From assembly GCA_014728085.1 (NCBI GenBank), contig WJMF01000230.1, positions 5,276 to 69,275 of the forward strand: a stretch of DNA of 64,000 bases. The letters are read 5' to 3'. The notes beneath the pieces are model-generated. The model was not told the origin of the DNA. It saw nothing but the letters and a program-made list of their open reading frames with translations, and made no database searches. Source of the DNA: Candidatus Zhuqueibacterota bacterium (GTDB taxonomy: Bacteria; Zhuqueibacterota; Zhuqueibacteria; Residuimicrobiales; Oceaniaggregativiventaceae). A program made the translations under genes and the position numbers. How positions within the stretch are numbered: the stretch's first letter is position 1; the number at the start of each line of letters is the position of its first letter. Positions 1 through 64,000 of the stretch are shown here, one piece after another.

Positions 1-1071
1 CAGGGTTTTGTTGTCTGTCATCAGCGTTTTTGGCTGCAGATAGAGTTTGAGCGTGGCTTCCAGAGCGGCATACACGAGTTTGTCGCAGCGCATGGCCCGC
101 ATCACCGGGTTGCTGTTGATCTTTTCGATCCACTCTTTTTTGCCGGCGATAATGCCGCACTGCGGACCACCCAATACTTTGTCACCGCTAAAGGTGACCA
201 CATCGGTACCGGCAATAATGCTGTCCTGAACCAGGGGTTCATCTGGCAGGCCGATGGTCGTCAGGTCGAAGAGGATACCACCGCCGATATCATGCAGCAC
301 CGGCAGGTGATGGCGATGGGCGATTTCGACCACCTTTGGGAGCGGTACCTGCTCGGTGAAACCGAGGATACGGTAATTGGAGGTATGGGCCACCACGAGC
401 GCACCGGTTTTGTCGTTGATGGCGTTTTCGTAATCGGTCGCTTTGGTTTTATTGGTTGAACCCACTTCGCGCATGATGGAGCCGCTTTTTTCCATCACTT
501 CGGGCATGCGGAACGAGCCGCCGATCTCGACGAGCTCACCTCTGGAGATAATCGCCTCTTTTTGAAAAGTCATGGTATTGAGGGCGAGGAACACGGCTGC
601 GGCGTTGTTGTTGACGACCGCAACATCTTCAGCACCGGTAATTCGGCACAAAAGATCGGCAACATGATTACGGCGGTGTCCGCGTTTACCGGTATTGAGA
701 TCGATTTCGAGATTAACATAGCCCTGTATGATCGTTTCGATACTTTCCCGCGCCGCCTGCGACAATGGCGCGCGTCCGAGATTGGTGTGCAGCACAATAC
801 CGGTACAGTTGATTAGCGGTTTGAGGCTGGGCGCCATCAGATCATTCACCTCATCGATGGTTTTGTTGAGAATCCAGTTGCTCAAAGCCGTCCGATCGGA
901 TTCCCCGGACCAGCGATCCTGCAAGATAAGTGCCTTTAGCACTTCCACAGTATGGCGAATCTGATCCTTGAGAAGATCGCGATCAAGGGCACTTAGTGAA
1001 GGCTGTTTCAGCGCTTTATCGAGCAGCTGATCGATGGGGGGAATGGTTTTCAACCGGTCCTGTTTGTTCAT
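1..1071 (-). CDS. selA: L-seryl-tRNA(Sec) selenium transferase (3' end runs off the window)
   Basis: Absent from the ORF track; translated by hand from ATG at 1071. Contains NCTGIVLHTNLGRAP, VVNNNAAAV, SRGELVEIGGSFRMP, VAHTSNYRILGF, FSGDKVLGGPQCG and RAMRCDK, all SelA signatures. Confidence 0.95.
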   Translation of the reverse strand, partial: MNKQDRLKTIPPIDQLLDKALKQPSLSALDRDLLKDQIRHTVEVLKALILQDRWSGESDRTALSNWILNKTIDEVNDLMAPSLKPLINCTGIVLHTNLGRAPLSQAARESIETIIQGYVNLEIDLNTGKRGHRRNHVADLLCRITGAEDVAVVNNNAAAVFLALNTMTFQKEAIISRGELVEIGGSFRMPEVMEKSGSIMREVGSTNKTKATDYENAINDKTGALVVAHTSNYRILGFTEQVPLPKVVEIAHRHHLPVLHDIGGGILFDLTTIGLPDEPLVQDSIIAGTDVVTFSGDKVLGGPQCGIIAGKKEWIEKINSNPVMRAMRCDKLVYAALEATLKLYLQPKTLMTDNKTL

Positions 1072-1077
1072 AGCGGT

Positions 1078-1863
1078 TTAGTGTCCCTGATTTAGAGTGT
1101 GCAGCCAGGATTTCAGGGCCTCGGCATCCCGGAGAAATTGTTCCGGATCATCGTTGCGCACGAATTCAATTAAAACCGGCAGCTCGGTATTGCTTTGGTT
1201 GGCGATATCGAGAAAGCGGAGCCAGCGCTCTTCGCCCTCCTGCAGAGGCCGGCGTTCACCATGACCGTTGCTAAAGCGCCATTGAAAGGCATGGATGACC
1301 GTCAGTCTGGGCAAGATGGTTTGCAGGCCTTTGGCGCAGTAATCCTCATCCATTTTATTTGGCGGTTGCCAGTAGGTATAGAGATTGGCATGATCGACCT
1401 GCCGGAGAAGCTCAGCTGCGGACAAGTTGGTATCGGTGAGGGTTTCTTTATGGTATTCATAGGCGACTTTGATTTTCCGTTCAGCGGCCAGTTCGCAGAT
1501 ACGTCTCGAGTCCTCGATGACGCGGTTGCGGTAGCCGGCGTCGGCATCGGCGGATCCTATATTACCGGCCCAGACGCGTATGACGGGTGCGCCCAGTGCC
1601 TCTGCCGTGTCGAGCACAGTTTCAAAGGCGAGTCCCTCTTTTTCGCTTTCAGCAGTGCGATAGTAAGAGCCATACGAGCAGATACCGATTCCGTTCTCCC
1701 GGGATTGCTGTTTTATCTTTTTGGCCACAGCGATATCACCATGCGGGACGTGTATATCACCGCCCCATTCGATCAATTCGAGTCCTGATTTTTGCATCAG
1801 TTTTATGATTTTTTCCGCTGTCAACTGCCGCAAGGTCACGGAGACCAGACCACTTTTCAGCAT
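1078..1863 (-). CDS. Sugar phosphate isomerase/epimerase (xylose-isomerase-like TIM barrel, AP endonuclease 2 family)
   Basis: Motifs IEWGGDIHVP, IRVWAG, AYEYH and LIEFV. Start placed at MLKSGLVSVT (1863) rather than 1953. Ends 6 nt before the selA start. Confidence 0.8.
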   Translation of the reverse strand: MLKSGLVSVTLRQLTAEKIIKLMQKSGLELIEWGGDIHVPHGDIAVAKKIKQQSRENGIGICSYGSYYRTAESEKEGLAFETVLDTAEALGAPVIRVWAGNIGSADADAGYRNRVIEDSRRICELAAERKIKVAYEYHKETLTDTNLSAAELLRQVDHANLYTYWQPPNKMDEDYCAKGLQTILPRLTVIHAFQWRFSNGHGERRPLQEGEERWLRFLDIANQSNTELPVLIEFVRNDDPEQFLRDAEALKSWLHTLNQGH

Positions 1864-2126
1864 AATTTCCTCTGTGCTTTTGCATTGCTTTATTTTTATA
1901 ATATACAAAGATGCAGTAAATAAACAAGCTTGAAATCCAGTTTTGGGTTGCAATTAAATTCCTTTTGGTTTAACTTTCAAAATTGGAAATCAAGGAAGCG
2001 GTGGCACAGAGGGCTGCTGTTTTCAGGGTTTTCAGGCAGCAGGTGTTTTGATCAAATGATCAAAGGGGACGTTGGGCTGGGGCGAGTTGAAATTTTCAGG
2101 TCAATCCAACAAAAGGAGGTAGAAAG

Positions 2127-2495
2127 ATGTTAAGCGCGAAAAGAGTCATTATTACCACCCTTTGCGGCGTTTTGTTCGGTTTTGTTTGTCTGGGTCTGGC
2201 AACCATGGATCCGGGTGCTGAACCCCTCAGTGGTTCGATCAAAGTCTCCATCGTTCTGGGACGCATTATGCTCGGTTTTATGCTCGGCATCAGCGCTCTG
2301 CGCCTCTCCTGGTGGCTGCACGGCATTGTCATCGGTATTATCGCCAGCATTCCCATGGCCGTACCCATTGTACCGGACTGGAACATAGCCATTTCCACCG
2401 TGGTGATGGGCATCATTTATGGCTTCCTCACAGAGCTGATCACCAGCAAGCTGTTCAAATCTCCACCGGTGGGAACGCTGAAAGTAACTGCGTAA
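2127..2495 (+). CDS. Small integral membrane protein (~4 TM), unknown function
   Basis: Strong RBS (AAGGAGG), hydrophobic helices, and a terminator downstream. Confidence 0.8.
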   Translation: MLSAKRVIITTLCGVLFGFVCLGLATMDPGAEPLSGSIKVSIVLGRIMLGFMLGISALRLSWWLHGIVIGIIASIPMAVPIVPDWNIAISTVVMGIIYGFLTELITSKLFKSPPVGTLKVTA

Positions 2496-2541
2496 CCGCC
2501 GGATGGTGAAGGTTCACTCCCCGGCATAGAAAACAAACAGC

Positions 2542-2579
2542 GCCGTTTTCTGCACTATTTTTGCAGAGAACGGCTTTTT
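2542..2579 (+). terminator. Rho-independent terminator
   Basis: Stem GCCGTTTTCTGCA / TGCAGAGAACGGC followed by TTTTT. Confidence 0.75.
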
Positions 2580-2774
2580 AATATTCCGTTGCAGAATCCT
2601 GACGAAAAATGATGGAGGAGATTTTTATGATTTTTCTTGCGGCCTGGCGCATTTGCGATTAAAACCGTAGATGGTACAAAGATAGGCGAATTCAATATCG
2701 GATTGATTTTTCTAGGCGCACAACCCCGTGGTGATTAAAAGCCGGAGAAATCTAAAAAAACTTGAATTTTTTCA

Positions 2775-2788
2775 AAAGTAATTACTTT
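2775..2788. promoter_or_regulatory. Perfect 14-bp palindrome, probable toxin-antitoxin autoregulatory operator
   Basis: AAAGTAATTACTTT lies just upstream of the antitoxin ATG at 2795. Confidence 0.5.
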
Positions 2789-2794
2789 GTATGT

Positions 2795-3056
2795 ATGAAG
2801 ACACATATCATTAAAATAGGTAATTCCCGGGGTGTTCGGATTTCCAAAGTTCTCCCGGAAGAAAGCCGGTTTGGTGATCAGGTAGAACTGATTGCCGAAC
2901 ATGAGCGGATCATTATTCGCTCGGCAAAAAAGCCCACGTGCCGGATGGAAAGAGGCGTTCAAATCCATGGCTGAGAATCATGATGATGAATTGCTCGACA
3001 AGGAGTCGCTTGCCCGACAGAGTTCATGGGATGACGAAGAATGGATTTGGGAGTGA
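2795..3056 (+). pseudogene. mazE: Frameshifted AbrB/MazE-family antitoxin
   Basis: MKTHIIKIGNSRGVRI is a MazE/SpoVT N-terminus. After AAAAAGCCCACG (~2926-2937) the family-like C-terminus PRAGWKEAFKSMAENHDDELLD...SSWDDEEWIWE* continues in the +1 frame. Confidence 0.75.
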
Positions 3057-3064
3057 TTTGCTGA

Positions 3065-3105
3065 ATGCGTGTCAGACGATTTGATGTCTATCTTTTAGAT
3101 TTAAA
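3065..3105 (+). pseudogene. mazF: Truncated MazF/PemK toxin N-terminal remnant
   Basis: MRVRRFDVYLLDL resembles the PemK/MazF start. The following P..G.E..K.RP motif is missing and the sequence runs into the 3' end of the convergent gene. Confidence 0.55.
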
Positions 3106-3119
3106 GCAAACCTCAATGG

Positions 3120-4742
3120 TTACTGTTCTGTCTTGTGATCGTCAAGCCCCTGATGCAAATAGAGAAACTGATAATATTGCCTGCTGCTTGAATTTTTATA
3201 TATCCTCTTCAGCTTATACTTTTGCATTTCGGGACGCACGAGCAGACAGTCTGTTTCGTTGTTATAGTAGAGCGAGTCGGCTGAGTAGCTGGTTATTGCC
3301 AGGGCGGCCGGGTTTTTGCTGAAGAGATAATCCAGGCGTTGGGAAATCGTCAGGCCGGGATGGTGGGCAAGATATTCATCGTTGAGGGCGCCAAAATCGA
3401 TGGTTTTGCGTTGGGCATGATAGGGGATGGCCCCGGCATCCTTGTAGACCGCGATCCATGCCGCTTCCGGAACGATTTCGTTGAGATCCTTTCCCGCGGC
3501 GATATGCATTTCTTTTAAACTGGTGCGATAGGATTTTGCGATGGGTTTTTCATGAGTAAACCAGAGACTCATCTGCCGGCCGGTTTGAATATACAACAGC
3601 AACAACGCCACCATAATAACGACATTATAGCTCAGGGGGCGCGATGGCCGGTTTCTTTTTATGGTTTCCAGTCCCGGCGCCAGAATCACATTCAGCTGGA
3701 TCAGGAGCAGCGGATAAAAGGGGATGTAAAAGCGATAGGAAAAGTTCATTTCCAGCGTCGACCGGGTATAGTGCAACATGACGATAAGGATAAAGAGAAC
3801 AACAGTCAGCATCGCAAGCGGTAATGCCGGTGTTGTCTTTTTTTGTCGGGCTAACTCTCTGGCGCTTTCATCCACCGAGGTGATAAAAGGCAGGATGGCG
3901 ATGATGGCCGGCAGCAGCAGGTATTGTTTCAAAAAGGCTTTAAAACCAACCAGTGTACCGGCGGTATCGATACCACCGAGTTTGGCATAAAAGGTATTGG
4001 GCAGGATATAGTCGTAATAAGACCAGCGCCAGAGAAAATAGATGGCGCCGGGCAGTAACAAGCCCAGCGTAAACGCCGGCAACCATTTCTGCGTCTCGCG
4101 TTTTCGAACCGCGGCATATCCTGTTACCAATGTGGCCAGGAGGGCAAAGAGGGCGCCTTCCGGACGGCAGAGGGCCGGCAGCAAAAACAAGAGGGCAGTA
4201 ATTGCATATTGACTGCGGCAACCGGGTTTGGCTTCCAATATTCTGAAGAACTGATAAAAGGCGAGAAACAGCAGAGCGGTGAACAGCATGGTTTCCATGC
4301 CGCTAAAAACGTGGGGATAGAGCATGGCAGATGTTGCGAATAGCAACAGCGTTGCCAGCCGTTGCCAGGGGTTGATCTCAAGTTTGGTGAGAAATCGCTG
4401 CAGGAGCAACAGGCAGGCGGCAAAGGCGACGACACCGATAAGTTGTCCGATCATGACAGGAGGCAGACCGGCATAGATTGCAGCAGCCAGTAGCATCGGC
4501 AGAAGGATACCGGTATAGCCCTCCACCGGGTCCTCACCGACATTAAAGGTCAGCTCGCCGTGCTCTGTCAGATTTGTCGCATAGCGGATGGTGATATAGG
4601 CATCATCCGCGGTCCAGCGGGGAAAACCGAGTGTTAGGAATATGGCAACAAGCAATATAGCGCTATAGAGCAAAGTTTGAAGACGTTTCACCGTCTGGCC
4701 TTCATGCGAAAGATAATCATTTTTAGGCACATATTTATGCAT
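3120..4742 (-). CDS. GT-C superfamily membrane glycosyltransferase (AftB-like DD loop)
   Basis: DDAYITIRYATNL...GELTFNVGEDPVEGYT after the first TM helix, plus GMET, RPEG and LPNTFYAK, multiple TM helices and a soluble C-terminal domain. Confidence 0.7.
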   Translation of the reverse strand: MHKYVPKNDYLSHEGQTVKRLQTLLYSAILLVAIFLTLGFPRWTADDAYITIRYATNLTEHGELTFNVGEDPVEGYTGILLPMLLAAAIYAGLPPVMIGQLIGVVAFAACLLLLQRFLTKLEINPWQRLATLLLFATSAMLYPHVFSGMETMLFTALLFLAFYQFFRILEAKPGCRSQYAITALLFLLPALCRPEGALFALLATLVTGYAAVRKRETQKWLPAFTLGLLLPGAIYFLWRWSYYDYILPNTFYAKLGGIDTAGTLVGFKAFLKQYLLLPAIIAILPFITSVDESARELARQKKTTPALPLAMLTVVLFILIVMLHYTRSTLEMNFSYRFYIPFYPLLLIQLNVILAPGLETIKRNRPSRPLSYNVVIMVALLLLYIQTGRQMSLWFTHEKPIAKSYRTSLKEMHIAAGKDLNEIVPEAAWIAVYKDAGAIPYHAQRKTIDFGALNDEYLAHHPGLTISQRLDYLFSKNPAALAITSYSADSLYYNNETDCLLVRPEMQKYKLKRIYKNSSSRQYYQFLYLHQGLDDHKTEQ

Positions 4743-4882
4743 TTTTCTTGTATTTTTACACAGTCTCGGGGCCTTGGTAAAAATTCCGGAAATGTTTTTT
4801 CATTGTCTCTATAATTTAATCCCGGACTTTTAGTCCGGCGTGTATCCTTTGGTTTTCATTTCGCTGAGAAAAAAAGGGACTT

Positions 4883-5194
4883 TTAAATCGCCCACCAGGT
4901 ACGCATGCTCATTTCACCGCTGTCTCTGGTGCGGTCGGGTTGTTCTTTGGCGAAGAGCCTGGAGAGGATTTCCGGGGCGCTGAATCCGATGGCCAATGCT
5001 TCGGCCAACTGGGTTGGCTTGATCAGATAAACCGCCAGACCACCGAGTATCACAGCGAAAAAGAGCCCGAGCCAAAAGGACCAGGATTTCCAGTAATCGC
5101 CGATGTTGGGGTCGTGACGGCCTTTTACCAGGCGGAGAATATCCGGCAACAGGCCACCGGCGCAGCCCAAAAGAATCATGGTTGTGTCACTCAT
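4883..5194 (-). CDS. Small membrane protein (~3 TM), unknown function
   Basis: AGGAGG RBS and coherent hydrophobic helices. Confidence 0.7.
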   Translation of the reverse strand: MSDTTMILLGCAGGLLPDILRLVKGRHDPNIGDYWKSWSFWLGLFFAVILGGLAVYLIKPTQLAEALAIGFSAPEILSRLFAKEQPDRTRDSGEMSMRTWWAI

Positions 5195-5348
5195 GTCGAA
5201 CCTCCTTTGGTCTTGGTTAATATTGGATTTTTATGAACCAGGCAGATCATGAAGAGCTGCAGAGAAAACCGGTTCCGTTGAGAATCATACCCTTTATATT
5301 GATTAAAGATATTGTGGCCAAAGAAAGAGTAACGGCCGGCTTTGCTCT

Positions 5349-6377
5349 CTATCCGGTGAGTTCCTCCCACGCCTGAAAGACAGCTTTCACCGTTTCGGGG
5401 TTGGCGCCGGCACCGAACTCGAGCTGAGCAATGACGCCGCCGGCCGGATCATATAAATGATCGACCACGCTTTGCACTGCTTTTCGTCCCGCAGTCGGGT
5501 CGGGAGAGGTGAGGATATGCTGCCGGTCGATTTCGCCCCAAAAGGTCAGTTTGCCCTTGACGCTTTCTGCGAGATTCTTAAAATCCATGCAAAAAAGCTG
5601 TGAATTGACAGCATCGACACCGATTTCAGCGAGAGCGGGATAAATGGCCTCGATATGTCCGTCCGAGTGCATAAAGATAAACTTGTTCGCAGCATGCGCC
5701 ATTTCCACATACTCTATATAGAGCGGTTTAAAAATTTCATGCCATAGGGCTGGTGGTATGAGCAATTGTGACTGCGCTCCCCAGTCGTCCATAAAAAAGA
5801 TTGCATCGATATCCGTGCTTGTCCAGAATTCGACCTCTTTGAGATAAAAGTCATGGATTGATTTCAACAGCTTGAGCGCCCGTTCATCCGCATCCATAAC
5901 GTCCATCATCGCATTGACGGTGCCGCGGATAAACTGATATCGTTCCCATGGACGCGGGCAACAGCCCGAGGTGACAAATTTATCGGTGGAATGGCAAAAA
6001 GCATTGACCTGGTCTCTTGCTTTTTGCACAGCGTCCGGTAAAGTTTCAAAAGGCGGTTTGAGTGTTTGCCAATCGTCGATATCTTTTACAAGGGGGTCGC
6101 GGACTTCGCCAATGACCCCTTTTTGAATATTGATAAAGGTGCAACCCCATTCATCGACATAGGTACCGATTTCATAGGGATCGCCTTTGACGCGGGGAGA
6201 GGGTTTGTATACATCCACAGCGTTGATGAAATCCCCCGGATATTGTGCCTCGATTTCTGCGAGTTGTTCCGGATAGTGAGTCTCTGCCCAGGGAAGTACC
6301 CACAAGTCGCGGGGAACCCGTTGCGGATGTTCGAATTTCAGGCAGCGCTGTACCAGTTCTCTTGAAGTCTGAGTCAT
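5349..6377 (-). CDS. Uroporphyrinogen decarboxylase/MtaA-CmuA methyltransferase family protein
   Basis: Motifs DEWGC, FFMDDWGAQ, FMHSDG and FWGEIDRQ. Start MTQTSRE at 6377 overlaps the upstream stop (ATGA). Confidence 0.8.
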   Translation of the reverse strand: MTQTSRELVQRCLKFEHPQRVPRDLWVLPWAETHYPEQLAEIEAQYPGDFINAVDVYKPSPRVKGDPYEIGTYVDEWGCTFINIQKGVIGEVRDPLVKDIDDWQTLKPPFETLPDAVQKARDQVNAFCHSTDKFVTSGCCPRPWERYQFIRGTVNAMMDVMDADERALKLLKSIHDFYLKEVEFWTSTDIDAIFFMDDWGAQSQLLIPPALWHEIFKPLYIEYVEMAHAANKFIFMHSDGHIEAIYPALAEIGVDAVNSQLFCMDFKNLAESVKGKLTFWGEIDRQHILTSPDPTAGRKAVQSVVDHLYDPAGGVIAQLEFGAGANPETVKAVFQAWEELTG

Positions 6378-7027
6378 TTCTTTTCTTTCTCTTTTGTCAG
6401 GGTTCTGATAATGATGACAATACCGGCAACGACCAGTGCCAATGAAAACAGCAGGGTCGTATCGATCTCTCTTAAAAAGGCCTGAAACAGCAAAAGAAAG
6501 CTCAACAGCAGAGATGCGATAGCGACAAACAGAGCCCATGCGGTTTTATGTCGTATTTTATGGTTGATCCAGAGATAGAGGAACGTCAGACCTGTGCCAA
6601 GAAAAAAAGTGGCGTTCATTTCACTACCGGAGAGCCAATCAAGGCGATCGATCAGTTGAATGACGGCCAGAGTGAAAAAAATACCTGACGGAATCACCGC
6701 CCACCAAAGGTTGTCGTTGCGGATATATACCGATGTAAAAGTGATCGATACGGCGAACAGGAAAAGCACTCCCGCAAAATTATCCAGTCCGGGCCAAAGG
6801 AATTTTACAAGTAATAGCAGACCCAGAATCAGACAAAAGACTGCCATGAATTTGTGCCTGGTTTTTGCCGGTTGTAACTGATGAAAGTACCAGGCACAGG
6901 CCAGCAGTAAAAGCGCAGCGATGAATGACGGCCTGATCGTTAGCCATTGATGATTGACGGAGAAAGCGACAAGTCCCAGTAAAATGATCGCAATTCCCAG
7001 AAGGATATATTTTTCTTCTTTTTTCAT
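6374..7027 (-). CDS. Polytopic membrane protein (7-8 TM), unknown function
   Basis: Repeated TM helices including WWAVIPSG. RBS AGGAG is 9 nt before ATG 7027. Confidence 0.75.
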   Translation of the reverse strand: MKKEEKYILLGIAIILLGLVAFSVNHQWLTIRPSFIAALLLLACAWYFHQLQPAKTRHKFMAVFCLILGLLLLVKFLWPGLDNFAGVLFLFAVSITFTSVYIRNDNLWWAVIPSGIFFTLAVIQLIDRLDWLSGSEMNATFFLGTGLTFLYLWINHKIRHKTAWALFVAIASLLLSFLLLFQAFLREIDTTLLFSLALVVAGIVIIIRTLTKEKEKK

Positions 7028-7081
7028 TTTTTTCATCTCCTTTTCCTGCATAAGAAATTAAAAATAATATAAAAATACAAT

Positions 7082-7119
7082 AAAAAAAAGCGCAGTAAGA
7101 AAAGTTTTACTGCGCTTTT
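7082..7119 (-). terminator. Rho-independent terminator (possibly bidirectional)
   Basis: Stem AAAAGCGCAGTAA / TTACTGCGCTTTT with an A8 run on + (a U-tract on the minus strand). Confidence 0.7.
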
Positions 7120-7211
7120 GAGGGAAAGAAGAATGAAAAAATGGGACATATATATCATTCTTCTTCTTTGTTTAAAACGCCCCTTTGGGCTTGAGGCGAC
7201 AACAAATTTTG

Positions 7212-7808
7212 TTACACCGCTGCATGTTTGCCCGCAAGCAGGTCTGTTTTGTTCTCAAATGGGCTCAACTGCATCGAATGATTTGTCAGCGGACTGGATT
7301 GTCTAGAGTATTGTAAAGCATTTACCAGGAAACCCTTCCTGGAGGTTTGGAAATTGTTATGGTTGCCATGGTACATTTTGGTGGAAATAAACCCGGCTCT
7401 ATTCCCCGGCGTGCAGGCGTTTTTGTGGATTTCCCCGTTGTGTTTCTCTAGTGTGAATGGATTGCCCGTTTCAGTGCGTGTTGACCGAACAAAGCTCTTT
7501 TTTTGGTTTATTGCCTTTACTGCGCCGGCAACAGACTTTGCCTTTTTCTCTACTATCGTTCCTGATATAATGTAAGAACCAAAGTCTTCAGGTGCAAGTG
7601 GAAAATGAAAATTTTTATTCCCTGTTATATTTGTTTCAGGGCTGAGGGTACGGTAAAAAAACGAAATGAAAAACGTTTCAGGCATAAAAACAGAGGCAAT
7701 ACAATCCGGAATATTCATACCGCCCGGGGCACCGCTCTTTTGATCTTTCTCTGTCTTTGGCGCGGACAGCGCATCAAGTCTGCGAGATAAGGGGATATGT
7801 CTTATCAT
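7212..7808 (-). CDS. Doubtful or eroded ORF with a carboxypeptidase-regulatory-like beta-sandwich segment
   Basis: YIISGTIVEKKAKSVAGAV...STRTETGNPFTL loosely resembles that domain. No clear RBS or start. Confidence 0.3.
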   Translation of the reverse strand: MIRHIPLSRRLDALSAPKTEKDQKSGAPGGMNIPDCIASVFMPETFFISFFYRTLSPETNITGNKNFHFPLAPEDFGSYIISGTIVEKKAKSVAGAVKAINQKKSFVRSTRTETGNPFTLEKHNGEIHKNACTPGNRAGFISTKMYHGNHNNFQTSRKGFLVNALQYSRQSSPLTNHSMQLSPFENKTDLLAGKHAAV

Positions 7809-7845
7809 TGTATTTCCGTTTTCTGTTTAGCTTTTTCCTATATAA

Positions 7846-8904
7846 TTAAAATCGTTTGGCTTTCTGTGCCAGATCAATACCGATTTTTGAATACTCGTTT
7901 GCGAGTAAAAGCTGTCCGGCGTTTTTTGCTGCCACAGCCTGTCCGTACATTTTTTGCGCGACGCTGTAAAGTTCCCGGTCTATTTTGTTCTCATCAGAAC
8001 ATGCTTCAAGTTCTTCTTCCAACAGGATGATATTTTGATTGACATTTAATGAATTCGGATTTTCAGTCCTTTCGCTGGCCGGCAGAAACCTGTTGGCCGC
8101 CAGAATGGATTCCAGTGCCAGACGTATTTTTCCGTCCTGTAAATAAACCACGGCATCCCGGGCGCATTGTTCCGCTGCTTTTATGATTTGTAGATTGGCG
8201 TCGCTGTTTGCGGCTTTGATACGGCTGATTTCGCTCTGAATTTTTTCCAGCTCATATTGCGCCCTGTCGGCAACAGAGTTGGAAGGTTGTTGAGCCCGCA
8301 GCCGGGTAAGCAGGTTTTTCGCCAGGTGGATTTCGCAAATAGCTGTATCGTATTGCTCCTCGTCGATGAGCCCCTTTGCATTATCGTATAGCCTGTTTGC
8401 GGATTGAAGAGTCATGTTTTGTGGCGTATTGTTGGCGGTTATATGGATCTCGAACCATTCTATCATACCCTGTAACCACTGCAATTCCTCAACAGCCTGG
8501 TCATATTTCGAGGGGGTAATACCGCGACACAGATCAATTACGCGTAAGAGCATGCGCGACGTGTTGTAGATGAGGTTGAGGGCCAGTTGCGGGTTGTTAT
8601 GTTTCAGGACGGATTCGATATAGTTCATTTGGCGACTTGCCTGATTAAAGAGTTTCTCAGCCTGAGGATTGTCGCATTCGGGCAAGGTACTTTCGGCACG
8701 GAAAAGGAGGTTGTTGAGCTGTTCCTTCTCCACCTCAACTTTATTCCCGGGGGAAAGGGGTATATTTTGTTTTTCAGGCGGCGGTTGCGTTAGCTGATTT
8801 TTCGTTTTTGTATCGTTTTCCGCCCGGCCGGATAACAATCCAAAAGTGAAAAGCGTTACTATAATAACCAAGGATTTTTTCATTTTCACAGTCTCTTTGT
8901 CCAT
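7846..8904 (-). CDS. Secreted alpha-helical repeat protein
   Basis: Signal peptide MKKSLVIIVTLFTFGLLSG and about four helical-hairpin units. Confidence 0.75.
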   Translation of the reverse strand: MDKETVKMKKSLVIIVTLFTFGLLSGRAENDTKTKNQLTQPPPEKQNIPLSPGNKVEVEKEQLNNLLFRAESTLPECDNPQAEKLFNQASRQMNYIESVLKHNNPQLALNLIYNTSRMLLRVIDLCRGITPSKYDQAVEELQWLQGMIEWFEIHITANNTPQNMTLQSANRLYDNAKGLIDEEQYDTAICEIHLAKNLLTRLRAQQPSNSVADRAQYELEKIQSEISRIKAANSDANLQIIKAAEQCARDAVVYLQDGKIRLALESILAANRFLPASERTENPNSLNVNQNIILLEEELEACSDENKIDRELYSVAQKMYGQAVAAKNAGQLLLANEYSKIGIDLAQKAKRF

Positions 8905-9160
8905 TCGTCCAAATTCTCTGCAACCCCTGTGCCAAAATTCAGCTCTTTCGGGAGACCTCTTTTAACTATAGTAAAATTAAGAGAACATGGGATAAAATGT
9001 CCCCTGCATGGCGCACTTGTGGTAGAATGTGTACCCTGAGGTACATTTTAATGTGCGGATCGGTTCACAGCAAATGGCTATCTGTCATTTGCCTTTGACT
9101 CTTTTTCCCCTTTACTGTCATAAATAGTCGGGATGGTGATCCGATAAGTGCAATTGTTTC

Positions 9161-11728
9161 TCAATTATCGAGGGGTACATAGTGATAATCATCTGTTGAA
9201 TTGAGAAACGATTTCAGTTGATTCATGATTTCTTTCTGGTCGCCGATTGCGGTATCGCAGACCGGCAGTGATCTCAAAAATTTTCTGCCATAACTTTTTT
9301 TCACCACCCGGCTATCGAAAATCACAACGGTACCGCGGTCGGTACGGCTTCTGATCAGGCGTCCAAATCCCTGTTTGAGTTTGATGACGGCGATAGGTAC
9401 GGCATACTCCATAAAGGCGTTGCCGCCGGCTTTTTCAATGGCTTCGTATCGTGCTTCGATGATAGGTTCATTGGGCACCTTAAAGGGCAGACGGGTGATC
9501 ATCACATTTTCCAGCGCCTCGCCGACGACATCGACGCCTTCCCAAAAGCTGTCTGTTGCGAAAAGCACGGAATCTTTGTCGCGGCGAAAGCGATTGAGCA
9601 GTTCATGCCTGTTCATGGTTCCCTGTTTGAGGGTGGTAATCCCCATGCTTTCCAGGGTGCCGCTGATTTGCTGAAAGATTTTATTGAGCAGACCATAGGA
9701 GGTGAAGAGTATAAAGGCTTTTCCTTCTGTTGTGGCAAGTATCTCCAACATGCTTTTCGACAACTGCCCGGCAAAATCAGAGTGATTGGGTGCGGGCAGT
9801 TCAGTCGGTATAATGAGCAGAACCTGTTTTTCAAATTCGAAGGGGGATTCCAGAATATGGCTGTTTACCCGATCCGAAGGCAGCAGCGATAATCCCACCC
9901 GTTTTTTCAAAAAGGTAAACTCCTGATCCACTGCCAGCGTCGCTGATGTCATAATCACGCTGTTGTAACTCTCGTAGACGGCCTCTGCCATGGTTTGTGA
10001 AATATCGAGTGGTGAGGTGGCAAAGCGGACGATATCATTGCCATATCTGGAGATTCGGGTTTCGATCCAGCGAACGTTTTGATCGTCGTCCTGAAACAGT
10101 ACATCTTCAATTGTGGCGGCGGCCAGGAGCAGACGCTCCGCCTGCGCTTCGATCTCGAGTATCAGAGAAGACCAGTCCGCTTTTATCTGGCGCTGGCAAT
10201 TTTTTATCCAGTCGATCAGTTCATGGATTTTGGAGGCAAAGGATTTTAATGATTGTAAATAATCACGCATATCATCGCCCAGCGGGGAATGATGAAAGAG
10301 CTTTTGGGAAATCTCCGGGCTGAGGCGGGTTTTGAGCTCGTATTGGTTGTTCTCGACGGAGAGAGTTTTCATGGTTTCGAAAACAATTTCCATGACCTGG
10401 TCGGTGCGTTGATTGAGATGTAATAGCTCTTTTACGAGGTGATGGGAGAGATGATTCTGGATTTTGTTGACCAGATCCGGTGTCAGGTTGTGTGATTCTT
10501 TATCCAGCCTTCTTTTCAGGCTTGGTAGTAAACCAAGAATGCGGTTTTTCTTCTGGCGTTGCAATCTCGACAGTATTCGCAGGATGCCGGCACGGGTGAT
10601 GCGGCCGCCGAAATAGTGAGAGGCTACATCTTCCAGGTGGTGGGCTTCATCGAAGATAATTCGTTGATAAGGGGGTAAAACGGCAACGTCGCCGGCGGTT
10701 CCGATATGGTGACGCAGGGCCAGGTCAGCGAAGAGGAGATGATGGTTGACCACAAGAATCTGAGCTTGAGAAGCGCGTCTTCTTGCTTTATTGACGAAAC
10801 ACTCTCTAAAATGGGGGCACTTGGCTCTGCTGCAGGTATCGCTTTCGGAAGCGATTTTTTCCCACAGGTCCTGATCGGGTATGAACGATAGGTCGGATTT
10901 GCTGCCGTCGCTGGAATTTTTCGCCCATTTTATCAGGGTTTGGAGCTCTTCTTTTTCACTTTCATCGAACTGGAAAAAATCATTTTCAATGTCATCGATC
11001 TTGCGCAAACAGACATAGTTTCGTCTTCCCTTTACCAGCACGGCCTGAAATTCTTTCTTGATGACATTTTTCAAAAAGGGCAGATCTTTTTTGATCAGCT
11101 GTTCCTGCAGATTGATGGTATTGGTCGATACGACGATCCGTTCTTTGTTTTCCAGGGCCCAGTGAATGGCCGGCAGTAGATAGGCCAGTGTTTTACCGGT
11201 ACCGGTACCGGCTTCGATGACGGTAATCTTGTCTTCATTAAATGCGGCACAGACATAGTCGATCATCAGTCGCTGTTCCCGGCGGTCTTCGAAACCCGCA
11301 AGTTTTTTCCGCACAGGTCCGTCTTCAAGCAGGTAGGCTTTGATCCTCCCGGCATCGAGATGTTTGGTTTCTTTTTTGCCAAAGGGTTCGATCACGGCGT
11401 AGATATCATCGACCGGGTTGTTGACGATATAGAAGGCCACCTGAAACCCATCGAGATAGCCGGCAATATTGAGATCGGCCTCGGAAGGCGCCAATTTGCC
11501 GCCGGGGTGGTTATGGATAACGACATCGCTATCCTGGGCCATCTCTGTCACCGCAGGGACGGCGGTTTTATGTCCACGGGCAATAACCTCGACGCGATTG
11601 ACGATGAGATCGTCATCGGTATAGCCGATAAAAAAGACCTCGTTATCCAGAGCCTCCTCGATCGATTGCCGTATCGCTTTGATGGCATCGGCCGACAAAT
11701 ATTTAAAAATTTTTTCAGGGTTACTCAT
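9161..11728 (-). CDS. dinG: DinG/YoaA-family Fe-S helicase with N-terminal JAB/MPN (RadC-like) domain
   Basis: Helicase motifs EAGTGTGKT, DEAH, SAT, FWEGVD and QGFGRLIR; Fe-S cysteines (C..C.RAKC.HFREC); N-terminal E...HNHPGGKLAPSEAD. Confidence 0.9.
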   Translation of the reverse strand: MSNPEKIFKYLSADAIKAIRQSIEEALDNEVFFIGYTDDDLIVNRVEVIARGHKTAVPAVTEMAQDSDVVIHNHPGGKLAPSEADLNIAGYLDGFQVAFYIVNNPVDDIYAVIEPFGKKETKHLDAGRIKAYLLEDGPVRKKLAGFEDRREQRLMIDYVCAAFNEDKITVIEAGTGTGKTLAYLLPAIHWALENKERIVVSTNTINLQEQLIKKDLPFLKNVIKKEFQAVLVKGRRNYVCLRKIDDIENDFFQFDESEKEELQTLIKWAKNSSDGSKSDLSFIPDQDLWEKIASESDTCSRAKCPHFRECFVNKARRRASQAQILVVNHHLLFADLALRHHIGTAGDVAVLPPYQRIIFDEAHHLEDVASHYFGGRITRAGILRILSRLQRQKKNRILGLLPSLKRRLDKESHNLTPDLVNKIQNHLSHHLVKELLHLNQRTDQVMEIVFETMKTLSVENNQYELKTRLSPEISQKLFHHSPLGDDMRDYLQSLKSFASKIHELIDWIKNCQRQIKADWSSLILEIEAQAERLLLAAATIEDVLFQDDDQNVRWIETRISRYGNDIVRFATSPLDISQTMAEAVYESYNSVIMTSATLAVDQEFTFLKKRVGLSLLPSDRVNSHILESPFEFEKQVLLIIPTELPAPNHSDFAGQLSKSMLEILATTEGKAFILFTSYGLLNKIFQQISGTLESMGITTLKQGTMNRHELLNRFRRDKDSVLFATDSFWEGVDVVGEALENVMITRLPFKVPNEPIIEARYEAIEKAGGNAFMEYAVPIAVIKLKQGFGRLIRSRTDRGTVVIFDSRVVKKSYGRKFLRSLPVCDTAIGDQKEIMNQLKSFLNSTDDYHYVPLDN

Positions 11729-11740
11729 ACAGATCGTCAG

Positions 11741-12706
11741 TTATAAGAAGGATAATTGTATTGTATCCGTTAGCAGTTGGGCATCAAAGCCCATCTCCCT
11801 TAAATAAGCTGGAAATTGTTCGAATCCATGGGTGGTAAAAATTTTTTGAGCACCGGAGCGTTTGATAAATGAAATCAGGTCATCAAAATCGGCGTGATCG
11901 CTAAGGGGAATTTGATGGTCACACTGAAAAAATGAATTGCCCTGTTTTGCCCAGCCGCTCAGGAGAACGGAACGCTTGTTTGGAATGCGGTAGTATTCCG
12001 GTTTTCTGCTCAGATGCGGCGGGTAGAGCAGTACGTCAAAATTCGATAGTGCTGTATCCTGAGACCATCGTTCGCATTGCGGAAATGTGATGCCAAACTC
12101 TTCATAGATTCCGGCGAATCTCCATATCGCGGGATGAACAGCCACCCGGTACCCTTTGTCCGAGAGTATTTTCATCGCTTCCTGCCCTTTGCCCAGGCTG
12201 TAGGCCAGAACGACGGGAACCTTTTTCCGGGTTATGGTATCCTGAATAAAGTCTTCAAGTGCGCTGACGAGAGTATCCAGTGCGGGAAAGTAGCGGTAAT
12301 CCGGATGGCCAAAGGTGGATTCGATGATCAGAATATCTGTTTTTGGAATCTGAATTTTTTCAGCGGTAAGGCTGGTTTTTATTTTGAAATCGCCGGTGTA
12401 GAGCAGTGACAGATCATTGCAGGTGATGTGAATCATGGCTGAACCGAGAATATGGCCTGCCGGATACAGTTTTATTTCCAGATCGTGATAAAAATAGGCA
12501 GTGGAATACTCCAGCTCGACCGCTTTTTGCTGTTTTGCCCGCATGGCATGAAAACGAACGGTTGGCGGTGTTGCCAGAATGGTCTTGTGATTTTTTAAAT
12601 GATCGGCATGGCCATGGCTGACAAAACTAAAGTCAACTTTTCTCCTGGCATCCAGCCAAAAGTTATGTTGTTTAATTTTTATGCCTCTCTCTTCAAGAAC
12701 GATCAT
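11741..12706 (-). CDS. Metallo-beta-lactamase/beta-CASP nuclease (DNA-damage exonuclease-like)
   Basis: SHGHADH, PAGHILGS, YTGDF, IIESTFG, YSLGKGQE, SDHADF and THG motifs. Confidence 0.85.
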   Translation of the reverse strand: MIVLEERGIKIKQHNFWLDARRKVDFSFVSHGHADHLKNHKTILATPPTVRFHAMRAKQQKAVELEYSTAYFYHDLEIKLYPAGHILGSAMIHITCNDLSLLYTGDFKIKTSLTAEKIQIPKTDILIIESTFGHPDYRYFPALDTLVSALEDFIQDTITRKKVPVVLAYSLGKGQEAMKILSDKGYRVAVHPAIWRFAGIYEEFGITFPQCERWSQDTALSNFDVLLYPPHLSRKPEYYRIPNKRSVLLSGWAKQGNSFFQCDHQIPLSDHADFDDLISFIKRSGAQKIFTTHGFEQFPAYLREMGFDAQLLTDTIQLSFL

Positions 12707-13280
12707 GACTGTTTTTCCGTACCTTTTCGATAAAGTATTGATGAATGCAGCTATCCGCCGTTATTTCGGGATGAAAGGTCGAGGCCATAATATGTTCATT
12801 TTCAACCATTACCGGCGATTGCTGATAGCGCCCCAGTACTTTGACCTCTTTGCCAACATCGACAATTTTGGGCGCGCGGATAAAAACACCTTCAAAGTTC
12901 AATTTTTTATGGTTCAGCTGCAGATCAACCGTATCGATAAAAGAATCGATTTGTCTGCCATAGGCATTTCGTTCCACAGTGATATCGATCAGCGACAGGG
13001 AATCCAGCCGGTTATGGACCAATCTATTGGCCAACAGTATAAGCCCTGCACAGGTTCCAAAGATGGTCTTCTGCAGGCCGAACTCGTGTACGCTTTGCCA
13101 GAGACCGTGTTTTTTCAGCAGATTCACCAGAGTTGTCGATTCGCCACCCGGGATAATCAGGCCGTCGCACTGCTGTAGATGGTTTTTATCTTTTACCAAA
13201 AGCGTGGAGCAATTCAGAGTTTCCAGCGTCTGTTGATGTTTTTCAAAGTCTCCCTGTATCGCAAGTATTCCTGTTGTCAT
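12693..13280 (-). CDS. pdxT: Pyridoxal 5'-phosphate synthase glutaminase subunit
   Basis: GILAIQGDF, PGGESTT, GTCAG, ERNAYGRQ and FHPE. Confidence 0.95.
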   Translation of the reverse strand: MTTGILAIQGDFEKHQQTLETLNCSTLLVKDKNHLQQCDGLIIPGGESTTLVNLLKKHGLWQSVHEFGLQKTIFGTCAGLILLANRLVHNRLDSLSLIDITVERNAYGRQIDSFIDTVDLQLNHKKLNFEGVFIRAPKIVDVGKEVKVLGRYQQSPVMVENEHIMASTFHPEITADSCIHQYFIEKVRKNSHDRS

Positions 13281-13299
13281 CCGTCATCATCTTTCTGCA

Positions 13300-14184
13300 T
13301 TACCAGCCTCTTCCGGCTAGTCGTTCTTCTTCCGATAGTCTGGCGTTTTCTCTGCCCACCATCGGTTCACCCAGATTTTCCGATACTTTGGCGACAAGGT
13401 CAAAATCCATATAATGGGTGGTGGCGCTGACAATCGCTTTGGCCCGTTTTTCGGGTTCTTTCGACATAAAGATGCCGCTGCCGACAAAAACCGTTTCCGC
13501 CCCGAGCTGCATCATCAGAGAAGCATCGGCAGGAGTGGCTACCCCCCCGGCTGAAAAGTTGGGAACAGGAAGTTTACCGTTTTGTTGTATATACTTTAAG
13601 ATTTCGAGCGAGGTTCCGAGGCTTTTCGCTTCGGCGATCAATTCGTCATCGCCCAGGCTGTGAATGCGTTTGATGCCGCTTTGAACGGCCCGCATATGTC
13701 TGACTGCTTCAACAATGTCGCCTGTTCCGGCTTCGCCTTTTGTCCGGATCAGGGCGGCTCCCTCGGCAACTCGCCTCAGGGCTTCGCCGATATTTCGACA
13801 GCCACAGACAAACGGCACTTTGAATTTTGTTTTATCGACGTGATGTTCCTCATCGGCAGGGGTCAGCACTTCGCTCTCATCGATAAAATCGACACCAAGC
13901 GCCTGAAGGAGTTGTGCTTCGGCGAAATGTCCGATGCGGCACTTGGCCATAACCGGAATGGATACTATTTTTTGAATTGCTTTGATAATCGCGGGGTCGG
14001 ACATTCTTGCCACACCGCCATCGGCGCGTATCTGGGCGGGAATGCGTTCCAGGGCCATCACGGCGACAGCACCCGCATCTTCCGCGATTTTGGCATGCTC
14101 GGGCGTGGTGACATCCATGATCACACCGCCTTTGAGCATTTCAGCCAGGCCGATTTTTAATTTCATATCTTTATCCAGCAACAT
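13300..14184 (-). CDS. pdxS: Pyridoxal 5'-phosphate synthase lyase subunit
   Basis: [29 protein letters not shown] and [11 protein letters not shown]. Start placed at 14184 behind an AGAGG RBS. Confidence 0.97.
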
Positions 14185-14468
14185 AAGAACCCTCTTTTTT
14201 GGTTGATGGTCACATGACACGGAGGTGTCCAACCTGTAACCATACAGGATGTTTCAATTTATCAATTTAGTAACCGCCAACAACGTCAAGAGCCAAAAAA
14301 AAGAAACGATTCTGTTTTGGTACTGATCTGAAAAACAGCGAAGCTTAACTTGCATCAACGTTGTTGTAAACACGATCGTGGTTTTAGATGCAACATGAAC
14401 GGTCGAACATTAATTTTATAAAAATTTTTGGTAAAATTCAATATAAAAGAAATCAGAGCTGTAAAGGA

Positions 14469-16526
14469 TTAATGCAGGAGAAGGATTTTTTGTTGTTTTT
14501 TATCATCTCCGGTTTTTATCTGCAAAACATACACCCCTGCAGGCTGGAAGGAGAGGTTGAAATTGAGGCGATATCGGCCGGCCTGCTGCGTATCCCGAAG
14601 CACCGGTAGTTTCTGCAGAGCGGTGTTCATCAGCGTAATCTCTACATTCGACGCTAACGGCAGGTTGTACTCGATATAAAAACAGGGTTCCAGAGAGAGT
14701 CGTGGTGCCTGCAGAAGGAAATAGTTCGCGGCTTTGCCGTTTTGCTCAATCAGCTCGACCACGGGGTGGGAGATGATGCGCATGCAGGGCGATCGCGGAT
14801 AGCGGCTTTTGCTGATGCGGCCCTGAAGGGCGCTGGTGAGATAGTTTACGCAAGCTTGTTGGTAGGTTATACCCAATGAAATATGATATGATCCCTGAAA
14901 TGGAAATTGGTCTCCTCCTCTGGCAACGAAATCGATGCCGGCGATGTCAACCGGGGGCGCTTTGTCTACGACCTTGCCGTTTCTGATAATATAGATACCA
15001 TTGTCCAGAGCCGCATCTATAATGCGGTTACCCGCGCACAGGATATTGCCCTCGCGGTCCAGTTTTTGTGCCGGGTTATTGGGATTCCACACCATCCGGA
15101 ATCCCGAAATCTGCAAAAATCGGCCCGCCGGCCTCGAAATTTTGGATACGGCGTTTTCGAGAACGTTCTTGAACTGTTGCGGGGAGATATTCGGGATGAT
15201 GGTGACAAAGCTGGGATAGGGCAACAGTGCAAAGGTACTGAGTTCGGAAACCGGTCCTGCTGGTATGAGCTGATCGCCGCGAATGCTGCCTGCCGATTGA
15301 ATGGCTATCGCGGGCAGGGGGGCATTGTATTGCACTGCGCTCTGGCGCGCCTGCCACAACAGGGCATCAGCAATCAGATTTCCCAAATTGGTTTCCCTGG
15401 TCCTTAAATTGCAGCGACGACCGTCCAGTTGGATTTCCGATTCGGCAATGATGTTGTGTGCCTGGGCGGTAAGGGTATTCCTTATTGGTTTGGTGACCAG
15501 GCGGGTAATCAGGGAATCGGCTTTAACCCCGTCCGGGAAACAAGGAGAGACAACGCGAAGAGGGCCACTTTCGGGATCGACGGTCGTAATGTTGCCGCTG
15601 GTATCAAAAGTAACTTTCAATTGGCCTACATATCTGTAACCGCCGGATGTTGTTACGATACAGACATTGTCGCCGCGTTTATCCTTTGCGACCAAAGGAT
15701 AGGGCCCGTAGATTTTTTTATCGTCACCGGGAATGAGGCTGCTCTTTGGATTGATCAGTAATTCGTCGCCGCCACCGGCAATCATAATATCAATGCCGGA
15801 TAACCGGGTGGCCAGCAACGAGTCTTCTGAAATGCTCTGCAGGTGACTGATCAGGATAATTTTATTGATGCCTTTTTTATTGAATTTTTTTATTTCGTTT
15901 TCGATGAGCGGCACCAGATGACAATTTACCCGTACATTTCTCGGGCTGGAAATATCTGCGAGTCCGGGTGTTATAGCGCCGATAACACCGATACGGTGAT
16001 GATCGCGTTGCAGCACGGTACTTTTTGTGATCAGGTTTTTTTTTTCCAGTCTGAAGAGAGCGGGTTCGTTGCTGACGTCGATATTCACGCACAGGAACGG
16101 CGCTGTTGTTCGGGAAAAACTGCCGATAAAGCGGGCAAGAACATCGGGGCCAAAATCAAAATCGTGATTGCCCAGACAAAAGGCATCATAGCCGATCAAG
16201 TCCAGAGCCACGGCGTCGTAAAACGGTTGATGCGGCGGTCGTTGCAAACTGGCATTGAACACGGGACCGGCGAGAAAATTATCCCCTGATGAGAGCAGCA
16301 CGACGCTGCGATCATCCTTTTCAGCCACGGCTTTGAGGGAATCCACCAGTGTTTTCAGACGGGCGATGCCGCCAAAATCTTCTCCATCGGGATAGCTTTG
16401 CAATAAATGGGATTCTCCGTCATTGCTGTGCAGGAGGGTCAGCTTAAATTCTTCCCGGGCGTGAACGTCGTGAGTCGCGACAAAAAAACAGGTTACAAGC
16501 AAGAGCGTGAAGAGTAAAATTTTCAT
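14469..16526 (-). CDS. Secreted 5'-nucleotidase/metallophosphatase (PhoA-like N-domain) with C-terminal sorting-type domain
   Basis: Signal peptide; LLHSNDGES, GDNF, GNHDFDFG, RETNLGNLIADA and ARGGDQF; C-terminal YNLP...GVYVLQI. Confidence 0.85.
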   Translation of the reverse strand: MKILLFTLLLVTCFFVATHDVHAREEFKLTLLHSNDGESHLLQSYPDGEDFGGIARLKTLVDSLKAVAEKDDRSVVLLSSGDNFLAGPVFNASLQRPPHQPFYDAVALDLIGYDAFCLGNHDFDFGPDVLARFIGSFSRTTAPFLCVNIDVSNEPALFRLEKKNLITKSTVLQRDHHRIGVIGAITPGLADISSPRNVRVNCHLVPLIENEIKKFNKKGINKIILISHLQSISEDSLLATRLSGIDIMIAGGGDELLINPKSSLIPGDDKKIYGPYPLVAKDKRGDNVCIVTTSGGYRYVGQLKVTFDTSGNITTVDPESGPLRVVSPCFPDGVKADSLITRLVTKPIRNTLTAQAHNIIAESEIQLDGRRCNLRTRETNLGNLIADALLWQARQSAVQYNAPLPAIAIQSAGSIRGDQLIPAGPVSELSTFALLPYPSFVTIIPNISPQQFKNVLENAVSKISRPAGRFLQISGFRMVWNPNNPAQKLDREGNILCAGNRIIDAALDNGIYIIRNGKVVDKAPPVDIAGIDFVARGGDQFPFQGSYHISLGITYQQACVNYLTSALQGRISKSRYPRSPCMRIISHPVVELIEQNGKAANYFLLQAPRLSLEPCFYIEYNLPLASNVEITLMNTALQKLPVLRDTQQAGRYRLNFNLSFQPAGVYVLQIKTGDDKKQQKILLLH

Positions 16527-16567
16527 AATTGCAAAAGGTCAGTGTCGGTTGGTTTGATGGCATTTAA

Positions 16568-18766
16568 TCAGTAGCGGATTCGACGTTTTTTGTTTCTATA
16601 GGCATCCTGAGGGTCGCGGTCTCTTTTGCCCGTATGCAAATCGCACTGTTCTGTTGGTTGATAGCGAACATCAAAAATTTCGGTTATAATATTGGGACAG
16701 TATTCTGTTGCCAGCTTTTTGGTTTGATCACAGATTTCGAGTTCAACGATGCCGTCAGGCCTTTTAAAATCCTCGATGGGCAGTTGCAGGGTATCGTGTG
16801 CGGTTTTCATAAATGTTGCTGCAATGGGCAGAGCCGCAATAGCACCGGATTGTCCGTCGCCAAGGGAGAGGGCATAATCGTCCAAGCCCACCCAGACACC
16901 GGCGACGATTTGCGGCGTAAAGGTCACATACCAGGCGTCGGTAAAATCATTGGTGGTGCCGGTTTTACCGCCGGCGGGGCGCAGAAACTGATAAACCGAA
17001 CGTGAAGCGGCACCCGTGCCGCGGGAGGCAACGGTTTGCAGCATGTTGGTCATAATATAAGCGGTCTCTTCGCGCAAGACGCCTTTGCTTTGTGGCTTGG
17101 TTTTTTCAAGAAGATTTCCATATTTATCTTCTACCTGCAGCACCGAAGTCGGTTTTACCAGAACGCCATGATTGGGAAAAACGCTAAAGGCGGAAATCAT
17201 TTCAAGGGGGATAACACCGATAGCTCCAAGAGCAATAGCGTCGACAGCTTCGAGTGGTGTGGTTATGCCCAAATTCCGCGCATATCGAACCACCTGTTCC
17301 GGCGGTACGTCCTCCTGTACAAGCCTTGCCGATACCAGGTTGAGCGATCTTCTCAGTGCTTCCCGCAGAGTTGTTTTGCCGCCGATTGAGCCATCATAAT
17401 TTACCGGTGTCCAGCGCGTTCCGTCCATCATCTGTACCACGATAGGTTGATTCAGCTTTTCATGACTCGGCATGTAGCCGTTATCGATTGCCGCGGTATA
17501 AACGATGGGTTTAAACACGGAACCGGGTTGCCGTCTGATCTGGATGGCGCGATTAAACTGGCTTTCGGTAAAATCTCTGCCTCCGATCATGGCGAGCATC
17601 TGTCCGTTTTGAGCATCGAGTGCAATCAGGGCTATTTGGACGATGCATTTTTTTTCGATCAAAGAGTCGACATAGGCTTTATCTGCAAAGAGCTGTTCAA
17701 GTGTTCTATCTTCCAGGTCCGCTTCCGGTATAATTTCTTTAAAATTTTTACGTCTTTGCATATAGGCTTTGACGCGTTCCTGTACTTTTGGAAGAAATTT
17801 ATTCACAGCTTGTTCCGCAGCGGTCTGTGCGCGGCTATCCAGAGTGGTATAAACTTTCATACCGCCTTTATAGAGATTCCAACCGTAATTTTTCTGCAAA
17901 TTTTGACGGATATATTCGGTAAAATAGGGGGCAATGCCCAGGGTGCTGCGTTGTTCTTTCGGTAAAAGATTCAGGCCACTGTCCACCGCTCTGTTGAAAT
18001 CGTCTTTGGTGATAAATCCTTCTGCCAGCATACGCGACAATACAACATTTCTTCGTGCAATCGCCCGTTCCGGATATTTGTATGGATTTAAAAGCGCCGG
18101 TGTTTGCAGCATACCGGTCAGGAGGGCGCACTCGTCCAGAGTCAATTCCTGCACCTTTTTGCCGAAAAAATGGCGGGCAGCGGATTCGACGCCATAGGTG
18201 CCATGTCCGAAGGACATGTGATTCATATACATCTCGAGGATTTCCGGTTTGGTGTAGGTGCGCTCGAGCTGAATAGCGGTTATGATTTCCCGGATTTTAC
18301 GGGTAATTTTTTTCTCCAGAGTGAGATAGAGCTGTCTTGCCAGCTGTTGCGTCAGGGTACTGGCACCCTGTTGTTTGCTCAGAGTGAGAATATCGGTAAT
18401 AACCACTTTAACAAAGCGAACCGGTACAAATCCCCAATGGTCAAAAAAGCGGTGATCTTCGGTTGCCAGAACCGCATTGACGAGCGTGTCCGGAATTTGG
18501 GAAAGCGGTATATAAAAACGTCGTTCGGTAAAAAACTCCTTGATCAGGACGCCATCGGCGGAATAGACCTTTGTGGCCAGTTCCGGGGTATAGTTTTCCA
18601 GTTGATCGAAAGAGGGCAAATCTTTGCTCAACCAGGCGACCCACATGAGCACCAGCGTACAGAAGAGAGTAAAAAGGGTAAGAAACCTGCGCCGCCAGTT
18701 TGCCCAAAAAAAGTCTTTAATTTTCGTCTTTTTTTTCACTTCCACAGGAGTATGTTTTAGAGTCAT
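16568..18766 (-). CDS. mrcA: Penicillin-binding protein 1A (bifunctional transglycosylase/transpeptidase)
   Basis: EDHRFFDH, GASTLTQQLAR, RKIRE, SVFK, SLN and KTG. Confidence 0.93.
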   Translation of the reverse strand: MTLKHTPVEVKKKTKIKDFFWANWRRRFLTLFTLFCTLVLMWVAWLSKDLPSFDQLENYTPELATKVYSADGVLIKEFFTERRFYIPLSQIPDTLVNAVLATEDHRFFDHWGFVPVRFVKVVITDILTLSKQQGASTLTQQLARQLYLTLEKKITRKIREIITAIQLERTYTKPEILEMYMNHMSFGHGTYGVESAARHFFGKKVQELTLDECALLTGMLQTPALLNPYKYPERAIARRNVVLSRMLAEGFITKDDFNRAVDSGLNLLPKEQRSTLGIAPYFTEYIRQNLQKNYGWNLYKGGMKVYTTLDSRAQTAAEQAVNKFLPKVQERVKAYMQRRKNFKEIIPEADLEDRTLEQLFADKAYVDSLIEKKCIVQIALIALDAQNGQMLAMIGGRDFTESQFNRAIQIRRQPGSVFKPIVYTAAIDNGYMPSHEKLNQPIVVQMMDGTRWTPVNYDGSIGGKTTLREALRRSLNLVSARLVQEDVPPEQVVRYARNLGITTPLEAVDAIALGAIGVIPLEMISAFSVFPNHGVLVKPTSVLQVEDKYGNLLEKTKPQSKGVLREETAYIMTNMLQTVASRGTGAASRSVYQFLRPAGGKTGTTNDFTDAWYVTFTPQIVAGVWVGLDDYALSLGDGQSGAIAALPIAATFMKTAHDTLQLPIEDFKRPDGIVELEICDQTKKLATEYCPNIITEIFDVRYQPTEQCDLHTGKRDRDPQDAYRNKKRRIRY

Positions 18767-18826
18767 TTCTATGTCAGTCCTGAATTTTTATTATCGAATA
18801 CGCCTGTTGCGAAAAATAGTTCCGCA

Positions 18827-19858
18827 CTAATATTTTTTGATATGAGAGAGGACTTTGCGATATTTGTTCAGATCTTCGAGTACCATGCCGGTTCCTCTGA
18901 CGACGGCCAAAAGCGGCTCTTCTGCCAGGATAACCGGCAGGTTGGTCTCCTGTCGCAACCGTTCGTCTATACCCTTTAGCAGGGCACCTCCGCCGGTCAG
19001 CAGAATACCGCGGTCCAGAATGTCGGCCGAGAGTTCGGGAGGCGTCATTTCCAGGCACATTTTTACCGATTCGACCATGGACTGGACAGTTTCCGCCAGA
19101 GCGTCCTGTACCTGTTTTGAGGAGATATTAACGGTTTTGGGTATTCCGGCGACCAAATCTCTTCCCTTTACCACCATGGTACCTTTATCTTCATAGGGTG
19201 CTGCCGAGCCGAGCTGACATTTGATTTGTTCGGCGGTGATGTTGCCGATGAGCAAATTAAACTGTTTTTTGAAAAACTGGATAATGGATTCATTCATTTC
19301 ATCGCCACCAATCCGGATCGAGATGGAATTGACGATGCCATACATGGCGATGACGGCGATTTCGGTGGTACCGCCACCGATATCGATAATCATGCTACCG
19401 ACCGGTTTTTGAATCGGCAATCCCAGCCCGATGGCAGCTGCCATCGGTTCCTCAACCAGATAAACCTCACGGGCACCGGCGTGTTCTGCCGCATCGCGAA
19501 CCGCGCGTTTTTCCACTTCGGTGATTCCGGTCGGCACACAGATGGCTATTCTCGGGCGCGGGAAACGGCTGGGCAGGGATTTGCGAATAAAATAGCGTAT
19601 CATCTGTTCAGCAAGATCAAAGTCTGCAATAACGCCGTCCTTCAGGGGGCGAATGGTGATAATTTCGTCCGGTGTCCTGCCGACCATTTCCCTGGCTTCG
19701 CTTCCAAACGCAACGGTTTGGTGATCACTTTTGCGCAGCGCCACAACGGAAGGTTCATTGAGGACGATATCGCGTTTACAAAGATAAACCAGCGTATTGG
19801 CGGTGCCGAGGTCGATGGCGATATCATTTAAAAGAAAGGTGTGAAGATTGAATTTCAT
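18827..19858 (-). CDS. mreB: Rod shape-determining actin-like protein
   Basis: IAIDLGTANT, RPLKDGVIADF, DIGGGTTE and TGGGALL. Confidence 0.96.
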   Translation of the reverse strand: MKFNLHTFLLNDIAIDLGTANTLVYLCKRDIVLNEPSVVALRKSDHQTVAFGSEAREMVGRTPDEIITIRPLKDGVIADFDLAEQMIRYFIRKSLPSRFPRPRIAICVPTGITEVEKRAVRDAAEHAGAREVYLVEEPMAAAIGLGLPIQKPVGSMIIDIGGGTTEIAVIAMYGIVNSISIRIGGDEMNESIIQFFKKQFNLLIGNITAEQIKCQLGSAAPYEDKGTMVVKGRDLVAGIPKTVNISSKQVQDALAETVQSMVESVKMCLEMTPPELSADILDRGILLTGGGALLKGIDERLRQETNLPVILAEEPLLAVVRGTGMVLEDLNKYRKVLSHIKKY

Positions 19859-19929
19859 AGTATTACCATAAATTACTGATGATCGGGAAAGAAGGTAAAA
19901 ATATTTTATTATAAAGTCCAGTTACATTT

Positions 19930-21489
19930 TTAGTGGCGAAAATGCCTGACACCTGAAAAGAGCATGAACATCTTGTGTTCATTGGCAGCGTCAATAACCT
20001 CCTGATCGCGTATAGAACCACCGGGTTGTATCACACCGATAGCCCCGGCCTCCGCAGCGACATCGACGCCATCGCGGAAAGGAAAGAATGCATCGGAAAT
20101 GAGAATGGAACCATGAAGATCTAGTTTAGCGTCGGCTGCCTTGCGGACAGCAAGCCTGGAGGCATCCACCCGAGACATTTGCCCGGCTCCAATACCCAAC
20201 GTTCGTCTGTCCTTGACATAAACAATTGCATTGCTCTTTACCCACTTTCCGACTTGCCAGCCAAACAGAATGGTTTGCCGGTCATTTTCCGACGGCTTGG
20301 TTTCTGTAACGCAATTAAAGCCAGCCAAATTTTCTTCAATGCGATCCAGCGTCTGTAACAGAAGGCCCTGATGCGATCTCTTAATGTCAAAAGCCTCTTG
20401 CGGCAGAGTTTCTCCGCTCCATTGTATCAGGCGGATATTCTTTTTTCGCGTTAGCACGGACAAGGCATTTTCTTCAAACGAAGGGGCGATGATAACTTCG
20501 AGAAAAATTTTGGACAACTTTTCGGCAAGTGCAAGTGTCAGTGGCCGGTTGAGCGCGACAACGCCGCCAAACGCGGAAAGAGAATCGGTTGCAAAGGCGC
20601 GTTCAAAGGCTGATTCTATTTTGTCATCAAGGGCTGCTCCGCAGGGGGTATTGTGTTTGACGACAATGGCACAAGGGGAATCAAACTCATTTACCAATCC
20701 GATGGCCGAGTACATGTCGAGAATATTGTTAAACGAGAGCGCCTTTCCGTGCAATTGCTTGCCGGATACAGCTGTGGACATGTCGTTATAAAGGGCGGCC
20801 TTTTGATGCGGATTTTCGCCGTAGCGCAGATCCTGAATTTTTTCGAGATTCAGGGTGATGTGCTGCGGGAAAAGCTCCTCTTCGGTTTCGCTTTCGGCCT
20901 TTAAATAGCTCTGAATGGTATGATCATAACGGCTGGTGCGCAAAAATGCGGATCGGGCAAATTTTTTCCGCGTTTCAGCGGATATCTCACCCTTGTTCTG
21001 TTTGAATTCCCCGATAAATTCCGGATATTGTTTCGGGTCTGTAAGCACGACAACTGCGGGAAAGTTTTTGGCGGCTGCCCGGATCATGCAGGGCCCTCCG
21101 ATATCGATGTTTTCCAGCGCGGTGTCCAGATTACAGTCGGGGTTGGCTATCGTTTTTTCAAAAGGATAGAGGTTGATCACCACCAGGTCGATGGGTGTGA
21201 TTTGATGCGAGTCCAACTCTTGCATCTGTTCAGGCTTGTCCCGTTTTGCCAGTATGCCGCCATGTATACGCGGATGCAGGGTTTTGACTCTGCCGCCCAA
21301 TATTTCCGGAAAACCGGTGATATCCGAGACCGGTTGTACGGAAACGCCATTGTCCATAAGAAATTTCGCCGTACCTCCTGTGGAGAGTATTTCCACATTA
21401 TTTGCGGCCAGCAGCCGGGCCAGATCGAGTATATCGCTTTTGTCATAAACACTGATAAGGGCTCGTTTGATGCTCGATTGTTTTGTCAC
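19930..21489 (-). CDS. purH: AICAR transformylase/IMP cyclohydrolase
   Basis: [35 protein letters not shown] and SDAFFPF. Confidence 0.97.
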
Positions 21490-21590
21490 GATTTTACCTC
21501 ATAGATTTTATGAATCAAATTTTTGCTCGTCTTTGTTTTGATTCGGTTTTTGGCGGAGGATGTCGATGCGGCCGGACTGTTTTTTTGCCT

Positions 21591-22235
21591 TCAGGGTTCA
21601 TCTCTGTTTATGAATACTCTTCTTCCCTGAATTGAAATTTTTCCATCGGCAAAGAGCTGGATGGTTTTTGGTAAAATTTTGTGCTCAATTTCCAGAACCC
21701 GGGATGCCAATGTTTCTACCGTATCATCATCCAATACCGGCACGCATTCCTGAATAACCGGTCCTCCGGTATCGTATTCTTCATCCACAATATGAACGGT
21801 GGCACCGGTTACCTTGCAGCCGTGATCGAGAACGGCCTGATGTACGCGCTTGCCATAAAGTCCCTTACCACCAAAAGAGGGCAAAAGTGCCGGGTGTATA
21901 TTGATAATTTTGTTTTTATACATCTGAACAACAGCCGTGGGTATTATTTTCAGATAGCCGGCGAGAACGACAAGCTCGACCTGATGATCCTTTAGCAAAT
22001 TGAGAAGCTCTTCGGTATAGGTTGCCATGTCGTCATACTGATTGGGCGATATATGTATGGCCGTTATATTATTTTCACGTGCGAACATCAATCCACCGGC
22101 TGTGGATTTGTTGCTGATCACCAGGGCGATTTTCGCGTTCAAGTGTCCATTTTGAATTGCGTTATAGATGGATACGAGATTAGAGCCTGTACCGGAAACG
22201 AAAACAGCAATGGAAAGCGGCGATTTTTTAGTCAT
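21591..22235 (-). CDS. purN: Phosphoribosylglycinamide formyltransferase
   Basis: SGTGSNL, INIHPALLP, GATVH and YDTG. Confidence 0.96.
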   Translation of the reverse strand: MTKKSPLSIAVFVSGTGSNLVSIYNAIQNGHLNAKIALVISNKSTAGGLMFARENNITAIHISPNQYDDMATYTEELLNLLKDHQVELVVLAGYLKIIPTAVVQMYKNKIINIHPALLPSFGGKGLYGKRVHQAVLDHGCKVTGATVHIVDEEYDTGGPVIQECVPVLDDDTVETLASRVLEIEHKILPKTIQLFADGKISIQGRRVFINRDEP

Positions 22236-23163
22236 CGCGAACTCCTGCTTGTAACATTTTCAAGTATCCGTGTTCTGTGTTCAATTCGACGGGACAGCCG
22301 ACAGGCAATGTGTGTTTGATGGCGCCGTGTCCGTAGGGAAAACCGGACAATATTGGAATGTCGAGCCTGGCGGTATAGTCCCGGATCACTTCATAGAGAT
22401 TCTGATCTCCTGCTGTTTGATCGGCGTTGATAAATTCACCCAAAACGAGTCCATTGATTTCATCCAGAATGCCGGCGTTTTTGAGCTGACCAAAATGGCG
22501 GTCCAGACAATAGGTTTCTTCATCGATATCCTCCAGAATGAGAATGGCGCCGCTGATATCGGGGAAATAGGGCGTTCCAATTGAAGCGGTTACCAGTGAA
22601 AAACATCCGCCGATGAGTTTACCGGAGGCAATACCCGGATTCAGAATCTGCGGCCGGAAAGGCCCCCAATTGGCGGGCAATGTATGTGGACTGGGTTTGG
22701 TGATCATATCCCAGAAAGATTGCTCCGTCAGGGCATCGATTCCATTGCCGAATTCAACGGCGACCATAGGACCTGAAAAGGTGATCAAGCCTGTTTTTGT
22801 CAACATGGCCAATTGCAAACTGGTCACGTCGCTATATCCGACGAAAATTTTGCTCTGATTTTTCAGAGCCTCATAATCGATTTCCCCGAGCAATCTCAGG
22901 CTGCCATAACCGCCACGGCTGCAGATAATGGCCTTGACTGCCGGGTTGTTGATCATTTCGTTCAAATCACCCAGGCGGGAATCGTCCGTTCCTGCCAGAT
23001 AACCATGATCGTCGAGCACATGTTTCCCCTCGACGATCTTGTATCCTTTTTCTTGTAAATAGGAAATTCCGTTCAAATACGCCGGTTTTTTCTTGTCACG
23101 TAGCGGGCTTGCGGGAGAAAAGACGCCGATGGTATCTCCCGGAGCGAGTTTGGAACTTTGCAT
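22228..23163 (-). CDS. ldcA: LD-carboxypeptidase (peptidase S66)
   Basis: RGGYGS, GYSDVT, LILED and YGHG catalytic Ser/Glu/His motifs. Confidence 0.9.
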   Translation of the reverse strand: MQSSKLAPGDTIGVFSPASPLRDKKKPAYLNGISYLQEKGYKIVEGKHVLDDHGYLAGTDDSRLGDLNEMINNPAVKAIICSRGGYGSLRLLGEIDYEALKNQSKIFVGYSDVTSLQLAMLTKTGLITFSGPMVAVEFGNGIDALTEQSFWDMITKPSPHTLPANWGPFRPQILNPGIASGKLIGGCFSLVTASIGTPYFPDISGAILILEDIDEETYCLDRHFGQLKNAGILDEINGLVLGEFINADQTAGDQNLYEVIRDYTARLDIPILSGFPYGHGAIKHTLPVGCPVELNTEHGYLKMLQAGVRDD

Positions 23164-23166
23164 ATT

Positions 23167-24462
23167 TTATCTCATCAGTCTTTGCACTTCATAAATTGAC
23201 ATGGGTGTTGCCAGGCGATAATCTCCGAATCCGGTTGGATCATAAAATTCAAAATAGCGATTGATACCGTAATAATGCCAGATTTCGTAGGGATATCTGC
23301 TGTATTTGGGAAAGACATTGCGATCGACCTCATCCGGCGCTGAAAGCAGGATATATACCATGCCTCTGTCGGTTTGCCATCCTTCGCGGTTCATGACGGA
23401 AAAATGACGGTTGGCATATTCAACCCGGGCATAGTGAGCTTCCATGGCTTCGTTTTGTTCCGTACCCGGCGTGGGGTCATGCGCTTTCCAGAAGGCCTTT
23501 AATGCTTGTGATTTTTTAGCATCCGGTGTTTTTTCGAGCTTTTTCCATTCTTCGCGGGTTGCAATATAGCGCAGCTGTTCAATCGCGGTGTTGATATCCG
23601 TGATTATTTTGGGCATGCCGTCCCATCGCACAAAAAAGATTTTTTTGTTTTTATCTTTACCTTTATCTGCGTTTGCCTCGATTTCCAGGGTATATTTGTC
23701 CACCAGCAGACTGTCGGCAGGAATTTTAAGAATTTCGGCTGATCTTAACCCATCAATGGTTTTGACATATTCGCCTGTAATGTTTTCTTTGGTTGAATGG
23801 CCATACATCGAGTATTTAATATCGACCTCAGTTTGGTTTTTCGGGTTATAGATTTCAAAATAGGCGAGTATTTCGCCGCGGAACCCTTTATCCTTGTCGC
23901 TGATAATCGGCATCGTATTCTGACTGGTAATCGAATCCGGATTGTCGGAGGATAAAAAGATAACGTCACTTAGTGCCAGATCTTCTTTCGCAAAGTTCTT
24001 GATCTTGATTTCACTGTCGTATTTGTTGCTACGGCCTGATTCCAGATCTTCAATCATAACGGAGATGTCATACTTGCCCGGATCAAGCTCAAACGATTGC
24101 TCGGAATGATGGTAATAAGCTCTTTTATTGGTCTGATCGTACTCTTTAACATAAACTTCCTCTTTCCATATTCTGCCGTCGATCTGTTCGCCGTCGTCCA
24201 GAATAATCGCAGAGAGCTCATATTCTCCTTCAAATCCGTCTCCGACTTTGACAAATTGTATCTCGTCGAATTCAACACTTGTATAGATATGCAGCAGGGA
24301 TTTGGAAAAATCGTTTTGCTTTGCCATAACGGCGGTATCTATATGAAAAGGCAATTTGTTTACATCATAGGATGTGCTCATTTCCGTCTGCGAGGCAAGT
24401 GAAAACGCCATTAACAAAACAATGATAAATATTACTTTATATGACATGAATATGCCTTTCAA
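23167..24462 (-). CDS. GWxTD domain-containing secreted protein
   Basis: Signal peptide; FWKAHDPTPGT...RVEYAN...GWQTDRGMVYI...EIWHY...GFGDY. Confidence 0.85.
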   Translation of the reverse strand: MKGIFMSYKVIFIIVLLMAFSLASQTEMSTSYDVNKLPFHIDTAVMAKQNDFSKSLLHIYTSVEFDEIQFVKVGDGFEGEYELSAIILDDGEQIDGRIWKEEVYVKEYDQTNKRAYYHHSEQSFELDPGKYDISVMIEDLESGRSNKYDSEIKIKNFAKEDLALSDVIFLSSDNPDSITSQNTMPIISDKDKGFRGEILAYFEIYNPKNQTEVDIKYSMYGHSTKENITGEYVKTIDGLRSAEILKIPADSLLVDKYTLEIEANADKGKDKNKKIFFVRWDGMPKIITDINTAIEQLRYIATREEWKKLEKTPDAKKSQALKAFWKAHDPTPGTEQNEAMEAHYARVEYANRHFSVMNREGWQTDRGMVYILLSAPDEVDRNVFPKYSRYPYEIWHYYGINRYFEFYDPTGFGDYRLATPMSIYEVQRLMR

Positions 24463-24683
24463 TAAATAAAACCTGTCAAACTTTGGGGCGGATAACAGGC
24501 AGCCCCGAATGCCTTTACGAATTATATTGACAACGACCGTCCTCGTTGGACACTTTATGTTCAGTTTAATCGACTGGATGCTCTGAATGGTTTCAATTTT
24601 AACAGCTATACCCTATATTTTATACAAATATAACGATTAATTCAACGTTAAAATTTCCCCGCATTGTCCGGCCTGTGACAGGG

Positions 24684-25964
24684 TCACGTTTTGGCGGCTC
24701 TGCCGATGAGATCATGATAATCTGCAGAGGTCACCTGAACATCGAGAAGCGTACCGGGAGAAAGGGGCTGGTAGAGAATTACACTATTATCGATTTCCGG
24801 TGCATCCCATTGCGTTCGCCCGGCGGAGATGCCATTTTCAGATTCATCGATGAGAACAGTAACTGTTTTGCCGATCAGCGATTCATTGAATTGGCGGTTG
24901 ATCTCTGCCTGGCGGTGCATGATTTTTTCCTGTCTTCTGATTTTTGTCTCCCGGCGCACCGAATCTGGCAGTTGATAGGCTCTGGTGTCTTCTTCATGTG
25001 AATAGGTAAAAACACCCAGCCTTTCAAATTTAAAATGGTTGATAAAGTCAAAAAGTTCCTGGAATTCTTTTTCCGTTTCGCCGGGATAGCCTGCGATCAG
25101 CGAGGTCCGCAGGGCCAGGTCGGGAATCCGCCGGCGTAATTTTTGCAAAAGTGTTGCGATCTGCTTCCGCGTCACGTTGCGACCCATTTGTTGCAAAATC
25201 CGGTTGTTGATGTGTTGGATGGGCAGGTCTATATAGTTAACGACTTTATCCAGTTCCGCGATACACTCGATCAGTTCGTCGTTCCAATGGGCCGGATGGG
25301 TATATAATAAGCGTATCCATCTGAGTTGCCCGATTCGGTTCAAGCCGGTGAGCAAGCCGGCGAGATTGGTACCGGCGCCGAGCTCATGTCCGTAAAACGT
25401 GGTATCCTGTGCCACCAGGATCAGCTCTTTGGCACCGGATTGCACCAGCTGTTCCGCCTCATCGAGGATTTCTTCGGGTAGCCGGCTGATATGATTGCCT
25501 TTAATCAGCGGAATCGCACAATAGGCGCATCGATTGCTGCAGCCCTTGGAGATTTCCAGATAGGCGTAGTGTTTCAATGTCAGTCGTTGACGGGGCTGTT
25601 GCGGGCCGGAGGGCTTTTTGATCAGGGTTAATAATTGCTGCGCTGTTATTTTGGGGTCTGTAGAGGTCAGACAGGCGTCGATTTCCGGAATTTCCCGGCA
25701 CAGGTCGTTTTGATAACGCTGTGGCAAACAGCCACTCACCCAGAGTTGATGCGAAGGGTGTTCTCGCTTCAGCCGGGCGATATTGAGGATGTAATCGATG
25801 GCTTGTTCTTTTGCAGAGTCGATAAACGCACAGGTGTTGACAAGCGTGACATCAGCGTTTTCGGGGCTGTCGCTAAATTCCACATGGGGTTTAATTATAC
25901 CGAGGATAATTTCAAGGTCGACTACATTTTTGGGACAACCCAGGTTTATAAAAGCCAGCTTCAC
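24684..25964 (-). CDS. rimO: Ribosomal protein uS12 methylthiotransferase
   Basis: LGCPKNVVD, NTCAFI, radical-SAM CSNRCAYC, YSHEE and a C-terminal TRAM domain (APEID). Confidence 0.93.
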   Translation of the reverse strand: MKLAFINLGCPKNVVDLEIILGIIKPHVEFSDSPENADVTLVNTCAFIDSAKEQAIDYILNIARLKREHPSHQLWVSGCLPQRYQNDLCREIPEIDACLTSTDPKITAQQLLTLIKKPSGPQQPRQRLTLKHYAYLEISKGCSNRCAYCAIPLIKGNHISRLPEEILDEAEQLVQSGAKELILVAQDTTFYGHELGAGTNLAGLLTGLNRIGQLRWIRLLYTHPAHWNDELIECIAELDKVVNYIDLPIQHINNRILQQMGRNVTRKQIATLLQKLRRRIPDLALRTSLIAGYPGETEKEFQELFDFINHFKFERLGVFTYSHEEDTRAYQLPDSVRRETKIRRQEKIMHRQAEINRQFNESLIGKTVTVLIDESENGISAGRTQWDAPEIDNSVILYQPLSPGTLLDVQVTSADYHDLIGRAAKT

Positions 25965-26884
25965 TGAAACAATGCCTCAACGAATTCACCCGGATCAAAG
26001 CGTTGCAGATCGTCCGGTTTTTCTCCGATACCGATATATTTAACCGGAACCTTGAGTTGTTTTTGTATCGAGAAGACGATACCGCCTTTGGCTGTGCCGT
26101 CGAGTTTGGTCAGTATGATACCGGTAACCCCGACTGCCTGCATAAAGGTGCGGGCTTGAGCCAGACCATTTTGGCCGGTATTGGCATCGATAACGAGAAG
26201 GATCTCATGCGGGGCACCTGGCATTGCTTTATCGAGTACGCGGTGTATCTTTTGCAACTCTTGCATCAAATTGGATTTTGTATGCAATCGACCGGCTGTA
26301 TCGATGATCAAGATATCTTTATGACGCGCTTTTGCGGCGTTGACGGCATCAAAAGCAACGGCTGCCGGGTCCCCTCCGGGAGAGGTTTTGATGATATCGG
26401 ACCGGACGCGTTCTCCCCAGATACTCAGCTGTTCGGTGGCGGCAGCCCTGAATGTGTCTGCTGCCGCCAACAAGACGTTATAGTTTTTTTGCTGATACCG
26501 GCCGGCGAGTTTTCCGATCGAAGTGGTTTTGCCGGTACCGTTCACGCCGATGACACTAATCACATGGGGTTTTGTATTTATAACGTTTTCAGGATCATTT
26601 GCGCTGACGGAACTGTTTAGTTCTTCGGCGAGGATAGCTTTAAACAGGTTGAAGACCTCTTCCTCATTATCGATTATGCCATCTTTATATTTTTCGCGTA
26701 ACCGTTCGATGAGATGTTCCGTGGTATCGAGCCCGACATCGGAAAGAATGAGCAGTTCTTCTATTTCATCGAGCGTATTCTCATCGATCCTGCTGGATGA
26801 TTTTAAAATACGGCCGATACCCTTGACCAGTCCGGTTCTTGTTTTTGACAATCCTTGTTGCAGTTTGGTGAATTTCTTCAGCAC
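25961..26884 (-). CDS. ftsY: Signal recognition particle receptor (NG domains only)
   Basis: GVNGTGKTT, DTFRAAA, DTAGR and TKLDGTAKGG. A GTG start at 26884 with an AAGGA RBS is preferred over TTG 26923. Confidence 0.95.
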   Translation of the reverse strand: MLKKFTKLQQGLSKTRTGLVKGIGRILKSSSRIDENTLDEIEELLILSDVGLDTTEHLIERLREKYKDGIIDNEEEVFNLFKAILAEELNSSVSANDPENVINTKPHVISVIGVNGTGKTTSIGKLAGRYQQKNYNVLLAAADTFRAAATEQLSIWGERVRSDIIKTSPGGDPAAVAFDAVNAAKARHKDILIIDTAGRLHTKSNLMQELQKIHRVLDKAMPGAPHEILLVIDANTGQNGLAQARTFMQAVGVTGIILTKLDGTAKGGIVFSIQKQLKVPVKYIGIGEKPDDLQRFDPGEFVEALFQ

Positions 26885-26897
26885 AAAACTATCCTTT

Positions 26898-27476
26898 CTA
26901 CCTTCCGGAATTGAATTTTTCAATTAAGACGCTTTTATAAATTCTAAAATAGGTTATGATGGAAAACGGAATCAGAATCGCCGAGATGATCATGACGTAG
27001 CGATTGTAGGGTTCCAGTTCGAGCATATAGAAGACGATCACCGCCAAAAAAGAAACCAGGGTGTATTTTCCCATCAGATTTGATTCTTTGACTTTCTGGA
27101 TTCGGGAGATAATATGCAGACTGGCGACAAGGATGAGAATATCTCTCGCGATGACCATAAAGACGTACCAGTAGGGAAGCCCTTTATAGGCTGCCAAAAA
27201 GAACATAATGACACCGACGGTGATTTTGTCGACAACGGGGTCGAGCATGCGGCCGAGTTCGGACCGCATTTTCAGTTTTCTGGCAAAATAGCCGTCAAAA
27301 TAGTCGGTTATGCCGGATAGGCAAAGGCATAATGTGGCCAGCAGGTCTGTTTTCATTGTATTTTTTGATATAAAATAGACGATTAAGGGCAGAAAGACCA
27401 GCCTTACGAGCGTAATCAGATTGGGTAATCCGAGGTTGTGTTTGTCTTTTTTTACCAAATCAAAAAATGCTTTCAT
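26898..27476 (-). CDS. pgsA: CDP-alcohol phosphatidyltransferase (PgsA-like)
   Basis: LPNLITLVR and DYFDGYFARKLKMRSELGRMLDPVVDK match the DG..AR...G...D...D motif. Confidence 0.8.
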   Translation of the reverse strand: MKAFFDLVKKDKHNLGLPNLITLVRLVFLPLIVYFISKNTMKTDLLATLCLCLSGITDYFDGYFARKLKMRSELGRMLDPVVDKITVGVIMFFLAAYKGLPYWYVFMVIARDILILVASLHIISRIQKVKESNLMGKYTLVSFLAVIVFYMLELEPYNRYVMIISAILIPFSIITYFRIYKSVLIEKFNSGR

Positions 27477-27485
27477 TTTTCCCCT

Positions 27486-28655
27486 TTATGTAAATAACTT
27501 GATGACATCAAGGATCAAAGATGGCTTTTTTACCAGGGCAACTTTGAAAATATTTACCAGTGTTCTTTTTTCCTCTGGTAACTTTGTCACGCCTTTCTCA
27601 ATATTTATCAGGTCTTCATCGGAGAGGTTATAGACAAATTCTTTTATTCTATAAAATTTCGCTAAATTTTTGCCCTCGGTTTTGTTGAAGGTTTCGGCAT
27701 AGTCGAGCAGGCGATTTTTGCTGACATTTTTTTCTTTTACCGCGGCAGCGGCGATTTCTCCCGCCAGTTTCCCTGCCGTCATGCCGCTGGCAATACCCCC
27801 GCCGGTAAGCGGATTGCTGTGTCTCGCGGCATCTCCGGTGAGCACGAGTCCGTCGGTCACGATATGCTTTAAGGGTTTGGAGGCGGTCACGCCCCCCAGG
27901 GAGGTGGTTAGGACAGAGGCTTGTGAAAAATGATGTTGCATAAATTCCATTAAATAGTTATAGGGAGATTTTTTACGGCAATACTCACCGGATATGCCCA
28001 GGCCGATATTGGCGATTTTATCGCCTTTGGGAAAAATCCACAAGTATCCACCCGGCGCCAGCTTGTGTGAAAAGTAAAGATGAATAGAGTCCGGATCGAT
28101 GTCAATATTCGCGGCGGTGACTTGTGCGCAGGTTTCCATGTCTTTAAGCGCGACATGTGTTTTCAGTCCGGCCCAGCGTCCCACTCTCGATTCCACCCCG
28201 TCGGCGCCGATCACGACATCCGCACGGATGGTTTTTTCTTCACCCAGATGGTTGACTTTGACTCCGGATATCCTATTCTCTTCTCTGACCAGGTCATACA
28301 CCCACGCCCGGGTGTGAACCTCTGCGCCCTGATCGGCCGCCATGCGGGCCAGATCGTAATCGAAGCGTTTGCGATGCAAGACATATCCGACCTCATCGGA
28401 TTGAATATTGAGCTGTTTGCCGCTTGGAGAATGGAAAACAACACCGGTGATCCGCCGTGCGATCCAGGCGTCCTGAACCGGTACGAGTTTTTCAATCGAT
28501 TTGGAATTGACGCCCTCTGCGCAGCGCACAGGCAGGCCGATATGGCTGTCTTTTTCCAAAAGCAGCACCGACACCCCGGCTTTGACACCCCAATAGGCCG
28601 CCATACTGCCGGCAGGTCCGGCTCCGACAACGATGATATCATATTTTGGCTTCAT
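27486..28655 (-). CDS. Geranylgeranyl reductase family FAD oxidoreductase (digeranylgeranylglycerophospholipid reductase-like)
   Basis: GAGPAGS, IGLPVRCAEG, PGGYLWIFPKG (PxxYxWxFP) and GDAARHSNPLTGGGI. True start MKPKYDIIV at 28655. Confidence 0.88.
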   Translation of the reverse strand: MKPKYDIIVVGAGPAGSMAAYWGVKAGVSVLLLEKDSHIGLPVRCAEGVNSKSIEKLVPVQDAWIARRITGVVFHSPSGKQLNIQSDEVGYVLHRKRFDYDLARMAADQGAEVHTRAWVYDLVREENRISGVKVNHLGEEKTIRADVVIGADGVESRVGRWAGLKTHVALKDMETCAQVTAANIDIDPDSIHLYFSHKLAPGGYLWIFPKGDKIANIGLGISGEYCRKKSPYNYLMEFMQHHFSQASVLTTSLGGVTASKPLKHIVTDGLVLTGDAARHSNPLTGGGIASGMTAGKLAGEIAAAAVKEKNVSKNRLLDYAETFNKTEGKNLAKFYRIKEFVYNLSDEDLINIEKGVTKLPEEKRTLVNIFKVALVKKPSLILDVIKLFT

Positions 28656-28830
28656 CTTCAGCCTCCAGGGCGTGGATGGGACATATCGCAATACATCGTT
28701 CACAGGCCGTACAGCGATCATATAGAATGTATAGAACGAATTCCCGCAGTTCGATGGCATCGGCCGGGCAAACCGCCACACAGGTGCCACAGTAATCGCA
28801 TTTGTCTGCATGATGTCGGATTGCAATCAT
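28639..28830 (-). CDS. 2x[4Fe-4S] ferredoxin
   Basis: CDYCGTCVAVCP and CTACERCIAICP; overlaps the reductase start by 17 nt. Confidence 0.9.
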   Translation of the reverse strand: MIAIRHHADKCDYCGTCVAVCPADAIELREFVLYILYDRCTACERCIAICPIHALEAEDEAKI

Positions 28831-28837
28831 ATCTGGC

Positions 28838-29788
28838 TCACTGGCATGGTTTGAGACTCGGATAATTCACCTGAAATCGTTTCTTATAATACCATTTGCA
28901 AAAAAAATAGATGAATATGATGATAAGCAAATAAAGCGGAAATCTGTAGCATATCATCAGAGACAAAAAGAGCGTTGCATATTTATTGGCTTCAAGAACG
29001 CGTTTGACGCTTTTGGTTTTCAGAGATACAACAAAAAACGGTACTGACAGTGCGGTGGGTAAAAGGACCACAATATCTTCAGCGACGGCTGCCAGTGCAA
29101 CCGCAACAACCATTAAAATCGTTCCGGCGATTAAAACGGGTTTGACACCGTGCTTGACGGCAATTGTAATTTTGCCGGCCAGGAGATCTCCCCCGACATC
29201 CGGAATTGTGGTAAAAAAATAGACTGCAAGAAAGCCGCTGATATATGGCAGAGCATGAAAGAGCAAGTTTGTATTGATTTCTCCGCTGATGTTCCATCCC
29301 ACGGTAAAAATCAATAATCCACCGACAAGATTGGCGAAAATACCGCCATACGGCCGGTTTTTCAGATGAAACGGGTTTCCGCTGTAAAGATAACCGGTGA
29401 CGAGATAAATCAAAACCATAATGGCAAAAAGATCATAACGCCCGAAAAAGAGCAATAAAATCGGACTGAGCATTAAAAGGATCATCTCCAGGTGGGCTGC
29501 TTGTTTTGGAATTGCCCCTGAAGCGATGAGATAGAGCTTGTCGTTTATTTTATCGGTTTCAACATCAAAGAGTTGATTCAAAATAAAAACGCTGCCCATC
29601 ATCAGGGTCAAAATCGCAATGACCAGTATCGGACTGATATCCCCGTGCTCCGCGGTCATACGCGCTGATTCTTTTGCCTGGGGGCCAAAGCGTTCCTGGG
29701 CCCAGAATCCTGCCAGGGAAACCGTCCACACCGGGAAAAAGAGTGTTGGTCGCAAAACAAAGAAATAATCAAGGGTTTTAAGCTTCAT
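28838..29788 (-). CDS. UbiA-family prenyltransferase (DGGGP synthase-like)
   Basis: LRP start, first Asp-rich motif NQLFDVETDKIN, YS...LK.RP, second motif IPDVGGD...TIAV, ~9 TM. Start MKLKTLDY at 29788 overlaps the purF 3' end. Confidence 0.85.
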   Translation of the reverse strand: MKLKTLDYFFVLRPTLFFPVWTVSLAGFWAQERFGPQAKESARMTAEHGDISPILVIAILTLMMGSVFILNQLFDVETDKINDKLYLIASGAIPKQAAHLEMILLMLSPILLLFFGRYDLFAIMVLIYLVTGYLYSGNPFHLKNRPYGGIFANLVGGLLIFTVGWNISGEINTNLLFHALPYISGFLAVYFFTTIPDVGGDLLAGKITIAVKHGVKPVLIAGTILMVVAVALAAVAEDIVVLLPTALSVPFFVVSLKTKSVKRVLEANKYATLFLSLMICYRFPLYLLIIIFIYFFCKWYYKKRFQVNYPSLKPCQ

Positions 29789-31193
29789 TTTGCTCGTGTT
29801 GGTATTTACCGATTTTATCTTCAATGGGAATGGGATATGTACCTGTAAAACAGGCTGTACAGAAACCACACCCATGTGGTTTAACGGATTCTAACAGACC
29901 TTCGTGCGACAAATAGTGCAGGGAATCGCAATCGAGATAGGTTTTAATATTTTCGATCGATTTATTGTTGGCAATGAGTTCTGCTTTGCTGGGAAAGTCC
30001 ATTCCATAGAAACAGGGAGAAACGATCGGTGGTGAACTTACCCGAACATGTACTTCTTTGGCGCCATTTTCGCGGATATGCTTAACCAGCTGTTTCAGGG
30101 TTGTACCCCGCACAATCGAATCCTCTACAACCACGACTCTGCGGCCGTCGAGGATTCCTTTCACGGCATTGAATTTGACTCTGACGCCGAAATCTCTCAT
30201 GTTTTGAGATGGATGTATAAATGTCCGGCCCACATAGTGATTTCTAATCAGCCCCAGCTCGAATTTTAGATTGGAACGCCTGGAATAGCCCAATGCTGCG
30301 GTATTGCTGGAATCGGGCACGGAAATGACAATATCGGCCGCCACATCTGATTCCAGAGCCAGAATTTTACCCAATTTTCGCCGCACCCGGTCAACATTAT
30401 CATTAAATATACGGCTATCCGGTCGGGCGAAATAGATGAGTTCAAAAATACACGAATAGCAGGGTTGTTGAGTCTGAAAGGGAAAGGCGGTGATCCCATT
30501 TTCATCGATTTTTATCAATTCACCCGGTTGAATTTCACGCACCAATTCCGCTTTCAACAGATCAAGGGCACAGGTTTCGGAGACGACGCAATAGGTGTTC
30601 TGTCGCTTGCCGATGCACAGGGGGCGCACACCATGCGGATCTCTGGCAGCATAAATGCCATCCCGTGTCAGCATCACCAGTGAATAGGCTCCGGTAATTT
30701 GCTTCAGGGCCTCGATGATGCGTTTAGAAATGGTCTCTTTATTTGAACACGCAATCAGATGGGGGATGATTTCCGTATCTGTGGTGGTTTGGAACAGGGA
30801 GCCGGTTTTTTCGAGTTGTTTACGAATGATACCGCTGTTGGTAAAATTACCGTTATGGGCGATGGCAAAAGGCCCCATCATATAGTTGTTGAAGGTCAGG
30901 GGTTGGGCATTGAGGGCCTGAGTGGATCCGGTGGTTGAGTAGCGATTGTGTCCTATAGCCCAGGTGCCTTTGAGTTGTTTAAATCTTTCCTGATCCGAGA
31001 ATACATCCGCAACCAGGCCTTGTCCGGTTTGTTTATGTAATTTACCGTCATAGCTGACGATACCGGCGCTTTCCTGGCCCCGGTGTTGCAGCGCATAGAG
31101 TGCCAGATAGGCCAAATGAGCGGCATCGGGTGTTCCGTAGATTGCGGTGACACCGCAATTGGATTTGGGTTTGTCAATTTTTTTCTTAGCCAT
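29778..31193 (-). CDS. purF: Amidophosphoribosyltransferase
   Basis: Propeptide then CG, LQHRGQESAG, GHNRYST, HNGN and VVEDSIVRGTT. Confidence 0.97.
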   Translation of the reverse strand: MAKKKIDKPKSNCGVTAIYGTPDAAHLAYLALYALQHRGQESAGIVSYDGKLHKQTGQGLVADVFSDQERFKQLKGTWAIGHNRYSTTGSTQALNAQPLTFNNYMMGPFAIAHNGNFTNSGIIRKQLEKTGSLFQTTTDTEIIPHLIACSNKETISKRIIEALKQITGAYSLVMLTRDGIYAARDPHGVRPLCIGKRQNTYCVVSETCALDLLKAELVREIQPGELIKIDENGITAFPFQTQQPCYSCIFELIYFARPDSRIFNDNVDRVRRKLGKILALESDVAADIVISVPDSSNTAALGYSRRSNLKFELGLIRNHYVGRTFIHPSQNMRDFGVRVKFNAVKGILDGRRVVVVEDSIVRGTTLKQLVKHIRENGAKEVHVRVSSPPIVSPCFYGMDFPSKAELIANNKSIENIKTYLDCDSLHYLSHEGLLESVKPHGCGFCTACFTGTYPIPIEDKIGKYQHEQNEA

Positions 31194-31217
31194 TGAGGAT
31201 ATCAGTTATCCTTCATT

Positions 31218-31613
31218 TTATGATGTTCCGGCCATGAGTAAAAGATACCCTAAAAATATGCCGGCAATGTCGGCAACAATATCTTTTAAACTGAATATAC
31301 CTTTTTCGCTGATCTTATCATATGCTTCTTTCGACAGGCCAAGGGTGAGGGAAAAGCTTGCGGCCAGATTTGCAGAGGCTGAAACCGACTTGTTTGTGAG
31401 CTTTCTCGCTCCATAATACCCCAGGCCGGCAAAAAAAGCACTCATGATCAGGTGGTCTGCCTTGTCTTTGGCGAGCCATGGATCTGTTTGTTTTGTGTGT
31501 TGAAGAGACAGCGTTATAGAATCTTTCTGCGCGGCAATGATGTTTGATTTTATTTCGTCAGCACCGGCTGCAGAACTCAGGAAAAGAGCCACAACACACC
31601 ATTGCTTAATCAT
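31218..31613 (-). CDS. YfiM/DUF2279-like membrane or lipoprotein-associated protein
   Basis: DPWLAKDKADH...GLSKEAYD...FSLKDIVAD. Start at 31613, directly after the upstream stop. Confidence 0.7.
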   Translation of the reverse strand: MIKQWCVVALFLSSAAGADEIKSNIIAAQKDSITLSLQHTKQTDPWLAKDKADHLIMSAFFAGLGYYGARKLTNKSVSASANLAASFSLTLGLSKEAYDKISEKGIFSLKDIVADIAGIFLGYLLLMAGTS

Positions 31614-31614
31614 T

Positions 31615-32163
31615 CTAGAGCCCCAATTCATCGTCAATACTTTGCATTGCTGCAATAGAAATATCGAAGAACGCCTGCAAGGAGAGGTTCATCTCTTCAC
31701 AAGTTGCGATTTGTTCGCGGCTGGCACCGCGGGCGAAACTTTTTTCTTTAAAGCGGCGCAGACAAAAATCGCTATCCACGGATTTTAGTTTTTTGTCCGG
31801 ATGCATCAGGGTGGCGGCAACGATGAGGCCGGTTACCGGATCTGCGGCATAGAGCGCTTTATCCATCAGCGTTTTACGGGCTGCCAGATTGTTATGACAT
31901 TTGATGGCATAGACGATGTCCGGGGGAACGTCATATTCCTTTAAGATCGTTTCCGTGATCAAACCGTGTTTTTCGGGTGTTTTTTGTGTTTCTTCGTAAT
32001 CCAAATCGTGCAAAAGTCCTGCGAGCGCCCATTTCTCCTCATCTTCGTTTAAGTGACGCGCCAGGCCCCGCATGACGGCTTCTACGGCGAGGACATGTTT
32101 AAACAGATTTTTGTTGCTGAATCTTGGTTTTGCCAATTGATAGGCTTGTTCTCTTGTCATCAT
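31615..32163 (-). CDS. HDIG-type HD-domain phosphohydrolase
   Basis: KHVLAVE, GLLHDLDYE, H...H, DPVTG and KSFARG. Start at the MM pair 32163/32160. Confidence 0.85.
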   Translation of the reverse strand: MMTREQAYQLAKPRFSNKNLFKHVLAVEAVMRGLARHLNEDEEKWALAGLLHDLDYEETQKTPEKHGLITETILKEYDVPPDIVYAIKCHNNLAARKTLMDKALYAADPVTGLIVAATLMHPDKKLKSVDSDFCLRRFKEKSFARGASREQIATCEEMNLSLQAFFDISIAAMQSIDDELGL

Positions 32164-32177
32164 AGAAAAATCCACAC

Positions 32178-33551
32178 TTAGAAGTAATTTCCGGTTAGCA
32201 GAATATACAATAAAATTACGATTATTGCAACGGGACAAAGGTAACGAATGACGATGGCCCAGAATGGTCTTCCATAGAAATGATTATTTTCAATCGTTAT
32301 TTCCGCGCTTAAATTTTTGATCCCCCATTTGTAGCCGACAAAGATGGCGATGAGCAGAGCTCCGATGGTCAGTGAATAGTTCCCGAGAAGGATATTGGCA
32401 AAATCCAGAAAGCCAAGGTGGACGAGTGGAAGATTGGACAGCAAGCTGTTAGCGCCTTGCGAAAGTGCGGAAGGGATGCCCAGCACAAAGGCGAGTCCCG
32501 ACATAAGCAAAACAGCGCGCCGTCTTTGCCAGTTAAATTCATCGACAAAATAGGTGACAGCGACTTCGAGCAGGGAGATGGTCGAGGTCAGTGCGGCCAC
32601 AGTTAAAAGGAGAAAAAAGCCGGCGCCGAAAAATATGCCGCCCGGCATTTTATCAAAAATAGAGGGCAGGACGACGAACACCAGTCCCGGTCCGCCCGAC
32701 GGATCGAGTCCCATGGAAAAGAGAGCGGGGAAGATCATGAGACCGCTGACCACAGCGATAAGGGTATCGAAGAGGCAGACATACCCGGCAGAGATGGCCA
32801 GATTGTCTTTTTTGGATATGTAACTTCCATAAGTGATCATGGCTCCCATACCCAGACTGAGAGAGAACAAGGCTTGTCCCAGGGCGCTGGCAATGGTGCC
32901 GGCGTTAATTTTTCCGAAATTCGGTGCCAGATAGAACTCGAGTCCTGCTTTGGCATTCGGTAACGTGACCGAGCGCAGGGTCAGCAAAAGCAATAAAACA
33001 AACAAAAGGGGCATGAGTATTTTTGCCCATTTTTCAATACCTCCGGATATACCTCCAAGGACCACAAAACCGGTAGCGGTCAGAAAGACAAACAAATAGG
33101 CGATGCATTGATACGGATTTTTTACAAATTCGGTAAAAATCTGACTGGATTGTTCAGCAGAGGTCAGGTTGCTAAAGCTCCCGCCCAGGGCTTTTATAAA
33201 ATATCCAAAGGTCCATCCGGCGATGACGCTATAATAGGAGAGGATACCGATGCCGGTGACCACGCCCATGAGACCCACCAACGGCCAGAGTGATTTTGGT
33301 GCAATCTTGCGAAAGGCCCCTACGGGATTTCGCTGGGCATGGCGGCCGATGGCCAGCTCGGACAACATAACCGGTACACCGATGAGAACGATGAAAATAA
33401 TATAGAGCAGGACGAATGCGGCTCCGCCGTTTTCTCCGGTAACATAGGGAAAGCGCCATATGTTTCCGAGTCCGATTGCCGATCCGGCGGCTGCCAGAAC
33501 GAATCCAATTTTCGATCCCCATACGTCTCGTTTTTTAGAAGGTGTGTTCAC
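32178..33551 (-). CDS. Sodium-dependent transporter (NSS/SNF family)
   Basis: GSAIGLGNIWRFP, GGAAF, QALFSLSLGMG and AALTS.ISLLE. Confidence 0.93.
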   Translation of the reverse strand: MNTPSKKRDVWGSKIGFVLAAAGSAIGLGNIWRFPYVTGENGGAAFVLLYIIFIVLIGVPVMLSELAIGRHAQRNPVGAFRKIAPKSLWPLVGLMGVVTGIGILSYYSVIAGWTFGYFIKALGGSFSNLTSAEQSSQIFTEFVKNPYQCIAYLFVFLTATGFVVLGGISGGIEKWAKILMPLLFVLLLLLTLRSVTLPNAKAGLEFYLAPNFGKINAGTIASALGQALFSLSLGMGAMITYGSYISKKDNLAISAGYVCLFDTLIAVVSGLMIFPALFSMGLDPSGGPGLVFVVLPSIFDKMPGGIFFGAGFFLLLTVAALTSTISLLEVAVTYFVDEFNWQRRRAVLLMSGLAFVLGIPSALSQGANSLLSNLPLVHLGFLDFANILLGNYSLTIGALLIAIFVGYKWGIKNLSAEITIENNHFYGRPFWAIVIRYLCPVAIIVILLYILLTGNYF

Positions 33552-33578
33552 AGTTTCCTCCGCGATGAATTTTCGAGA

Positions 33579-34034
33579 TTAGAAATTGAAGGTCATGGTT
33601 GTCAAGAGTATATGGTTTTCCATTTTGATATTCAAAGTCAGGCTTTTCTCATCATCAAAATGATATAAATGTGCATCGACATAGGCATCGCCCATGCTGT
33701 AGAGGATGACCCCTGCGAGCCACCAGACAGAGAGACTGCGGTTGTTGCGATAGTATTCCTCTTCCGCCCAGTTGGTTGCCTTTTGTTTGTACTGATTCTG
33801 GACGATGGCGTTGGCGGCGAGTCCGATTTCGGCGGCGGCGAATATCCCGGTTTTTAGCCATTTTTTGTTATAGGCCTGTCCCCAGCCGGGAACAACCAGC
33901 GAGCGCCACATCGCACCACCGGGGGAGGGATAGTCGTCACCGGTGGTTGTTGTGTCTGTGCTGGTTTGTTGTGCCCGAGCCGCTATTGCTATCAACAGGA
34001 GCATGATCAGAATAAGGGCTTTATTCATTTTCAT
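33579..34034 (-). CDS. DUF5683-type secreted or membrane protein
   Basis: Signal peptide; AMWRSLVVPGWGQAYN...DAYVDAHL. Confidence 0.8.
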   Translation of the reverse strand: MKMNKALILIMLLLIAIAARAQQTSTDTTTTGDDYPSPGGAMWRSLVVPGWGQAYNKKWLKTGIFAAAEIGLAANAIVQNQYKQKATNWAEEEYYRNNRSLSVWWLAGVILYSMGDAYVDAHLYHFDDEKSLTLNIKMENHILLTTMTFNF

Positions 34035-34416
34035 CCATTACGGCAATGGCTTCGATTTCCACGAGAGCATCTTTGGGCAGTCTGGCCGCCTGAAAGGCCG
34101 CCCGCGCCGGCGGCTGTTGCGGGAAAAACCGTGCATAGACTTTATTCATGGTACCAAAGTTTTCCATGTCGCTGAGCAGAACTGTGGTTTTGACCACATG
34201 TTTCATCTCTGCTCCGGCTTGTTTTAAAATCGCCTCCAGGTTTTTCAATGCCTGTTCGGTTTGGTCAGCAATTTTTTCTGAAACAAATTCTCCGCTGCTT
34301 GCGCGCAGGCCGAGCTGGCCGGCAACAAAGATCATTCGGCCTGCTGTAACCGATATCGCCTGGCTGTAGGGGCCGATGGCGGCCGGTGCCTGTTCACTGT
34401 TTATCACTTTTTTCAT
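34021..34416 (-). CDS. ridA: RidA (YjgF/YER057c/UK114) enamine/imine deaminase
   Basis: APAAIGPYSQA, GQL, VKTTV, PARA and LPK.ALVEIE. Start MKKVINSE at 34416. Confidence 0.9.
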   Translation of the reverse strand: MKKVINSEQAPAAIGPYSQAISVTAGRMIFVAGQLGLRASSGEFVSEKIADQTEQALKNLEAILKQAGAEMKHVVKTTVLLSDMENFGTMNKVYARFFPQQPPARAAFQAARLPKDALVEIEAIAVMDENE

Positions 34417-35740
34417 CTTTACCTCTTTGCAAATATTCTCGTGTATAGTATTTATTAAATATATTGACAAGGGTTTCTTTATGCCGGGATGATGCGTCTT
34501 CCATGGCATAAACAAGATCGACAATGTCGACCCGGCTGAAAAGGTCAAGATCCTCTTGATCGATATATTCGAGATGATCGGATTCGAGGATTTTGATCAG
34601 TTCGTTTATCTTGATTTTCTTAAAAGCCGCCACAAAAAATTCATCAAGGTGGGTTCCGGCTTCAGAAGTGAGAAAGTCGATCACCTGTGTGAATTCCATG
34701 CGGTCACGATAGTGCCTTTTCGAGGTGATGGCATCGAACACATCGGCAACAGCCAGAATGCGCGACAGTTTTGGGATGTGATTTTCTGCCAGACCGCTGG
34801 GATACCCCTCGCCGTCGATTCTCTCGTGGTGTGATGCCGCGATAAGGGGAACATTGCGCAATTCTTTGCTAAAGTTGATTTTTTCAAGAATGATTTTTGT
34901 ATAATAGGGATGATCCTGAATGTGTTTGAATTCATCCCGGGTCAGTTTGCCATTTTTGGTCAATACCGCTTCGCGCACGGCAATTTTGCCATAATCATGC
35001 AACATGGCGGATGTTTTTAAAATTTCTCTTTCGTTTTCGTCGAGCTTGACCACCTGTGCAATCTGGTCTGCATAGAGGGCGATGCGCTTGGAATGGCCTG
35101 CGGTTAAGGGGTCGCGGGCATCGATGGTTGAGGCCAGGGTTTCCACAAAACTCTCAAACGTCTTTTTTTGTTCTGCATAAAGCTGGGCATTCTCGATTTG
35201 AGTCGCCGCTATGGTGGAAAGTGCATCCAGCAGCTCTTCATCATCTTTGCTAAAAGCCCCGCCGATTTTATTCAGGGCCTGAAAAACCCCGATAATTTCA
35301 CCGAGGCGGTTGCGCATGGGAACGGTTAGAATCGTTCGGGTGTGGTATCCCGTTTTTTTGTCGATATTGCGGTTAAAGCGCGTATCCGCATAAGCGTTGG
35401 GAATATTCATAATTTCGCCGGAAGAGGCCACATAGCCGGCGATACCCAGGTTTGCCGGGAAACGGATCTCTTTTTCGCCGTGAGCCACACGCGACCACAG
35501 TTCATTTTTTCCCTTGTCGATGAGAAAGACGCTACAGCGGTCGCATTGCAGTACGCTTTTGACTTCATCCATAATCAGCATAAGCAGATTGTTGAGTTTG
35601 AGTTCCCGGGAGATATTTCGCGTTATATTGAACAAGCGCCTCAACTTATCGTGTTCTCTTTTATATTGCTCGAGTTCGAGGCGTAGATTGTGTTTGGGAG
35701 CTGCTTTTTGTTTTTTATCGTCTTTCATGGATGATAGCAT
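34394..35740 (-). CDS. GAF + HD-GYP cyclic-dinucleotide phosphodiesterase
   Basis: GAF domain (FNRNIDKKTGYHTRTILTVP), HSKR, HDYGK, HHERIDGEGYP and ADVFDA. Confidence 0.88.
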   Translation of the reverse strand: MLSSMKDDKKQKAAPKHNLRLELEQYKREHDKLRRLFNITRNISRELKLNNLLMLIMDEVKSVLQCDRCSVFLIDKGKNELWSRVAHGEKEIRFPANLGIAGYVASSGEIMNIPNAYADTRFNRNIDKKTGYHTRTILTVPMRNRLGEIIGVFQALNKIGGAFSKDDEELLDALSTIAATQIENAQLYAEQKKTFESFVETLASTIDARDPLTAGHSKRIALYADQIAQVVKLDENEREILKTSAMLHDYGKIAVREAVLTKNGKLTRDEFKHIQDHPYYTKIILEKINFSKELRNVPLIAASHHERIDGEGYPSGLAENHIPKLSRILAVADVFDAITSKRHYRDRMEFTQVIDFLTSEAGTHLDEFFVAAFKKIKINELIKILESDHLEYIDQEDLDLFSRVDIVDLVYAMEDASSRHKETLVNIFNKYYTREYLQRGKDEKSDKQ

Positions 35741-37590
35741 CAGGTGCGAAATTGCATATTATACAGTTTTTGATAAAGGCCTTTTTGCGCGATCAGCTGT
35801 TCGTGTTTTCCCTCTTGTACGATTTTTCCGTTTTCGAGTACGATGATTTTGTCAGCATTGAGCACAGTTGAGAGTCTGTGGGCGATGACCACCGAGGTAC
35901 GGTTTTCCATCAAACGTTCGATGGCCTGTTGTACCAGCACTTCCGATTCCGTATCCAGGGCCGAGGTGGCTTCATCGAGAATAAGAATGGGCGGATTTTT
36001 AAGTACCGCCCGGGCTATGGCAATTCGCTGTCGCTGACCGCCGGAGAGCTCGATTCCCCGTTCACCGATATTGGTTTCATATTGATGCGGCAGGTGTACG
36101 ATAAAGTCATGGGCATTGGCTATTTGGGCTGCATTGATGACATCCTGCAGGGGGTTATCCGTCATTCCATAAGCGATATTATTGAGAACGGTATCGTTAA
36201 ACAGAATGGTTTCCTGGGTGACGATACCCATTAGACGACGTAAACCGGCGATATCGATTTTTTTGATATCCGTTCCATCGATCGTGATAAAACCGCTTTG
36301 CGGATCATAAAATCTGGGGATTAAATCGACCAGAGTCGATTTGCCGGCACCGCTGGGTCCGACCAGGGCAACCACCTCACCCTTTTTTATGGTTAAATTG
36401 ATAGTGTCGAGAACGATGTCGTTTTGCGTATAGCTAAAGGTGACCTTTTGCAGGATGATCCGGTCATCAAAGCGGTTTACTGTTTTTGCCTCCGGGGCAT
36501 TACGAATAGCGGGTTCTTTGTCGATAACGCGGAAAATGCGCGTGGCTGCAGCCAGTGCTTCCTGGATACGGTTATTGACGCTGGACAGCTCTTTAACCGG
36601 ATTCATAATGCTGAGTATGATAACCAGAAAACCGATAAATTCCTCCGGAGACATAATATCTCCTCTAAGAACCTGGCGCCCGCCGAACCAGAGAATACCG
36701 ACGGCAACCAGAGTGCCGAGAAACTCGGTCAGCGGCGAGGCGAGGTTGCGTGTGCGCGTAATGCGCAGCAGGGTTTTGTAAAAGGCGTGCGTTTCCTTTA
36801 TGAATTTTTTTATTTCAAAATTTTCCATGGCAAAAGCTTTTACGACCCGGGCGCCCGAAATGGTTTCCTGCAATACCGATGTGACATCAGCCATTTTTTC
36901 CTGTGACTCGGTGCTCTCTTTTCGCAGGCGCAGACCGATCCAGCCGATGATGATGAGGCTAAAGGGTGTAACCACCAAAGACAACAAGGTTAATTGCCAG
37001 CTGAGATAAAACGCGACGCTCAAAGCCAATATGATGCTCAACGGATTTTTTATCAGTGTCACAAAACTGGCAGAGATGCCGCCGTTTACCAGGGTTACAT
37101 CATTGGTGATACGCGATATGATATGACCGGTTTTGGTGCGGCTAAAATAACTCAGTGATTGTTTGTTGACCTGTTTATAGAGATCGTTGCGAATATCCCG
37201 AATGACGCTCTGTTCGACGTGGGCCATCAGATAGGTTTGCAGATAGGCAAAGATATTCTTGAACAAAGTGATGAAAAGGATCAGTATGCAAATTCTGAGC
37301 AGTGCATTGGAAGGATCATCGCCCTGGAAGAGAGAAAACACTTTTTCTTTAAGTTCCTCTTTTGACTTTTCGAAACGGTCCGGAATGGCTGCGGGTAAGC
37401 CGGCATTCTCTGATACCTGTTCTGTTTGTGTCTGTTTTTGATCGGATTGAAAGATGGTATTGAGAAAGGGAATGACAGCTATTTGAAACAGAAGATTAAA
37501 AACCGTGAAAAACAGAATACAAAATATCGAACCAACCAGACTGGCCCAATAAGGTTTCATGTATCGTAAAATTCTAAAGTATAATTTCAT
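35740..37590 (-). CDS. ABC exporter, ATPase/permease fusion (MsbA-like)
   Basis: TM domain plus GPSGAGKST, LSGGQRQR, LDEATS and IAHRLS. Substrate not established. Confidence 0.92.
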   Translation of the reverse strand: MKLYFRILRYMKPYWASLVGSIFCILFFTVFNLLFQIAVIPFLNTIFQSDQKQTQTEQVSENAGLPAAIPDRFEKSKEELKEKVFSLFQGDDPSNALLRICILILFITLFKNIFAYLQTYLMAHVEQSVIRDIRNDLYKQVNKQSLSYFSRTKTGHIISRITNDVTLVNGGISASFVTLIKNPLSIILALSVAFYLSWQLTLLSLVVTPFSLIIIGWIGLRLRKESTESQEKMADVTSVLQETISGARVVKAFAMENFEIKKFIKETHAFYKTLLRITRTRNLASPLTEFLGTLVAVGILWFGGRQVLRGDIMSPEEFIGFLVIILSIMNPVKELSSVNNRIQEALAAATRIFRVIDKEPAIRNAPEAKTVNRFDDRIILQKVTFSYTQNDIVLDTINLTIKKGEVVALVGPSGAGKSTLVDLIPRFYDPQSGFITIDGTDIKKIDIAGLRRLMGIVTQETILFNDTVLNNIAYGMTDNPLQDVINAAQIANAHDFIVHLPHQYETNIGERGIELSGGQRQRIAIARAVLKNPPILILDEATSALDTESEVLVQQAIERLMENRTSVVIAHRLSTVLNADKIIVLENGKIVQEGKHEQLIAQKGLYQKLYNMQFRT

Positions 37591-37705
37591 AGGAACGAAT
37601 CATTATGAGTTTTGTTAGCCTGTTATGAATTATTTCGGTTATGCATTCCGGCCTTTTTGTTCGGCTCTATATGCCAATTTTGGCCGGAGCGCCATTGGAT
37701 AGTGA

Positions 37706-37903
37706 TCAGGAGTCTTTGTCCTCGTCCTCTTTAAATTTTACATCCTCAACGTCCTTTTTCGACAGGTCGAGAGGTTTGGAATCCGGATTTCCCTTTACGT
37801 TTGTTCTCCGCTCCCGGGGCAGAAAGATGGCTGAGAAGAGTTTGTATGCCAGGTAAAACAGGATTCCATAAATTAAAATGCGTACAAGTGCCGGCATGTT
37901 CAT
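37706..37903 (-). CDS. Small single-TM hypothetical protein
   Basis: AAGGA RBS, N-terminal TM helix and acidic tail ending VEDVKFKED. Confidence 0.65.
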   Translation of the reverse strand: MNMPALVRILIYGILFYLAYKLFSAIFLPRERRTNVKGNPDSKPLDLSKKDVEDVKFKEDEDKDS

Positions 37904-38083
37904 TTCCTTTATTTGAAAAATGAAAGGGTTATATCAAAAAGCGTTTGATGATGGGCTGAAAATCGCTGCAGCATCAAGAACATGGCTTTGGATGCAAAAG
38001 CGAGGCGCGTTTCCATGCCTGACGGTTTTTGATACAACCCCGACCTGACCGGGTCCTTTGGTGATGCTGCGGACGGGAATGGT

Positions 38084-38719
38084 TCAGTAACCCGGTGAAT
38101 AATATTCTATACCAGAGTGCGGTCTGGTTATTTGGTCAACCAAATCTTCAAAATGTTTGGCATTGTTAACAAAATCAATTTGTGTTGTATTGATGACGAG
38201 CAATGGTGAACCGTGATAATGAAAAAAGAACCTGTTATAGGCTTCATTCAAAGAGTGTATATATTCTTCGGATATATTTTCTTCATAGTGCCGGTCTCTT
38301 TTGCGAATATTGGCCATTAATCGTTCGGTAGACGACTGCAAATAGAGAACCAGATCGGGTTTGGGAATTTCCTGTTCCAGCAAAACGGCGATCCGATCAT
38401 AGAGAAAGAGTTCACGGTCATCGAGGTTCAGGGTAGCAAAGATGCGATCTTTGGCAAAGAGATAATCGGAGATCAGGGTTTCATGAAAGAGATCGGTTTG
38501 GAAAAATTCCTGTTGCTGTTTGTAACGGCTCAGGAGAAAGAAAAGCTGGGTTTGAAAAGCATATCGGGGTGGATCGGTATAAAAGTCTTCCAAAAACGGA
38601 TTTTCTTCCGGTTGTTCGTACATGACTTTGGCGTTTAATATTTTGCCCAGCATACCCGCCAGACTGGTTTTACCCGCTCCGATAACGCCTTCGATACAAA
38701 TATAATTTGGATATGCCAC
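38084..38719 (-). CDS. Deoxynucleoside kinase
   Basis: IEGVIGAGKTSL, ENPFL, FQTQLFFL and DRIFA. Confidence 0.92.
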   Translation of the reverse strand: MAYPNYICIEGVIGAGKTSLAGMLGKILNAKVMYEQPEENPFLEDFYTDPPRYAFQTQLFFLLSRYKQQQEFFQTDLFHETLISDYLFAKDRIFATLNLDDRELFLYDRIAVLLEQEIPKPDLVLYLQSSTERLMANIRKRDRHYEENISEEYIHSLNEAYNRFFFHYHGSPLLVINTTQIDFVNNAKHFEDLVDQITRPHSGIEYYSPGY

Positions 38720-38728
38720 GAATAAACC

Positions 38729-39250
38729 TCATTTCACCAGTTGTAAAAAGGTTTTTGAATTCATAAAAGGGTTAACAGCGCTTTTGTCATTACACTTTTT
38801 ATAGAGCACATAGATCGTATCACTGTGCAGCGGCGGCACATACTCTGCTGCAATCTCGGACAATGGTTTGAGAACGAACATGCGATTTTTAAATTCCGGA
38901 TGTGGCACTGTGAGATCAGTGGACGAGATAACCTGAGCATTATAAAAGAGAATGTCTATGTCGATCGTTCTGGGGCCCCATTTTTCAAATCGTTGACGTC
39001 CGAGGCTGTTCTCGATATTTTGGGTCGCCCTGAACAGCTGCCGAACTGTGAATGTTGTGTTGAGCTCGACAACAATATTTAAAAAATGATTCTGCGCTTT
39101 ATAGCCAACCGGTTCTGTTTCATAGACAGCTGACGTCTGAACCAGTTGAATGTTTTCAACTCTTTTCAGCTTGAACACGGCCTGAGTCAGGTAATCGATA
39201 CGCTCGCCCAGGTTCGATCCCAGGCTCAGAAAGACACGGACCTTGTTCAT
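38729..39250 (-). CDS. folK: 2-amino-4-hydroxy-6-hydroxymethyldihydropteridine diphosphokinase
   Basis: LSLGSNLG, YETEP, WGPRTIDIDIL and PHP. Confidence 0.95.
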   Translation of the reverse strand: MNKVRVFLSLGSNLGERIDYLTQAVFKLKRVENIQLVQTSAVYETEPVGYKAQNHFLNIVVELNTTFTVRQLFRATQNIENSLGRQRFEKWGPRTIDIDILFYNAQVISSTDLTVPHPEFKNRMFVLKPLSEIAAEYVPPLHSDTIYVLYKKCNDKSAVNPFMNSKTFLQLVK

Positions 39251-39251
39251 A

Positions 39252-39635
39252 TTATTCTGTTTTTTCTCTGAATATTTCTATTTCAGTGCCATTCGCAAGC
39301 CCACCCAGGGGAGCGAACGGTTTTCGCACCCGAACCGTCACGGAATCGATGGGAAAACTCTGCAGCAAGGTGTTGGCAATTTGTCGGCTCATCGCTTCGA
39401 TGAGAAAAAATTTATGATCGGTTACCGCCTGTTTGACGTGGTCATAAACCTTGCGAACATCGATCGTATCTTTGATCCGGTCGGTGTTTGCTGCCTTACG
39501 GGCATCATACTGCATTTCCACATCCACCTCGAACCGCTGTCCGTTTTCGCGCTCACCGTCATAGAGACCGTGATAAGCATGAAAGATCATGCCCAAAACC
39601 CTGAGTTTATCGTTTGGCATTGTTTCTGCATTCAA
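39252..39635 (-). CDS. folB: Dihydroneopterin aldolase
   Basis: FHAYHG, ER..GQRF.VD, LIE and VRVRKP. Confidence 0.92.
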   Translation of the reverse strand: MNAETMPNDKLRVLGMIFHAYHGLYDGERENGQRFEVDVEMQYDARKAANTDRIKDTIDVRKVYDHVKQAVTDHKFFLIEAMSRQIANTLLQSFPIDSVTVRVRKPFAPLGGLANGTEIEIFREKTE

Positions 39636-39659
39636 TCATTAATAACCATATATCGCAAA

Positions 39660-39688
39660 AATATATTAAAATAACCCCTTTTTGTCAA
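39660..39688 (-). promoter_or_regulatory. Sigma70-type promoter for the folB-folK-dNK operon
   Basis: TTGACA, 17-nt spacer, TATATT on the minus strand. Confidence 0.6.
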
Positions 39689-39885
39689 GCGAATTTACCG
39701 GTTGAAATTCGTATATAAGATATTAAAAAACAATCCATAGCAAAGGATGGATATAGCCGGTTCGGTGGCGTCCTGTCTTTTGCGAAATGTTTCAGTCTGC
39801 AACCCGGGTGTTTTGTGCTAATACATATTACGCGATATTCTGGTTTTAGCGGTGAGTATAGATTTGAACATTGCATGGAGCTCTA

Positions 39886-42800
39886 ATGGAACGCAAAAAT
39901 ATTTCGCTGGTCGTTGCCCTTGTCTTGCTTTTGGCAAGCACTTCCCTGACTTTTTCCCAATCCTCAGAGTATACTGATGATCCCGCTTACTGGGAGCGAA
40001 TAACCAGTCGAAACGAGCTTGAAATAAAGTACGAATCCTTTCCACATTATGACATCAAATCAAGGCTTGCAAAAAGCAATGCCTTTTTGTCTTCACTAAA
40101 CCCTGTTCAGCCGGTTATTCTGGATTTTTCTGAAAAAGCCCTTCTCGGAAGAATTACAGTGCAATTAAAGCCATCGCTGGCTGCTATCGATTCACTGACG
40201 GTTTCCGTCCGTATCCGCCAGGAAAGCAGCGTAAACGTACCTGTAATAACGGTTGCGGAAAGCGTTTTTGATGAATATGGCCGGGCGGTTCTGGAGATCC
40301 CGGGCAAATATACCGAGGAAGTTCATCTCAGCCTCAATAAATCGGTATCGGCGGATTCTCCTTTTGAGACGATAAGCGTTGAAAGTATAACATTGAATGA
40401 AAATTTTCGTCTGCTTTTGGTTGGCGATTCCGTTACCCACGGCTTTGTGGGATCGAGTACCGGCCTGGGATTCAGACAGATATTATATAACGGACTGCGG
40501 GCTATCCGCCGCGATATCGATTTTGTCGGCTCTTATGGAGATCCTCCCTATGAGGGACATTTTTTGGGGGGTACAAAGGTTCGGGATTTTTTGCCCAACC
40601 GGTACGAGGAGATGGATATGAAATTTACCATGAATACTTCTCGGCCACATATGGTTGCGATTCATTTGGGGACTAATGATCTCAACAACAACGCCACCAC
40701 CGGTCCCTACAGAGACCAAAATGGATTTACAGAAACCACATCCGGTCATCTCGGAATTTTGATTGATTATCTGCTCAAATGGCATAACGGAGAAAATGGG
40801 GATGAATTGCAATACGTGGTTGTCAGCTTGATCATCCCTGCTGAACGGCGTGAAGCACAGCAAGTTTTATTCAACAATGAACTCAGCAAAATGGTGCACG
40901 ATTTTCGCAATGGTGTTCTGACGGGTCAACCGGAGCCGGTTTTTGTCTGCGATCATTACAGCCGCTTTGAAGAAAATCCGTTTTTATGGATCGATGACTG
41001 GCGTGATATTATGTTCGATAAACTCCATCCCAATGATCGCGGATACGAAATTATGGCTGAGACCTATCTGGATTGTATCAGCGAGCTTATCATCGGACCA
41101 AAGTGGTTCAGTGATTTATCCTGGGAAATGGGTATCGCTGCTCAGGATAAATACTGGAGTGCTCAGGGAATCGCCGTCGCCGATATTACCGGCGATGGTC
41201 TGGATGATATTTACATGAGCCGTGCTTCCGAAAAGGCCGAGGATCCGCGTGATTTTTTCTTTGTCAACAAGTCGACGATTCCGCTTGCTGACCGGTCGGT
41301 TGACTATCAAATCAACGATCTCGGTGTCAGCCGCGGTGTTGTTTTTGCCGATATTGATAACGACGGCGATTTTGATCTTTTTAATGGCCAGGAAGCGGGA
41401 CAAAATCATCTGTATGAGAATAACGGTGCCTCGGCTTTTGTGAATATTTCTTCCCAGGCGGGTATTGAAGTATTGCCCGATCGAAAAACCACCTCGGTAC
41501 TGGCTTTTGATTGTGAAAATGATGGAGATATCGATCTCTTTTGCGTTAATTCACAGGATCGGAACGAACAATATCTAAATAATGGAGCCGGCCGTTTTAA
41601 ACGCGTTAATTATGGTTTTAACGATGCAGAAGAGCCAAATATACACAGCATGTCAGGTTCTGCCGCTGATTTTGATATGGATGGCGATGTGGATGTTTAT
41701 ATTGCCAAACGAAACGGTGCCAACAAGCTATATATCAATGACGGCAGCGGTCATTTTCAGGACAGAGCCGTCCAGCTCGGGGTGGATTTGTCTGCTGTCG
41801 ATTGTAATGGCGTGATATGGTCTGATCTGGATAACGATGCGGATCTCGATTTGCTGGTTACCACAAACAGTGATGAAAAAATTCCGGACATAAAACTGCA
41901 GCTGTTCAGAAATAACGGCAATGGTACCTTTACGGGCATGAGCGATCAGGTGAATATTTTTTACCATGGCTATTCAGCTCTGGTTGCCGATTTTGACAAT
42001 GATGGTGATATGGATATCATCACCACCCATGAAGGGACGGTGGGTGAATTTTGGCGCAATGACGGGGACTGGACCTTCCGTGAGGTTGAGGATACCGGTG
42101 CGGAAATTTTTAACGGTGATGTGCGCGCGGCCACGGTTTTCGACGCTGATAATGACGGCGACCAGGACCTCCTGGCCATGCGCAACGATTGTCCCAATAT
42201 ATTTCTGCGCAACAATCTGGATAACAATTATAATTATCTGAAAGTCAAAGCCTATGGGCCAAATGGTAATATTGGCGGCTTTGGCACCAAAGTATGGTTA
42301 TATCAAAACGGTAAACTGGGAAATCCACAGGCATTGCTCGGCTACCGCGAAATTATGTCCGCGACCGGGCATCAATCGCAATACTCGCCGACGTTGCATT
42401 ATGGACTTGCTTTGGAAGACCATTGCGATCTGCTCGCCCGCTTTACGGATGGCACCTGGCTTGCTCTGCGCAATGTCGGTGTGAATCAGACGCTGGTCAT
42501 TCGGCCGGACAAACCCAGCGGCCAGGCAGGAGAGCCCGCGATTGTAGACCTTTACAGCGGTGATGGCCAGCAAAAAATGGTGGGGGAGATGTTCGACGAG
42601 CCTTTTGTGGTTCAGGTTCGCGATGGTGAGGGGCAGCCGGTTAAAGACGTTGCTGTGGAGTTTGGCATAAAAACCGGAAATGCCCAAATCGTCGAGCCGG
42701 TCGTCAATCAGGAGAATATATGGAAGGAGATGGAAAACGCCGCTCTTGACAATACGGTTCGCTGGGTCTATGATGCCACCAGCTCCGGTAACGGCTTTAT

Positions 42801-45800
42801 TTGGGTTCCTGATTTCCTCGGCAATAGCGGTGAGGCAGTGGTAACGGCAAGCATCGAATCGGGCCGTGACTATGTGCTTTGGATTAGAGCATCGCATTCC
42901 AATCAAAGCAGGTCAGTAACTCTGCAGGTGGATAATTACCCGGTGAGATCTGTTGAGGTCAGTTCCGAGAACTGGAAATGGTACCGGGTGAGCAATACAT
43001 CGGGCGGCCCCGAGCTCTATTCGCTTTCTGCCGGGGATCACAATGTTGTATTGAATTTTGGTGATTTTATCCTTATAGACCGGATTCTGCTGAGCCCGGA
43101 TATCAATTACACACCGCTGGGAACCGGTGATAGCGGCGAGAATCCCGATCTGACCGATATCAATGGCCTGGCCGGACGTATGGTACAGCTGGGGACCAGT
43201 TCGGGGCTCGTTGAGATTGAGGCCAGCGCAAGGATTCATGGCAGTCATATCAGCGGCAGCCCGGCACTCTTTACGGCCACTGCCCGGCCCGGCCCGGCCG
43301 CCAAATTTCATACGGAAGGAAGCGGGCAGATTGGTTCTGTGGGGGAACCTTTGGAACAACCCTTTACGGTAATTATCCAGGATGTTTTCAGCAACTATAT
43401 CAAAGATGTTCCGGTTACCTTTCAGGTTACCGCAGGAGGGGGTACGATTTTGCCTGACGGGGAGGTGATGACCAACGCCCTCGGTCGCGCTTCTACCGTG
43501 CTCACGCCAGGTGACCAGAGTTCCCTTCAGCGGGTGAGTGCAACCATAACGGGTCTTAGCACGGATCCGATTGTTTTTCAGGCTGCCGTTCCCGGTGTCG
43601 CCAGCGAGATAAACTATATTTCCGGAACGGGACAGGCAGACACTGTCGGCAATATGCTGGCAGATCCCCTTTCTGTTCGTATCCTGAACGATCAAGAACA
43701 ACCGGTGCCATCTTATCCGGTCAAATATAAAATTGTTCAGGGCGATGGCAGACTCTCCTTTAGCCGCCAGGGCAAAGTTTCCGACACGCTTTTGCAGGTA
43801 TTATCCAATGAGAACGGCTATGCAAATATTTTCTGGACGATGGGGCCCGAAAGCGGGGAACAGCGGGTTCAGGCCATTGCACAGGGATTAACCGGTTCGC
43901 CGGTTCTCTTCCGCGCAACAGCGACCCCCCGGCACGCATATCGTTTAATGCCTGTCTCCGGCAACGACCAGTCGGCTCCACTGCTTAGTTTGCTGCCCAA
44001 TCCTTTTGTGGTTCGGGTTCTGGACGAGTTTCACAATCCGGTATCCAACCATTCGGTGACCTTTACCTGTGCGAGCGAGAATGGAATTTTTCCACGCAGC
44101 AATTCCGCGACCTATTCGACCCTATCCGATAGTAATGGCTATGTCAGCACTCAGTTTCGCCTCGGTGAAGATGTTGGCGAGAACCTCTACCACATAAAAG
44201 TGAATTCTTCGCATCAACAACAACCGTTACAAAACACTCCTGTCGATTTTTATGCCAGCGGCAAGGCCGGTTTGCCATCCAGGGCGTTTAAATTGACCCA
44301 GGACGGACAGGTGGATACGGTTAACCATATTCTCGATCAACCGTTTCGCGTTCGCATTACAGACCAGTTTTCCAATCCGGTCGAGGATTATGTGGTGACG
44401 TTTAGTGTCATTAAGGGTGGTGGTTCTATTGATGGCCAACAGGAGGTGACGCGCCAGACCAACCTCAACGGTATTGCAGAGGCTCGCCTGAAACTGGGTT
44501 CCGCAGCCGGTAGTGAAAATCATCATGTTGCAGCTTTTTTTACCGGCATTACACCCAATGAAATTATCTTCAAGGCTTCTGCCGTGGCGGATTATCCGGT
44601 TGCTCTCGAGTATGTCTCCGGAAATGATCAAAAATCTCCTTTCCAGACCACCTTACCCATGCCATTTGTCGTTCGTGTCGAAGATCAGTTCAAAAACGGT
44701 GTTGCAGGTCATCCTGTTCTGTTTACCGTTCAGGGCGATCAGGGACATTTTGGCGGTATGGAATCCATTACCGTGAACACAGATGAATTCGGTGACGCAC
44801 AAGCATACCTGACATTGGGTGAAGAAATAGGCGACTCTAACAATGTGGTATTGGCTTCCAGCCTTTATCAGGGGGTACCGTTATCTTCGCCGGTACAGTT
44901 TTATGCCTCCACATCACCGGCTTATCCGGTCAGACTCATTCCTATCAGTGATGACAAAAATATACTGGGCGCTGCAAACAGAGAGTTGCCGGATCCGGTT
45001 ATCGTTAAGGTCCTGGATGAGGAGGACAAAGGGGTACCCGGAATTGCAGTCAATTTTACCATCGAGTCGGGTGACGGATATTTTGCTCCTGAGCAGCAAA
45101 ATGCCACCTCTGTGACGACTGATAAGGAGGGCTTGTCGAGGGCGCGGTGGGTATTGGGATCTGCTGACCAGATTCAAAAAATTTCCGCTGCTGTTATATA
45201 TAATAACGCGCATCTGATCAACTCGCCGAAAGCGTTTCAGGCGGTTGCGATTGAAACCCGTGCCAAGATGATAGAATTGGTCTCTGAAAATGAATTCAAT
45301 GGCCAGGCCGGCAAAGCGTTACAAGACAGTCTTGTCGTACGAATATTGGATGAGTTTGGACAACCGCTGAAGAATCACCCGGTTCGTTTTGAAATTCAAC
45401 AGGGTGATGCAACCCTCACCGCAGAGGGGGCCGGGTCATTGCTCGTTTATTCTGATGAAGAGGGACTGGCCAGATCGGGTCTGATTTTAGGCGGTACTGC
45501 AGGGTCCAATACCTGTGTGGTTTACGCCCGTTCCAGCAGTGCCCAGGGTACGCCGCTTACGGGTTCTCCGGTCCTTTTTTCTGTTGATGTTGTCGCCGGT
45601 GATCCCGACATGAGCGAATCATCGATAAGCTCCACATCGCTGGTCCCCTTGAACGGTGCTTCCAAAGCCGAGGTGGAGGTGCTTCTGCGGGATCGTTTTG
45701 GTAACCCTGTTGCCAATCGCACTGTAGAGCTGGTTTCCAATCCGGCGGGATTGATTTTCAGCGCTGAAAACAGTACGACGGATTTTACCGGTAAATATTA

Positions 45801-48255
45801 TGCCGAGGCTAGTGCGGTCAACAGTGGCGATTTTCAGATTCGCGCTCGCGATCAGGAAAGCGGTTTATGGTTGCAGGAATCCGCATTGGTAACTTTTTTC
45901 GAGTCCGATGCGCAAAAATTCTTTTTCGCCGGTGGCAACAATCAGGTCGGATATCCCCATTCCCTGCTTGAAGAGATGTTGCAGGTCAGAGTCCTCGATG
46001 TCAATGATCGACCGGTGTCCAATTATCCGGTTGTCTTTACTGCCAATGCAGACAGTATCGCCACCATATATGATGATACGCTTTATACGGATAAACAGGG
46101 CATAGGGAAAACCGCTATATTGATCGGTCCTTACAGTGGAACGGTAACCGTCGCAGCCCATGCCGCAGGCCTGAAACCGGATCACTTGATTTTCAATCAG
46201 ACCATTCGTTCCGTTTCCCGGGTGGTTCTCGTTAATGAGGGTGAGGACCGTATCAGTAAAAACATCGATGATATTGTACCGGATACACTCCGGATACGGA
46301 TTCAGGATATGCAGGGACGCCCTGTGGGTGCTACCAGGCTGCTGTTCAGTACTGAAGCATCTGATATTGCCCGGCCGCAATCTGAAGAGAGGATCAGCGA
46401 TAAAGAAGGTCGTCTAACAATGCCACTGATATTTGGTCCACAGACCGGCACGACCCGTATACTGGTTAAACCCGATGCATCACTGGGGGCGGCACTGGCG
46501 ATAGATGTTGAGGTGAGTGCGGGAGCACCACATGAACTGCAGGTATATGGGGGGAATGAACAATCCGTTGTGGTGAATAATAATTTGGAAGAAGCGCTTC
46601 AGGTCAGGGTGGTTGATAAAGGCGGTCATCCGTTGCAGGAGGTGGGAGTGATTTTTTCCGTTGAGCAGGGATTTGCCGTTTTCCTCGATGAAACCAGGCA
46701 GGTTTCAGACCAGCAGGGGATCACGGCAACCCGGATGCGTATGGGAACACTTTCGGGACGAACCGTTATTTTGGCACGGCTGGAAGATCAACCGACTATC
46801 TCTGCGGCTTTTGTCTGTCATGGCCTGCCGGACGCACCTTATGAGCTTAAAAGCATTCTGGGTGATAAACAGGTTGGCATAGCCGGTCATAAATTAAATC
46901 TGGATCTTAAAGTCCAGATCCGCGATAAATACGGTAATGGAATACCACAAGCTTCTGTTTCTTTTATGCCGCAGACGGATTGCGGTAAAACCTATCCTTC
47001 CGGAACGGTTTTGAGCGACAGCAATGGTATTGCTGCCGTCAGCTGGGTACTGGGTCCTAAACTGGGACTGCAATCGATAGATGTGAGAAAGGAAAATCTG
47101 GTCAACTCGCCGATACAATTCACCGCCAATGCGATACCCAACAATGCACCCGTTATCGATATACCGGATCAATTCGTGCTGGATGAAAACGAGCCGTTTC
47201 AGTTTGATATTTTCGTTACAGATGAGGAAAACGATCCATTTTCAATTTTTGTACCGGAGATGCCTGATCGGGCCTATATCGATTCCATGACATTTTACTG
47301 GCAGCCCGGTTTCGATCAGGCCGGTTCTCACCGGCTGGTTTTTATTGCTCAGGACAGCGGCGGAGCAAAAAGTGAAAAGAGCGTTACCTTTTCAGTCAAT
47401 AATGTCAATCGTCCGCCCTATATTATCGATTCCCGAAGCGTTCCGGTGAATCGCAATATCGGAAGCATTAAAAACAAGTGGCCGATTGATTTTCATGTTG
47501 AAGCCAAGGACCCGGATGAGGATTTTTTGCACTATTTATGGATGGTCAATGGTGTAAAAATCGGTGCTACTGCAGATTTTCGTTTTGAAGCGCAGCTCTA
47601 CAGCGGAGGGGACAAGATAGTGCAGGTGCTGGTCTTCGATGCCCATGATACGGTCGGCACCTCCTGGCAGCTCGATCTACTGACGCCTGTAGAGTTAACT
47701 TCATTTACCGCCACCTTTGAGCCGTTTAACGGCATTACGCTGGCCTGGGAGACACGTCTTCAACGCCAAACATTGGGATATTATCTCTATCGTTCCGATC
47801 AGCCGGATGAGAATTTTACCTTGATCAGTGAACTGATCGAGCCCAATGATGAAGGGAAATATGTATATGAGGATATTGCTGATATTGATCATCGGGTCTA
47901 TTATCTCCTGAAGGATATGCAAATTGATGGTGTGATAAACGAACATCCTGTCATATCGGTTGAGCCGATGCTGCCGGACGATTTGGAACTGGCACAGAAT
48001 TATCCAAATCCCTTTAATCCGCAAACCCATATCCGTTTTGCTCTGCCTGAGCCGGCTTTTGTCAGTCTGAGGATATATAATATCAGAGGACATCAGGTCA
48101 TGAGCCTGGCGGAAGGCGAGCGTAAAGCCGGGTATCACAGCGTCAACTGGAATGGGCGAAATACACAGAACAAACCGGTTGCTGCGGGTGTCTATTACTA
48201 TGTTTTGGATACACCTCTAGAGAGGCGGGTAAAAAAGATGGTGCTGATTCGCTAG
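39886..48255 (+). CDS. Giant secreted multidomain protein: SGNH hydrolase + FG-GAP propeller + ASPIC/UnbV + ~13 Big_1 Ig repeats + CBM-like insert + Ig/cadherin-like + C-terminal FlgD/T9SS-like domain
   Basis: GGAG RBS and signal peptide; GDSVT/GTND/DKLHPN; seven D.D.DGD.D repeats; repeated SG..Q...PF.V.V.D...PV units; PVELTSF and QNYPNPFNP. Confidence 0.9.
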   Translation: MERKNISLVVALVLLLASTSLTFSQSSEYTDDPAYWERITSRNELEIKYESFPHYDIKSRLAKSNAFLSSLNPVQPVILDFSEKALLGRITVQLKPSLAAIDSLTVSVRIRQESSVNVPVITVAESVFDEYGRAVLEIPGKYTEEVHLSLNKSVSADSPFETISVESITLNENFRLLLVGDSVTHGFVGSSTGLGFRQILYNGLRAIRRDIDFVGSYGDPPYEGHFLGGTKVRDFLPNRYEEMDMKFTMNTSRPHMVAIHLGTNDLNNNATTGPYRDQNGFTETTSGHLGILIDYLLKWHNGENGDELQYVVVSLIIPAERREAQQVLFNNELSKMVHDFRNGVLTGQPEPVFVCDHYSRFEENPFLWIDDWRDIMFDKLHPNDRGYEIMAETYLDCISELIIGPKWFSDLSWEMGIAAQDKYWSAQGIAVADITGDGLDDIYMSRASEKAEDPRDFFFVNKSTIPLADRSVDYQINDLGVSRGVVFADIDNDGDFDLFNGQEAGQNHLYENNGASAFVNISSQAGIEVLPDRKTTSVLAFDCENDGDIDLFCVNSQDRNEQYLNNGAGRFKRVNYGFNDAEEPNIHSMSGSAADFDMDGDVDVYIAKRNGANKLYINDGSGHFQDRAVQLGVDLSAVDCNGVIWSDLDNDADLDLLVTTNSDEKIPDIKLQLFRNNGNGTFTGMSDQVNIFYHGYSALVADFDNDGDMDIITTHEGTVGEFWRNDGDWTFREVEDTGAEIFNGDVRAATVFDADNDGDQDLLAMRNDCPNIFLRNNLDNNYNYLKVKAYGPNGNIGGFGTKVWLYQNGKLGNPQALLGYREIMSATGHQSQYSPTLHYGLALEDHCDLLARFTDGTWLALRNVGVNQTLVIRPDKPSGQAGEPAIVDLYSGDGQQKMVGEMFDEPFVVQVRDGEGQPVKDVAVEFGIKTGNAQIVEPVVNQENIWKEMENAALDNTVRWVYDATSSGNGFIWVPDFLGNSGEAVVTASIESGRDYVLWIRASHSNQSRSVTLQVDNYPVRSVEVSSENWKWYRVSNTSGGPELYSLSAGDHNVVLNFGDFILIDRILLSPDINYTPLGTGDSGENPDLTDINGLAGRMVQLGTSSGLVEIEASARIHGSHISGSPALFTATARPGPAAKFHTEGSGQIGSVGEPLEQPFTVIIQDVFSNYIKDVPVTFQVTAGGGTILPDGEVMTNALGRASTVLTPGDQSSLQRVSATITGLSTDPIVFQAAVPGVASEINYISGTGQADTVGNMLADPLSVRILNDQEQPVPSYPVKYKIVQGDGRLSFSRQGKVSDTLLQVLSNENGYANIFWTMGPESGEQRVQAIAQGLTGSPVLFRATATPRHAYRLMPVSGNDQSAPLLSLLPNPFVVRVLDEFHNPVSNHSVTFTCASENGIFPRSNSATYSTLSDSNGYVSTQFRLGEDVGENLYHIKVNSSHQQQPLQNTPVDFYASGKAGLPSRAFKLTQDGQVDTVNHILDQPFRVRITDQFSNPVEDYVVTFSVIKGGGSIDGQQEVTRQTNLNGIAEARLKLGSAAGSENHHVAAFFTGITPNEIIFKASAVADYPVALEYVSGNDQKSPFQTTLPMPFVVRVEDQFKNGVAGHPVLFTVQGDQGHFGGMESITVNTDEFGDAQAYLTLGEEIGDSNNVVLASSLYQGVPLSSPVQFYASTSPAYPVRLIPISDDKNILGAANRELPDPVIVKVLDEEDKGVPGIAVNFTIESGDGYFAPEQQNATSVTTDKEGLSRARWVLGSADQIQKISAAVIYNNAHLINSPKAFQAVAIETRAKMIELVSENEFNGQAGKALQDSLVVRILDEFGQPLKNHPVRFEIQQGDATLTAEGAGSLLVYSDEEGLARSGLILGGTAGSNTCVVYARSSSAQGTPLTGSPVLFSVDVVAGDPDMSESSISSTSLVPLNGASKAEVEVLLRDRFGNPVANRTVELVSNPAGLIFSAENSTTDFTGKYYAEASAVNSGDFQIRARDQESGLWLQESALVTFFESDAQKFFFAGGNNQVGYPHSLLEEMLQVRVLDVNDRPVSNYPVVFTANADSIATIYDDTLYTDKQGIGKTAILIGPYSGTVTVAAHAAGLKPDHLIFNQTIRSVSRVVLVNEGEDRISKNIDDIVPDTLRIRIQDMQGRPVGATRLLFSTEASDIARPQSEERISDKEGRLTMPLIFGPQTGTTRILVKPDASLGAALAIDVEVSAGAPHELQVYGGNEQSVVVNNNLEEALQVRVVDKGGHPLQEVGVIFSVEQGFAVFLDETRQVSDQQGITATRMRMGTLSGRTVILARLEDQPTISAAFVCHGLPDAPYELKSILGDKQVGIAGHKLNLDLKVQIRDKYGNGIPQASVSFMPQTDCGKTYPSGTVLSDSNGIAAVSWVLGPKLGLQSIDVRKENLVNSPIQFTANAIPNNAPVIDIPDQFVLDENEPFQFDIFVTDEENDPFSIFVPEMPDRAYIDSMTFYWQPGFDQAGSHRLVFIAQDSGGAKSEKSVTFSVNNVNRPPYIIDSRSVPVNRNIGSIKNKWPIDFHVEAKDPDEDFLHYLWMVNGVKIGATADFRFEAQLYSGGDKIVQVLVFDAHDTVGTSWQLDLLTPVELTSFTATFEPFNGITLAWETRLQRQTLGYYLYRSDQPDENFTLISELIEPNDEGKYVYEDIADIDHRVYYLLKDMQIDGVINEHPVISVEPMLPDDLELAQNYPNPFNPQTHIRFALPEPAFVSLRIYNIRGHQVMSLAEGERKAGYHSVNWNGRNTQNKPVAAGVYYYVLDTPLERRVKKMVLIR

Positions 48256-48507
48256 ACAATTCACTTTTTGCAGGGATAACTTGTGTGCCGGGAGGTTGGA
48301 TCAGGTTTGGTGATCGCCGCAAAAGCTGTCGTGACGGATTTGCATGATCATTCCCTGGTACCGGAACAGTTTGTTTACTGCGGTGCCGGGAATCAGGGAA
48401 AAAGAAGTTTTACAGCTTTTACATCGTGCTTGTATCATGAATTGATAACGATCCTGAAAACCGTAAATCAATCCGGTCCGACCCATTATTCGGTTGGTTG
48501 TTTTATG

Positions 48508-50016
48508 TTATATTTCACGAACTCTTCTCATTACCTCGCGAAAATCGATTTTACCACTTCCCATTCTGGGTAGGTCCTGCAGTACGACGAATTTTTTGGG
48601 TAGAGCTATTGATGGCAGCTCTTTGGCCATTTTTTTAAGAATTTCCCGCTCTCTAACCGGTCTGTTAAGAGCGGCGATTATTTTTGCTCCTTTGGTAGAA
48701 TCGGGAATCTCAACGACACAACAGTCTGTCCCTTCCGGCAGACAGGTTTCCAAAACGCTTTCCGTACGAACCAGAGAGACCATTTCACCGGCAATCTTGA
48801 CAAACCGTTTGAGCCGTCCCCGGTGGTAGAGAAAGCCATCCTGATCGAATAGACCCATATCACCGGTATCATACCAGCCATCCTTGATATGCAACAGAGT
48901 TTCCTCAAGATCATCAAAATAGCCTTTCATCACCAGGTCGCCTTTGACCAGAATTTTGCCTTCCTGTCCCGAAGGCAGTTTCCGGTTACTGTTGATGTCG
49001 ACAATTTTCACCCGAACACTGGGCAGGACTTTGCCGATGCTTCCCGGACGATTGTGCTGTGGTGTGTTGAGGCTGATACCCGGACTGGTTTCTGTGGTTC
49101 CATAGGCTTCGAGCAAATCGATATTATGTTCGCGTTTATAGGCGTCTCTCAGCCAGGCGGGGGTTTTATCGGCTCCTGCCAGCACGATTCTCAGGGTACG
49201 AAAATCACCTGCTTTTGCTTCTCGCAGATATCCGGCGAAAAAGCTCGGTGTGGCTGCAATAATCGTTGTCTTTTCGCTGCGTATCAATTTTGGGATTTTT
49301 TTAAATTCAAGGGGGTTGGCATTGGTTACAGCGCATATCCCGGTTACCATTGGTAACCAAAAATTGGAGTGATATCCAAAAACGTGGAAGAGAGGCAGTA
49401 TACACATCATAATATCGTCTACTGTGAATTCATATACAGAGGTGATATCTTTTATGTTCGATCCCAGGTTTTTGTGGGTTAGCTGAACCGCTTTGGGCTC
49501 TTTCTCGCTTCCGCTGGTAAACAGTATCACCACATTATCATCTATATGGCTTTTGGGCAGAGAATTAATAATCATTGTGGCCGGCAATTTGGCATATACA
49601 GCGGCCTGGAGTTTTTCAATAGAAGTGATACTTTCCAGAATATCTTCTATAAAGACCATGCCCCTGACCAGGCGGCAGTGGATTTTTTCGAGCAGGGCCC
49701 GGGAAGTGATGATGGTTTGAAATCCGCATTTTTGCTGTGCATATTCGGCGTTTTCTGCCGCTCCGGTAGAGTAGTTGATCATAACAGGTGTTTTTCCGGC
49801 CAGGACAATTCCAATCGTTGTCAGCATGGCTCCTGCAGAGGTGGGGATCATAACGCCGATATGCTTTTCCTTGATGTTTTTAAAGCGGCGTTTGAGTATG
49901 AGGCTGGCGATCAGCGTGCGTTCAAAGGTGATTTTGCGATCTGTAGTACGGTCATTGATGGCGACTTTGGATTTGTATGTTTTGGCAGTGCGGATAAATT
50001 CGTGGTGGAGGATCAT
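48508..50016 (-). CDS. AMP-binding acyl-ACP/CoA synthetase (Aas C-terminal-like)
   Basis: LFTSGSEKEPKAV, YGTTETSP, WYDTGD and RLKRFVKIAGEMVSL. Confidence 0.88.
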   Translation of the reverse strand: MILHHEFIRTAKTYKSKVAINDRTTDRKITFERTLIASLILKRRFKNIKEKHIGVMIPTSAGAMLTTIGIVLAGKTPVMINYSTGAAENAEYAQQKCGFQTIITSRALLEKIHCRLVRGMVFIEDILESITSIEKLQAAVYAKLPATMIINSLPKSHIDDNVVILFTSGSEKEPKAVQLTHKNLGSNIKDITSVYEFTVDDIMMCILPLFHVFGYHSNFWLPMVTGICAVTNANPLEFKKIPKLIRSEKTTIIAATPSFFAGYLREAKAGDFRTLRIVLAGADKTPAWLRDAYKREHNIDLLEAYGTTETSPGISLNTPQHNRPGSIGKVLPSVRVKIVDINSNRKLPSGQEGKILVKGDLVMKGYFDDLEETLLHIKDGWYDTGDMGLFDQDGFLYHRGRLKRFVKIAGEMVSLVRTESVLETCLPEGTDCCVVEIPDSTKGAKIIAALNRPVREREILKKMAKELPSIALPKKFVVLQDLPRMGSGKIDFREVMRRVREI

Positions 50017-50231
50017 TGTTTTTTCCTTTATATGAATTCAATTCAGTTTTCAGATAGTTAAAATATTGATGAGATGCAAGCAGTTTTTTAGATATTTTTA
50101 TCAAAATAAGATTTTCCCTGAAGATGCCGGAATGGCATGCTTTTGCTTTGCAAAAGGGATAAAAATTTTCTACTTTCACTACAACTGGAAAGATGATCAG
50201 GCGCGTTGAAATTAACTTCTGAGGTACTGTT

Positions 50232-50474
50232 ATGCCCATTTATGAATATAGCTGCCGTAGCTGCGGACATTTATTTGAAAAACTGGTTTCTGCCAGCAAC
50301 GGTGCAATTACTTGTGAGCGCTGCGATTCTTCTGATGTGGAAAAGATGATATCCATAGTGGGAGGAATATTCAGCCATGGGCACAACAAAGAGTGCCCGG
50401 TGGAAACCTGCTGCAGGGAGAGAGGATTGAATTGTGGTAAAGGTGATTGTTCTCGGTATTCACAATTGGATTGA
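50232..50474 (+). CDS. FmdB-family zinc-ribbon protein
   Basis: MPIYEYSCRSCGHLFE...CERC.S. Confidence 0.85.
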   Translation: MPIYEYSCRSCGHLFEKLVSASNGAITCERCDSSDVEKMISIVGGIFSHGHNKECPVETCCRERGLNCGKGDCSRYSQLD

Positions 50475-50492
50475 AAGGATGGGGGTAGCGAA

Positions 50493-51203
50493 TTATCTCA
50501 GGGCTGCCATCGCTGCTGCTTTGTAATAGCGGCCGACGGGAAGTTCTCTTCCGGCGATTTCGATACCACTGCCGGAAAAGGAGATTACTTTATCGATATT
50601 GATGATGAATGATTTGTGTATTCTCAAGAAGCGGCAAGTCGGCAAACTTGCTTCCAGAGACTTTAAAGAGGTTTTACTGATGACGGTTCGGCGATTCATG
50701 TGAATCTGCACATAATCTTTCATACTTTCAATATAATAGATATCCTTTATCAATAGCCGTAATACTTTTCGATCCGCCTTAACCATCAGGATTTTTTTAT
50801 CCTCCTGTCTGGATGTTCCCGTCAGTTCGGGCAGATTCTGATCTTTCTGCTTTAATTTATAATATTTATCCAGTGCCTGCAGCAAGCGTTCAAAGGCTAT
50901 CGGTTTGAGCAAATAATCGACCACATCGAGTTCAAAGGCGTCAAATGCATAATCTCTGTATGCGGTTACAAAAATGACTTTTGGTGGTTTTTTCAATGAA
51001 CGCAAAAGTTCGATGCCGCTGAGCTCCGGCATATCGATGTCGAGGAACAAGAGATCGACAGTGGTTTTTTGCAAAAGATGAAATGCCTTGACTGCATCTT
51101 CACAGGTGGCTGTGATTTCAAAATTTTCGAGTTTCTTCAATAATGTGCTTAATGCATTGATGGCCAGCGGTTCATCATCGACAATCATGCAACGAGTCAT
51201 CAT
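50493..51203 (-). CDS. LytTR-family response regulator
   Basis: IVDDEP, FLDIDMP, FVTAY, YLLKP and LytTR domain (FLRIHKSFIIN). Confidence 0.93.
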   Translation of the reverse strand: MMTRCMIVDDEPLAINALSTLLKKLENFEITATCEDAVKAFHLLQKTTVDLLFLDIDMPELSGIELLRSLKKPPKVIFVTAYRDYAFDAFELDVVDYLLKPIAFERLLQALDKYYKLKQKDQNLPELTGTSRQEDKKILMVKADRKVLRLLIKDIYYIESMKDYVQIHMNRRTVISKTSLKSLEASLPTCRFLRIHKSFIINIDKVISFSGSGIEIAGRELPVGRYYKAAAMAALR

Positions 51204-52299
51204 TTTCCTCATCCTTTTTTACGGGAAATGTTAGAGTGATGGTATATAATTCTTTTGTTTGCGAAATATCGAGTTGATAGTTCTTGTCAAAGAGCAAATC
51301 GAGCTGTCTGATAACGCTTTCCTGACCTATTCCCTCCGCATTTTTTTTGTTTTCAGGCGATGCAAAGTTATTTTGCATGTAAAATTTGGCGTGTTTTTCC
51401 TCGAGTATGATTACAATGTCGATGCTAATGCGTCCGCGTTTTTTCCTCGCTCCGTGTTTGAATGCGTTTTCAACAAACGGTAGCAAGATCATCGGCGGCA
51501 CCATTACATTTGATGTTTGTGGAGAATCGAATTTGACCTCCAGCCTGTTGCCGTAGCGAAGCTTTTGTAATTCGATATAGTTTCCGAGAAAGCGTATTTC
51601 TTTGCTGAGGGGAAGGCGCTCCGATTTACAGTCATAGAGGATATAGTCGAGCATATCGGAAAGTTTGAGAACGGCAGCAGGGGCCTGATCTGATTTGTTC
51701 AGCGCCAGTGCGTAGATACTGTTTAGTGTATTGAATAAAAAGTGTGGATTGAGTTGTGTGCGCAACATGCGCAATTCCGCCTTTATTTTTTCCTGTAACA
51801 GTTTTTGGGCCTTGTTTTGTTCAGAGGCCCAATACAATAAGATACGAATCGATGTTGCCACGAGAATAATAAACAAAAGACCAATTACGACAACCAGTAT
51901 GTCGATGGTGGTGTAATCCATTGGAGTTACGGATATTGACAGGATCTGATATAACAGGAATTGATAGATAATCAGTGCGGTCAGCCATACGAAGGCGATC
52001 AGGGTGTAAAAGGTAAAGAGAAGGAATAAGGGTATGGATCGTTTTTCGCGGTTGAAAATATAGCGGGGTAAAAGGAAATAGAGGAGGAGGTAGGCAGCGG
52101 CCATCGTTGGCGGCATCAGCCATGCTACAAATATGGCTGTTTGCCAATAGGCTTGTTGATGATGGCCGAAAAAGTAAACAAAAAAAATAAAAGCGATCGA
52201 CCAGAAGGCGATATGTGCGAGCACAGGCCGGTGCTTCATAAGCAACCGGCCTGAAAAAATGTTTTTTATCGAAAAATTTTTCTTTACATTTAGTGTCAT
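51175..52299 (-). CDS. LytS/YehU-type sensor histidine kinase
   Basis: Four TM helices, LRTQLNPHFLFNTLNSI and LPFVENAFKHG. The start may be 52239. Confidence 0.9.
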   Translation of the reverse strand: MTLNVKKNFSIKNIFSGRLLMKHRPVLAHIAFWSIAFIFFVYFFGHHQQAYWQTAIFVAWLMPPTMAAAYLLLYFLLPRYIFNREKRSIPLFLLFTFYTLIAFVWLTALIIYQFLLYQILSISVTPMDYTTIDILVVVIGLLFIILVATSIRILLYWASEQNKAQKLLQEKIKAELRMLRTQLNPHFLFNTLNSIYALALNKSDQAPAAVLKLSDMLDYILYDCKSERLPLSKEIRFLGNYIELQKLRYGNRLEVKFDSPQTSNVMVPPMILLPFVENAFKHGARKKRGRISIDIVIILEEKHAKFYMQNNFASPENKKNAEGIGQESVIRQLDLLFDKNYQLDISQTKELYTITLTFPVKKDEENDDSLHDCR

Positions 52300-52525
52300 A
52301 AAAAAAGATAAGATTCTCAGAACAAAATGTCACGCAAAATCGTCGTAATGGCGCGCTGCGATGATAAAAAGATAATTCTTGTCGACAAACGGCATTTATC
52401 GCAGAATAAAGGGTTTGTCGCTTTATCATTTGAACGGTTGCCGATTCTTTCTGATTATATGCTCCTTCAGTGTTAGATTATGACAGCAACCTAAACGGTA
52501 AACTAAAATCTGAAAGGAGCTCGTT

Positions 52526-52933
52526 ATGCATGGAAATCATCCTCCACAAATTTCTTTTTTTGAAGCAATGGGTGTTTGGGCCTGGATAATGGTTCCCCTT
52601 GCTCTCATCACGCTCTATTTTATCATCAAACGCACGATCGACGTTCTGCACGACAGGGAAAAAACGGTCTCTGAATGTTATCGGGAGCTGCATACTGTTC
52701 TTTTTTGGGGCAGCCTCACCGCTGTTTTCGGGCTGTTGGGACAAATTATGGGACTATGGAACGCCATTTTTACCATCATCAGAGCTACGGATATCAACCC
52801 TCAGATCGTGATGAAGGGATTTCGCATCTCTTTTTATCCCACCATTTTTGGTTTGATTACACTTGTCGTAGCCGCCATCGCCTGGTATGGGCTCACCATC
52901 GTTTTGCGAAAACGCAAGGGAGCAGATGCCTGA
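52526..52933 (+). CDS. Stand-alone MotA/TolQ/ExbB-like 3-TM membrane protein
   Basis: AAGGAG RBS; GSLTAVFGLLGQIMGLWNAI...GFRISFYPTIFGL resembles the last two TM helices of MotA/ExbB. Confidence 0.75.
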   Translation: MHGNHPPQISFFEAMGVWAWIMVPLALITLYFIIKRTIDVLHDREKTVSECYRELHTVLFWGSLTAVFGLLGQIMGLWNAIFTIIRATDINPQIVMKGFRISFYPTIFGLITLVVAAIAWYGLTIVLRKRKGADA

Positions 52934-53000
52934 GATTTTTAAGAGTTAGCCGGATTACATGCCCGGCTCTGTTTGAGAGGTAAAATTGGCTTTGTTCAAA

Positions 53001-53043
53001 AAAAGGTCATTCCTGCATTAGGCTATGCGGGGGTGGCCTTTTT
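53001..53043 (+). terminator. Rho-independent terminator
   Basis: ~17-bp stem with G-U pairs (AAAGGTCATTCCTGCAT / ATGCGGGGGTGGCCTTT) ending in a T-run. Confidence 0.7.
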
Positions 53044-53156
53044 GCTAAAGCGGGGTTTGTTCTTGTCAAAAAAATGAAATTTGTAAAGGTTAACGGGCAG
53101 GGGGGCAAAATTTTCAGAAAAAGTTTTTAAAGGTCAACGGTCTTTATAAAAAAATC

Positions 53157-53185
53157 TTGTTTTGTGAATAAATAAATATTATAAT
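53157..53185 (+). promoter_or_regulatory. Sigma70-type promoter
   Basis: TTGTTT, 17-nt spacer, TATAAT, about 160 nt upstream of the ATG at 53345. Confidence 0.6.
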
Positions 53186-53202
53186 GAATCGAAACTTTTA
53201 TA

Positions 53203-53309
53203 TTGCTCTATGCGGTATGCCCTCGGCAAACGGGAACATGCCGGCAATGCCGGTGTACCAATAGGATGAAATTTTCCCGGTGGTTGAATTGTTTATATTA
53301 TTAGAGCAA
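53203..53309 (+). promoter_or_regulatory. Candidate structured 5' leader RNA
   Basis: Closing helix TTGCTCTA/TAGAGCAA, inner helix CGGGAA/TTCCCG and hairpin CCGG-CAATG-CCGG. No known riboswitch family recognised. Confidence 0.3.
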
Positions 53310-53344
53310 CGAGTTAGAACATACAAAATCCAAGGAGAACAATA

Positions 53345-54355
53345 ATGAAACGATTTTTTTTGTTTTCAATTGTATTTATGCTGTTTTTTGTGTTTGTATT
53401 TCAGCTTCAGGCGGATGTTAAAAAAGAATCCGTTACCCAATTGGAGTTCAAGGGCACACTGGGAATGATGATGAAAGTCATGGGTGCCAGCAAACCGACC
53501 TATACGATTGAATATTATAAAGGCGATATGTTCAAGACAGAAACTTTGAATAAAAAGGAAAAGCTCCTTCAGGCGCAGATCATTGACCTTGACAATGAGC
53601 TGATTTATTCAATCGATCATGAAAATGAACAATATACGGAAATGACATTTGACGAATGGCGTCAGCTTTTGGAAACCCAGATGCAACAAGTCGAAGACGA
53701 GAGCCCGGAACAGGATGTTGAGGAAGGTGATACCAAAGTTGAATGGCAATTTGATGTAGATGTTAAAAAGCCGGGTAAAACAGAAACCGTTGCCGGGAAA
53801 AAATCCGAGAAAGCGGTGATTACGCTGAACCTCAAGGCTACGGCAACAGAGAAAGAAAGCGAAGAGGGCCCGGAAAAGAGATCGGAGGGTGAATTGATCG
53901 TTACCTCTACACATTGGCTGGCCAAAGAACTCGAGGGGAGAGAAGAGATCAATGCGTTCCGGAAAAAGCTGGTCGAAAAGCTTGGATTCGAACCCTCTGA
54001 AGGCGGTATGCGTGAAGTCTTTGGCAGAATTGCACAGAGTCACCCGCAACTGGCTGAGGCAATGAAAAAGTTGCAGGAAGAGAGTGCAAAGCTCGAGGGC
54101 GTATCGATGAAATCTCACACGCTATATGCGACAAAAGGAAGCGAGATGGGCAAAGAGGAAGAGAAAGAAGAAGAAAAAATACCCACTTCTGTGGGTGGAT
54201 TCATGAAGGGACTCGGCAAAAAAGTGGCGGAGAGCCGCCAGTCAGATGATGAGGAAAAAATTCTCATAGAGTCGACGAGTGAAACCACGGCATACACCCT
54301 AACGACTATCGATGCAGCCGAATTCAACATACCGGATTCCTACAAAAAGAAATAA
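53345..54355 (+). CDS. Secreted hypothetical protein (DUF4412-like fold suspected)
   Basis: AAGGAG RBS, signal peptide ending LQA, IIDLD...Y.ID...Y.EM pattern and F.IP.SYKK C-terminus. Confidence 0.8.
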   Translation: MKRFFLFSIVFMLFFVFVFQLQADVKKESVTQLEFKGTLGMMMKVMGASKPTYTIEYYKGDMFKTETLNKKEKLLQAQIIDLDNELIYSIDHENEQYTEMTFDEWRQLLETQMQQVEDESPEQDVEEGDTKVEWQFDVDVKKPGKTETVAGKKSEKAVITLNLKATATEKESEEGPEKRSEGELIVTSTHWLAKELEGREEINAFRKKLVEKLGFEPSEGGMREVFGRIAQSHPQLAEAMKKLQEESAKLEGVSMKSHTLYATKGSEMGKEEEKEEEKIPTSVGGFMKGLGKKVAESRQSDDEEKILIESTSETTAYTLTTIDAAEFNIPDSYKKK

Positions 54356-54370
54356 GGTTAACATGTTACA

Positions 54371-54405
54371 GAGCCGGGGCATTTAACACTCTTTTGTCCC
54401 GGCTC
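54371..54405. terminator. Hairpin, probable terminator between convergent transcripts
   Basis: Inverted repeat GAGCCGGGGCA / TGTCCCGGCTC. Confidence 0.55.
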
Positions 54406-54554
54406 GTACTATTTATAACACATTCAGCCCCGGGGTGGAGGTCATTAGACATTGTTATTTTTCTGGTATATTATTTTTTGGTTTTTATTGATTCCTCCTA
54501 TAAACGATTCTCTCAATCATGAGGATGTTTTTACCGTAGCAGAGCGCGTAACCC

Positions 54555-54757
54555 GGCCCCCAGGGTCACCCGCCTACAGTGATGTCTGTTTTTCCAGCCG
54601 CTGGCCGCGTCCGCTTGATTCCGGGGATTCGCATCATACATTTCGGGATGCGGCGGCTTTTCACGCGACACGGCTGGACCGGGTATACAGCCTTGATTCG
54701 ACATGGTTTGCGGAATGTAAACAGCGCGGCTACTCCGTCGGCGGAACCCTGAACTCT
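54555..54757 (-). ncRNA. Candidate ~190-200-nt structured ncRNA (6S-like rod or novel motif)
   Basis: Nested long-range helices: 54740-54751 with 54561-54574, 54722-54731 with 54596-54603, and 54711-54716 with 54618-54623, plus two internal hairpins. G-U pairs favour the minus strand. Confidence 0.4.
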
Positions 54758-54817
54758 ATACTTTTTGATTTTCCTGGTGCATCAACGCGGCAAAGTGGAC
54801 GCATTTTGAATTTTTTT

Positions 54818-56710
54818 TTATTTCATCAGGGTCATCTTTATACTTTTCTGAAAATCATTTATGACCAGGCTGCAGAAATAGATGCCGCTGGGCACAGGAT
54901 ATCCCATATCGTTGACGCCCTTCCATTCGATGCGATACTTGCCACTTGAAAGATGTTCGGACCGCAGGGTTGTGATTTTTTCCCCTTTGAGATTGTAGAT
55001 AACGATAGATGCAAAACCGGCCTTTTCCAGGGAAAACTCGATAGTGGTTGACGGATTAAATGGATTGGGATAATTTTGCCTGAGCTCATAGTCTTGCGGC
55101 ACCGCATAGTCCGCCCGTAAAGCCTGATGGAAGGTTAATTCACCGGCAAAACTGATGTCCGCCAGTTTGTAGTAATATGTTTTTCCCGGTTCCACATCAT
55201 AGTCGATGAATTCATAAGTGTGTTCCGAATCGCTGTCTCCGGCTCCCGGAATAATTTGAACCGTGATTCTTTCATACCTGCCATTGAGCTCGTCGGAACG
55301 ATAGATGTAATAGCCATAATTTTCGGTTTCCGACCGCGTTGTCCATTGTAATGCGATCGCATTGTTTAATGCTGTGGCTGTGAAGGAACTGAGTTCCACC
55401 GGATAGGGTTCCAGTAAGGTTACGTCGGTACTCATGGGATTATCGTAAAATATTGCCATTTCCTCGGCCGTAGCCACCGTTTGATTTGCCGGCATAAAGA
55501 AACGCGTATAGCCAATTTCGTAAAGACCTGTAATCGGCGATGATGCGTTTTCAAATGAAACACCGATATCTCCCCAGGATTCATAGTTCGGTGCATTGTC
55601 TCCGGTTTCAGGCATGCCGTCTCCGGAGTTATGGCTGCTGTTATCATCGTGGTAATAGAGGCTCTGGGTTATGCCCAAGTCCGGGAGATTTACCAGCTGA
55701 ATGACACTTCCTGGTGTACCGGTTACCATGCTCCAAACGGATGTGCCTGGTGCGGGCAGGGAAGTGTCCACGGCATCGTTGGTTCCATCGATGGTGGCGC
55801 CTGTAACGGCGTTATTGGTGCTGTAAAATGTCATGGCGCTGGCGTTGCCGTTCAAATCCAGGGATTGACGTAAATAATGAATACCGTAATCGGCGAGGAT
55901 ATGTCCATAACTGCCGCCGGTGATGGAAAAACGATCATAATATTTTTCAGTTATATCCTTTTCCGCTACCTGATCGAACAAGGAAAAGGATATGTCAACC
56001 TGGCGAAGTACCCGAACGGTACCGTCTTTGATCTGGACATTGTTGAGGGTCATATCTTCCTCAGTGAAGTTGTAACTGTAGGTATTGTACTGGCCGCTGG
56101 AGCGAATTTTTTCGCGATCTATAATATCAACCCCATTGCCGCCGCCGGCAGCTGTGATCATGAGATCAGTAAGCGTTCCATCGCTGTTCAACCCCAACTG
56201 ATAACAGGAAGATGTAATTTGATTTGTGGTATGGTTATAGGACAGGAGATCATCTGCAACATAGGTTAGGGTAGCAGAGCGATATAGATAGACCCAGGCA
56301 AAGCGGGAAGGATCAACGCTATCGGTAATTTTTATTTCATAACGGTTATATCCCTGAGAACTGATATCAGCAATCCAACTGGCAACCGTGCTGGAATCAC
56401 CTGCATCCCGTGCCATAAATGTAAGTTCATCGTAATCATCCAGGATTTGATCGGTTTCTACAAAATAGTGCTCCTGATCATCTACATCATCGAATTGAAA
56501 TGGTATTTGTGTCCAGCTGTTCGTGGTTTTGTCAAAAGCATAAAGAAAAAGCTGATCAAAGGGCACACCGTTGAAAATTGGAAATTGATCCGCCGTCATG
56601 GTTATCGCTTCAATATCTCTGTCCAGGTTGTCAAACTGCGCAGCCGCCTGATAGGTATATAAAATTGAAAAGAAAAGAAGACATGTGAATATGAATGGAT
56701 TTTTTTTCAT
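54818..56710 (-). CDS. Secreted protein with unknown N-terminal domain, PVELxSF module and FlgD/T9SS-like C-terminal domain
   Basis: Signal peptide ending AAAQ; YPVELSSFTA; LRQNYPNPFNPSTTIEF...SGIYF...KMTLMK. Confidence 0.85.
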   Translation of the reverse strand: MKKNPFIFTCLLFFSILYTYQAAAQFDNLDRDIEAITMTADQFPIFNGVPFDQLFLYAFDKTTNSWTQIPFQFDDVDDQEHYFVETDQILDDYDELTFMARDAGDSSTVASWIADISSQGYNRYEIKITDSVDPSRFAWVYLYRSATLTYVADDLLSYNHTTNQITSSCYQLGLNSDGTLTDLMITAAGGGNGVDIIDREKIRSSGQYNTYSYNFTEEDMTLNNVQIKDGTVRVLRQVDISFSLFDQVAEKDITEKYYDRFSITGGSYGHILADYGIHYLRQSLDLNGNASAMTFYSTNNAVTGATIDGTNDAVDTSLPAPGTSVWSMVTGTPGSVIQLVNLPDLGITQSLYYHDDNSSHNSGDGMPETGDNAPNYESWGDIGVSFENASSPITGLYEIGYTRFFMPANQTVATAEEMAIFYDNPMSTDVTLLEPYPVELSSFTATALNNAIALQWTTRSETENYGYYIYRSDELNGRYERITVQIIPGAGDSDSEHTYEFIDYDVEPGKTYYYKLADISFAGELTFHQALRADYAVPQDYELRQNYPNPFNPSTTIEFSLEKAGFASIVIYNLKGEKITTLRSEHLSSGKYRIEWKGVNDMGYPVPSGIYFCSLVINDFQKSIKMTLMK

Positions 56711-57127
56711 CTCAAATCTCCGCTATGGTTTATAGTTGTTCGCAGGTCATAGTGCAATTATAATACCAAAGGCAGTGTTGTTTTGGCGGAATTTTCGGGG
56801 AATGGCACCATTTAACATTTTCATTAGAGTCATTTTTTCTGATTTGGATAGCAGCAATACCGTGCATCAATGTTCTGTTTTTAATAACCTTGAAGGGGTT
56901 CGGTCTGATGGCGGGATTTTTTGCGGAAGCGATTTAATTTAGTGTGATGTTATACCCGATGATAACAGACGGGTGGTATGATCAAGGAGGAGAGTCAAGT
57001 TCGGCAACGTGTCGCTTTTTAGGGACAAGTTTAGTTTACCTGTGTCATGGTTGTCTCGGCATGACTTTGCTTGTATTCCGCCATTCAAATCTGTATATTA
57101 TCAAGTTAACAACCGGATAACGATACT

Positions 57128-58000
57128 ATGCAATCATCATTTCGAATCGAAAATCATAAAGATAGTGTTCAGGCGTTTATGCGTCATTATGGTATTCAGC
57201 CGCAGAGTGCCGAGACCCAATTTTTGAGCGAGATATTGCGTCATTTTTCCGGCTTTCCGTATGAAAACATCAGCAAGATCATTAAAGTCAATCAATTTTT
57301 TCGTTCTGAAGAACGGATTCGAAAACCGGAAGAGGTTTTAGAAGATCATTTGCAATATGGATTGGGGGGGACTTGTTTTTCCCTGACCTGGTTTTTACAG
57401 TCTATTCTGATGCATCATGGTTTTCGCTGTTATCCGGTTATCGCCCACATGCGCAACCGGCCCAATGAACACTGCGCTTTGGTGGTACAAATGGGGCGTG
57501 CCGCTTATCTGGTGGATCCGGGTTATCTGTTGCATAAACCTTTCAAGATGGATCCTGATCAACCGCGTCTTTATCATACGGAACATACCGGGGTTGAGAT
57601 GTTTTTTGATCGCCGGACGGAACAATATCATCTCTATACATTTAATCGTCAGGAAAAAAAATGGCGCTATTGTTTCAGGAATCACGCTGTCACGGATGAG
57701 GCCTTAAAAACCTATTGGCTGGATTCCTTTTACCGGCGTACCATGCACGGTATTTGTCTGACCAGAGTCGATAATGACCAGATGATTTATCTGCACAATG
57801 ATTATTTGCAAATCTCCACCATTCGGGGAAAACACAAGGAACGCATTAAAGCCGGGCTGGCTCTGAAAATAAAAGAGCTCTTTGGCATCGACCCGCAATG
57901 GGTTGAACAGGCATTGGAAAAATTACCACAAAATTTGGCGCTGGAAAAACAATGGGGATTGTATACGTCGAAAAGGGAAAAAGAGAATGAAACCGGTTGA
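57128..58000 (+). CDS. Arylamine N-acetyltransferase family protein
   Basis: FPYEN and a Cys-His-Asp triad: GGTCF, EHCAL, YLVDPG. Confidence 0.85.
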   Translation: MQSSFRIENHKDSVQAFMRHYGIQPQSAETQFLSEILRHFSGFPYENISKIIKVNQFFRSEERIRKPEEVLEDHLQYGLGGTCFSLTWFLQSILMHHGFRCYPVIAHMRNRPNEHCALVVQMGRAAYLVDPGYLLHKPFKMDPDQPRLYHTEHTGVEMFFDRRTEQYHLYTFNRQEKKWRYCFRNHAVTDEALKTYWLDSFYRRTMHGICLTRVDNDQMIYLHNDYLQISTIRGKHKERIKAGLALKIKELFGIDPQWVEQALEKLPQNLALEKQWGLYTSKREKENETG

Positions 58001-58562
58001 TCCTTTACCCGTAAAACTCGTTTTGGGGGTTTTATACAGCGACGAATCCCTGAGAGACGAGGCATTCTCCCGCCTTGAAGCGTGTTACGGCAAAACGGAT
58101 TACAAGAGTAAAATTTTTAATTTTGATATTACCGATTATTATGTTCCGGAGATGGGCACTCCCATCTACCGTCAGTTCATCTCGTTTTATCGTTTAATTC
58201 ACCCGAAGGAACTCCCTGCGATCAAGCTCGAGTGTAATGAGATAGAAAAAGAGGTTTCCTTAAAAGGAAACCGCAAGGTAAACCTTGATCCGGGATATAT
58301 GGATTACGACAAGTTTGTACTGGCGTCAGCAAAATATAATGGTCACAAAGTCTATCTCGATCACGGTATCTATGCTGATGTTACCTATCAGTTTAGCCGC
58401 GGCCGATATGTGCCTGTGGATTTTGCCTTCCCTGATTTTAAAACGTCCCGGTATTCAGAGCTGTTTCTGCACATCCGCGCCAAGTATAAAGGTCAGATGC
58501 GTAAACGAATGCGTGAGACGGCCCGAACTGAATCATCCGGGCCGGTTGCCGGGCGGCGATGA
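57987..58562 (+). CDS. DUF4416 family protein
   Basis: YYVPEMG, IK..CN.IE, RKVNLDPGY, KVYL..GIYA and FPDF. Start MKPVDP at 57987 overlaps the NAT 3' end. Confidence 0.85.
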   Translation: MKPVDPLPVKLVLGVLYSDESLRDEAFSRLEACYGKTDYKSKIFNFDITDYYVPEMGTPIYRQFISFYRLIHPKELPAIKLECNEIEKEVSLKGNRKVNLDPGYMDYDKFVLASAKYNGHKVYLDHGIYADVTYQFSRGRYVPVDFAFPDFKTSRYSELFLHIRAKYKGQMRKRMRETARTESSGPVAGRR

Positions 58563-58572
58563 ATTGGGTGGA

Positions 58573-59838
58573 TTAGAGCACCATTGCCATGGGGTTTTCG
58601 ATTCTTTTTTTCAAGTCTCTCATAAACAGAGCAGCGGCAACACCATCGATCACCCTGTGATCTGAAGAGAGCGTTAGTTTCATGCGTTGACCGATGGAAA
58701 TTTGATCCTCTTCGATTACCGGGACCTTTTTCACCGCCCCGACAGCCAGAATGGCTGCTTCGGGTGGATTGATGATAGCGCTGAACTCTTCAATGTTGTA
58801 CATACCGAGATTGCTGATCGTAAAGGTTGCTTTGGTATACTCTTCGGGCACCAGTTTTCGCTCTTTGGCGCGTTTAACCATAGATCTGATTTCTTTTGAT
58901 ATGTCTCCGATGCTTTTCTGATCGCAATTTCGAACAACCGGTGTGATGAGACCTTCGTCCAGCGTTACAGCGACACCTATATCGATGCGGTCGTGCTGCA
59001 GGATATGATCGCCGGCAAATGATGCGTTAATGTTTTTGTGTTTTTTCAGAGCCAGGCTCACCGCTTTGACGATAATATCGTTGAAACTGATTTTGATATC
59101 GGATTGTGATTCGTTCAATGCTTTGCGGAATTCCGCTGTTTTTCGCACATCCACCTCCGTGGTGAGATAGAAATGCGGTATCGTGGTTTTGCTCAGGGTC
59201 ATACGTCTGGAGATAACATCTCTCATGGTTGTGAGGTTTACTTTGACCGGCTCTTTTTCAGCGGCTTCACTGTTTTGGACTTTGTCGAGGAAATTGATGA
59301 CATCGCGACGGATGATTCGGCCTCCGGTGCCGCTGCCCTGAAGGCTGCGCAAGTTCACGCCCTTTTCTCCGGCAAGCTTTTTGGCAAGGGGAGAGGCTTT
59401 GAGGCGGGTACCGTCAGAGGCCGTTTTTATATCTGTTTTTGCAGGAGGAGAAACGGTTGTTGGCGGTGGTGCCGCGACGGCAGGCTTTGGGGGTTCCGGA
59501 GCTTTGCTCTCCGTTTCGGTTTTATTTGTTTCTTTTGTTTTTTCCGGCTCCGGTTTTGTATCCTCTTCGTTGGCCTCGAGTATATCAGAAATATCTTCAT
59601 CCTCCTCGCCAATTACCGCGATCAAACCGCCGACCCCGACTTTGCCTCCCTCCGGAACCACGATCTTTTTTAGAATCCCTTCATCAAAGGCTTCCAGTTC
59701 CATGGTGGCTTTGTCACTCTCGGCCTCGGCAACGACTTGACCGGCTTTTATCGCTTCGCCTTCTTTCTTTAGCCATTTGATTATCGTTCCTTCTTCCATG
59801 GTATCGCTGAGTTTGGGCATTGTCATTTTTATAGCCAT
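58573..59838 (-). CDS. pdhC: Pyruvate dehydrogenase E2, dihydrolipoamide acetyltransferase
   Basis: Lipoyl motif ESDKATM, E3-binding ASPLAKKLA...GSGTGGRI and catalytic DHRVIDG. Confidence 0.95.
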   Translation of the reverse strand: MAIKMTMPKLSDTMEEGTIIKWLKKEGEAIKAGQVVAEAESDKATMELEAFDEGILKKIVVPEGGKVGVGGLIAVIGEEDEDISDILEANEEDTKPEPEKTKETNKTETESKAPEPPKPAVAAPPPTTVSPPAKTDIKTASDGTRLKASPLAKKLAGEKGVNLRSLQGSGTGGRIIRRDVINFLDKVQNSEAAEKEPVKVNLTTMRDVISRRMTLSKTTIPHFYLTTEVDVRKTAEFRKALNESQSDIKISFNDIIVKAVSLALKKHKNINASFAGDHILQHDRIDIGVAVTLDEGLITPVVRNCDQKSIGDISKEIRSMVKRAKERKLVPEEYTKATFTISNLGMYNIEEFSAIINPPEAAILAVGAVKKVPVIEEDQISIGQRMKLTLSSDHRVIDGVAAALFMRDLKKRIENPMAMVL

Positions 59839-59881
59839 AATATTTTCCTTGAACTTCTTTTTGTCCGATTAATTGATGAAT

Positions 59882-60862
59882 CTAGTCGATATACAATGCT
59901 CTTTTTGCAGCATTTACAACTTTGCCGGCACCGGGTATGACCTCTTTTTCCAAATTATGCGCATAGGGCATGGGGATATCTTCGCCGCTAATGCGTTCAA
60001 CCGGGGCGTCGAGATAATCAAAAGCCATCTTGTTGATCCGAAAGGCGATTTCAGCACCAACACCGGCATATGGCCATCCCTCTTCGACGACGACACAGCG
60101 GTTGGTTTTTTCAATAGAAGTGATGATCATCTGTTCATCCAGGGGTTTAAGCGTTCTCGGGTCGATCACTTCTGCATCAATTCCCTCTTTTTCAAGCAAA
60201 GAGGCCGCTTCCATACAAACATGCAACATTTTATTCCATCCAATCAGAGTGATATCTTTGCCCTCGCGTTTGATCTCACCGGTTCCGATGGGGATGATAT
60301 ATTCAGTATCCGGCACTTCGCCTTTCATGCCATACATCGCTTCGCTTTCGATAAATATGACCGGATTATCGTCCCGAAGAGCGGCCTTGAGCATGCCTTT
60401 ACCGTCTCTTGGAGTACCGGGAGACATGACGATCAAACCGGGAACATTGCAGAACCACGGATCGAGACACTGGGAGTGTTGTGCACCGAGCATATGTGCC
60501 GCCCCGCCCGGTCCGCGAAAGACGATAGGTACTTTTATCTGTCCGCCGGACATATACCGCAGTTTGGCGGCGTTGTTGAATATCTGATCAAGTGCGAGTA
60601 TGGAAAAATTAAATGTCATGAATTCAATAATGGGCCGTAGTCCTGTCATTGCGGCACCGATGCCGACGCCGGCAAAGCCGAGCTCGGCGATGGGCGTATC
60701 GATCACCCTTTTGGTGCCAAAGCGCTCCATCAGTCCCTGGCTAACCTTATATGCTCCCTGATAGTATCCGACTTCCTCTCCCATCAGAAAGATATTTTCA
60801 TCGCGTTCCATTTCTTCAGCCATTGCCTGGTTCAAGGCTTCTCTAAACGTAATTTCTGCCAT
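59882..60862 (-). CDS. pdhB: Pyruvate dehydrogenase E1 beta
   Basis: MGEEVG.YQGAYKVS, DTPIAE, FRGPGG and AQHSQ. Confidence 0.95.
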   Translation of the reverse strand: MAEITFREALNQAMAEEMERDENIFLMGEEVGYYQGAYKVSQGLMERFGTKRVIDTPIAELGFAGVGIGAAMTGLRPIIEFMTFNFSILALDQIFNNAAKLRYMSGGQIKVPIVFRGPGGAAHMLGAQHSQCLDPWFCNVPGLIVMSPGTPRDGKGMLKAALRDDNPVIFIESEAMYGMKGEVPDTEYIIPIGTGEIKREGKDITLIGWNKMLHVCMEAASLLEKEGIDAEVIDPRTLKPLDEQMIITSIEKTNRCVVVEEGWPYAGVGAEIAFRINKMAFDYLDAPVERISGEDIPMPYAHNLEKEVIPGAGKVVNAAKRALYID

Positions 60863-60893
60863 TTTTTATTCTCTCAGTTAATTGATTTTATAC

Positions 60894-61853
60894 TTAGACA
60901 TATACATCTTCAAAACGGGAGTCGAGCTCCGGCTCGGCACTTTTTTCCGCAAAATCCACCGAATCGAGAACGATTCTTTTCGTTTCACTTTCGATCTCTT
61001 TTATATCCTCTTTGGTCAGAACCTTATCTTTGAGAAGTTTTTCCTGAAAGCCTTTCAGGGGGTCCTTTAATTTTTGGTCTTCAACTTCTTCCCTGGTGCG
61101 ATAGTGGGAGTGAACCGGATCCGACATCGAGTGGCCGCGAAAGCGATAGGTTCGGGCCTCGATCAGCGTCGGTTCACTTTCCTTGCGGGCTCTGTTGACA
61201 GCCTTCTCCATAACATCATAGACGGCCAAAACGTCCATTCCGTCTACAGTGTCTCTGGCCATATCGTATGAACAAGCTTTTTGTGACAGGTCCCATACTG
61301 CCGAGGCTCGTTCCAGCGGTGTTCCCATTCCGTATCGATTGTTTTCGATAAGATAAATGACCGGTAATTTCCATAATTTTGCCAGATTCAATGATTCGTG
61401 AAATGCACCCTGATGAACAGCGCCTTCACCAAACGAAACGACAACAACGCCGTCCTCTTCGCGGTATTTGATGGCAAATCCCACGCCCGTGGCGAGGGGG
61501 ATTTGTCCGGCTACGATTCCATGACCGCCCAGATAGCGTTTTTCGATATCAAACAGATGCATCGATCCGCCTTTTCCTTTGGAGATTCCGGTTCCCTTTC
61601 CATAGAGTTCCGCCATGACGGCTTTGGGATCGGACCCCTTGGCCAAAATGTGACCATGATCCCGATAAGCGGAAATCAGGTAATCCTCCGGCCGCATTGC
61701 GGCCACGGTGCCCACCCCGGTTGCTTCCTGGCCGATATAGAGATGGCAAAATCCGCCTATTTTTTGCATGCCGTACATTTGTGCAGCCCGTTCTTCGAAT
61801 CTGCGAATGAGCAACATCATGCGGTACATCCAAACGAGTTTTTCTTTTTTCAT
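60894..61853 (-). CDS. pdhA: Pyruvate dehydrogenase E1 alpha
   Basis: GFCHLYIGQEA, YRDHG, GKGGSMH, GEGA...N and YRFRGHSMSDP. Confidence 0.95.
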   Translation of the reverse strand: MKKEKLVWMYRMMLLIRRFEERAAQMYGMQKIGGFCHLYIGQEATGVGTVAAMRPEDYLISAYRDHGHILAKGSDPKAVMAELYGKGTGISKGKGGSMHLFDIEKRYLGGHGIVAGQIPLATGVGFAIKYREEDGVVVVSFGEGAVHQGAFHESLNLAKLWKLPVIYLIENNRYGMGTPLERASAVWDLSQKACSYDMARDTVDGMDVLAVYDVMEKAVNRARKESEPTLIEARTYRFRGHSMSDPVHSHYRTREEVEDQKLKDPLKGFQEKLLKDKVLTKEDIKEIESETKRIVLDSVDFAEKSAEPELDSRFEDVYV

Positions 61854-62049
61854 AATGCATTCCTGATTTGTTATGTTTTTCTGCTATTGACGCTGTCTTG
61901 ATCATAAAGCTGTTGTATCAAGACTGCAAAGATAATTTTCTGTTATTGGTCGTTGTAATGCCCCGCGCCCGTTCCCCGTCGGCGTTGTTTGAATTGTTTT
62001 TATTTATGTTATATGATGCATGAACCCGGATTTTGATTCAATATACTAC

Positions 62050-63999
62050 TTATAGTGTGGAAACCGGATCGACGTCTATTTGAACATCGATTTTGCTTTT
62101 TTTATTCTTTCGTATGTGGTCAAGTGTTTGCATCAAAATATATTTTGTCTTTACGGCATTGGTATCTATACTCTTTGCTGTAGATAACAAAATTTGCCAG
62201 CGAAAATTCCCCTGGATTTTAGAAAGCGGAGCGGGGGTAGGGCCTAACAGGCGGAATTCTTTTCTTCCTTTCAGCTGCGCAGCTAAAAGTTGTGCCTGTG
62301 TTTGAATTTCTTCTTCTGACGGACCCCGGAAGAGCAACCGGATAAAACGACTGAAAGGAGGGTAGAGTAGCTGTTTACGCTCGAGCATTTCATTTTTATA
62401 AAAGCTGATATAATCATGCGATTTAGCATAAATAAGACTGGGATGTTCGGGTGAATAGGTCTGGATGACCACAAGACCCTGTTTGTGTTTTCTTCCGGCT
62501 CTGCCGGCGACCTGGGTCAGCAACTGAAAGGCGTGTTCTCCGGCCCGAAAATCGGGCAAGAGCAGTTCGGTATCCGCAGAAATCACGCCGACGAGGGTCA
62601 CGTTGGGGAAATCCAATCCCTTTGCGACCATCTGCGTTCCCAGCAGGATTTGATATTCCTTTTGAGCGAATTTTTTTAAAATTTTGTCATGAGCGTGTTT
62701 GCCCTTGGTGGTATCCATATCCATCCGGGTGGATTTAATCCCCGGGAAAAGGAGTTTTAGTTCCTCTTCCACCCGTTGGGTACCTATGCCCTTCATAATA
62801 ATATCTTCACTTTGACACTGCGGACAAGTTACCGGTGCTTTGCGGGCATAACCGCAGTGATGGCATTTCAGTAAATTGATGGGAATATGATATGTCAGCG
62901 TAATATCACAATTTTCACAGCGGGCATCATATCCGCATTTTTTGCATTTTAAAATGGTAGCAAAGCCGCGCCGGTTTTGCAGAAGAATGACTTGTTCGCC
63001 GCGGGATAATTTCTCTTCCATAAGCTGGCGCAATGTTCGTGAAAAAATAGTCGGATCGTGTCGGCCAAGGGTACGCGGTTCACGACGCATGTCCACAATC
63101 CGGACTTTGGGCATCGAGAGCTCTTCAACCCGCTTTGGAAGCTGGAGGAGGTGAAATTTTCCGATATCTGCATTATAACGCGACTCAACAGAGGGGGTAG
63201 CAGAACCGAGAACGACAATGGCGTTGCTCAACCGGGCACGGATAATGGCCACCTCACGGGCGTGATACCGGGGTTCTATATCCGATTGCTTGTAGGAGCT
63301 ATCGTGCTCTTCATCGACAACAATGAGACCGATATTTTTCAAGGGCGCAAATATTGCCGATCTGGGGCCGATAACAATTTGATGGTTTCCGCCCCATGTT
63401 CTGCGCCATGCATCATAGCGCTCGCCGGGCGACATGCGGCTGTGAAAGACAGCCACCCTGTCGCCAAAATGAGAACGGAAGCGTCGTACCATCTGCGGCG
63501 TCAGAGCGATTTCCGGTACCAATACGATGGCTGTTTTGCCTTGAGCCAGAACCCGGTAAATCGATTCGATGTATACCTGTGTCTTGCCGCTTCCGGTTAC
63601 GCCGTGTAGCAACTGGGTTGAGAACCGATTCGAATCCAGTCTTTCATGAATGGCATTCAGAGCGTTTTTTTGTGCCGGATTCAGTGTAATTTGCGGAGGA
63701 GGCTCTGCTTCAAGATCAAAATAATAATCACGAAAAACCGTTTTTTTGAAAATGGTGACAAGTTTTTTTTCCTCGAGTTGCTGGATGGTCGACGTTGTGG
63801 TTTGTGCCTGCCTGACCAGCTCTGTGCGGTTGATTTCTTTTGCCTCTTTATGCAGTATCTCCATACAATGCGCTTGTTTGGGAGCATTGCTGCGATTTTT
63901 TGCAATCCACTCTGTTACTTGTGAAGAAGATATATTTGCAGGGATGCGAACAAAACAGTCAATTTTTTTTCCTACCCGCACTCGGGGAAGCGCAAGCTC
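62050..63999 (-). CDS. priA: Primosomal protein N' (5' end beyond the window)
   Basis: GVTGSGKT, VPEIALT, DEEH, SATPS, Zn-binding CxxC pairs and GTQMVAKGLDFP. The frame stays open to the window edge. Confidence 0.96.
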   Translation of the reverse strand, partial: ELALPRVRVGKKIDCFVRIPANISSSQVTEWIAKNRSNAPKQAHCMEILHKEAKEINRTELVRQAQTTTSTIQQLEEKKLVTIFKKTVFRDYYFDLEAEPPPQITLNPAQKNALNAIHERLDSNRFSTQLLHGVTGSGKTQVYIESIYRVLAQGKTAIVLVPEIALTPQMVRRFRSHFGDRVAVFHSRMSPGERYDAWRRTWGGNHQIVIGPRSAIFAPLKNIGLIVVDEEHDSSYKQSDIEPRYHAREVAIIRARLSNAIVVLGSATPSVESRYNADIGKFHLLQLPKRVEELSMPKVRIVDMRREPRTLGRHDPTIFSRTLRQLMEEKLSRGEQVILLQNRRGFATILKCKKCGYDARCENCDITLTYHIPINLLKCHHCGYARKAPVTCPQCQSEDIIMKGIGTQRVEEELKLLFPGIKSTRMDMDTTKGKHAHDKILKKFAQKEYQILLGTQMVAKGLDFPNVTLVGVISADTELLLPDFRAGEHAFQLLTQVAGRAGRKHKQGLVVIQTYSPEHPSLIYAKSHDYISFYKNEMLERKQLLYPPFSRFIRLLFRGPSEEEIQTQAQLLAAQLKGRKEFRLLGPTPAPLSKIQGNFRWQILLSTAKSIDTNAVKTKYILMQTLDHIRKNKKSKIDVQIDVDPVSTL

Positions 64000-64000
64000 T

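Follow-up and report, generated by a model that had tools for sequence, protein, structure and literature searches.

Does a bacterial operon that combines a UbiA-type prenyltransferase with a geranylgeranyl reductase (GGR) encode the late steps of an archaeal-like lipid pathway? The initial annotation of the window, i.e., the whole 64-kb stretch of DNA analysed here, proposed that it does, with the UbiA protein acting as DGGGP synthase (DGGGPS) that forms the second ether bond, an archaeal-type reductase, and a CDP-alcohol phosphatidyltransferase as head-group enzyme. The part of this proposal that stands is the archaeal-type GGR with its ferredoxin (Fdx); the assignment of the UbiA protein as DGGGPS does not, and the PgsA-like transferase is bacterial-type and loosely linked across genomes. 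The prenyltransferase belongs to a separate clade of the UbiA superfamily, for which we coined the name UbiAw.

The genes concerned lie on the minus strand in the order purF, UbiAw, fdx, ggr, pgsA-like, ftsY and rimO (Table 1). The tight packing claimed earlier for the four co-oriented genes was recovered when the junctions were read base by base: from purF to the PgsA-like gene, every overlap or gap is at most 17 nt. The start of GGR was set at 28655 because homologues are 388-392 aa long; the mechanical open reading frame beginning at 28826 is an upstream extension. The tight block is longer than first described and runs on into ftsY and rimO, its last gene. Of the two candidate ftsY starts, the GTG is more likely, judging by its better fit to homologue lengths. 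The genes syntenic with rimO in loci L001 and L002 encode UPF0004, Radical_SAM and TRAM_2 domains. We propose that purF...rimO is a co-transcribed housekeeping block of a KSB1-type bacterium of the FCB group, and the trio UbiAw-Fdx-GGR is best explained as its functional core. purF is a conserved neighbour of UbiAw, which does not imply a functional role. As stated before, the 64-kb window contains neither GGGPS nor CarS/CdsA; genes for canonical DGGGPS, for G1P dehydrogenase and for GGPP synthase were not found in it either.

Table 1. Genes of the tight block in their order on the minus strand, with positions counted from the first letter of the window.
Feature	Position	Strand	Basis	Junction with the next gene
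purF (amidophosphoribosyltransferase)	29778..31193	-	TIGR01134, 496.5 bits vs cut-off 350	11-nt overlap (purF stop 29778, UbiAw ATG 29788)
UbiAw, predicted membrane prenyltransferase, 316 aa	28838..29788	-	PF01040	7-nt gap (UbiAw stop 28838, ferredoxin ATG 28830)
2x[4Fe-4S] ferredoxin, 63 aa	28639..28830	-	Fer4, 55 bits	17-nt overlap (ferredoxin stop 28639, GGR ATG 28655; MKPKYDIIVVGAGPAG)
Archaeal-type GGR, flavoprotein, 389 aa	27486..28655	-	TIGR02032, GGR_cat, motifs	9-nt gap with AGGGG (GGR stop 27486, transferase ATG 27476)
CDP-alcohol phosphatidyltransferase, PgsA-like, 192 aa	26898..27476	-	PF01066, 117 bits	26-nt overlap (ftsY start TTG 26923) or 13-nt gap (GTG 26884)
ftsY (SRP receptor)	25961..26923	-	TIGR00064, 359 bits vs cut-off 261	rimO start 25964 overlaps ftsY stop
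rimO-like radical-SAM methylthiotransferase	24684..25964	-	ORF; syntenic genes in L001, L002	

UbiAw is a member of the UbiA prenyltransferase superfamily by its PF01040 score (85.1 bits vs a cut-off of 34.2). It carries the motifs N71-Q72-x2-D75-x3-D79, Y135...K143 and D197-x3-D201, in which N71, D75, D79, Y135, K143, D197 and D201 are invariant in an alignment of 26 sequences and match the catalytic residues N62, D66xxxD70, Y125...K130 and motif 3 of MjDGGGPS. An AF2 model (pLDDT 90.6) has the UbiA fold and structurally matched UbiA-family structures only, best MjDGGGPS and AfUbiA (TM about 0.65-0.7). UbiAw is thus predicted to be an intact Mg2+/diphosphate-binding membrane prenyltransferase. 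Because all members reach 249 bits or more on the family profile, against 62 bits for the best-scoring other protein, UbiAw is a discrete family, with representatives in KSB1, Calditrichota, Marinimicrobia, Zixibacteria, WOR-3 and Poribacteria. It came near the cut-off of no NCBIfam equivalog in the model search, and some IMG annotations label its members MenA or UbiA. In the library searched, we found no paper describing the clade or a UbiA-Fdx-GGR operon; the clade is undescribed and uncharacterised.

Archaeal DGGGPS (MjDGGGPS, PDB 6m31/7bpu) and its bacterial homologues, annotated as geranylgeranylglycerol-phosphate geranylgeranyltransferase, share with UbiAw the 9-TM UbiA fold (TM-score about 0.64-0.71), the catalytic motifs N...DxxxD, Y...K and DxxxD, and the vicinity of Fdx-GGR and, in Poribacteria, of GGGPS. 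Nevertheless, identity is about 15-21%, and UbiAw differs by an N-terminal part that is 35-40 residues longer and by a conserved, clade-specific C-terminal tail, KWYYxxRFxxxYP. UbiAw missed all DGGGPS equivalog cut-offs (PRK12882, 31.8 vs 296; PRK12883, 20.7 vs 353; PRK12884, 47.8 vs 269 bits), whereas the bacterial DGGGPS homologue of locus L006 scored 240, 210 and 254 bits with the same three models. In a neighbour-joining (NJ) tree, the only type of tree calculated, with 300 bootstraps and a small reference set, the UbiAw clade had 86% and the canonical DGGGPS clade (Mj and bacterial) 99% support, and a sister relation of the two 1%. Furthermore, a canonical DGGGPS gene adjoins the UbiAw gene in at least 12 Poribacteria-type locus clusters. 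The gene-by-gene coexistence of both indicates that UbiAw is an additional enzyme and not the one forming the second ether bond, and with the failed models and the separate clade it led us to reject UbiAw as a DGGGPS orthologue, contrary to the role first assigned to it.

A relationship to quinone or heme prenyltransferases was not seen either. On the UbiAw profile, E. coli MenA, CyoE and UbiA scored 15, 8.5 and 7.5 bits, DGGGPS proteins 39-57 and AfUbiA 62 bits; UBIAD1 and ApUbiA gave no sequence match to UbiAw at E<1. Conversely, UbiAw reached 20-32 bits on MenA models with cut-offs of 264-555 bits, and 40 vs 313, 40 vs 212 and 41 vs 226 bits on the models for ChlG, BchG and homogentisate phytyltransferase (HPT). 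A quinone, heme or chlorophyll prenyltransferase was therefore rejected by these family tests, all model cut-offs being missed. The best sequence-profile match is AfUbiA from Archaeoglobus fulgidus (PDB 4tq3-4tq6; 61-62 bits), which is also equal-best by fold and, like UbiAw, lacks an Asp after the motif-1 Asn (NA.. in AfUbiA, NQ.. in UbiAw). Identity is about 21% and grouping in the tree weak (49%), and AfUbiA differs from UbiAw by an insertion that follows motif 1 and by the lack of the C-terminal tail. To our knowledge, the substrate of AfUbiA is not established, so this match transfers no function to UbiAw.

The reductase is more readily placed. It scores above the family cut-offs (TIGR02032, 240 vs 158.8 bits; GGR_cat, PF22578, 93 vs 27 bits), and its translation holds PVRCAEG with the catalytic Cys, PGGYLWIFP, LTGD and RKRFD, in agreement with the published motifs (catalytic Cys, PxxYxWxFP, LxGD and RxxFD; PMC10821996). 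These motifs are common to the Ta0516-type GGR of T. acidophilum and the GGR of M. acetivorans. The T. acidophilum DGGGPL reductase (PDB 3oz2) is also the best solved relative, with a score of 237 bits in an alignment of about 366 residues. Archaeal DGGGPL reductase models are the best specific matches, although the equivalog cut-offs are not reached (Thermoplasmatales, 262 vs 780; another, 190 vs 580; Halobacteria, 92 vs 700 bits), and the window enzyme further differs from the archaeal reductases in being bacterial. Compared with the 262 bits on the Thermoplasmatales model, scores were lower with MenJ (75 vs a cut-off of 700), BchP-ChlP (127 vs 343) and ChlP (56 vs 505 bits), and the enzyme is of neither the MenJ nor the BchP type. 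It is predicted to be an intact archaeal-type flavin prenyl reductase, in line with the archaeal-type role first suggested.

The small protein encoded upstream of GGR contains two CxxCxxCxxxCP motifs. Because it adjoins GGR in 42 of 42 loci and is fused to the GGR N-terminus in L110, L111, L115 and L127, we regard this ferredoxin as a dedicated redox partner and presumed electron donor of GGR. A small 4Fe-4S ferredoxin gene also lies beside GGR in M. acetivorans and T. acidophilum, and for Methanosarcina acetivorans a GGR with a dedicated ferredoxin is on record (PMC10821996). Isobe (2014), as cited elsewhere, is a further archaeal precedent.

The CDP-alcohol transferase has the CDP-alcohol motif (D-x2-DG-x2-AR-x8-G-x3-D-x3-D) in the form DYFDGYFAR-x8-G-x3-D-x3-D and falls narrowly short of the pgsA model TIGR00560 (100.1 bits vs a cut-off of 109.1; 103.6 bits for the L001 relative), models of this type being unable to separate PgsA from archaetidylglycerol-phosphate synthase. 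On the ClsA model it scored 83 bits vs a cut-off of 240. The gene is bacterial-type and loosely linked to the UbiAw locus: linkage is lineage-specific, as the Marinimicrobia loci and several of those in KSB1 lack the gene. What had been taken as the head-group enzyme of an archaeal-like module appears to be an ordinary bacterial PgsA-like protein.

Conservation of the neighbourhood was examined in 70 species-representative genomes carrying UbiAw, with 60-63 evaluable loci depending on the feature. purF lies directly upstream in 45/63 loci, Fdx and GGR, which always occur together at these loci, directly downstream in 42/61 species genomes (KSB1, Calditrichota and Marinimicrobia), and the CDP-alcohol transferase is at its position in 37/60, an arrangement that is not due to chance. 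Links to phospholipid synthesis are seen in KSB1, where the locus continues into the pgsA-like gene, and in Zixibacteria, where UbiAw directly follows uppS-cdsA. The adjacency in FCB genomes is weaker evidence than it looks, since purF...ftsY...purN-purH are co-inherited, unrelated housekeeping genes. GGGPS or canonical DGGGPS was not found within 10 kb of UbiAw in the FCB genomes. Seven KSB1-type genomes retain UbiAw and pgsA at the locus with Fdx-GGR absent there, and in Zixibacteria and WOR-3 UbiAw has no GGR nearby; an adjacent GGR is thus not required for the presence of UbiAw.

The ether-lipid context that had been claimed is apparent in Poribacteria-type genomes, where the UbiAw clade sits inside a cluster ordered UbiAw-DGGGPS-(SpoU)-Fdx-GGR-GGGPS (PcrB). 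De-replication leaves 12 locus clusters that have both UbiAw and GGR and 4 that have neither, with no discordant case; L005/L006 adds a further concordant one. Since the two genes are strictly gained or missing together, UbiAw appears to be an extra, GGR-coupled prenyltransferase, and this co-variation may reflect few evolutionary events. In L006, canonical DGGGPS lies upstream of Fdx-GGR, in the position that UbiAw occupies elsewhere.

According to published surveys, genomes of KSB1, Zixibacteria and Calditrichaeota (Caldithrix abyssi) encode homologues of both GGGPS and DGGGPS, in line with the earlier statement that some FCB bacteria carry these synthases. Ca. Cloacimonetes belong, like the window organism, to the FCB superphylum and possess an isoprenoid ether-lipid gene set; GGRs related to those of Euryarchaeota were noted in them, and the same study observed PG-archaeol for whose formation the bacterial enzymes CdsA and PgsA were used (Villanueva et al., 2021; PMC7852524). 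The genes reported there are co-localised GGGPS and canonical DGGGPS, and that study describes neither the UbiAw clade nor a UbiA-Fdx-GGR operon.

Comparative genomics leads us to give an even chance to the explanation that UbiAw and GGR jointly make a membrane lipid whose isoprenoid chains are saturated (phytanyl or phytyl). Such a route would operate in parallel with canonical GGGPS and DGGGPS, encoded elsewhere in the genomes of these lineages. Electrons would pass from the ferredoxin to GGR, which would hydrogenate the geranylgeranyl chains of either the diphosphate donor or the lipid. UbiAw would then move a C20 prenyl group, possibly a partly reduced phytyl, to a lipid acceptor; we infer that this acceptor would most probably be glycerol-phosphate-based, e.g., (reduced) GGGP or a lyso-phospholipid. 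CdsA and the PgsA-like enzyme could finally add a phosphatidylglycerol-type head group. The operon suggests that "archaeal-like" lipid synthesis in bacteria includes a further step that has gone unstudied.

That UbiAw is nonetheless a divergent DGGGP synthase acting on GGGP, with the operon covering ether bond formation, saturation and head-group addition, we consider unlikely. Its nearest solved structures by fold (MjDGGGPS and AfUbiA), profile scores of DGGGPS far above those of MenA, UbiA and CyoE, a motif-1 region (NQLFDVETDKIN...ASG) resembling the DGGGPS/ChlG type D-x-E-x-D-x-x-N...SG, and its position upstream of Fdx-GGR, held by canonical DGGGPS in L006, would suit such a role, and UbiAw could be an isozyme with another donor or acceptor saturation state. 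However, UbiAw missed every DGGGPS model while the Poribacteria DGGGPS scores 210-254 bits, sister support is 1%, canonical DGGGPS is its direct neighbour in the Poribacteria-type clusters, and canonical homologues are also reported from UbiAw phyla. Because UbiA enzymes are reported to cluster by acceptor (Hemmi, 2004, as cited in PMC9385802), the separate clade argues for a different acceptor. The product might also be a phytylated or saturated-prenyl molecule other than a glycerolipid, e.g., a quinone-like or aromatic cofactor, with GGR supplying phytyl-PP, a possibility that we likewise rate as low. Chlorophyll, tocopherol and phylloquinone are known to be made by just such a pairing of a GGR and a UbiA-family transferase (ChlP/BchP with ChlG, HPT or MenA), ChlP supplying phytyl-PP to these transferases in phototrophs; this is a counterpoint to the lipid reading. 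Strict co-variation of UbiAw with GGR fits donor supply, HPT (41 bits) and ChlG/BchG (40 bits) are among the weak best NCBIfam matches, the motif starts with NQ and not ND, which we take to be typical of homogentisate phytyltransferases, AfUbiA and E. coli MenA are nearest in the small NJ tree (34-49% support), and the IMG labels point the same way. Against this, quinone, pigment and aromatic-precursor genes are absent from the window and about 150 related loci, tocopherol genes are not seen nearby, the host lineages are not phototrophs, MenA and UBIAD1 match poorly or not at all, GGR is nearest to lipid reductases and not to ChlP/BchP or MenJ, and the recurrent neighbours of UbiAw are the phospholipid genes cdsA, pgsA-like, DGGGPS and PcrB.

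Far less probable is that the substrate of UbiAw is a polyprenyl phosphate, as it is for the UbiA-family enzyme decaprenyl-phosphate phosphoribosyltransferase, and that the product is a lipid-linked sugar carrier of the envelope, which GGR would saturate in a dolichol-like manner. The weak matches to models (20-32 bits) and a structure (8j8j, 36 bits) of DPPR synthase that hint at this are the weakest in the superfamily and cover the N-terminal half only. The adjoining uppS in Zixibacteria, the Poribacteria neighbours lpxD, polysaccharide deacetylase and GT2 glycosyltransferase, and PRPP-using purF next to UbiAw in FCB would also fit, but uppS-cdsA and bamA-skp-lpxD are ancient housekeeping clusters, no functional link of purF to UbiAw is seen, and the tightest, co-varying partners are GGR, DGGGPS and PcrB. 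It is similarly improbable that housekeeping synteny alone keeps the four genes adjacent, with UbiA, GGR and PgsA-like in unrelated pathways. The order of purF, ftsY, rimO, purN and purH, functionally unrelated genes of the same block, is equally conserved, and some genomes lack the CDP-alcohol transferase, and some Fdx-GGR, at the locus. Yet the UbiAw/GGR pairing holds in Marinimicrobia despite other downstream genes, and it recurs in the different setting of Poribacteria, where presence and absence match perfectly over the 16 evaluable locus clusters.

The genes considered here all lie on the minus strand, as read from the window ORFs with each junction inspected. The purF stop (29778) overlaps by 11 nt the ATG (29788) of a UbiA-family prenyltransferase gene, whose product and its clade are called UbiAw. 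The UbiA stop (28838) is followed after 7 nt by the ATG (28830) of a ferredoxin (Fdx) gene, and the ferredoxin stop (28639) overlaps the ATG (28655) of a geranylgeranyl reductase (GGR) gene by 17 nt. Between the GGR stop (27486) and the ATG (27476) of a CDP-alcohol transferase gene lie 9 nt that include AGGGG. Domain assignments of the block genes with Pfam/NCBIfam-type models were unambiguous and, with the junctions, bear out the four co-oriented, tightly packed genes of the initial annotation (UbiA, ferredoxin, GGR, transferase). The arrangement was described correctly, but the co-oriented unit contains seven genes, not four. Promoter and terminator scans of the 24.3-32.4 kb region gave counts not above those in shuffled sequence and were thus uninformative.

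Coordinates of features in the window and in related loci (L numbers)
Feature	Location	Strand	Remarks
GGR	window 27486-28655	minus	389 aa; homologues 388-392 aa; mechanically called ORF is longer through extension upstream
ftsY	window 25961-26923, or start GTG 26884	minus	continues the tight block; overlap or 13-nt gap
rimO-like gene	window 24684-25964	minus	3' of ftsY in the tight block
GWxTD-domain protein	window 23167-24462	minus	next gene after rimO in every KSB1-type locus
Large ORF	window 39871-48255	plus	2794 aa
Candidate ORFs	window 3120-4742, 6374-7051, 7212-7808, 7846-8904, 53345-54355, 54452-54949		165-540 aa; Pfam match absent at E<1e-5
Rubrerythrin gene	L011:5267-5770		between purF and UbiAw
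Ferredoxin-GGR fusion proteins	L110:1493-2956, L111:8856-10268, L115:8773-10233, L127:2966-4393		2x[4Fe-4S] domain N-terminal; about 470-490 aa
Zixibacteria-type UbiAw cluster	L057:7726-12125 (chromosome OY970208.1)		same order in L056, L063, L068
In-frame TGA of GGR	L082:12142-12144		same position in L088, L090, L097, L098, L102, L108, L112, L116, L119, L124, L130

Elsewhere the window carries housekeeping genes (mreB, class A PBP, purN, purH, pdxS/pdxT, 2-oxoacid dehydrogenase complex, priA). The 64 kb hold no genes for quinone or pigment synthesis, GGGP synthase (GGGPS, PcrB), polyprenyl synthase or CdsA/CarS; the initial annotation had likewise placed GGGPS and CarS/CdsA outside the window, and neither was found among its ORFs. 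The gene for the GWxTD-domain protein has syntenic counterparts in the related loci L001, L002 and L007, and is duplicated in L007. The 2794-aa ORF combines a GDSL lipase domain, FG-GAP/VCBS repeats and many Big_1/invasin Ig-like domains with a C-terminal FlgD_ig/CHU_C type IX secretion domain; these features mark it as a giant secreted surface protein, consistent with an FCB-group host.

The window UbiA is a clear member of the UbiA superfamily (85 bits), and no curated subfamily model came near its cut-off. Assignments to PRK12884 (48 bits, cut-off 269), HPT (41, cut-off 226), ChlG/BchG (40, cut-offs 212-313), MenA (32, cut-off 277), DGGGP synthase (DGGGPS; 32, cut-off 296) and DPPR synthase (20, cut-off 207) were all rejected, and photosynthetic (BchG/BchP) and tocopherol readings were discarded on scores and gene context. 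An alignment of 26 members defines UbiAw as a discrete family with the invariant residues N-Q-x2-D-x3-D-x2-N-x-K-L, Y135...K143 and T-x3-D-x2-G-D and with clade-specific ends, LDYFFVLRPTLFFPVWT at the N-terminus and KWYYxxRFxxxYP at the C-terminus. On the family profile, members scored at least 249 bits, followed by AfUbiA (62), canonical DGGGPS (39-57) and ChlG (46); E. coli MenA, CyoE and UbiA gave 15, 8.5 and 7.5 bits.

The AlphaFold model of UbiAw is confident (pLDDT 90.6), and its top structural matches are MjDGGGPS and AfUbiA (TM about 0.64-0.72), then ApUbiA, UBIAD1 and DPPR synthase. A small NJ tree supports the UbiAw clade at 86% and a canonical DGGGPS clade (M. jannaschii plus bacterial proteins) at 99%, with 1% for a sister grouping; its weak deep nodes (UbiAw with AfUbiA, 49%; with MenA, 34%) were left out of the argument. 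The proposed identity of the UbiA as a DGGGP synthase was not upheld, since the DGGGPS models failed and the protein belongs to a separate clade; grouping with quinone or heme enzymes, which the initial annotation had also considered, was checked and not found. The catalytic residues match those important by mutagenesis in MjDGGGPS, and because of this correspondence UbiAw should be a catalytically active prenyltransferase. Judged from sequence, it is an intact membrane enzyme of a new clade.

For the reductase, the GGR-family model was exceeded (240 bits, cut-off 158.8), and the top specific models were archaeal digeranylgeranylglycerophospholipid reductases (262 and 190 bits), with BchP/ChlP (127 bits) and MenJ (75) well below the archaeal scores. 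Among solved structures, the Thermoplasma acidophilum DGGGPL reductase 3oz2 comes closest (237 bits), ahead of Sulfolobus GGR (about 102 bits). The catalytic Cys (PVRCAEG) and the PxxYxWxFP, LxGD and RxxFD motifs are retained (motif definitions from PMC10821996). The ferredoxin, of 63 aa, has two CxxCxxCxxxCP motifs. Among 70 species-level genomes, ferredoxin and GGR were jointly present or jointly absent at the locus in 42 of 42 cases, and four related loci without a separate ferredoxin gene encode a fusion with the ferredoxin domain at the N-terminus. The adjacency and fusions match an archaeal precedent, a GGR that requires the ferredoxin encoded next to it. A ferredoxin-dependent isoprenoid reductase is therefore a well-supported prediction, and the two proteins form an intact pair of the archaeal lipid-reductase type.

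The 192-aa CDP-alcohol transferase has the full CDP-alcohol motif and narrowly misses the PgsA equivalog (100.1 bits, cut-off 109.1), with ClsA and archaetidylinositol-phosphate synthase as next-best models. Most simply, it would be the PGP synthase of the organism. Because bacterial PgsA accepts CDP-archaeol, with PG-archaeol formed in E. coli (PMC7852524), co-transcription of the pgsA-like gene fits a lipid reading; the support is weak and the linkage lineage-specific.

Scanning species-representative genomes gave 70 UbiAw loci, labeled KSB1/Zhuqueibacterota, Calditrichota/Caldithrix, Marinimicrobia, Zixibacteria and Electryonea or, for a few MAGs, bearing doubtful names; members from WOR-3 and Poribacteria were instead obtained through protein searches. 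One Caldithrix MAG, L042, carries the cluster, and the genus has a cultured member, Caldithrix abyssi. Named relatives of UbiA and GGR belong to candidate division KSB1, and more distant ones to Calditrichaeota and Marinimicrobia. The closest public MAGs, L012 (CAZSOP010000013.1) and L013 (CAZMUU010000061.1), with 94-95% protein identity, are titled 'uncultured Cytophagia bacterium'. Every homologue of the locus proteins that has a named source comes from KSB1, Calditrichaeota or Marinimicrobia, and the Cytophagia titles on these and many other MAGs look like placeholder or incorrect taxonomy. Complete chromosomes of KSB1 type include OY843751.1 and CAXXMD01.

Three kinds of gene context recur. 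KSB1, Calditrichota and Marinimicrobia share the arrangement purF-UbiAw-Fdx-GGR, to which the majority of KSB1 and Calditrichota genomes add pgsA-like-ftsY-rimO. The gene upstream of UbiAw is purF in 45/63, Fdx-GGR follows downstream in 42/61, and a CDP-alcohol transferase is present in 37/60; GGR occurs without the transferase in 12 genomes and the transferase without Fdx-GGR in 7. Seven KSB1-type loci (L031, L033, L035, L037, L038, L064, L070) read purF-UbiAw-pgsA-like-ftsY, with Fdx-GGR missing at the locus. At the site of the rubrerythrin insertion in L011, locus L016 has a similar gap of about 600 nt, possibly with the same insertion.

The Zixibacteria-type context is rpsB-tsf-pyrH-frr-uppS-cdsA-UbiAw, an ancient cluster (rpsB to cdsA) with UbiAw directly 3' of the CDP-diacylglycerol synthase gene; no GGR was found nearby in the four loci. 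A radical-SAM gene 3' of UbiAw was considered as a lipid-modifying enzyme and rejected, being an AmmeMemoRadiSam enzyme.

The Poribacteria-type order is bamA-ompH-lpxD-(deacetylase)-UbiAw-canonical DGGGPS-(SpoU)-Fdx-GGR-PcrB/GGGPS. A metagenome scan with canonical DGGGPS gave 45 such loci, which were de-replicated at 90% identity before counting. UbiAw and GGR were both present in 12 clusters and both absent, at the locus as distinct from the genome, in 4 that are possibly one lineage (lpxD-DGGGPS-SpoU-(PcrB)). No evaluable de-replicated cluster was discordant, and the locus pair L005/L006 adds one concordant case. This co-occurrence makes UbiAw an extra gene that tracks GGR inside a bona fide GGGPS/DGGGPS cluster. 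In L006, the genes between two UbiA genes encode a PgaC/HpnI-like GT2 glycosyltransferase and a CehA/McbA hydrolase (571 aa), and were uninformative. UbiAw and GGR are tightly coupled, physically and by presence/absence, and the recurrent UbiAw neighbors from phospholipid synthesis are cdsA, pgsA-like, DGGGPS and GGGPS.

Queries with B. subtilis PcrB (identical to PDB 3vzx) and then with group-II PcrB from the Poribacteria-type locus L082, run against every ORF of the window and of 81 related loci, found no GGGPS in the window and none within 10 kb of UbiAw at the FCB loci, a search limited to the window and these surroundings. No canonical DGGGPS was found near UbiAw in FCB loci, and a homologue search with a Poribacteria DGGGPS query returned Poribacteria-type proteins only, which is uninformative on KSB1 DGGGPS. 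In published surveys, homologues of GGGPS and DGGGPS co-occur within single genomes of KSB1, Calditrichaeota and Zixibacteria, occur in different genomes of Marinimicrobia, and are co-localized only in Cloacimonetes (Villanueva et al., 2021, supplement). GGGPS was also reported in a KSB1 MAG, and GGGPS with an annotated DGGGPS in Caldithrix abyssi (Coleman et al., 2019). With BLASTP of UbiAw against canonical DGGGPS at 27% identity over 180 residues (E 6e-5), the homology criteria of that work would probably have missed UbiAw. Survey listings and Poribacteria evidence agree with UbiAw being additional to DGGGPS, not a replacement.

We propose that UbiAw, Fdx and GGR together make or process saturated C20 isoprenoid chains carried by a membrane lipid. 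The substrate of UbiAw may be a partly reduced (phytyl-type) donor or a reduced acceptor; this would account for a need for UbiAw only where GGR is present. Saturated isoprenoid membrane-lipid synthesis alongside GGGPS/DGGGPS has, in our estimate, an even chance of being the function. A simple DGGGPS isozyme would suit the structural match to MjDGGGPS, but the separate clade makes this unlikely. That UbiAw and GGR yield a phytylated product other than a glycerolipid, as ChlP does with HPT, ChlG or MenA, is also improbable; the UbiAw scores on HPT, ChlG and MenA are low and its neighbors recurrently belong to phospholipid synthesis.

A role in a polyprenyl-phosphate carrier pathway could be read from uppS in the Zixibacteria-type cluster; with GGR as the partner in the other two contexts, we regard it as very unlikely. 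Mere synteny, suggested by the housekeeping genes of the block, is likewise very unlikely given the concordant presence and absence in Poribacteria-type clusters. It may be, though less likely than not, that bacterial 'archaeal-type' lipid synthesis has in UbiAw a third, previously unrecognized prenyltransferase whose coupling to GGR is obligatory. UbiAw could then be a phytyl-/phytanyl-specific ether-bond synthase acting on reduced intermediates, or it could alkylate acyl-glycerol-phosphate, so that hybrid ester/ether isoprenoid phospholipids arise naturally. If either is true, the saturated isoprenoid lipids in the membranes of several FCB phyla and Poribacteria would come from a route unlike the archaeal one.

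Whether any bacteria naturally make archaeal-type or mixed membranes is a live question of the 'lipid divide', and the genetic case has so far consisted of GGGPS and DGGGPS homologues. Archaeal-type lipid genes in FCB bacteria, their Euryarchaeota-like GGRs and archaeal GGR-ferredoxin pairs are already known. The locus contributes two things: Fdx-GGR as a predicted ready-made saturation module in bacteria, conserved across several phyla, and a distinct clade of putative membrane prenyltransferases that accompanies the reductase and, in Poribacteria, lies within a complete GGGPS-DGGGPS-GGR cluster. Retention of Fdx-GGR across phyla, amid housekeeping genes, hints that the module is used constitutively and is no relic. 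A glycerolipid acceptor for UbiAw would give the bacterial pathway a step absent from archaea; with a non-glycerolipid acceptor, the tempting label of DGGGPS for such UbiA genes would prove to be an over-annotation. Within an incomplete coverage of the literature, no description was found of the UbiAw clade, the bacterial UbiA-Fdx-GGR operon or the five-gene Poribacteria cluster, and accounts of KSB1 and the Marinimicrobia isolate in culture contain no ether-lipid, isoprenoid or quinone data.

In many Poribacteria-type GGR genes an in-frame TGA stands precisely in the place of the codon for the catalytic Cys (PVR*AEG vs PVRCAEG), and the reading frame is conserved before and after it. Some 11 nt downstream of the TGA there is a hairpin whose stem varies between loci by compensatory changes; fold z-scores alone are not significant. 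The TGA-containing genes probably encode a selenocysteine-containing geranylgeranyl reductase.

Follow-up and report, generated by a model that had tools for sequence, protein, structure and literature searches.

What supplies electrons to a bacterial geranylgeranyl reductase (GGR), and which isoprenoid chain does the enzyme saturate? Both questions are raised by a locus from the bacterial phylum KSB1/Zhuqueibacterota, where the gene for a GGR overlaps that for a small ferredoxin. In the window (the whole 64,000-nucleotide stretch that was analysed), the pair and its immediate neighbours are arranged as follows:

28838–29875, minus strand: UbiA-family prenyltransferase, divergent (PF01040, 84.8 bits), start codon uncertain
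28639–28830, minus strand: ferredoxin, 63 aa, from ATG at 28830 to TGA at 28641–28639
28639–28655, minus strand: 17-nt overlap, with the ferredoxin stop inside the GGR start
27486–28655, minus strand: GGR, 389 aa, FAD-dependent, of an archaeal DGGGPL-reductase-like clade
26898–27476, minus strand: PgsA-like CDP-alcohol phosphatidyltransferase (PF01066, 117 bits)

Inspection of the open reading frames placed the GGR start at ATG 28655, encoding MKPKYDIIVVGAGPAG, with a Shine-Dalgarno sequence (GGAGG) 6 nt 5' of it and the stop at 27486. A 446-aa frame (27486–28826) was rejected as the GGR gene: from its TTG start it runs through all of the ferredoxin gene in a different frame. The original prediction had put the ferredoxin stop 17 nt inside the reductase gene, which the coordinates bear out; such an overlap would couple translation of the two genes and keep their proteins in step. 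The UbiA gene ends 7 nt before the ferredoxin start, the PgsA-like gene begins 9 nt past the GGR stop, and purF, ftsY and rimO make up the wider surroundings. Promoter and terminator scans of positions 24500–31500 gave chance-level results only, and no tRNA or Rfam matches were found in the 64-kb window.

The reductase scored above the cut-offs of the geranylgeranyl reductase family models NCBIfam TIGR02032 GG-red-SF (240.6 bits, cut-off 158.8) and Pfam GGR_cat (PF22578; 93.7 bits, cut-off 27), and also contains FAD_binding_3. The GxGxxG FAD-binding fold (VVGAGPAGS) and the GD(A)A flavin motif (LTGDAAR) are present, with G11, G13, G16, G274, D275 and A276 invariant across 65 orthologs. Both motifs quoted in advance, IGLPVRCAEG and PGGYLWIFPKG (PxxYxWxFP), were found in the protein; they contain the catalytic cysteine (PVRC45AEG, judged against Cys47 of the Sulfolobus acidocaldarius GGR) and the cavity motif (PGGYLWIFP). 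Cys45 is invariant in alignments A1 and A3 and aligns with 3OZ2 and 3ATQ, and the G203/Y204/W206/F208 core of PGGYxWxFP is invariant in alignment A3, where P201 and P209 are nearly so. The closest solved structure is the Thermoplasma acidophilum DGGGPL reductase 3OZ2 (E = 2.6e-69; profile E = 6e-117). Scores for the equivalogs NF041160, NF041080 and NF041385 were 263, 191 and 93 bits against cut-offs of 780, 580 and 700. We did not file the protein as an archaeal equivalog, and digeranylgeranylglycerophospholipid reductase would be its best-matching named function only.

The ferredoxin has two CxxCxxCxxxCP motifs (C11/14/17/21 and C40/43/46/50) and matches Pfam Fer4 over two stretches (55 bits), and its size and eight ligand cysteines are those of clostridial-type 2x[4Fe-4S] ferredoxins (~55–65 aa). 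All eight cysteines, together with G15 and P51, are invariant across 66 orthologs (alignment A2). The neighbouring genes are harder to name. The UbiA protein has intact NxxxDxxxD and DxxxD motifs and exceeds no NCBIfam equivalog cut-off (best 47.5 bits); among the other UbiA paralogs of the genome it is closest, at 24% identity, to a MenA-like one. The PgsA-like protein (the genome encodes five of this family) fell slightly below the cut-off of TIGR00560 pgsA (100.1 versus 109.1 bits).

Distribution of the ferredoxin–GGR pairing

An ortholog of this GGR was found in 145 of 151 phylum genomes, a tally that, like the one for GGGPS below, includes two unpublished genomes (G115 and G149) from which no locus was drawn. 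A homologous ferredoxin immediately precedes GGR, on the same strand, in 59 of 59 phylum loci, which represent ~25 families with GGR identities down to 41% and, sharing descent, are not independent. A UbiA homolog precedes the ferredoxin in 53 of these loci, and a PgsA-like homolog follows GGR in about 43. The junction varies: among 67 ferredoxin–GGR pairs from relatives, overlaps included 4 nt (n = 23), 8 nt (n = 9), 11 nt (n = 10), 17 nt (n = 10) and 25 nt (n = 4). Nine of ten distant GGR paralogs within the phylum have no ferredoxin.

To place the pairing more widely, we used a prokaryote-wide sample of 80 GGR-family loci across GTDB species. A ferredoxin was adjacent or fused in 10 of 12 loci whose GGR was ≥36% identical, compared to 0 of 68 at 33% identity or less (Fisher p = 4e-11, ignoring relatedness). 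In the tree, all ferredoxin-linked GGRs (33 adjacent and 7 fused) fell within one clade (43 rows, SH-aLRT 92), and no ferredoxin accompanied any of the other 34 rows. This clade mixes archaea and bacteria and includes Methanobacteriota and Thermoplasmatota rows; the GGR of our locus groups with ferredoxin-linked GGRs of Methanobacteriota. The same ferredoxin-upstream arrangement occurs in four archaeal loci (L100, L101, L104 and L117), and the ferredoxin itself is 55% and 54% identical to GGR-upstream ferredoxins of Ca. Methanolliviera and a Methanocellales archaeon. Judged from these named relatives, rather than from the Methanosarcina acetivorans or Thermococcus kodakarensis sequences, GGR and ferredoxin are probably orthologous to the archaeal pair. 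Exceptions within the clade are L102, with no nearby ferredoxin, and L098, where it lies 2.7 kb away.

Proteins that fuse the two partners occur naturally in both domains. Seven representative clusters (444–476 aa) start with a 2x[4Fe-4S] domain at the N terminus and continue into GGR, keeping the order of the gene pair; their settings include an archaeal context (L084), a bacterial one (L085), where the fused gene abuts UbiA and PcrB genes, and an Anaerolineae locus (L106). Conservation of the ferredoxin beside GGR homologs, on which the original prediction had staked itself, thus held within the phylum, prokaryote-wide and on the tree. Because it is kept in all 59 phylum genomes and limited to one GGR clade, the pairing is more than chance.

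Source of the electrons

By precedent in Methanosarcina and Thermococcus, we read the ferredoxin as a dedicated donor to the GGR flavin, and put at roughly 80% the probability that it docks onto GGR in this role, the two forming a two-component isoprenoid-chain reductase. Pyruvate:ferredoxin oxidoreductase (PFOR) or Rnf would supply the low-potential electrons, which would cross the two clusters of the ferredoxin to the flavin; reduced flavin and the conserved Cys45 would then hydrogenate C=C bonds of a geranylgeranyl-type chain. We infer the direction of electron flow, the dependence on ferredoxin and the substrate. A NifJ-type PFOR (1879 bits) and RnfC (577 bits) are encoded in the same genome. 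The anaerobic setting that had been proposed fits only loosely: PFOR and Rnf are present, and the phylum has been described as facultatively anaerobic (PMC11683472).

Structure prediction for GGR and ferredoxin, with FAD and two clusters, gave an ipSAE of 0.95 in three runs, compared to 0.12 for the best of three controls; this score is a model confidence, obtained with custom alignments and riding ligands that depart from the tool's calibration. Among 80 solved complexes 58 attained that mark, as did 2 of 110 mismatched pairs. At least 98% of contacts agreed between runs, and the partner pLDDT was 88–89. On the ferredoxin side, the predicted interface comprises the cluster loops (residues 12–22 and 45–53) and, on the GGR side, residues 35–37, 42, 44, 154–157, 175–177 and 251–257, beside the flavin-site Cys45. 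Taken together, the predicted complex and the natural fusions support binding between the two proteins.

A structural analogy for such docking is offered by FixC/FixX (EtfC/EtfX). FixC (PDB 7KOE) is a GGR-related flavoprotein to which FixX, its small, bound, ferredoxin-like partner with a 2x[4Fe-4S] centre, passes electrons. We take entry 7KOE to contain FixX as well, so part of the high complex score could reflect memorisation by the predictor, although FixX has no match to the ferredoxin profile at E ≤ 1e-7. The likeness also raises the idea that the pair is itself an electron-transfer flavoprotein:quinone oxidoreductase module rather than a prenyl reductase, and FixC is indeed homologous to GGR (7koe_C, E = 3.6e-25 to the GGR profile). 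However, the homology is distant (92 bits), and the NCBIfam FixC score of 58 bits is far below the cut-off of 610. FixC is a quinone reductase that partners EtfAB and is devoid of the GGR catalytic motifs; in our protein, by contrast, Cys45, PxxYxWxFP and the catalytic domain specific to GGR are all present. The operon contains no etfAB/fixAB genes, and the failure of FixX to match the ferredoxin profile counts here too. On these grounds we rejected a FixC/FixX-like module, which we regard as very improbable.

A self-sufficient, NAD(P)H-dependent GGR deserves more weight but is still unlikely; the ferredoxin would then be just a neighbour, co-transcribed but working for a different enzyme or in regulation or oxygen sensing. 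The T. acidophilum GGR, the closest solved homolog, reportedly uses NAD(P)H in vitro (PMC10821996), and the S. acidocaldarius GGR needed no partner ferredoxin to work in E. coli (PMC10821996, PMC4244643). Dependence on the ferredoxin may therefore be less than absolute; the clade members L102 and L098 point the same way. Against this stand the adjacency in every phylum locus and across domains, the fusions in the same order, the confinement of the trait to one clade and the confident predicted interface next to Cys45, and the T. acidophilum GGR locus, too, contains a 4Fe-4S gene (PMC10821996). The Methanosarcina precedent cited in the original prediction is upheld by the literature: the M. acetivorans GGR needed co-expression of the upstream ferredoxin gene to saturate DGGGP in E. 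coli (PMC4244643, PMC10821996). In T. kodakarensis, the ferredoxin Fd-2 (TK1087) is encoded directly 5' of GGR (TK1088), with which it is co-transcribed and co-purifies (PMC6401487).

Candidate substrates

For a ferredoxin-fed GGR, the evidence leans to an ether-linked isoprenoid lipid over a quinone. Our best guess, at about even odds, is an ether-linked isoprenoid glycerolipid made by GGGPS and UbiA, because the genome has a GGGPS (TIGR01769, 227 bits, above cut-off) and a DGGGPS-like UbiA distinct from that of the operon, and because all of these genes are clustered in a Poribacteria genome. On that chromosome (L103), an operon-type UbiA, a DGGGPS-like UbiA, the ferredoxin, GGR and GGGPS form one same-strand cluster. 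A candidate SECIS hairpin in L103 folded no better than shuffled sequences (z = −0.49). In our genome, the neighbours of GGGPS and of the DGGGPS-like UbiA are housekeeping genes and uninformative.

The pair could also be real and act on something else: a polyprenol or polyprenyl-phosphate carrier (dolichol-like), the side chain of menaquinone (MenJ-like) or GGPP, for whatever product the divergent UbiA makes. We hold this to be less probable, though a serious contender. The adjoining UbiA is not DGGGPS-like; ChlG and homogentisate phytyltransferase are among its best matches, both weak at 41 bits. The genome has a MenA, and searches of it found no CarS (PF01864) and no clear G1PDH (Fe-ADH_2 matches were weak, at most 42 bits). 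In Cloacimonadota (L086), the pair precedes a 199-aa protein of unknown function and a GT2 glycosyltransferase. GGGPS was found in 143 of 151 phylum genomes, including two families (f9 and f10) without this GGR, and phylogenetic profiling of GGGPS against ferredoxin-linked GGR across the 151 genomes did not discriminate. Conversely, GGR scored 76 bits for MenJ against a cut-off of 700, compared to 191–263 bits for DGGGPL-reductase models; the pair is clustered with GGGPS and DGGGPS-like UbiA in Poribacteria and in the bacterial fusion locus, and a PgsA-like head-group transferase lies directly downstream of GGR.

Extending the ether-lipid reading, one may speculate that the pair is an obligate two-subunit, sometimes fused reductase that defines one cross-domain clade and performs the saturation in a pathway spanning the phylum (GGGPS, two UbiA prenyltransferases and a PgsA-like head-group enzyme) to saturated archaeal-type ether phospholipids. 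This full scheme is tentative and on balance doubtful; if it were true, a whole bacterial phylum would have mixed or archaeal-like membrane lipids, reduced by ferredoxin-level electrons.

The pairing has practical consequences. For annotation, an adjacent or fused ferredoxin gene can mark the ferredoxin-linked clade among GGR paralogs. For engineering, lack of a suitable reductant is a known obstacle in E. coli, and compact bacterial ferredoxin–GGR pairs or single-chain fusions could help this host to produce reduced terpenoids or saturated archaeal lipids.

Comparison with known systems

In gene order, a ferredoxin encoded immediately upstream on the same strand and overlapping GGR matches the archaeal ferredoxin-dependent arrangement, and the pair is probably a bacterial member of this known archaeal system. 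In M. acetivorans, a GGR of this family is likewise preceded by a small ferredoxin gene, immediately upstream, whose product is the specific in vivo reductant of the enzyme (Isobe et al. 2014, J Bacteriol 196:417, per PMC4244643, PMC10821996). Unlike in Methanosarcina, the host here is an uncultured bacterium (KSB1/FCB), and the pair is flanked by a divergent UbiA and a PgsA-like gene, with purF, ftsY and rimO in the wider neighbourhood. The immediately upstream position is shared with T. kodakarensis Fd-2, which co-purifies specifically with GGR and has been proposed as its sole electron provider (PMC6401487); that organism, however, is an archaeal hyperthermophile in which OGOR, FDH and IOR have been identified as reductants of Fd-2, whereas PFOR or Rnf would fill this role here. 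The alignment to T. acidophilum 3OZ2 covers residues 4–369 of 389 and includes VRC(A/G)EG and PxGYxWxFPKG, but in vitro use of NAD(P)H is reported for that enzyme, and our protein scores 263 bits against a cut-off of 780 for the Thermoplasmatales NCBIfam equivalog.

Genome papers on KSB1/Zhuqueibacterota make no mention of these genes. Among bacteria, the nearest parallel is Ca. Cloacimonetes, an FCB-group bacterium with GGGPS/DGGGPS/GGR archaeal-type ether-lipid genes (Villanueva et al. 2021, PMC7852524), whose GGR was said to be near euryarchaeal ones (PMC7852524). A Cloacimonadota GGR is 43% identical to that of our locus, and its gene is overlapped by 4 nt by one for a 59-aa ferredoxin. 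A partner ferredoxin is not discussed in that study, where a term search found 'ferredoxin' in the reference list only. More broadly, work on the 'lipid divide' has shown GGGPS, DGGGPS and GGR genes in FCB-group bacteria and left the source of the saturating reducing power unaddressed. The archaeal partner ferredoxin accompanies GGR in bacteria: throughout KSB1 and in Cloacimonadota, Poribacteria, Chloroflexota and MAGs labelled Ignavibacteria. Bacteria and archaea share the single clade that the trait marks, and within it fusion of the two proteins arose several times. Since the ferredoxin travels with GGR, the clade is shared and fusions recur, the bacterial pathway looks complete and functional rather than a relic. 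Compared with the Ca. Cloacimonetes study, the pairing is documented here across a whole phylum, together with its fused forms.

The ferredoxin–reductase gene pair

Two overlapping genes make up the pair:

28830–28639, minus strand: 63-aa ferredoxin ORF (ATG at 28830, TGA ending at 28639) with two CxxCxxCxxxCP motifs
28655–27486, minus strand: 389-aa geranylgeranyl reductase (GGR) starting at ATG 28655, with GGAGG 6 nt 5' of the ATG

Read as minus-strand ORFs, the genes overlap by 17 nt (28639/28655), which agrees with the original prediction that the ferredoxin stop lies inside the reductase gene. A 446-aa ORF from TTG 28826 in a mechanical listing was rejected as an artefact, being an open frame that spans the ferredoxin.

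Judged by its sequence, the reductase belongs to the geranylgeranyl reductase family, scoring 93.7 bits against Pfam GGR_cat and 240.6 bits against NCBIfam TIGR02032 (cut-off 158.8). Its best named NCBIfam matches were archaeal digeranylgeranylglycerophospholipid reductase models, none of which reached the equivalog cut-off. The closest solved structure was Thermoplasma acidophilum GGR (3OZ2, E = 2.6e-69), with which both the catalytic cysteine (PVRC45AEG) and PGGYLWIFP align, the latter being the PxxYxWxFP-type motif noticed earlier. The small protein is a dicluster ferredoxin of the Fer4 type by its Pfam match.

On the minus strand, purF is followed by a divergent UbiA prenyltransferase, ferredoxin, GGR, a PgsA-like CDP-alcohol phosphatidyltransferase, ftsY and rimO. 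Gaps of 7 and 9 nt flank the pair, and a scan of 24500–31500 gave no convincing terminator inside the cluster. The longest UbiA ORF runs 98 nt into the end of purF (29778–29875); because relatives align only from about residue 20–32, the true start is probably a downstream methionine, leaving the N-terminus uncertain. Judged by the names attached to homologs, the assembly (5.19 Mb, 244 contigs, estimated 97.9% complete) belongs to candidate division KSB1 (Zhuqueibacterota), a phylum of the FCB group. Elsewhere in this genome (contig C21), a second PgsA-like CDP-alcohol phosphatidyltransferase gene (4855–5358) lies just 5' of the NifJ-type pyruvate:ferredoxin oxidoreductase (PFOR) gene (6515–10039).

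Conservation and distribution of the pairing

Across the phylum, 145 of the 151 sampled genomes have the GGR ortholog, a tally that takes in two unpublished genomes (G115 and G149), neither of which contributed a locus. In all 59 phylum loci (59 genomes, about 25 families), a ferredoxin homolog lies directly 5' of GGR on the same strand, at GGR identities down to 41%. Of these loci, 53 retain the UbiA gene and about 43 the CDP-alcohol transferase gene. Most pairs overlap by 4, 8, 11, 17 or 25 nt, and the eight cluster cysteines are invariant among 66 ferredoxin orthologs. Distant GGR paralogs within the phylum mostly occur without a ferredoxin (9/10).

The conservation on which the original prediction depended also held in an independent, prokaryote-wide sample of 80 GGR-family loci. 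Among the 12 with at least 36% identity to the window GGR, nine had an adjacent ferredoxin and one was fused, versus 0/68 homologs at 33% identity or below (Fisher p = 4e-11, relatedness ignored). Ferredoxin-linked homologs carry archaeal names (Ca. Methanolliviera, a Methanobacteriota MAG, Methanocellales and Ca. Methanogranum) and bacterial names (Poribacteria, Aggregatilineales and, fused, Anaerolineae), and also occur in MAGs labelled Ignavibacteria, Bacteroidetes and Cytophagia. In Cloacimonadota, a 43% identical GGR overlaps a 59-aa ferredoxin gene by 4 nt.

In a maximum-likelihood tree of 77 rows, which is unrooted and gives no direction of transfer between domains, the 33 adjacent and seven fused cases all fell inside one 43-row clade (SH-aLRT 92), compared to 0 of 34 rows outside it. 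The fusions came from a search of 1.84 billion representatives, which returned seven clusters of 444–476 aa (P0159, P0203, P0211, P0219, P0221, P0241 and P0265) with an N-terminal 2x[4Fe-4S] domain joined to GGR in the same order as the gene pair and 26 to 43 residues between the last cluster cysteine and GxGxxG. Their scatter over several tree positions suggests that fusion arose repeatedly. One fusion locus (L084) has archaeal neighbours (prefoldin, Pcc1, L37ae and exosome subunits), another (L085) has bacterial ones (outer-membrane and FtsX genes), and a third (L106) is a single-chain ferredoxin–GGR in an Anaerolineae MAG.

The pairing is rarely broken within the clade: in an Ignavibacteriaceae MAG (L098), the GGR is 50% identical to that of the window and the homologous ferredoxin is non-adjacent, 2.7 kb upstream. 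Separately, the ferredoxin-linked GGR is absent from family f9 and from some members of f10 (loci L087–L091 are examples), which retain the ether-lipid gene GGGPS. Their sole GGR is a paralog without ferredoxin; on the tree it joins Rhodothermales/Bacteroidota and Micrarchaeota sequences, and it may have replaced the ferredoxin-dependent enzyme.

Probable electron donor and predicted complex

By analogy with experimentally studied archaeal pairs, we conclude that the ferredoxin probably serves as dedicated reductant of the window GGR. The Methanosarcina acetivorans enzyme needed the ferredoxin encoded upstream of it to saturate DGGGP in Escherichia coli (PMC4244643, PMC10821996), and Thermococcus kodakarensis Fd-2 is co-transcribed and co-purified with GGR and is essential (PMC6401487). 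The donor role originally proposed is supported, leaving aside the substrate and the contrast with an NAD(P)H-dependent enzyme. The ferredoxin may be an obligatory donor that NAD(P)H does not replace; T. acidophilum GGR reportedly accepts NAD(P)H in vitro (PMC10821996), and the Sulfolobus acidocaldarius enzyme required no partner in E. coli (PMC10821996, PMC4244643). The genome encodes a NifJ-type PFOR (1879 bits) and RnfC (577 bits), and either PFOR or Rnf could reduce the ferredoxin.

We modelled GGR (alignment of 65 orthologs) and ferredoxin (66 orthologs) with FAD and two 4Fe-4S clusters. The predicted complex had an ipSAE of 0.95 in 3/3 runs, a score expressing the model's confidence rather than a measurement, compared to 0.12 for the best of three controls. 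In the tool's calibration, which differed in alignments and ligands, 58/80 solved complexes and 2/110 mismatched pairs attained this mark. Contact agreement between runs was at least 98% and partner pLDDT 88–89. The predicted interface joins the cluster-binding loops of the ferredoxin (residues 12–22 and 45–53) to GGR residues 35–37, 42, 44, 154–157, 175–177 and 251–257, beside Cys45. A further caveat on the score is that FixC (entry 7KOE) is a distant solved analogue (E = 3.6e-25 to the GGR profile). The entry also contains FixX, which, however, gave no match to the ferredoxin profile at E ≤ 1e-7.

Substrate and relation to known systems

The genome encodes GGGPS (TIGR01769, 227 bits, above cut-off), a DGGGPS-like UbiA (217–222 bits, below equivalog cut-offs) and MenA; the genome search found neither CarS nor a clear G1PDH. 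The operon UbiA keeps its Asp-rich motifs intact and forms an uncharacterised clade of its own. On a Ca. Poribacteria chromosome (OZ242351.1, L103:884-6004), one same-strand cluster within 5 kb holds an operon-type UbiA (355 aa), a DGGGPS-like UbiA (287 aa), a SpoU methylase, ferredoxin, GGR and GGGPS/PcrB, linking this UbiA clade with ether-lipid genes. Together with the L085 fusion, which directly adjoins UbiA and PcrB/GGGPS genes, this cluster ties the ferredoxin–GGR pair to ether-lipid genes. A polyprenol-type or quinone substrate nonetheless stays a live rival, since GGGPS also occurs in families without this GGR and the Cloacimonadota pair adjoins a glycosyltransferase.

In the Poribacteria GGR ortholog (L103:3986-5179), an in-frame TGA takes the exact place of the catalytic cysteine codon (GAPVR-U-AEG versus GLPVRCAEG in the window), making the protein a candidate selenocysteine enzyme. 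SelB is encoded in that genome (367 bits, above cut-off); a hairpin from about 14 nt 3' of the TGA folded no better than shuffles (z = -0.49), and the TGA may instead be a sequencing error or mark a pseudogene.

These genes go unmentioned in the KSB1 genome papers. Cloacimonetes GGR genes have been reported close to euryarchaeal ones (PMC7852524), a paper in which a term search places 'ferredoxin' in the reference list only. Archaeal GGRs with ferredoxin genes in the locus cluster structurally (PMC10821996, a 2024 review), and the archaeal ferredoxin–GGR partnership is already established. Given that partnership and the Cloacimonetes report, the window pair is a bacterial representative of a known archaeal kind of system, to which our analysis adds that the pairing spans the phylum, is confined to a single clade shared by both domains, and has apparently been fused more than once.
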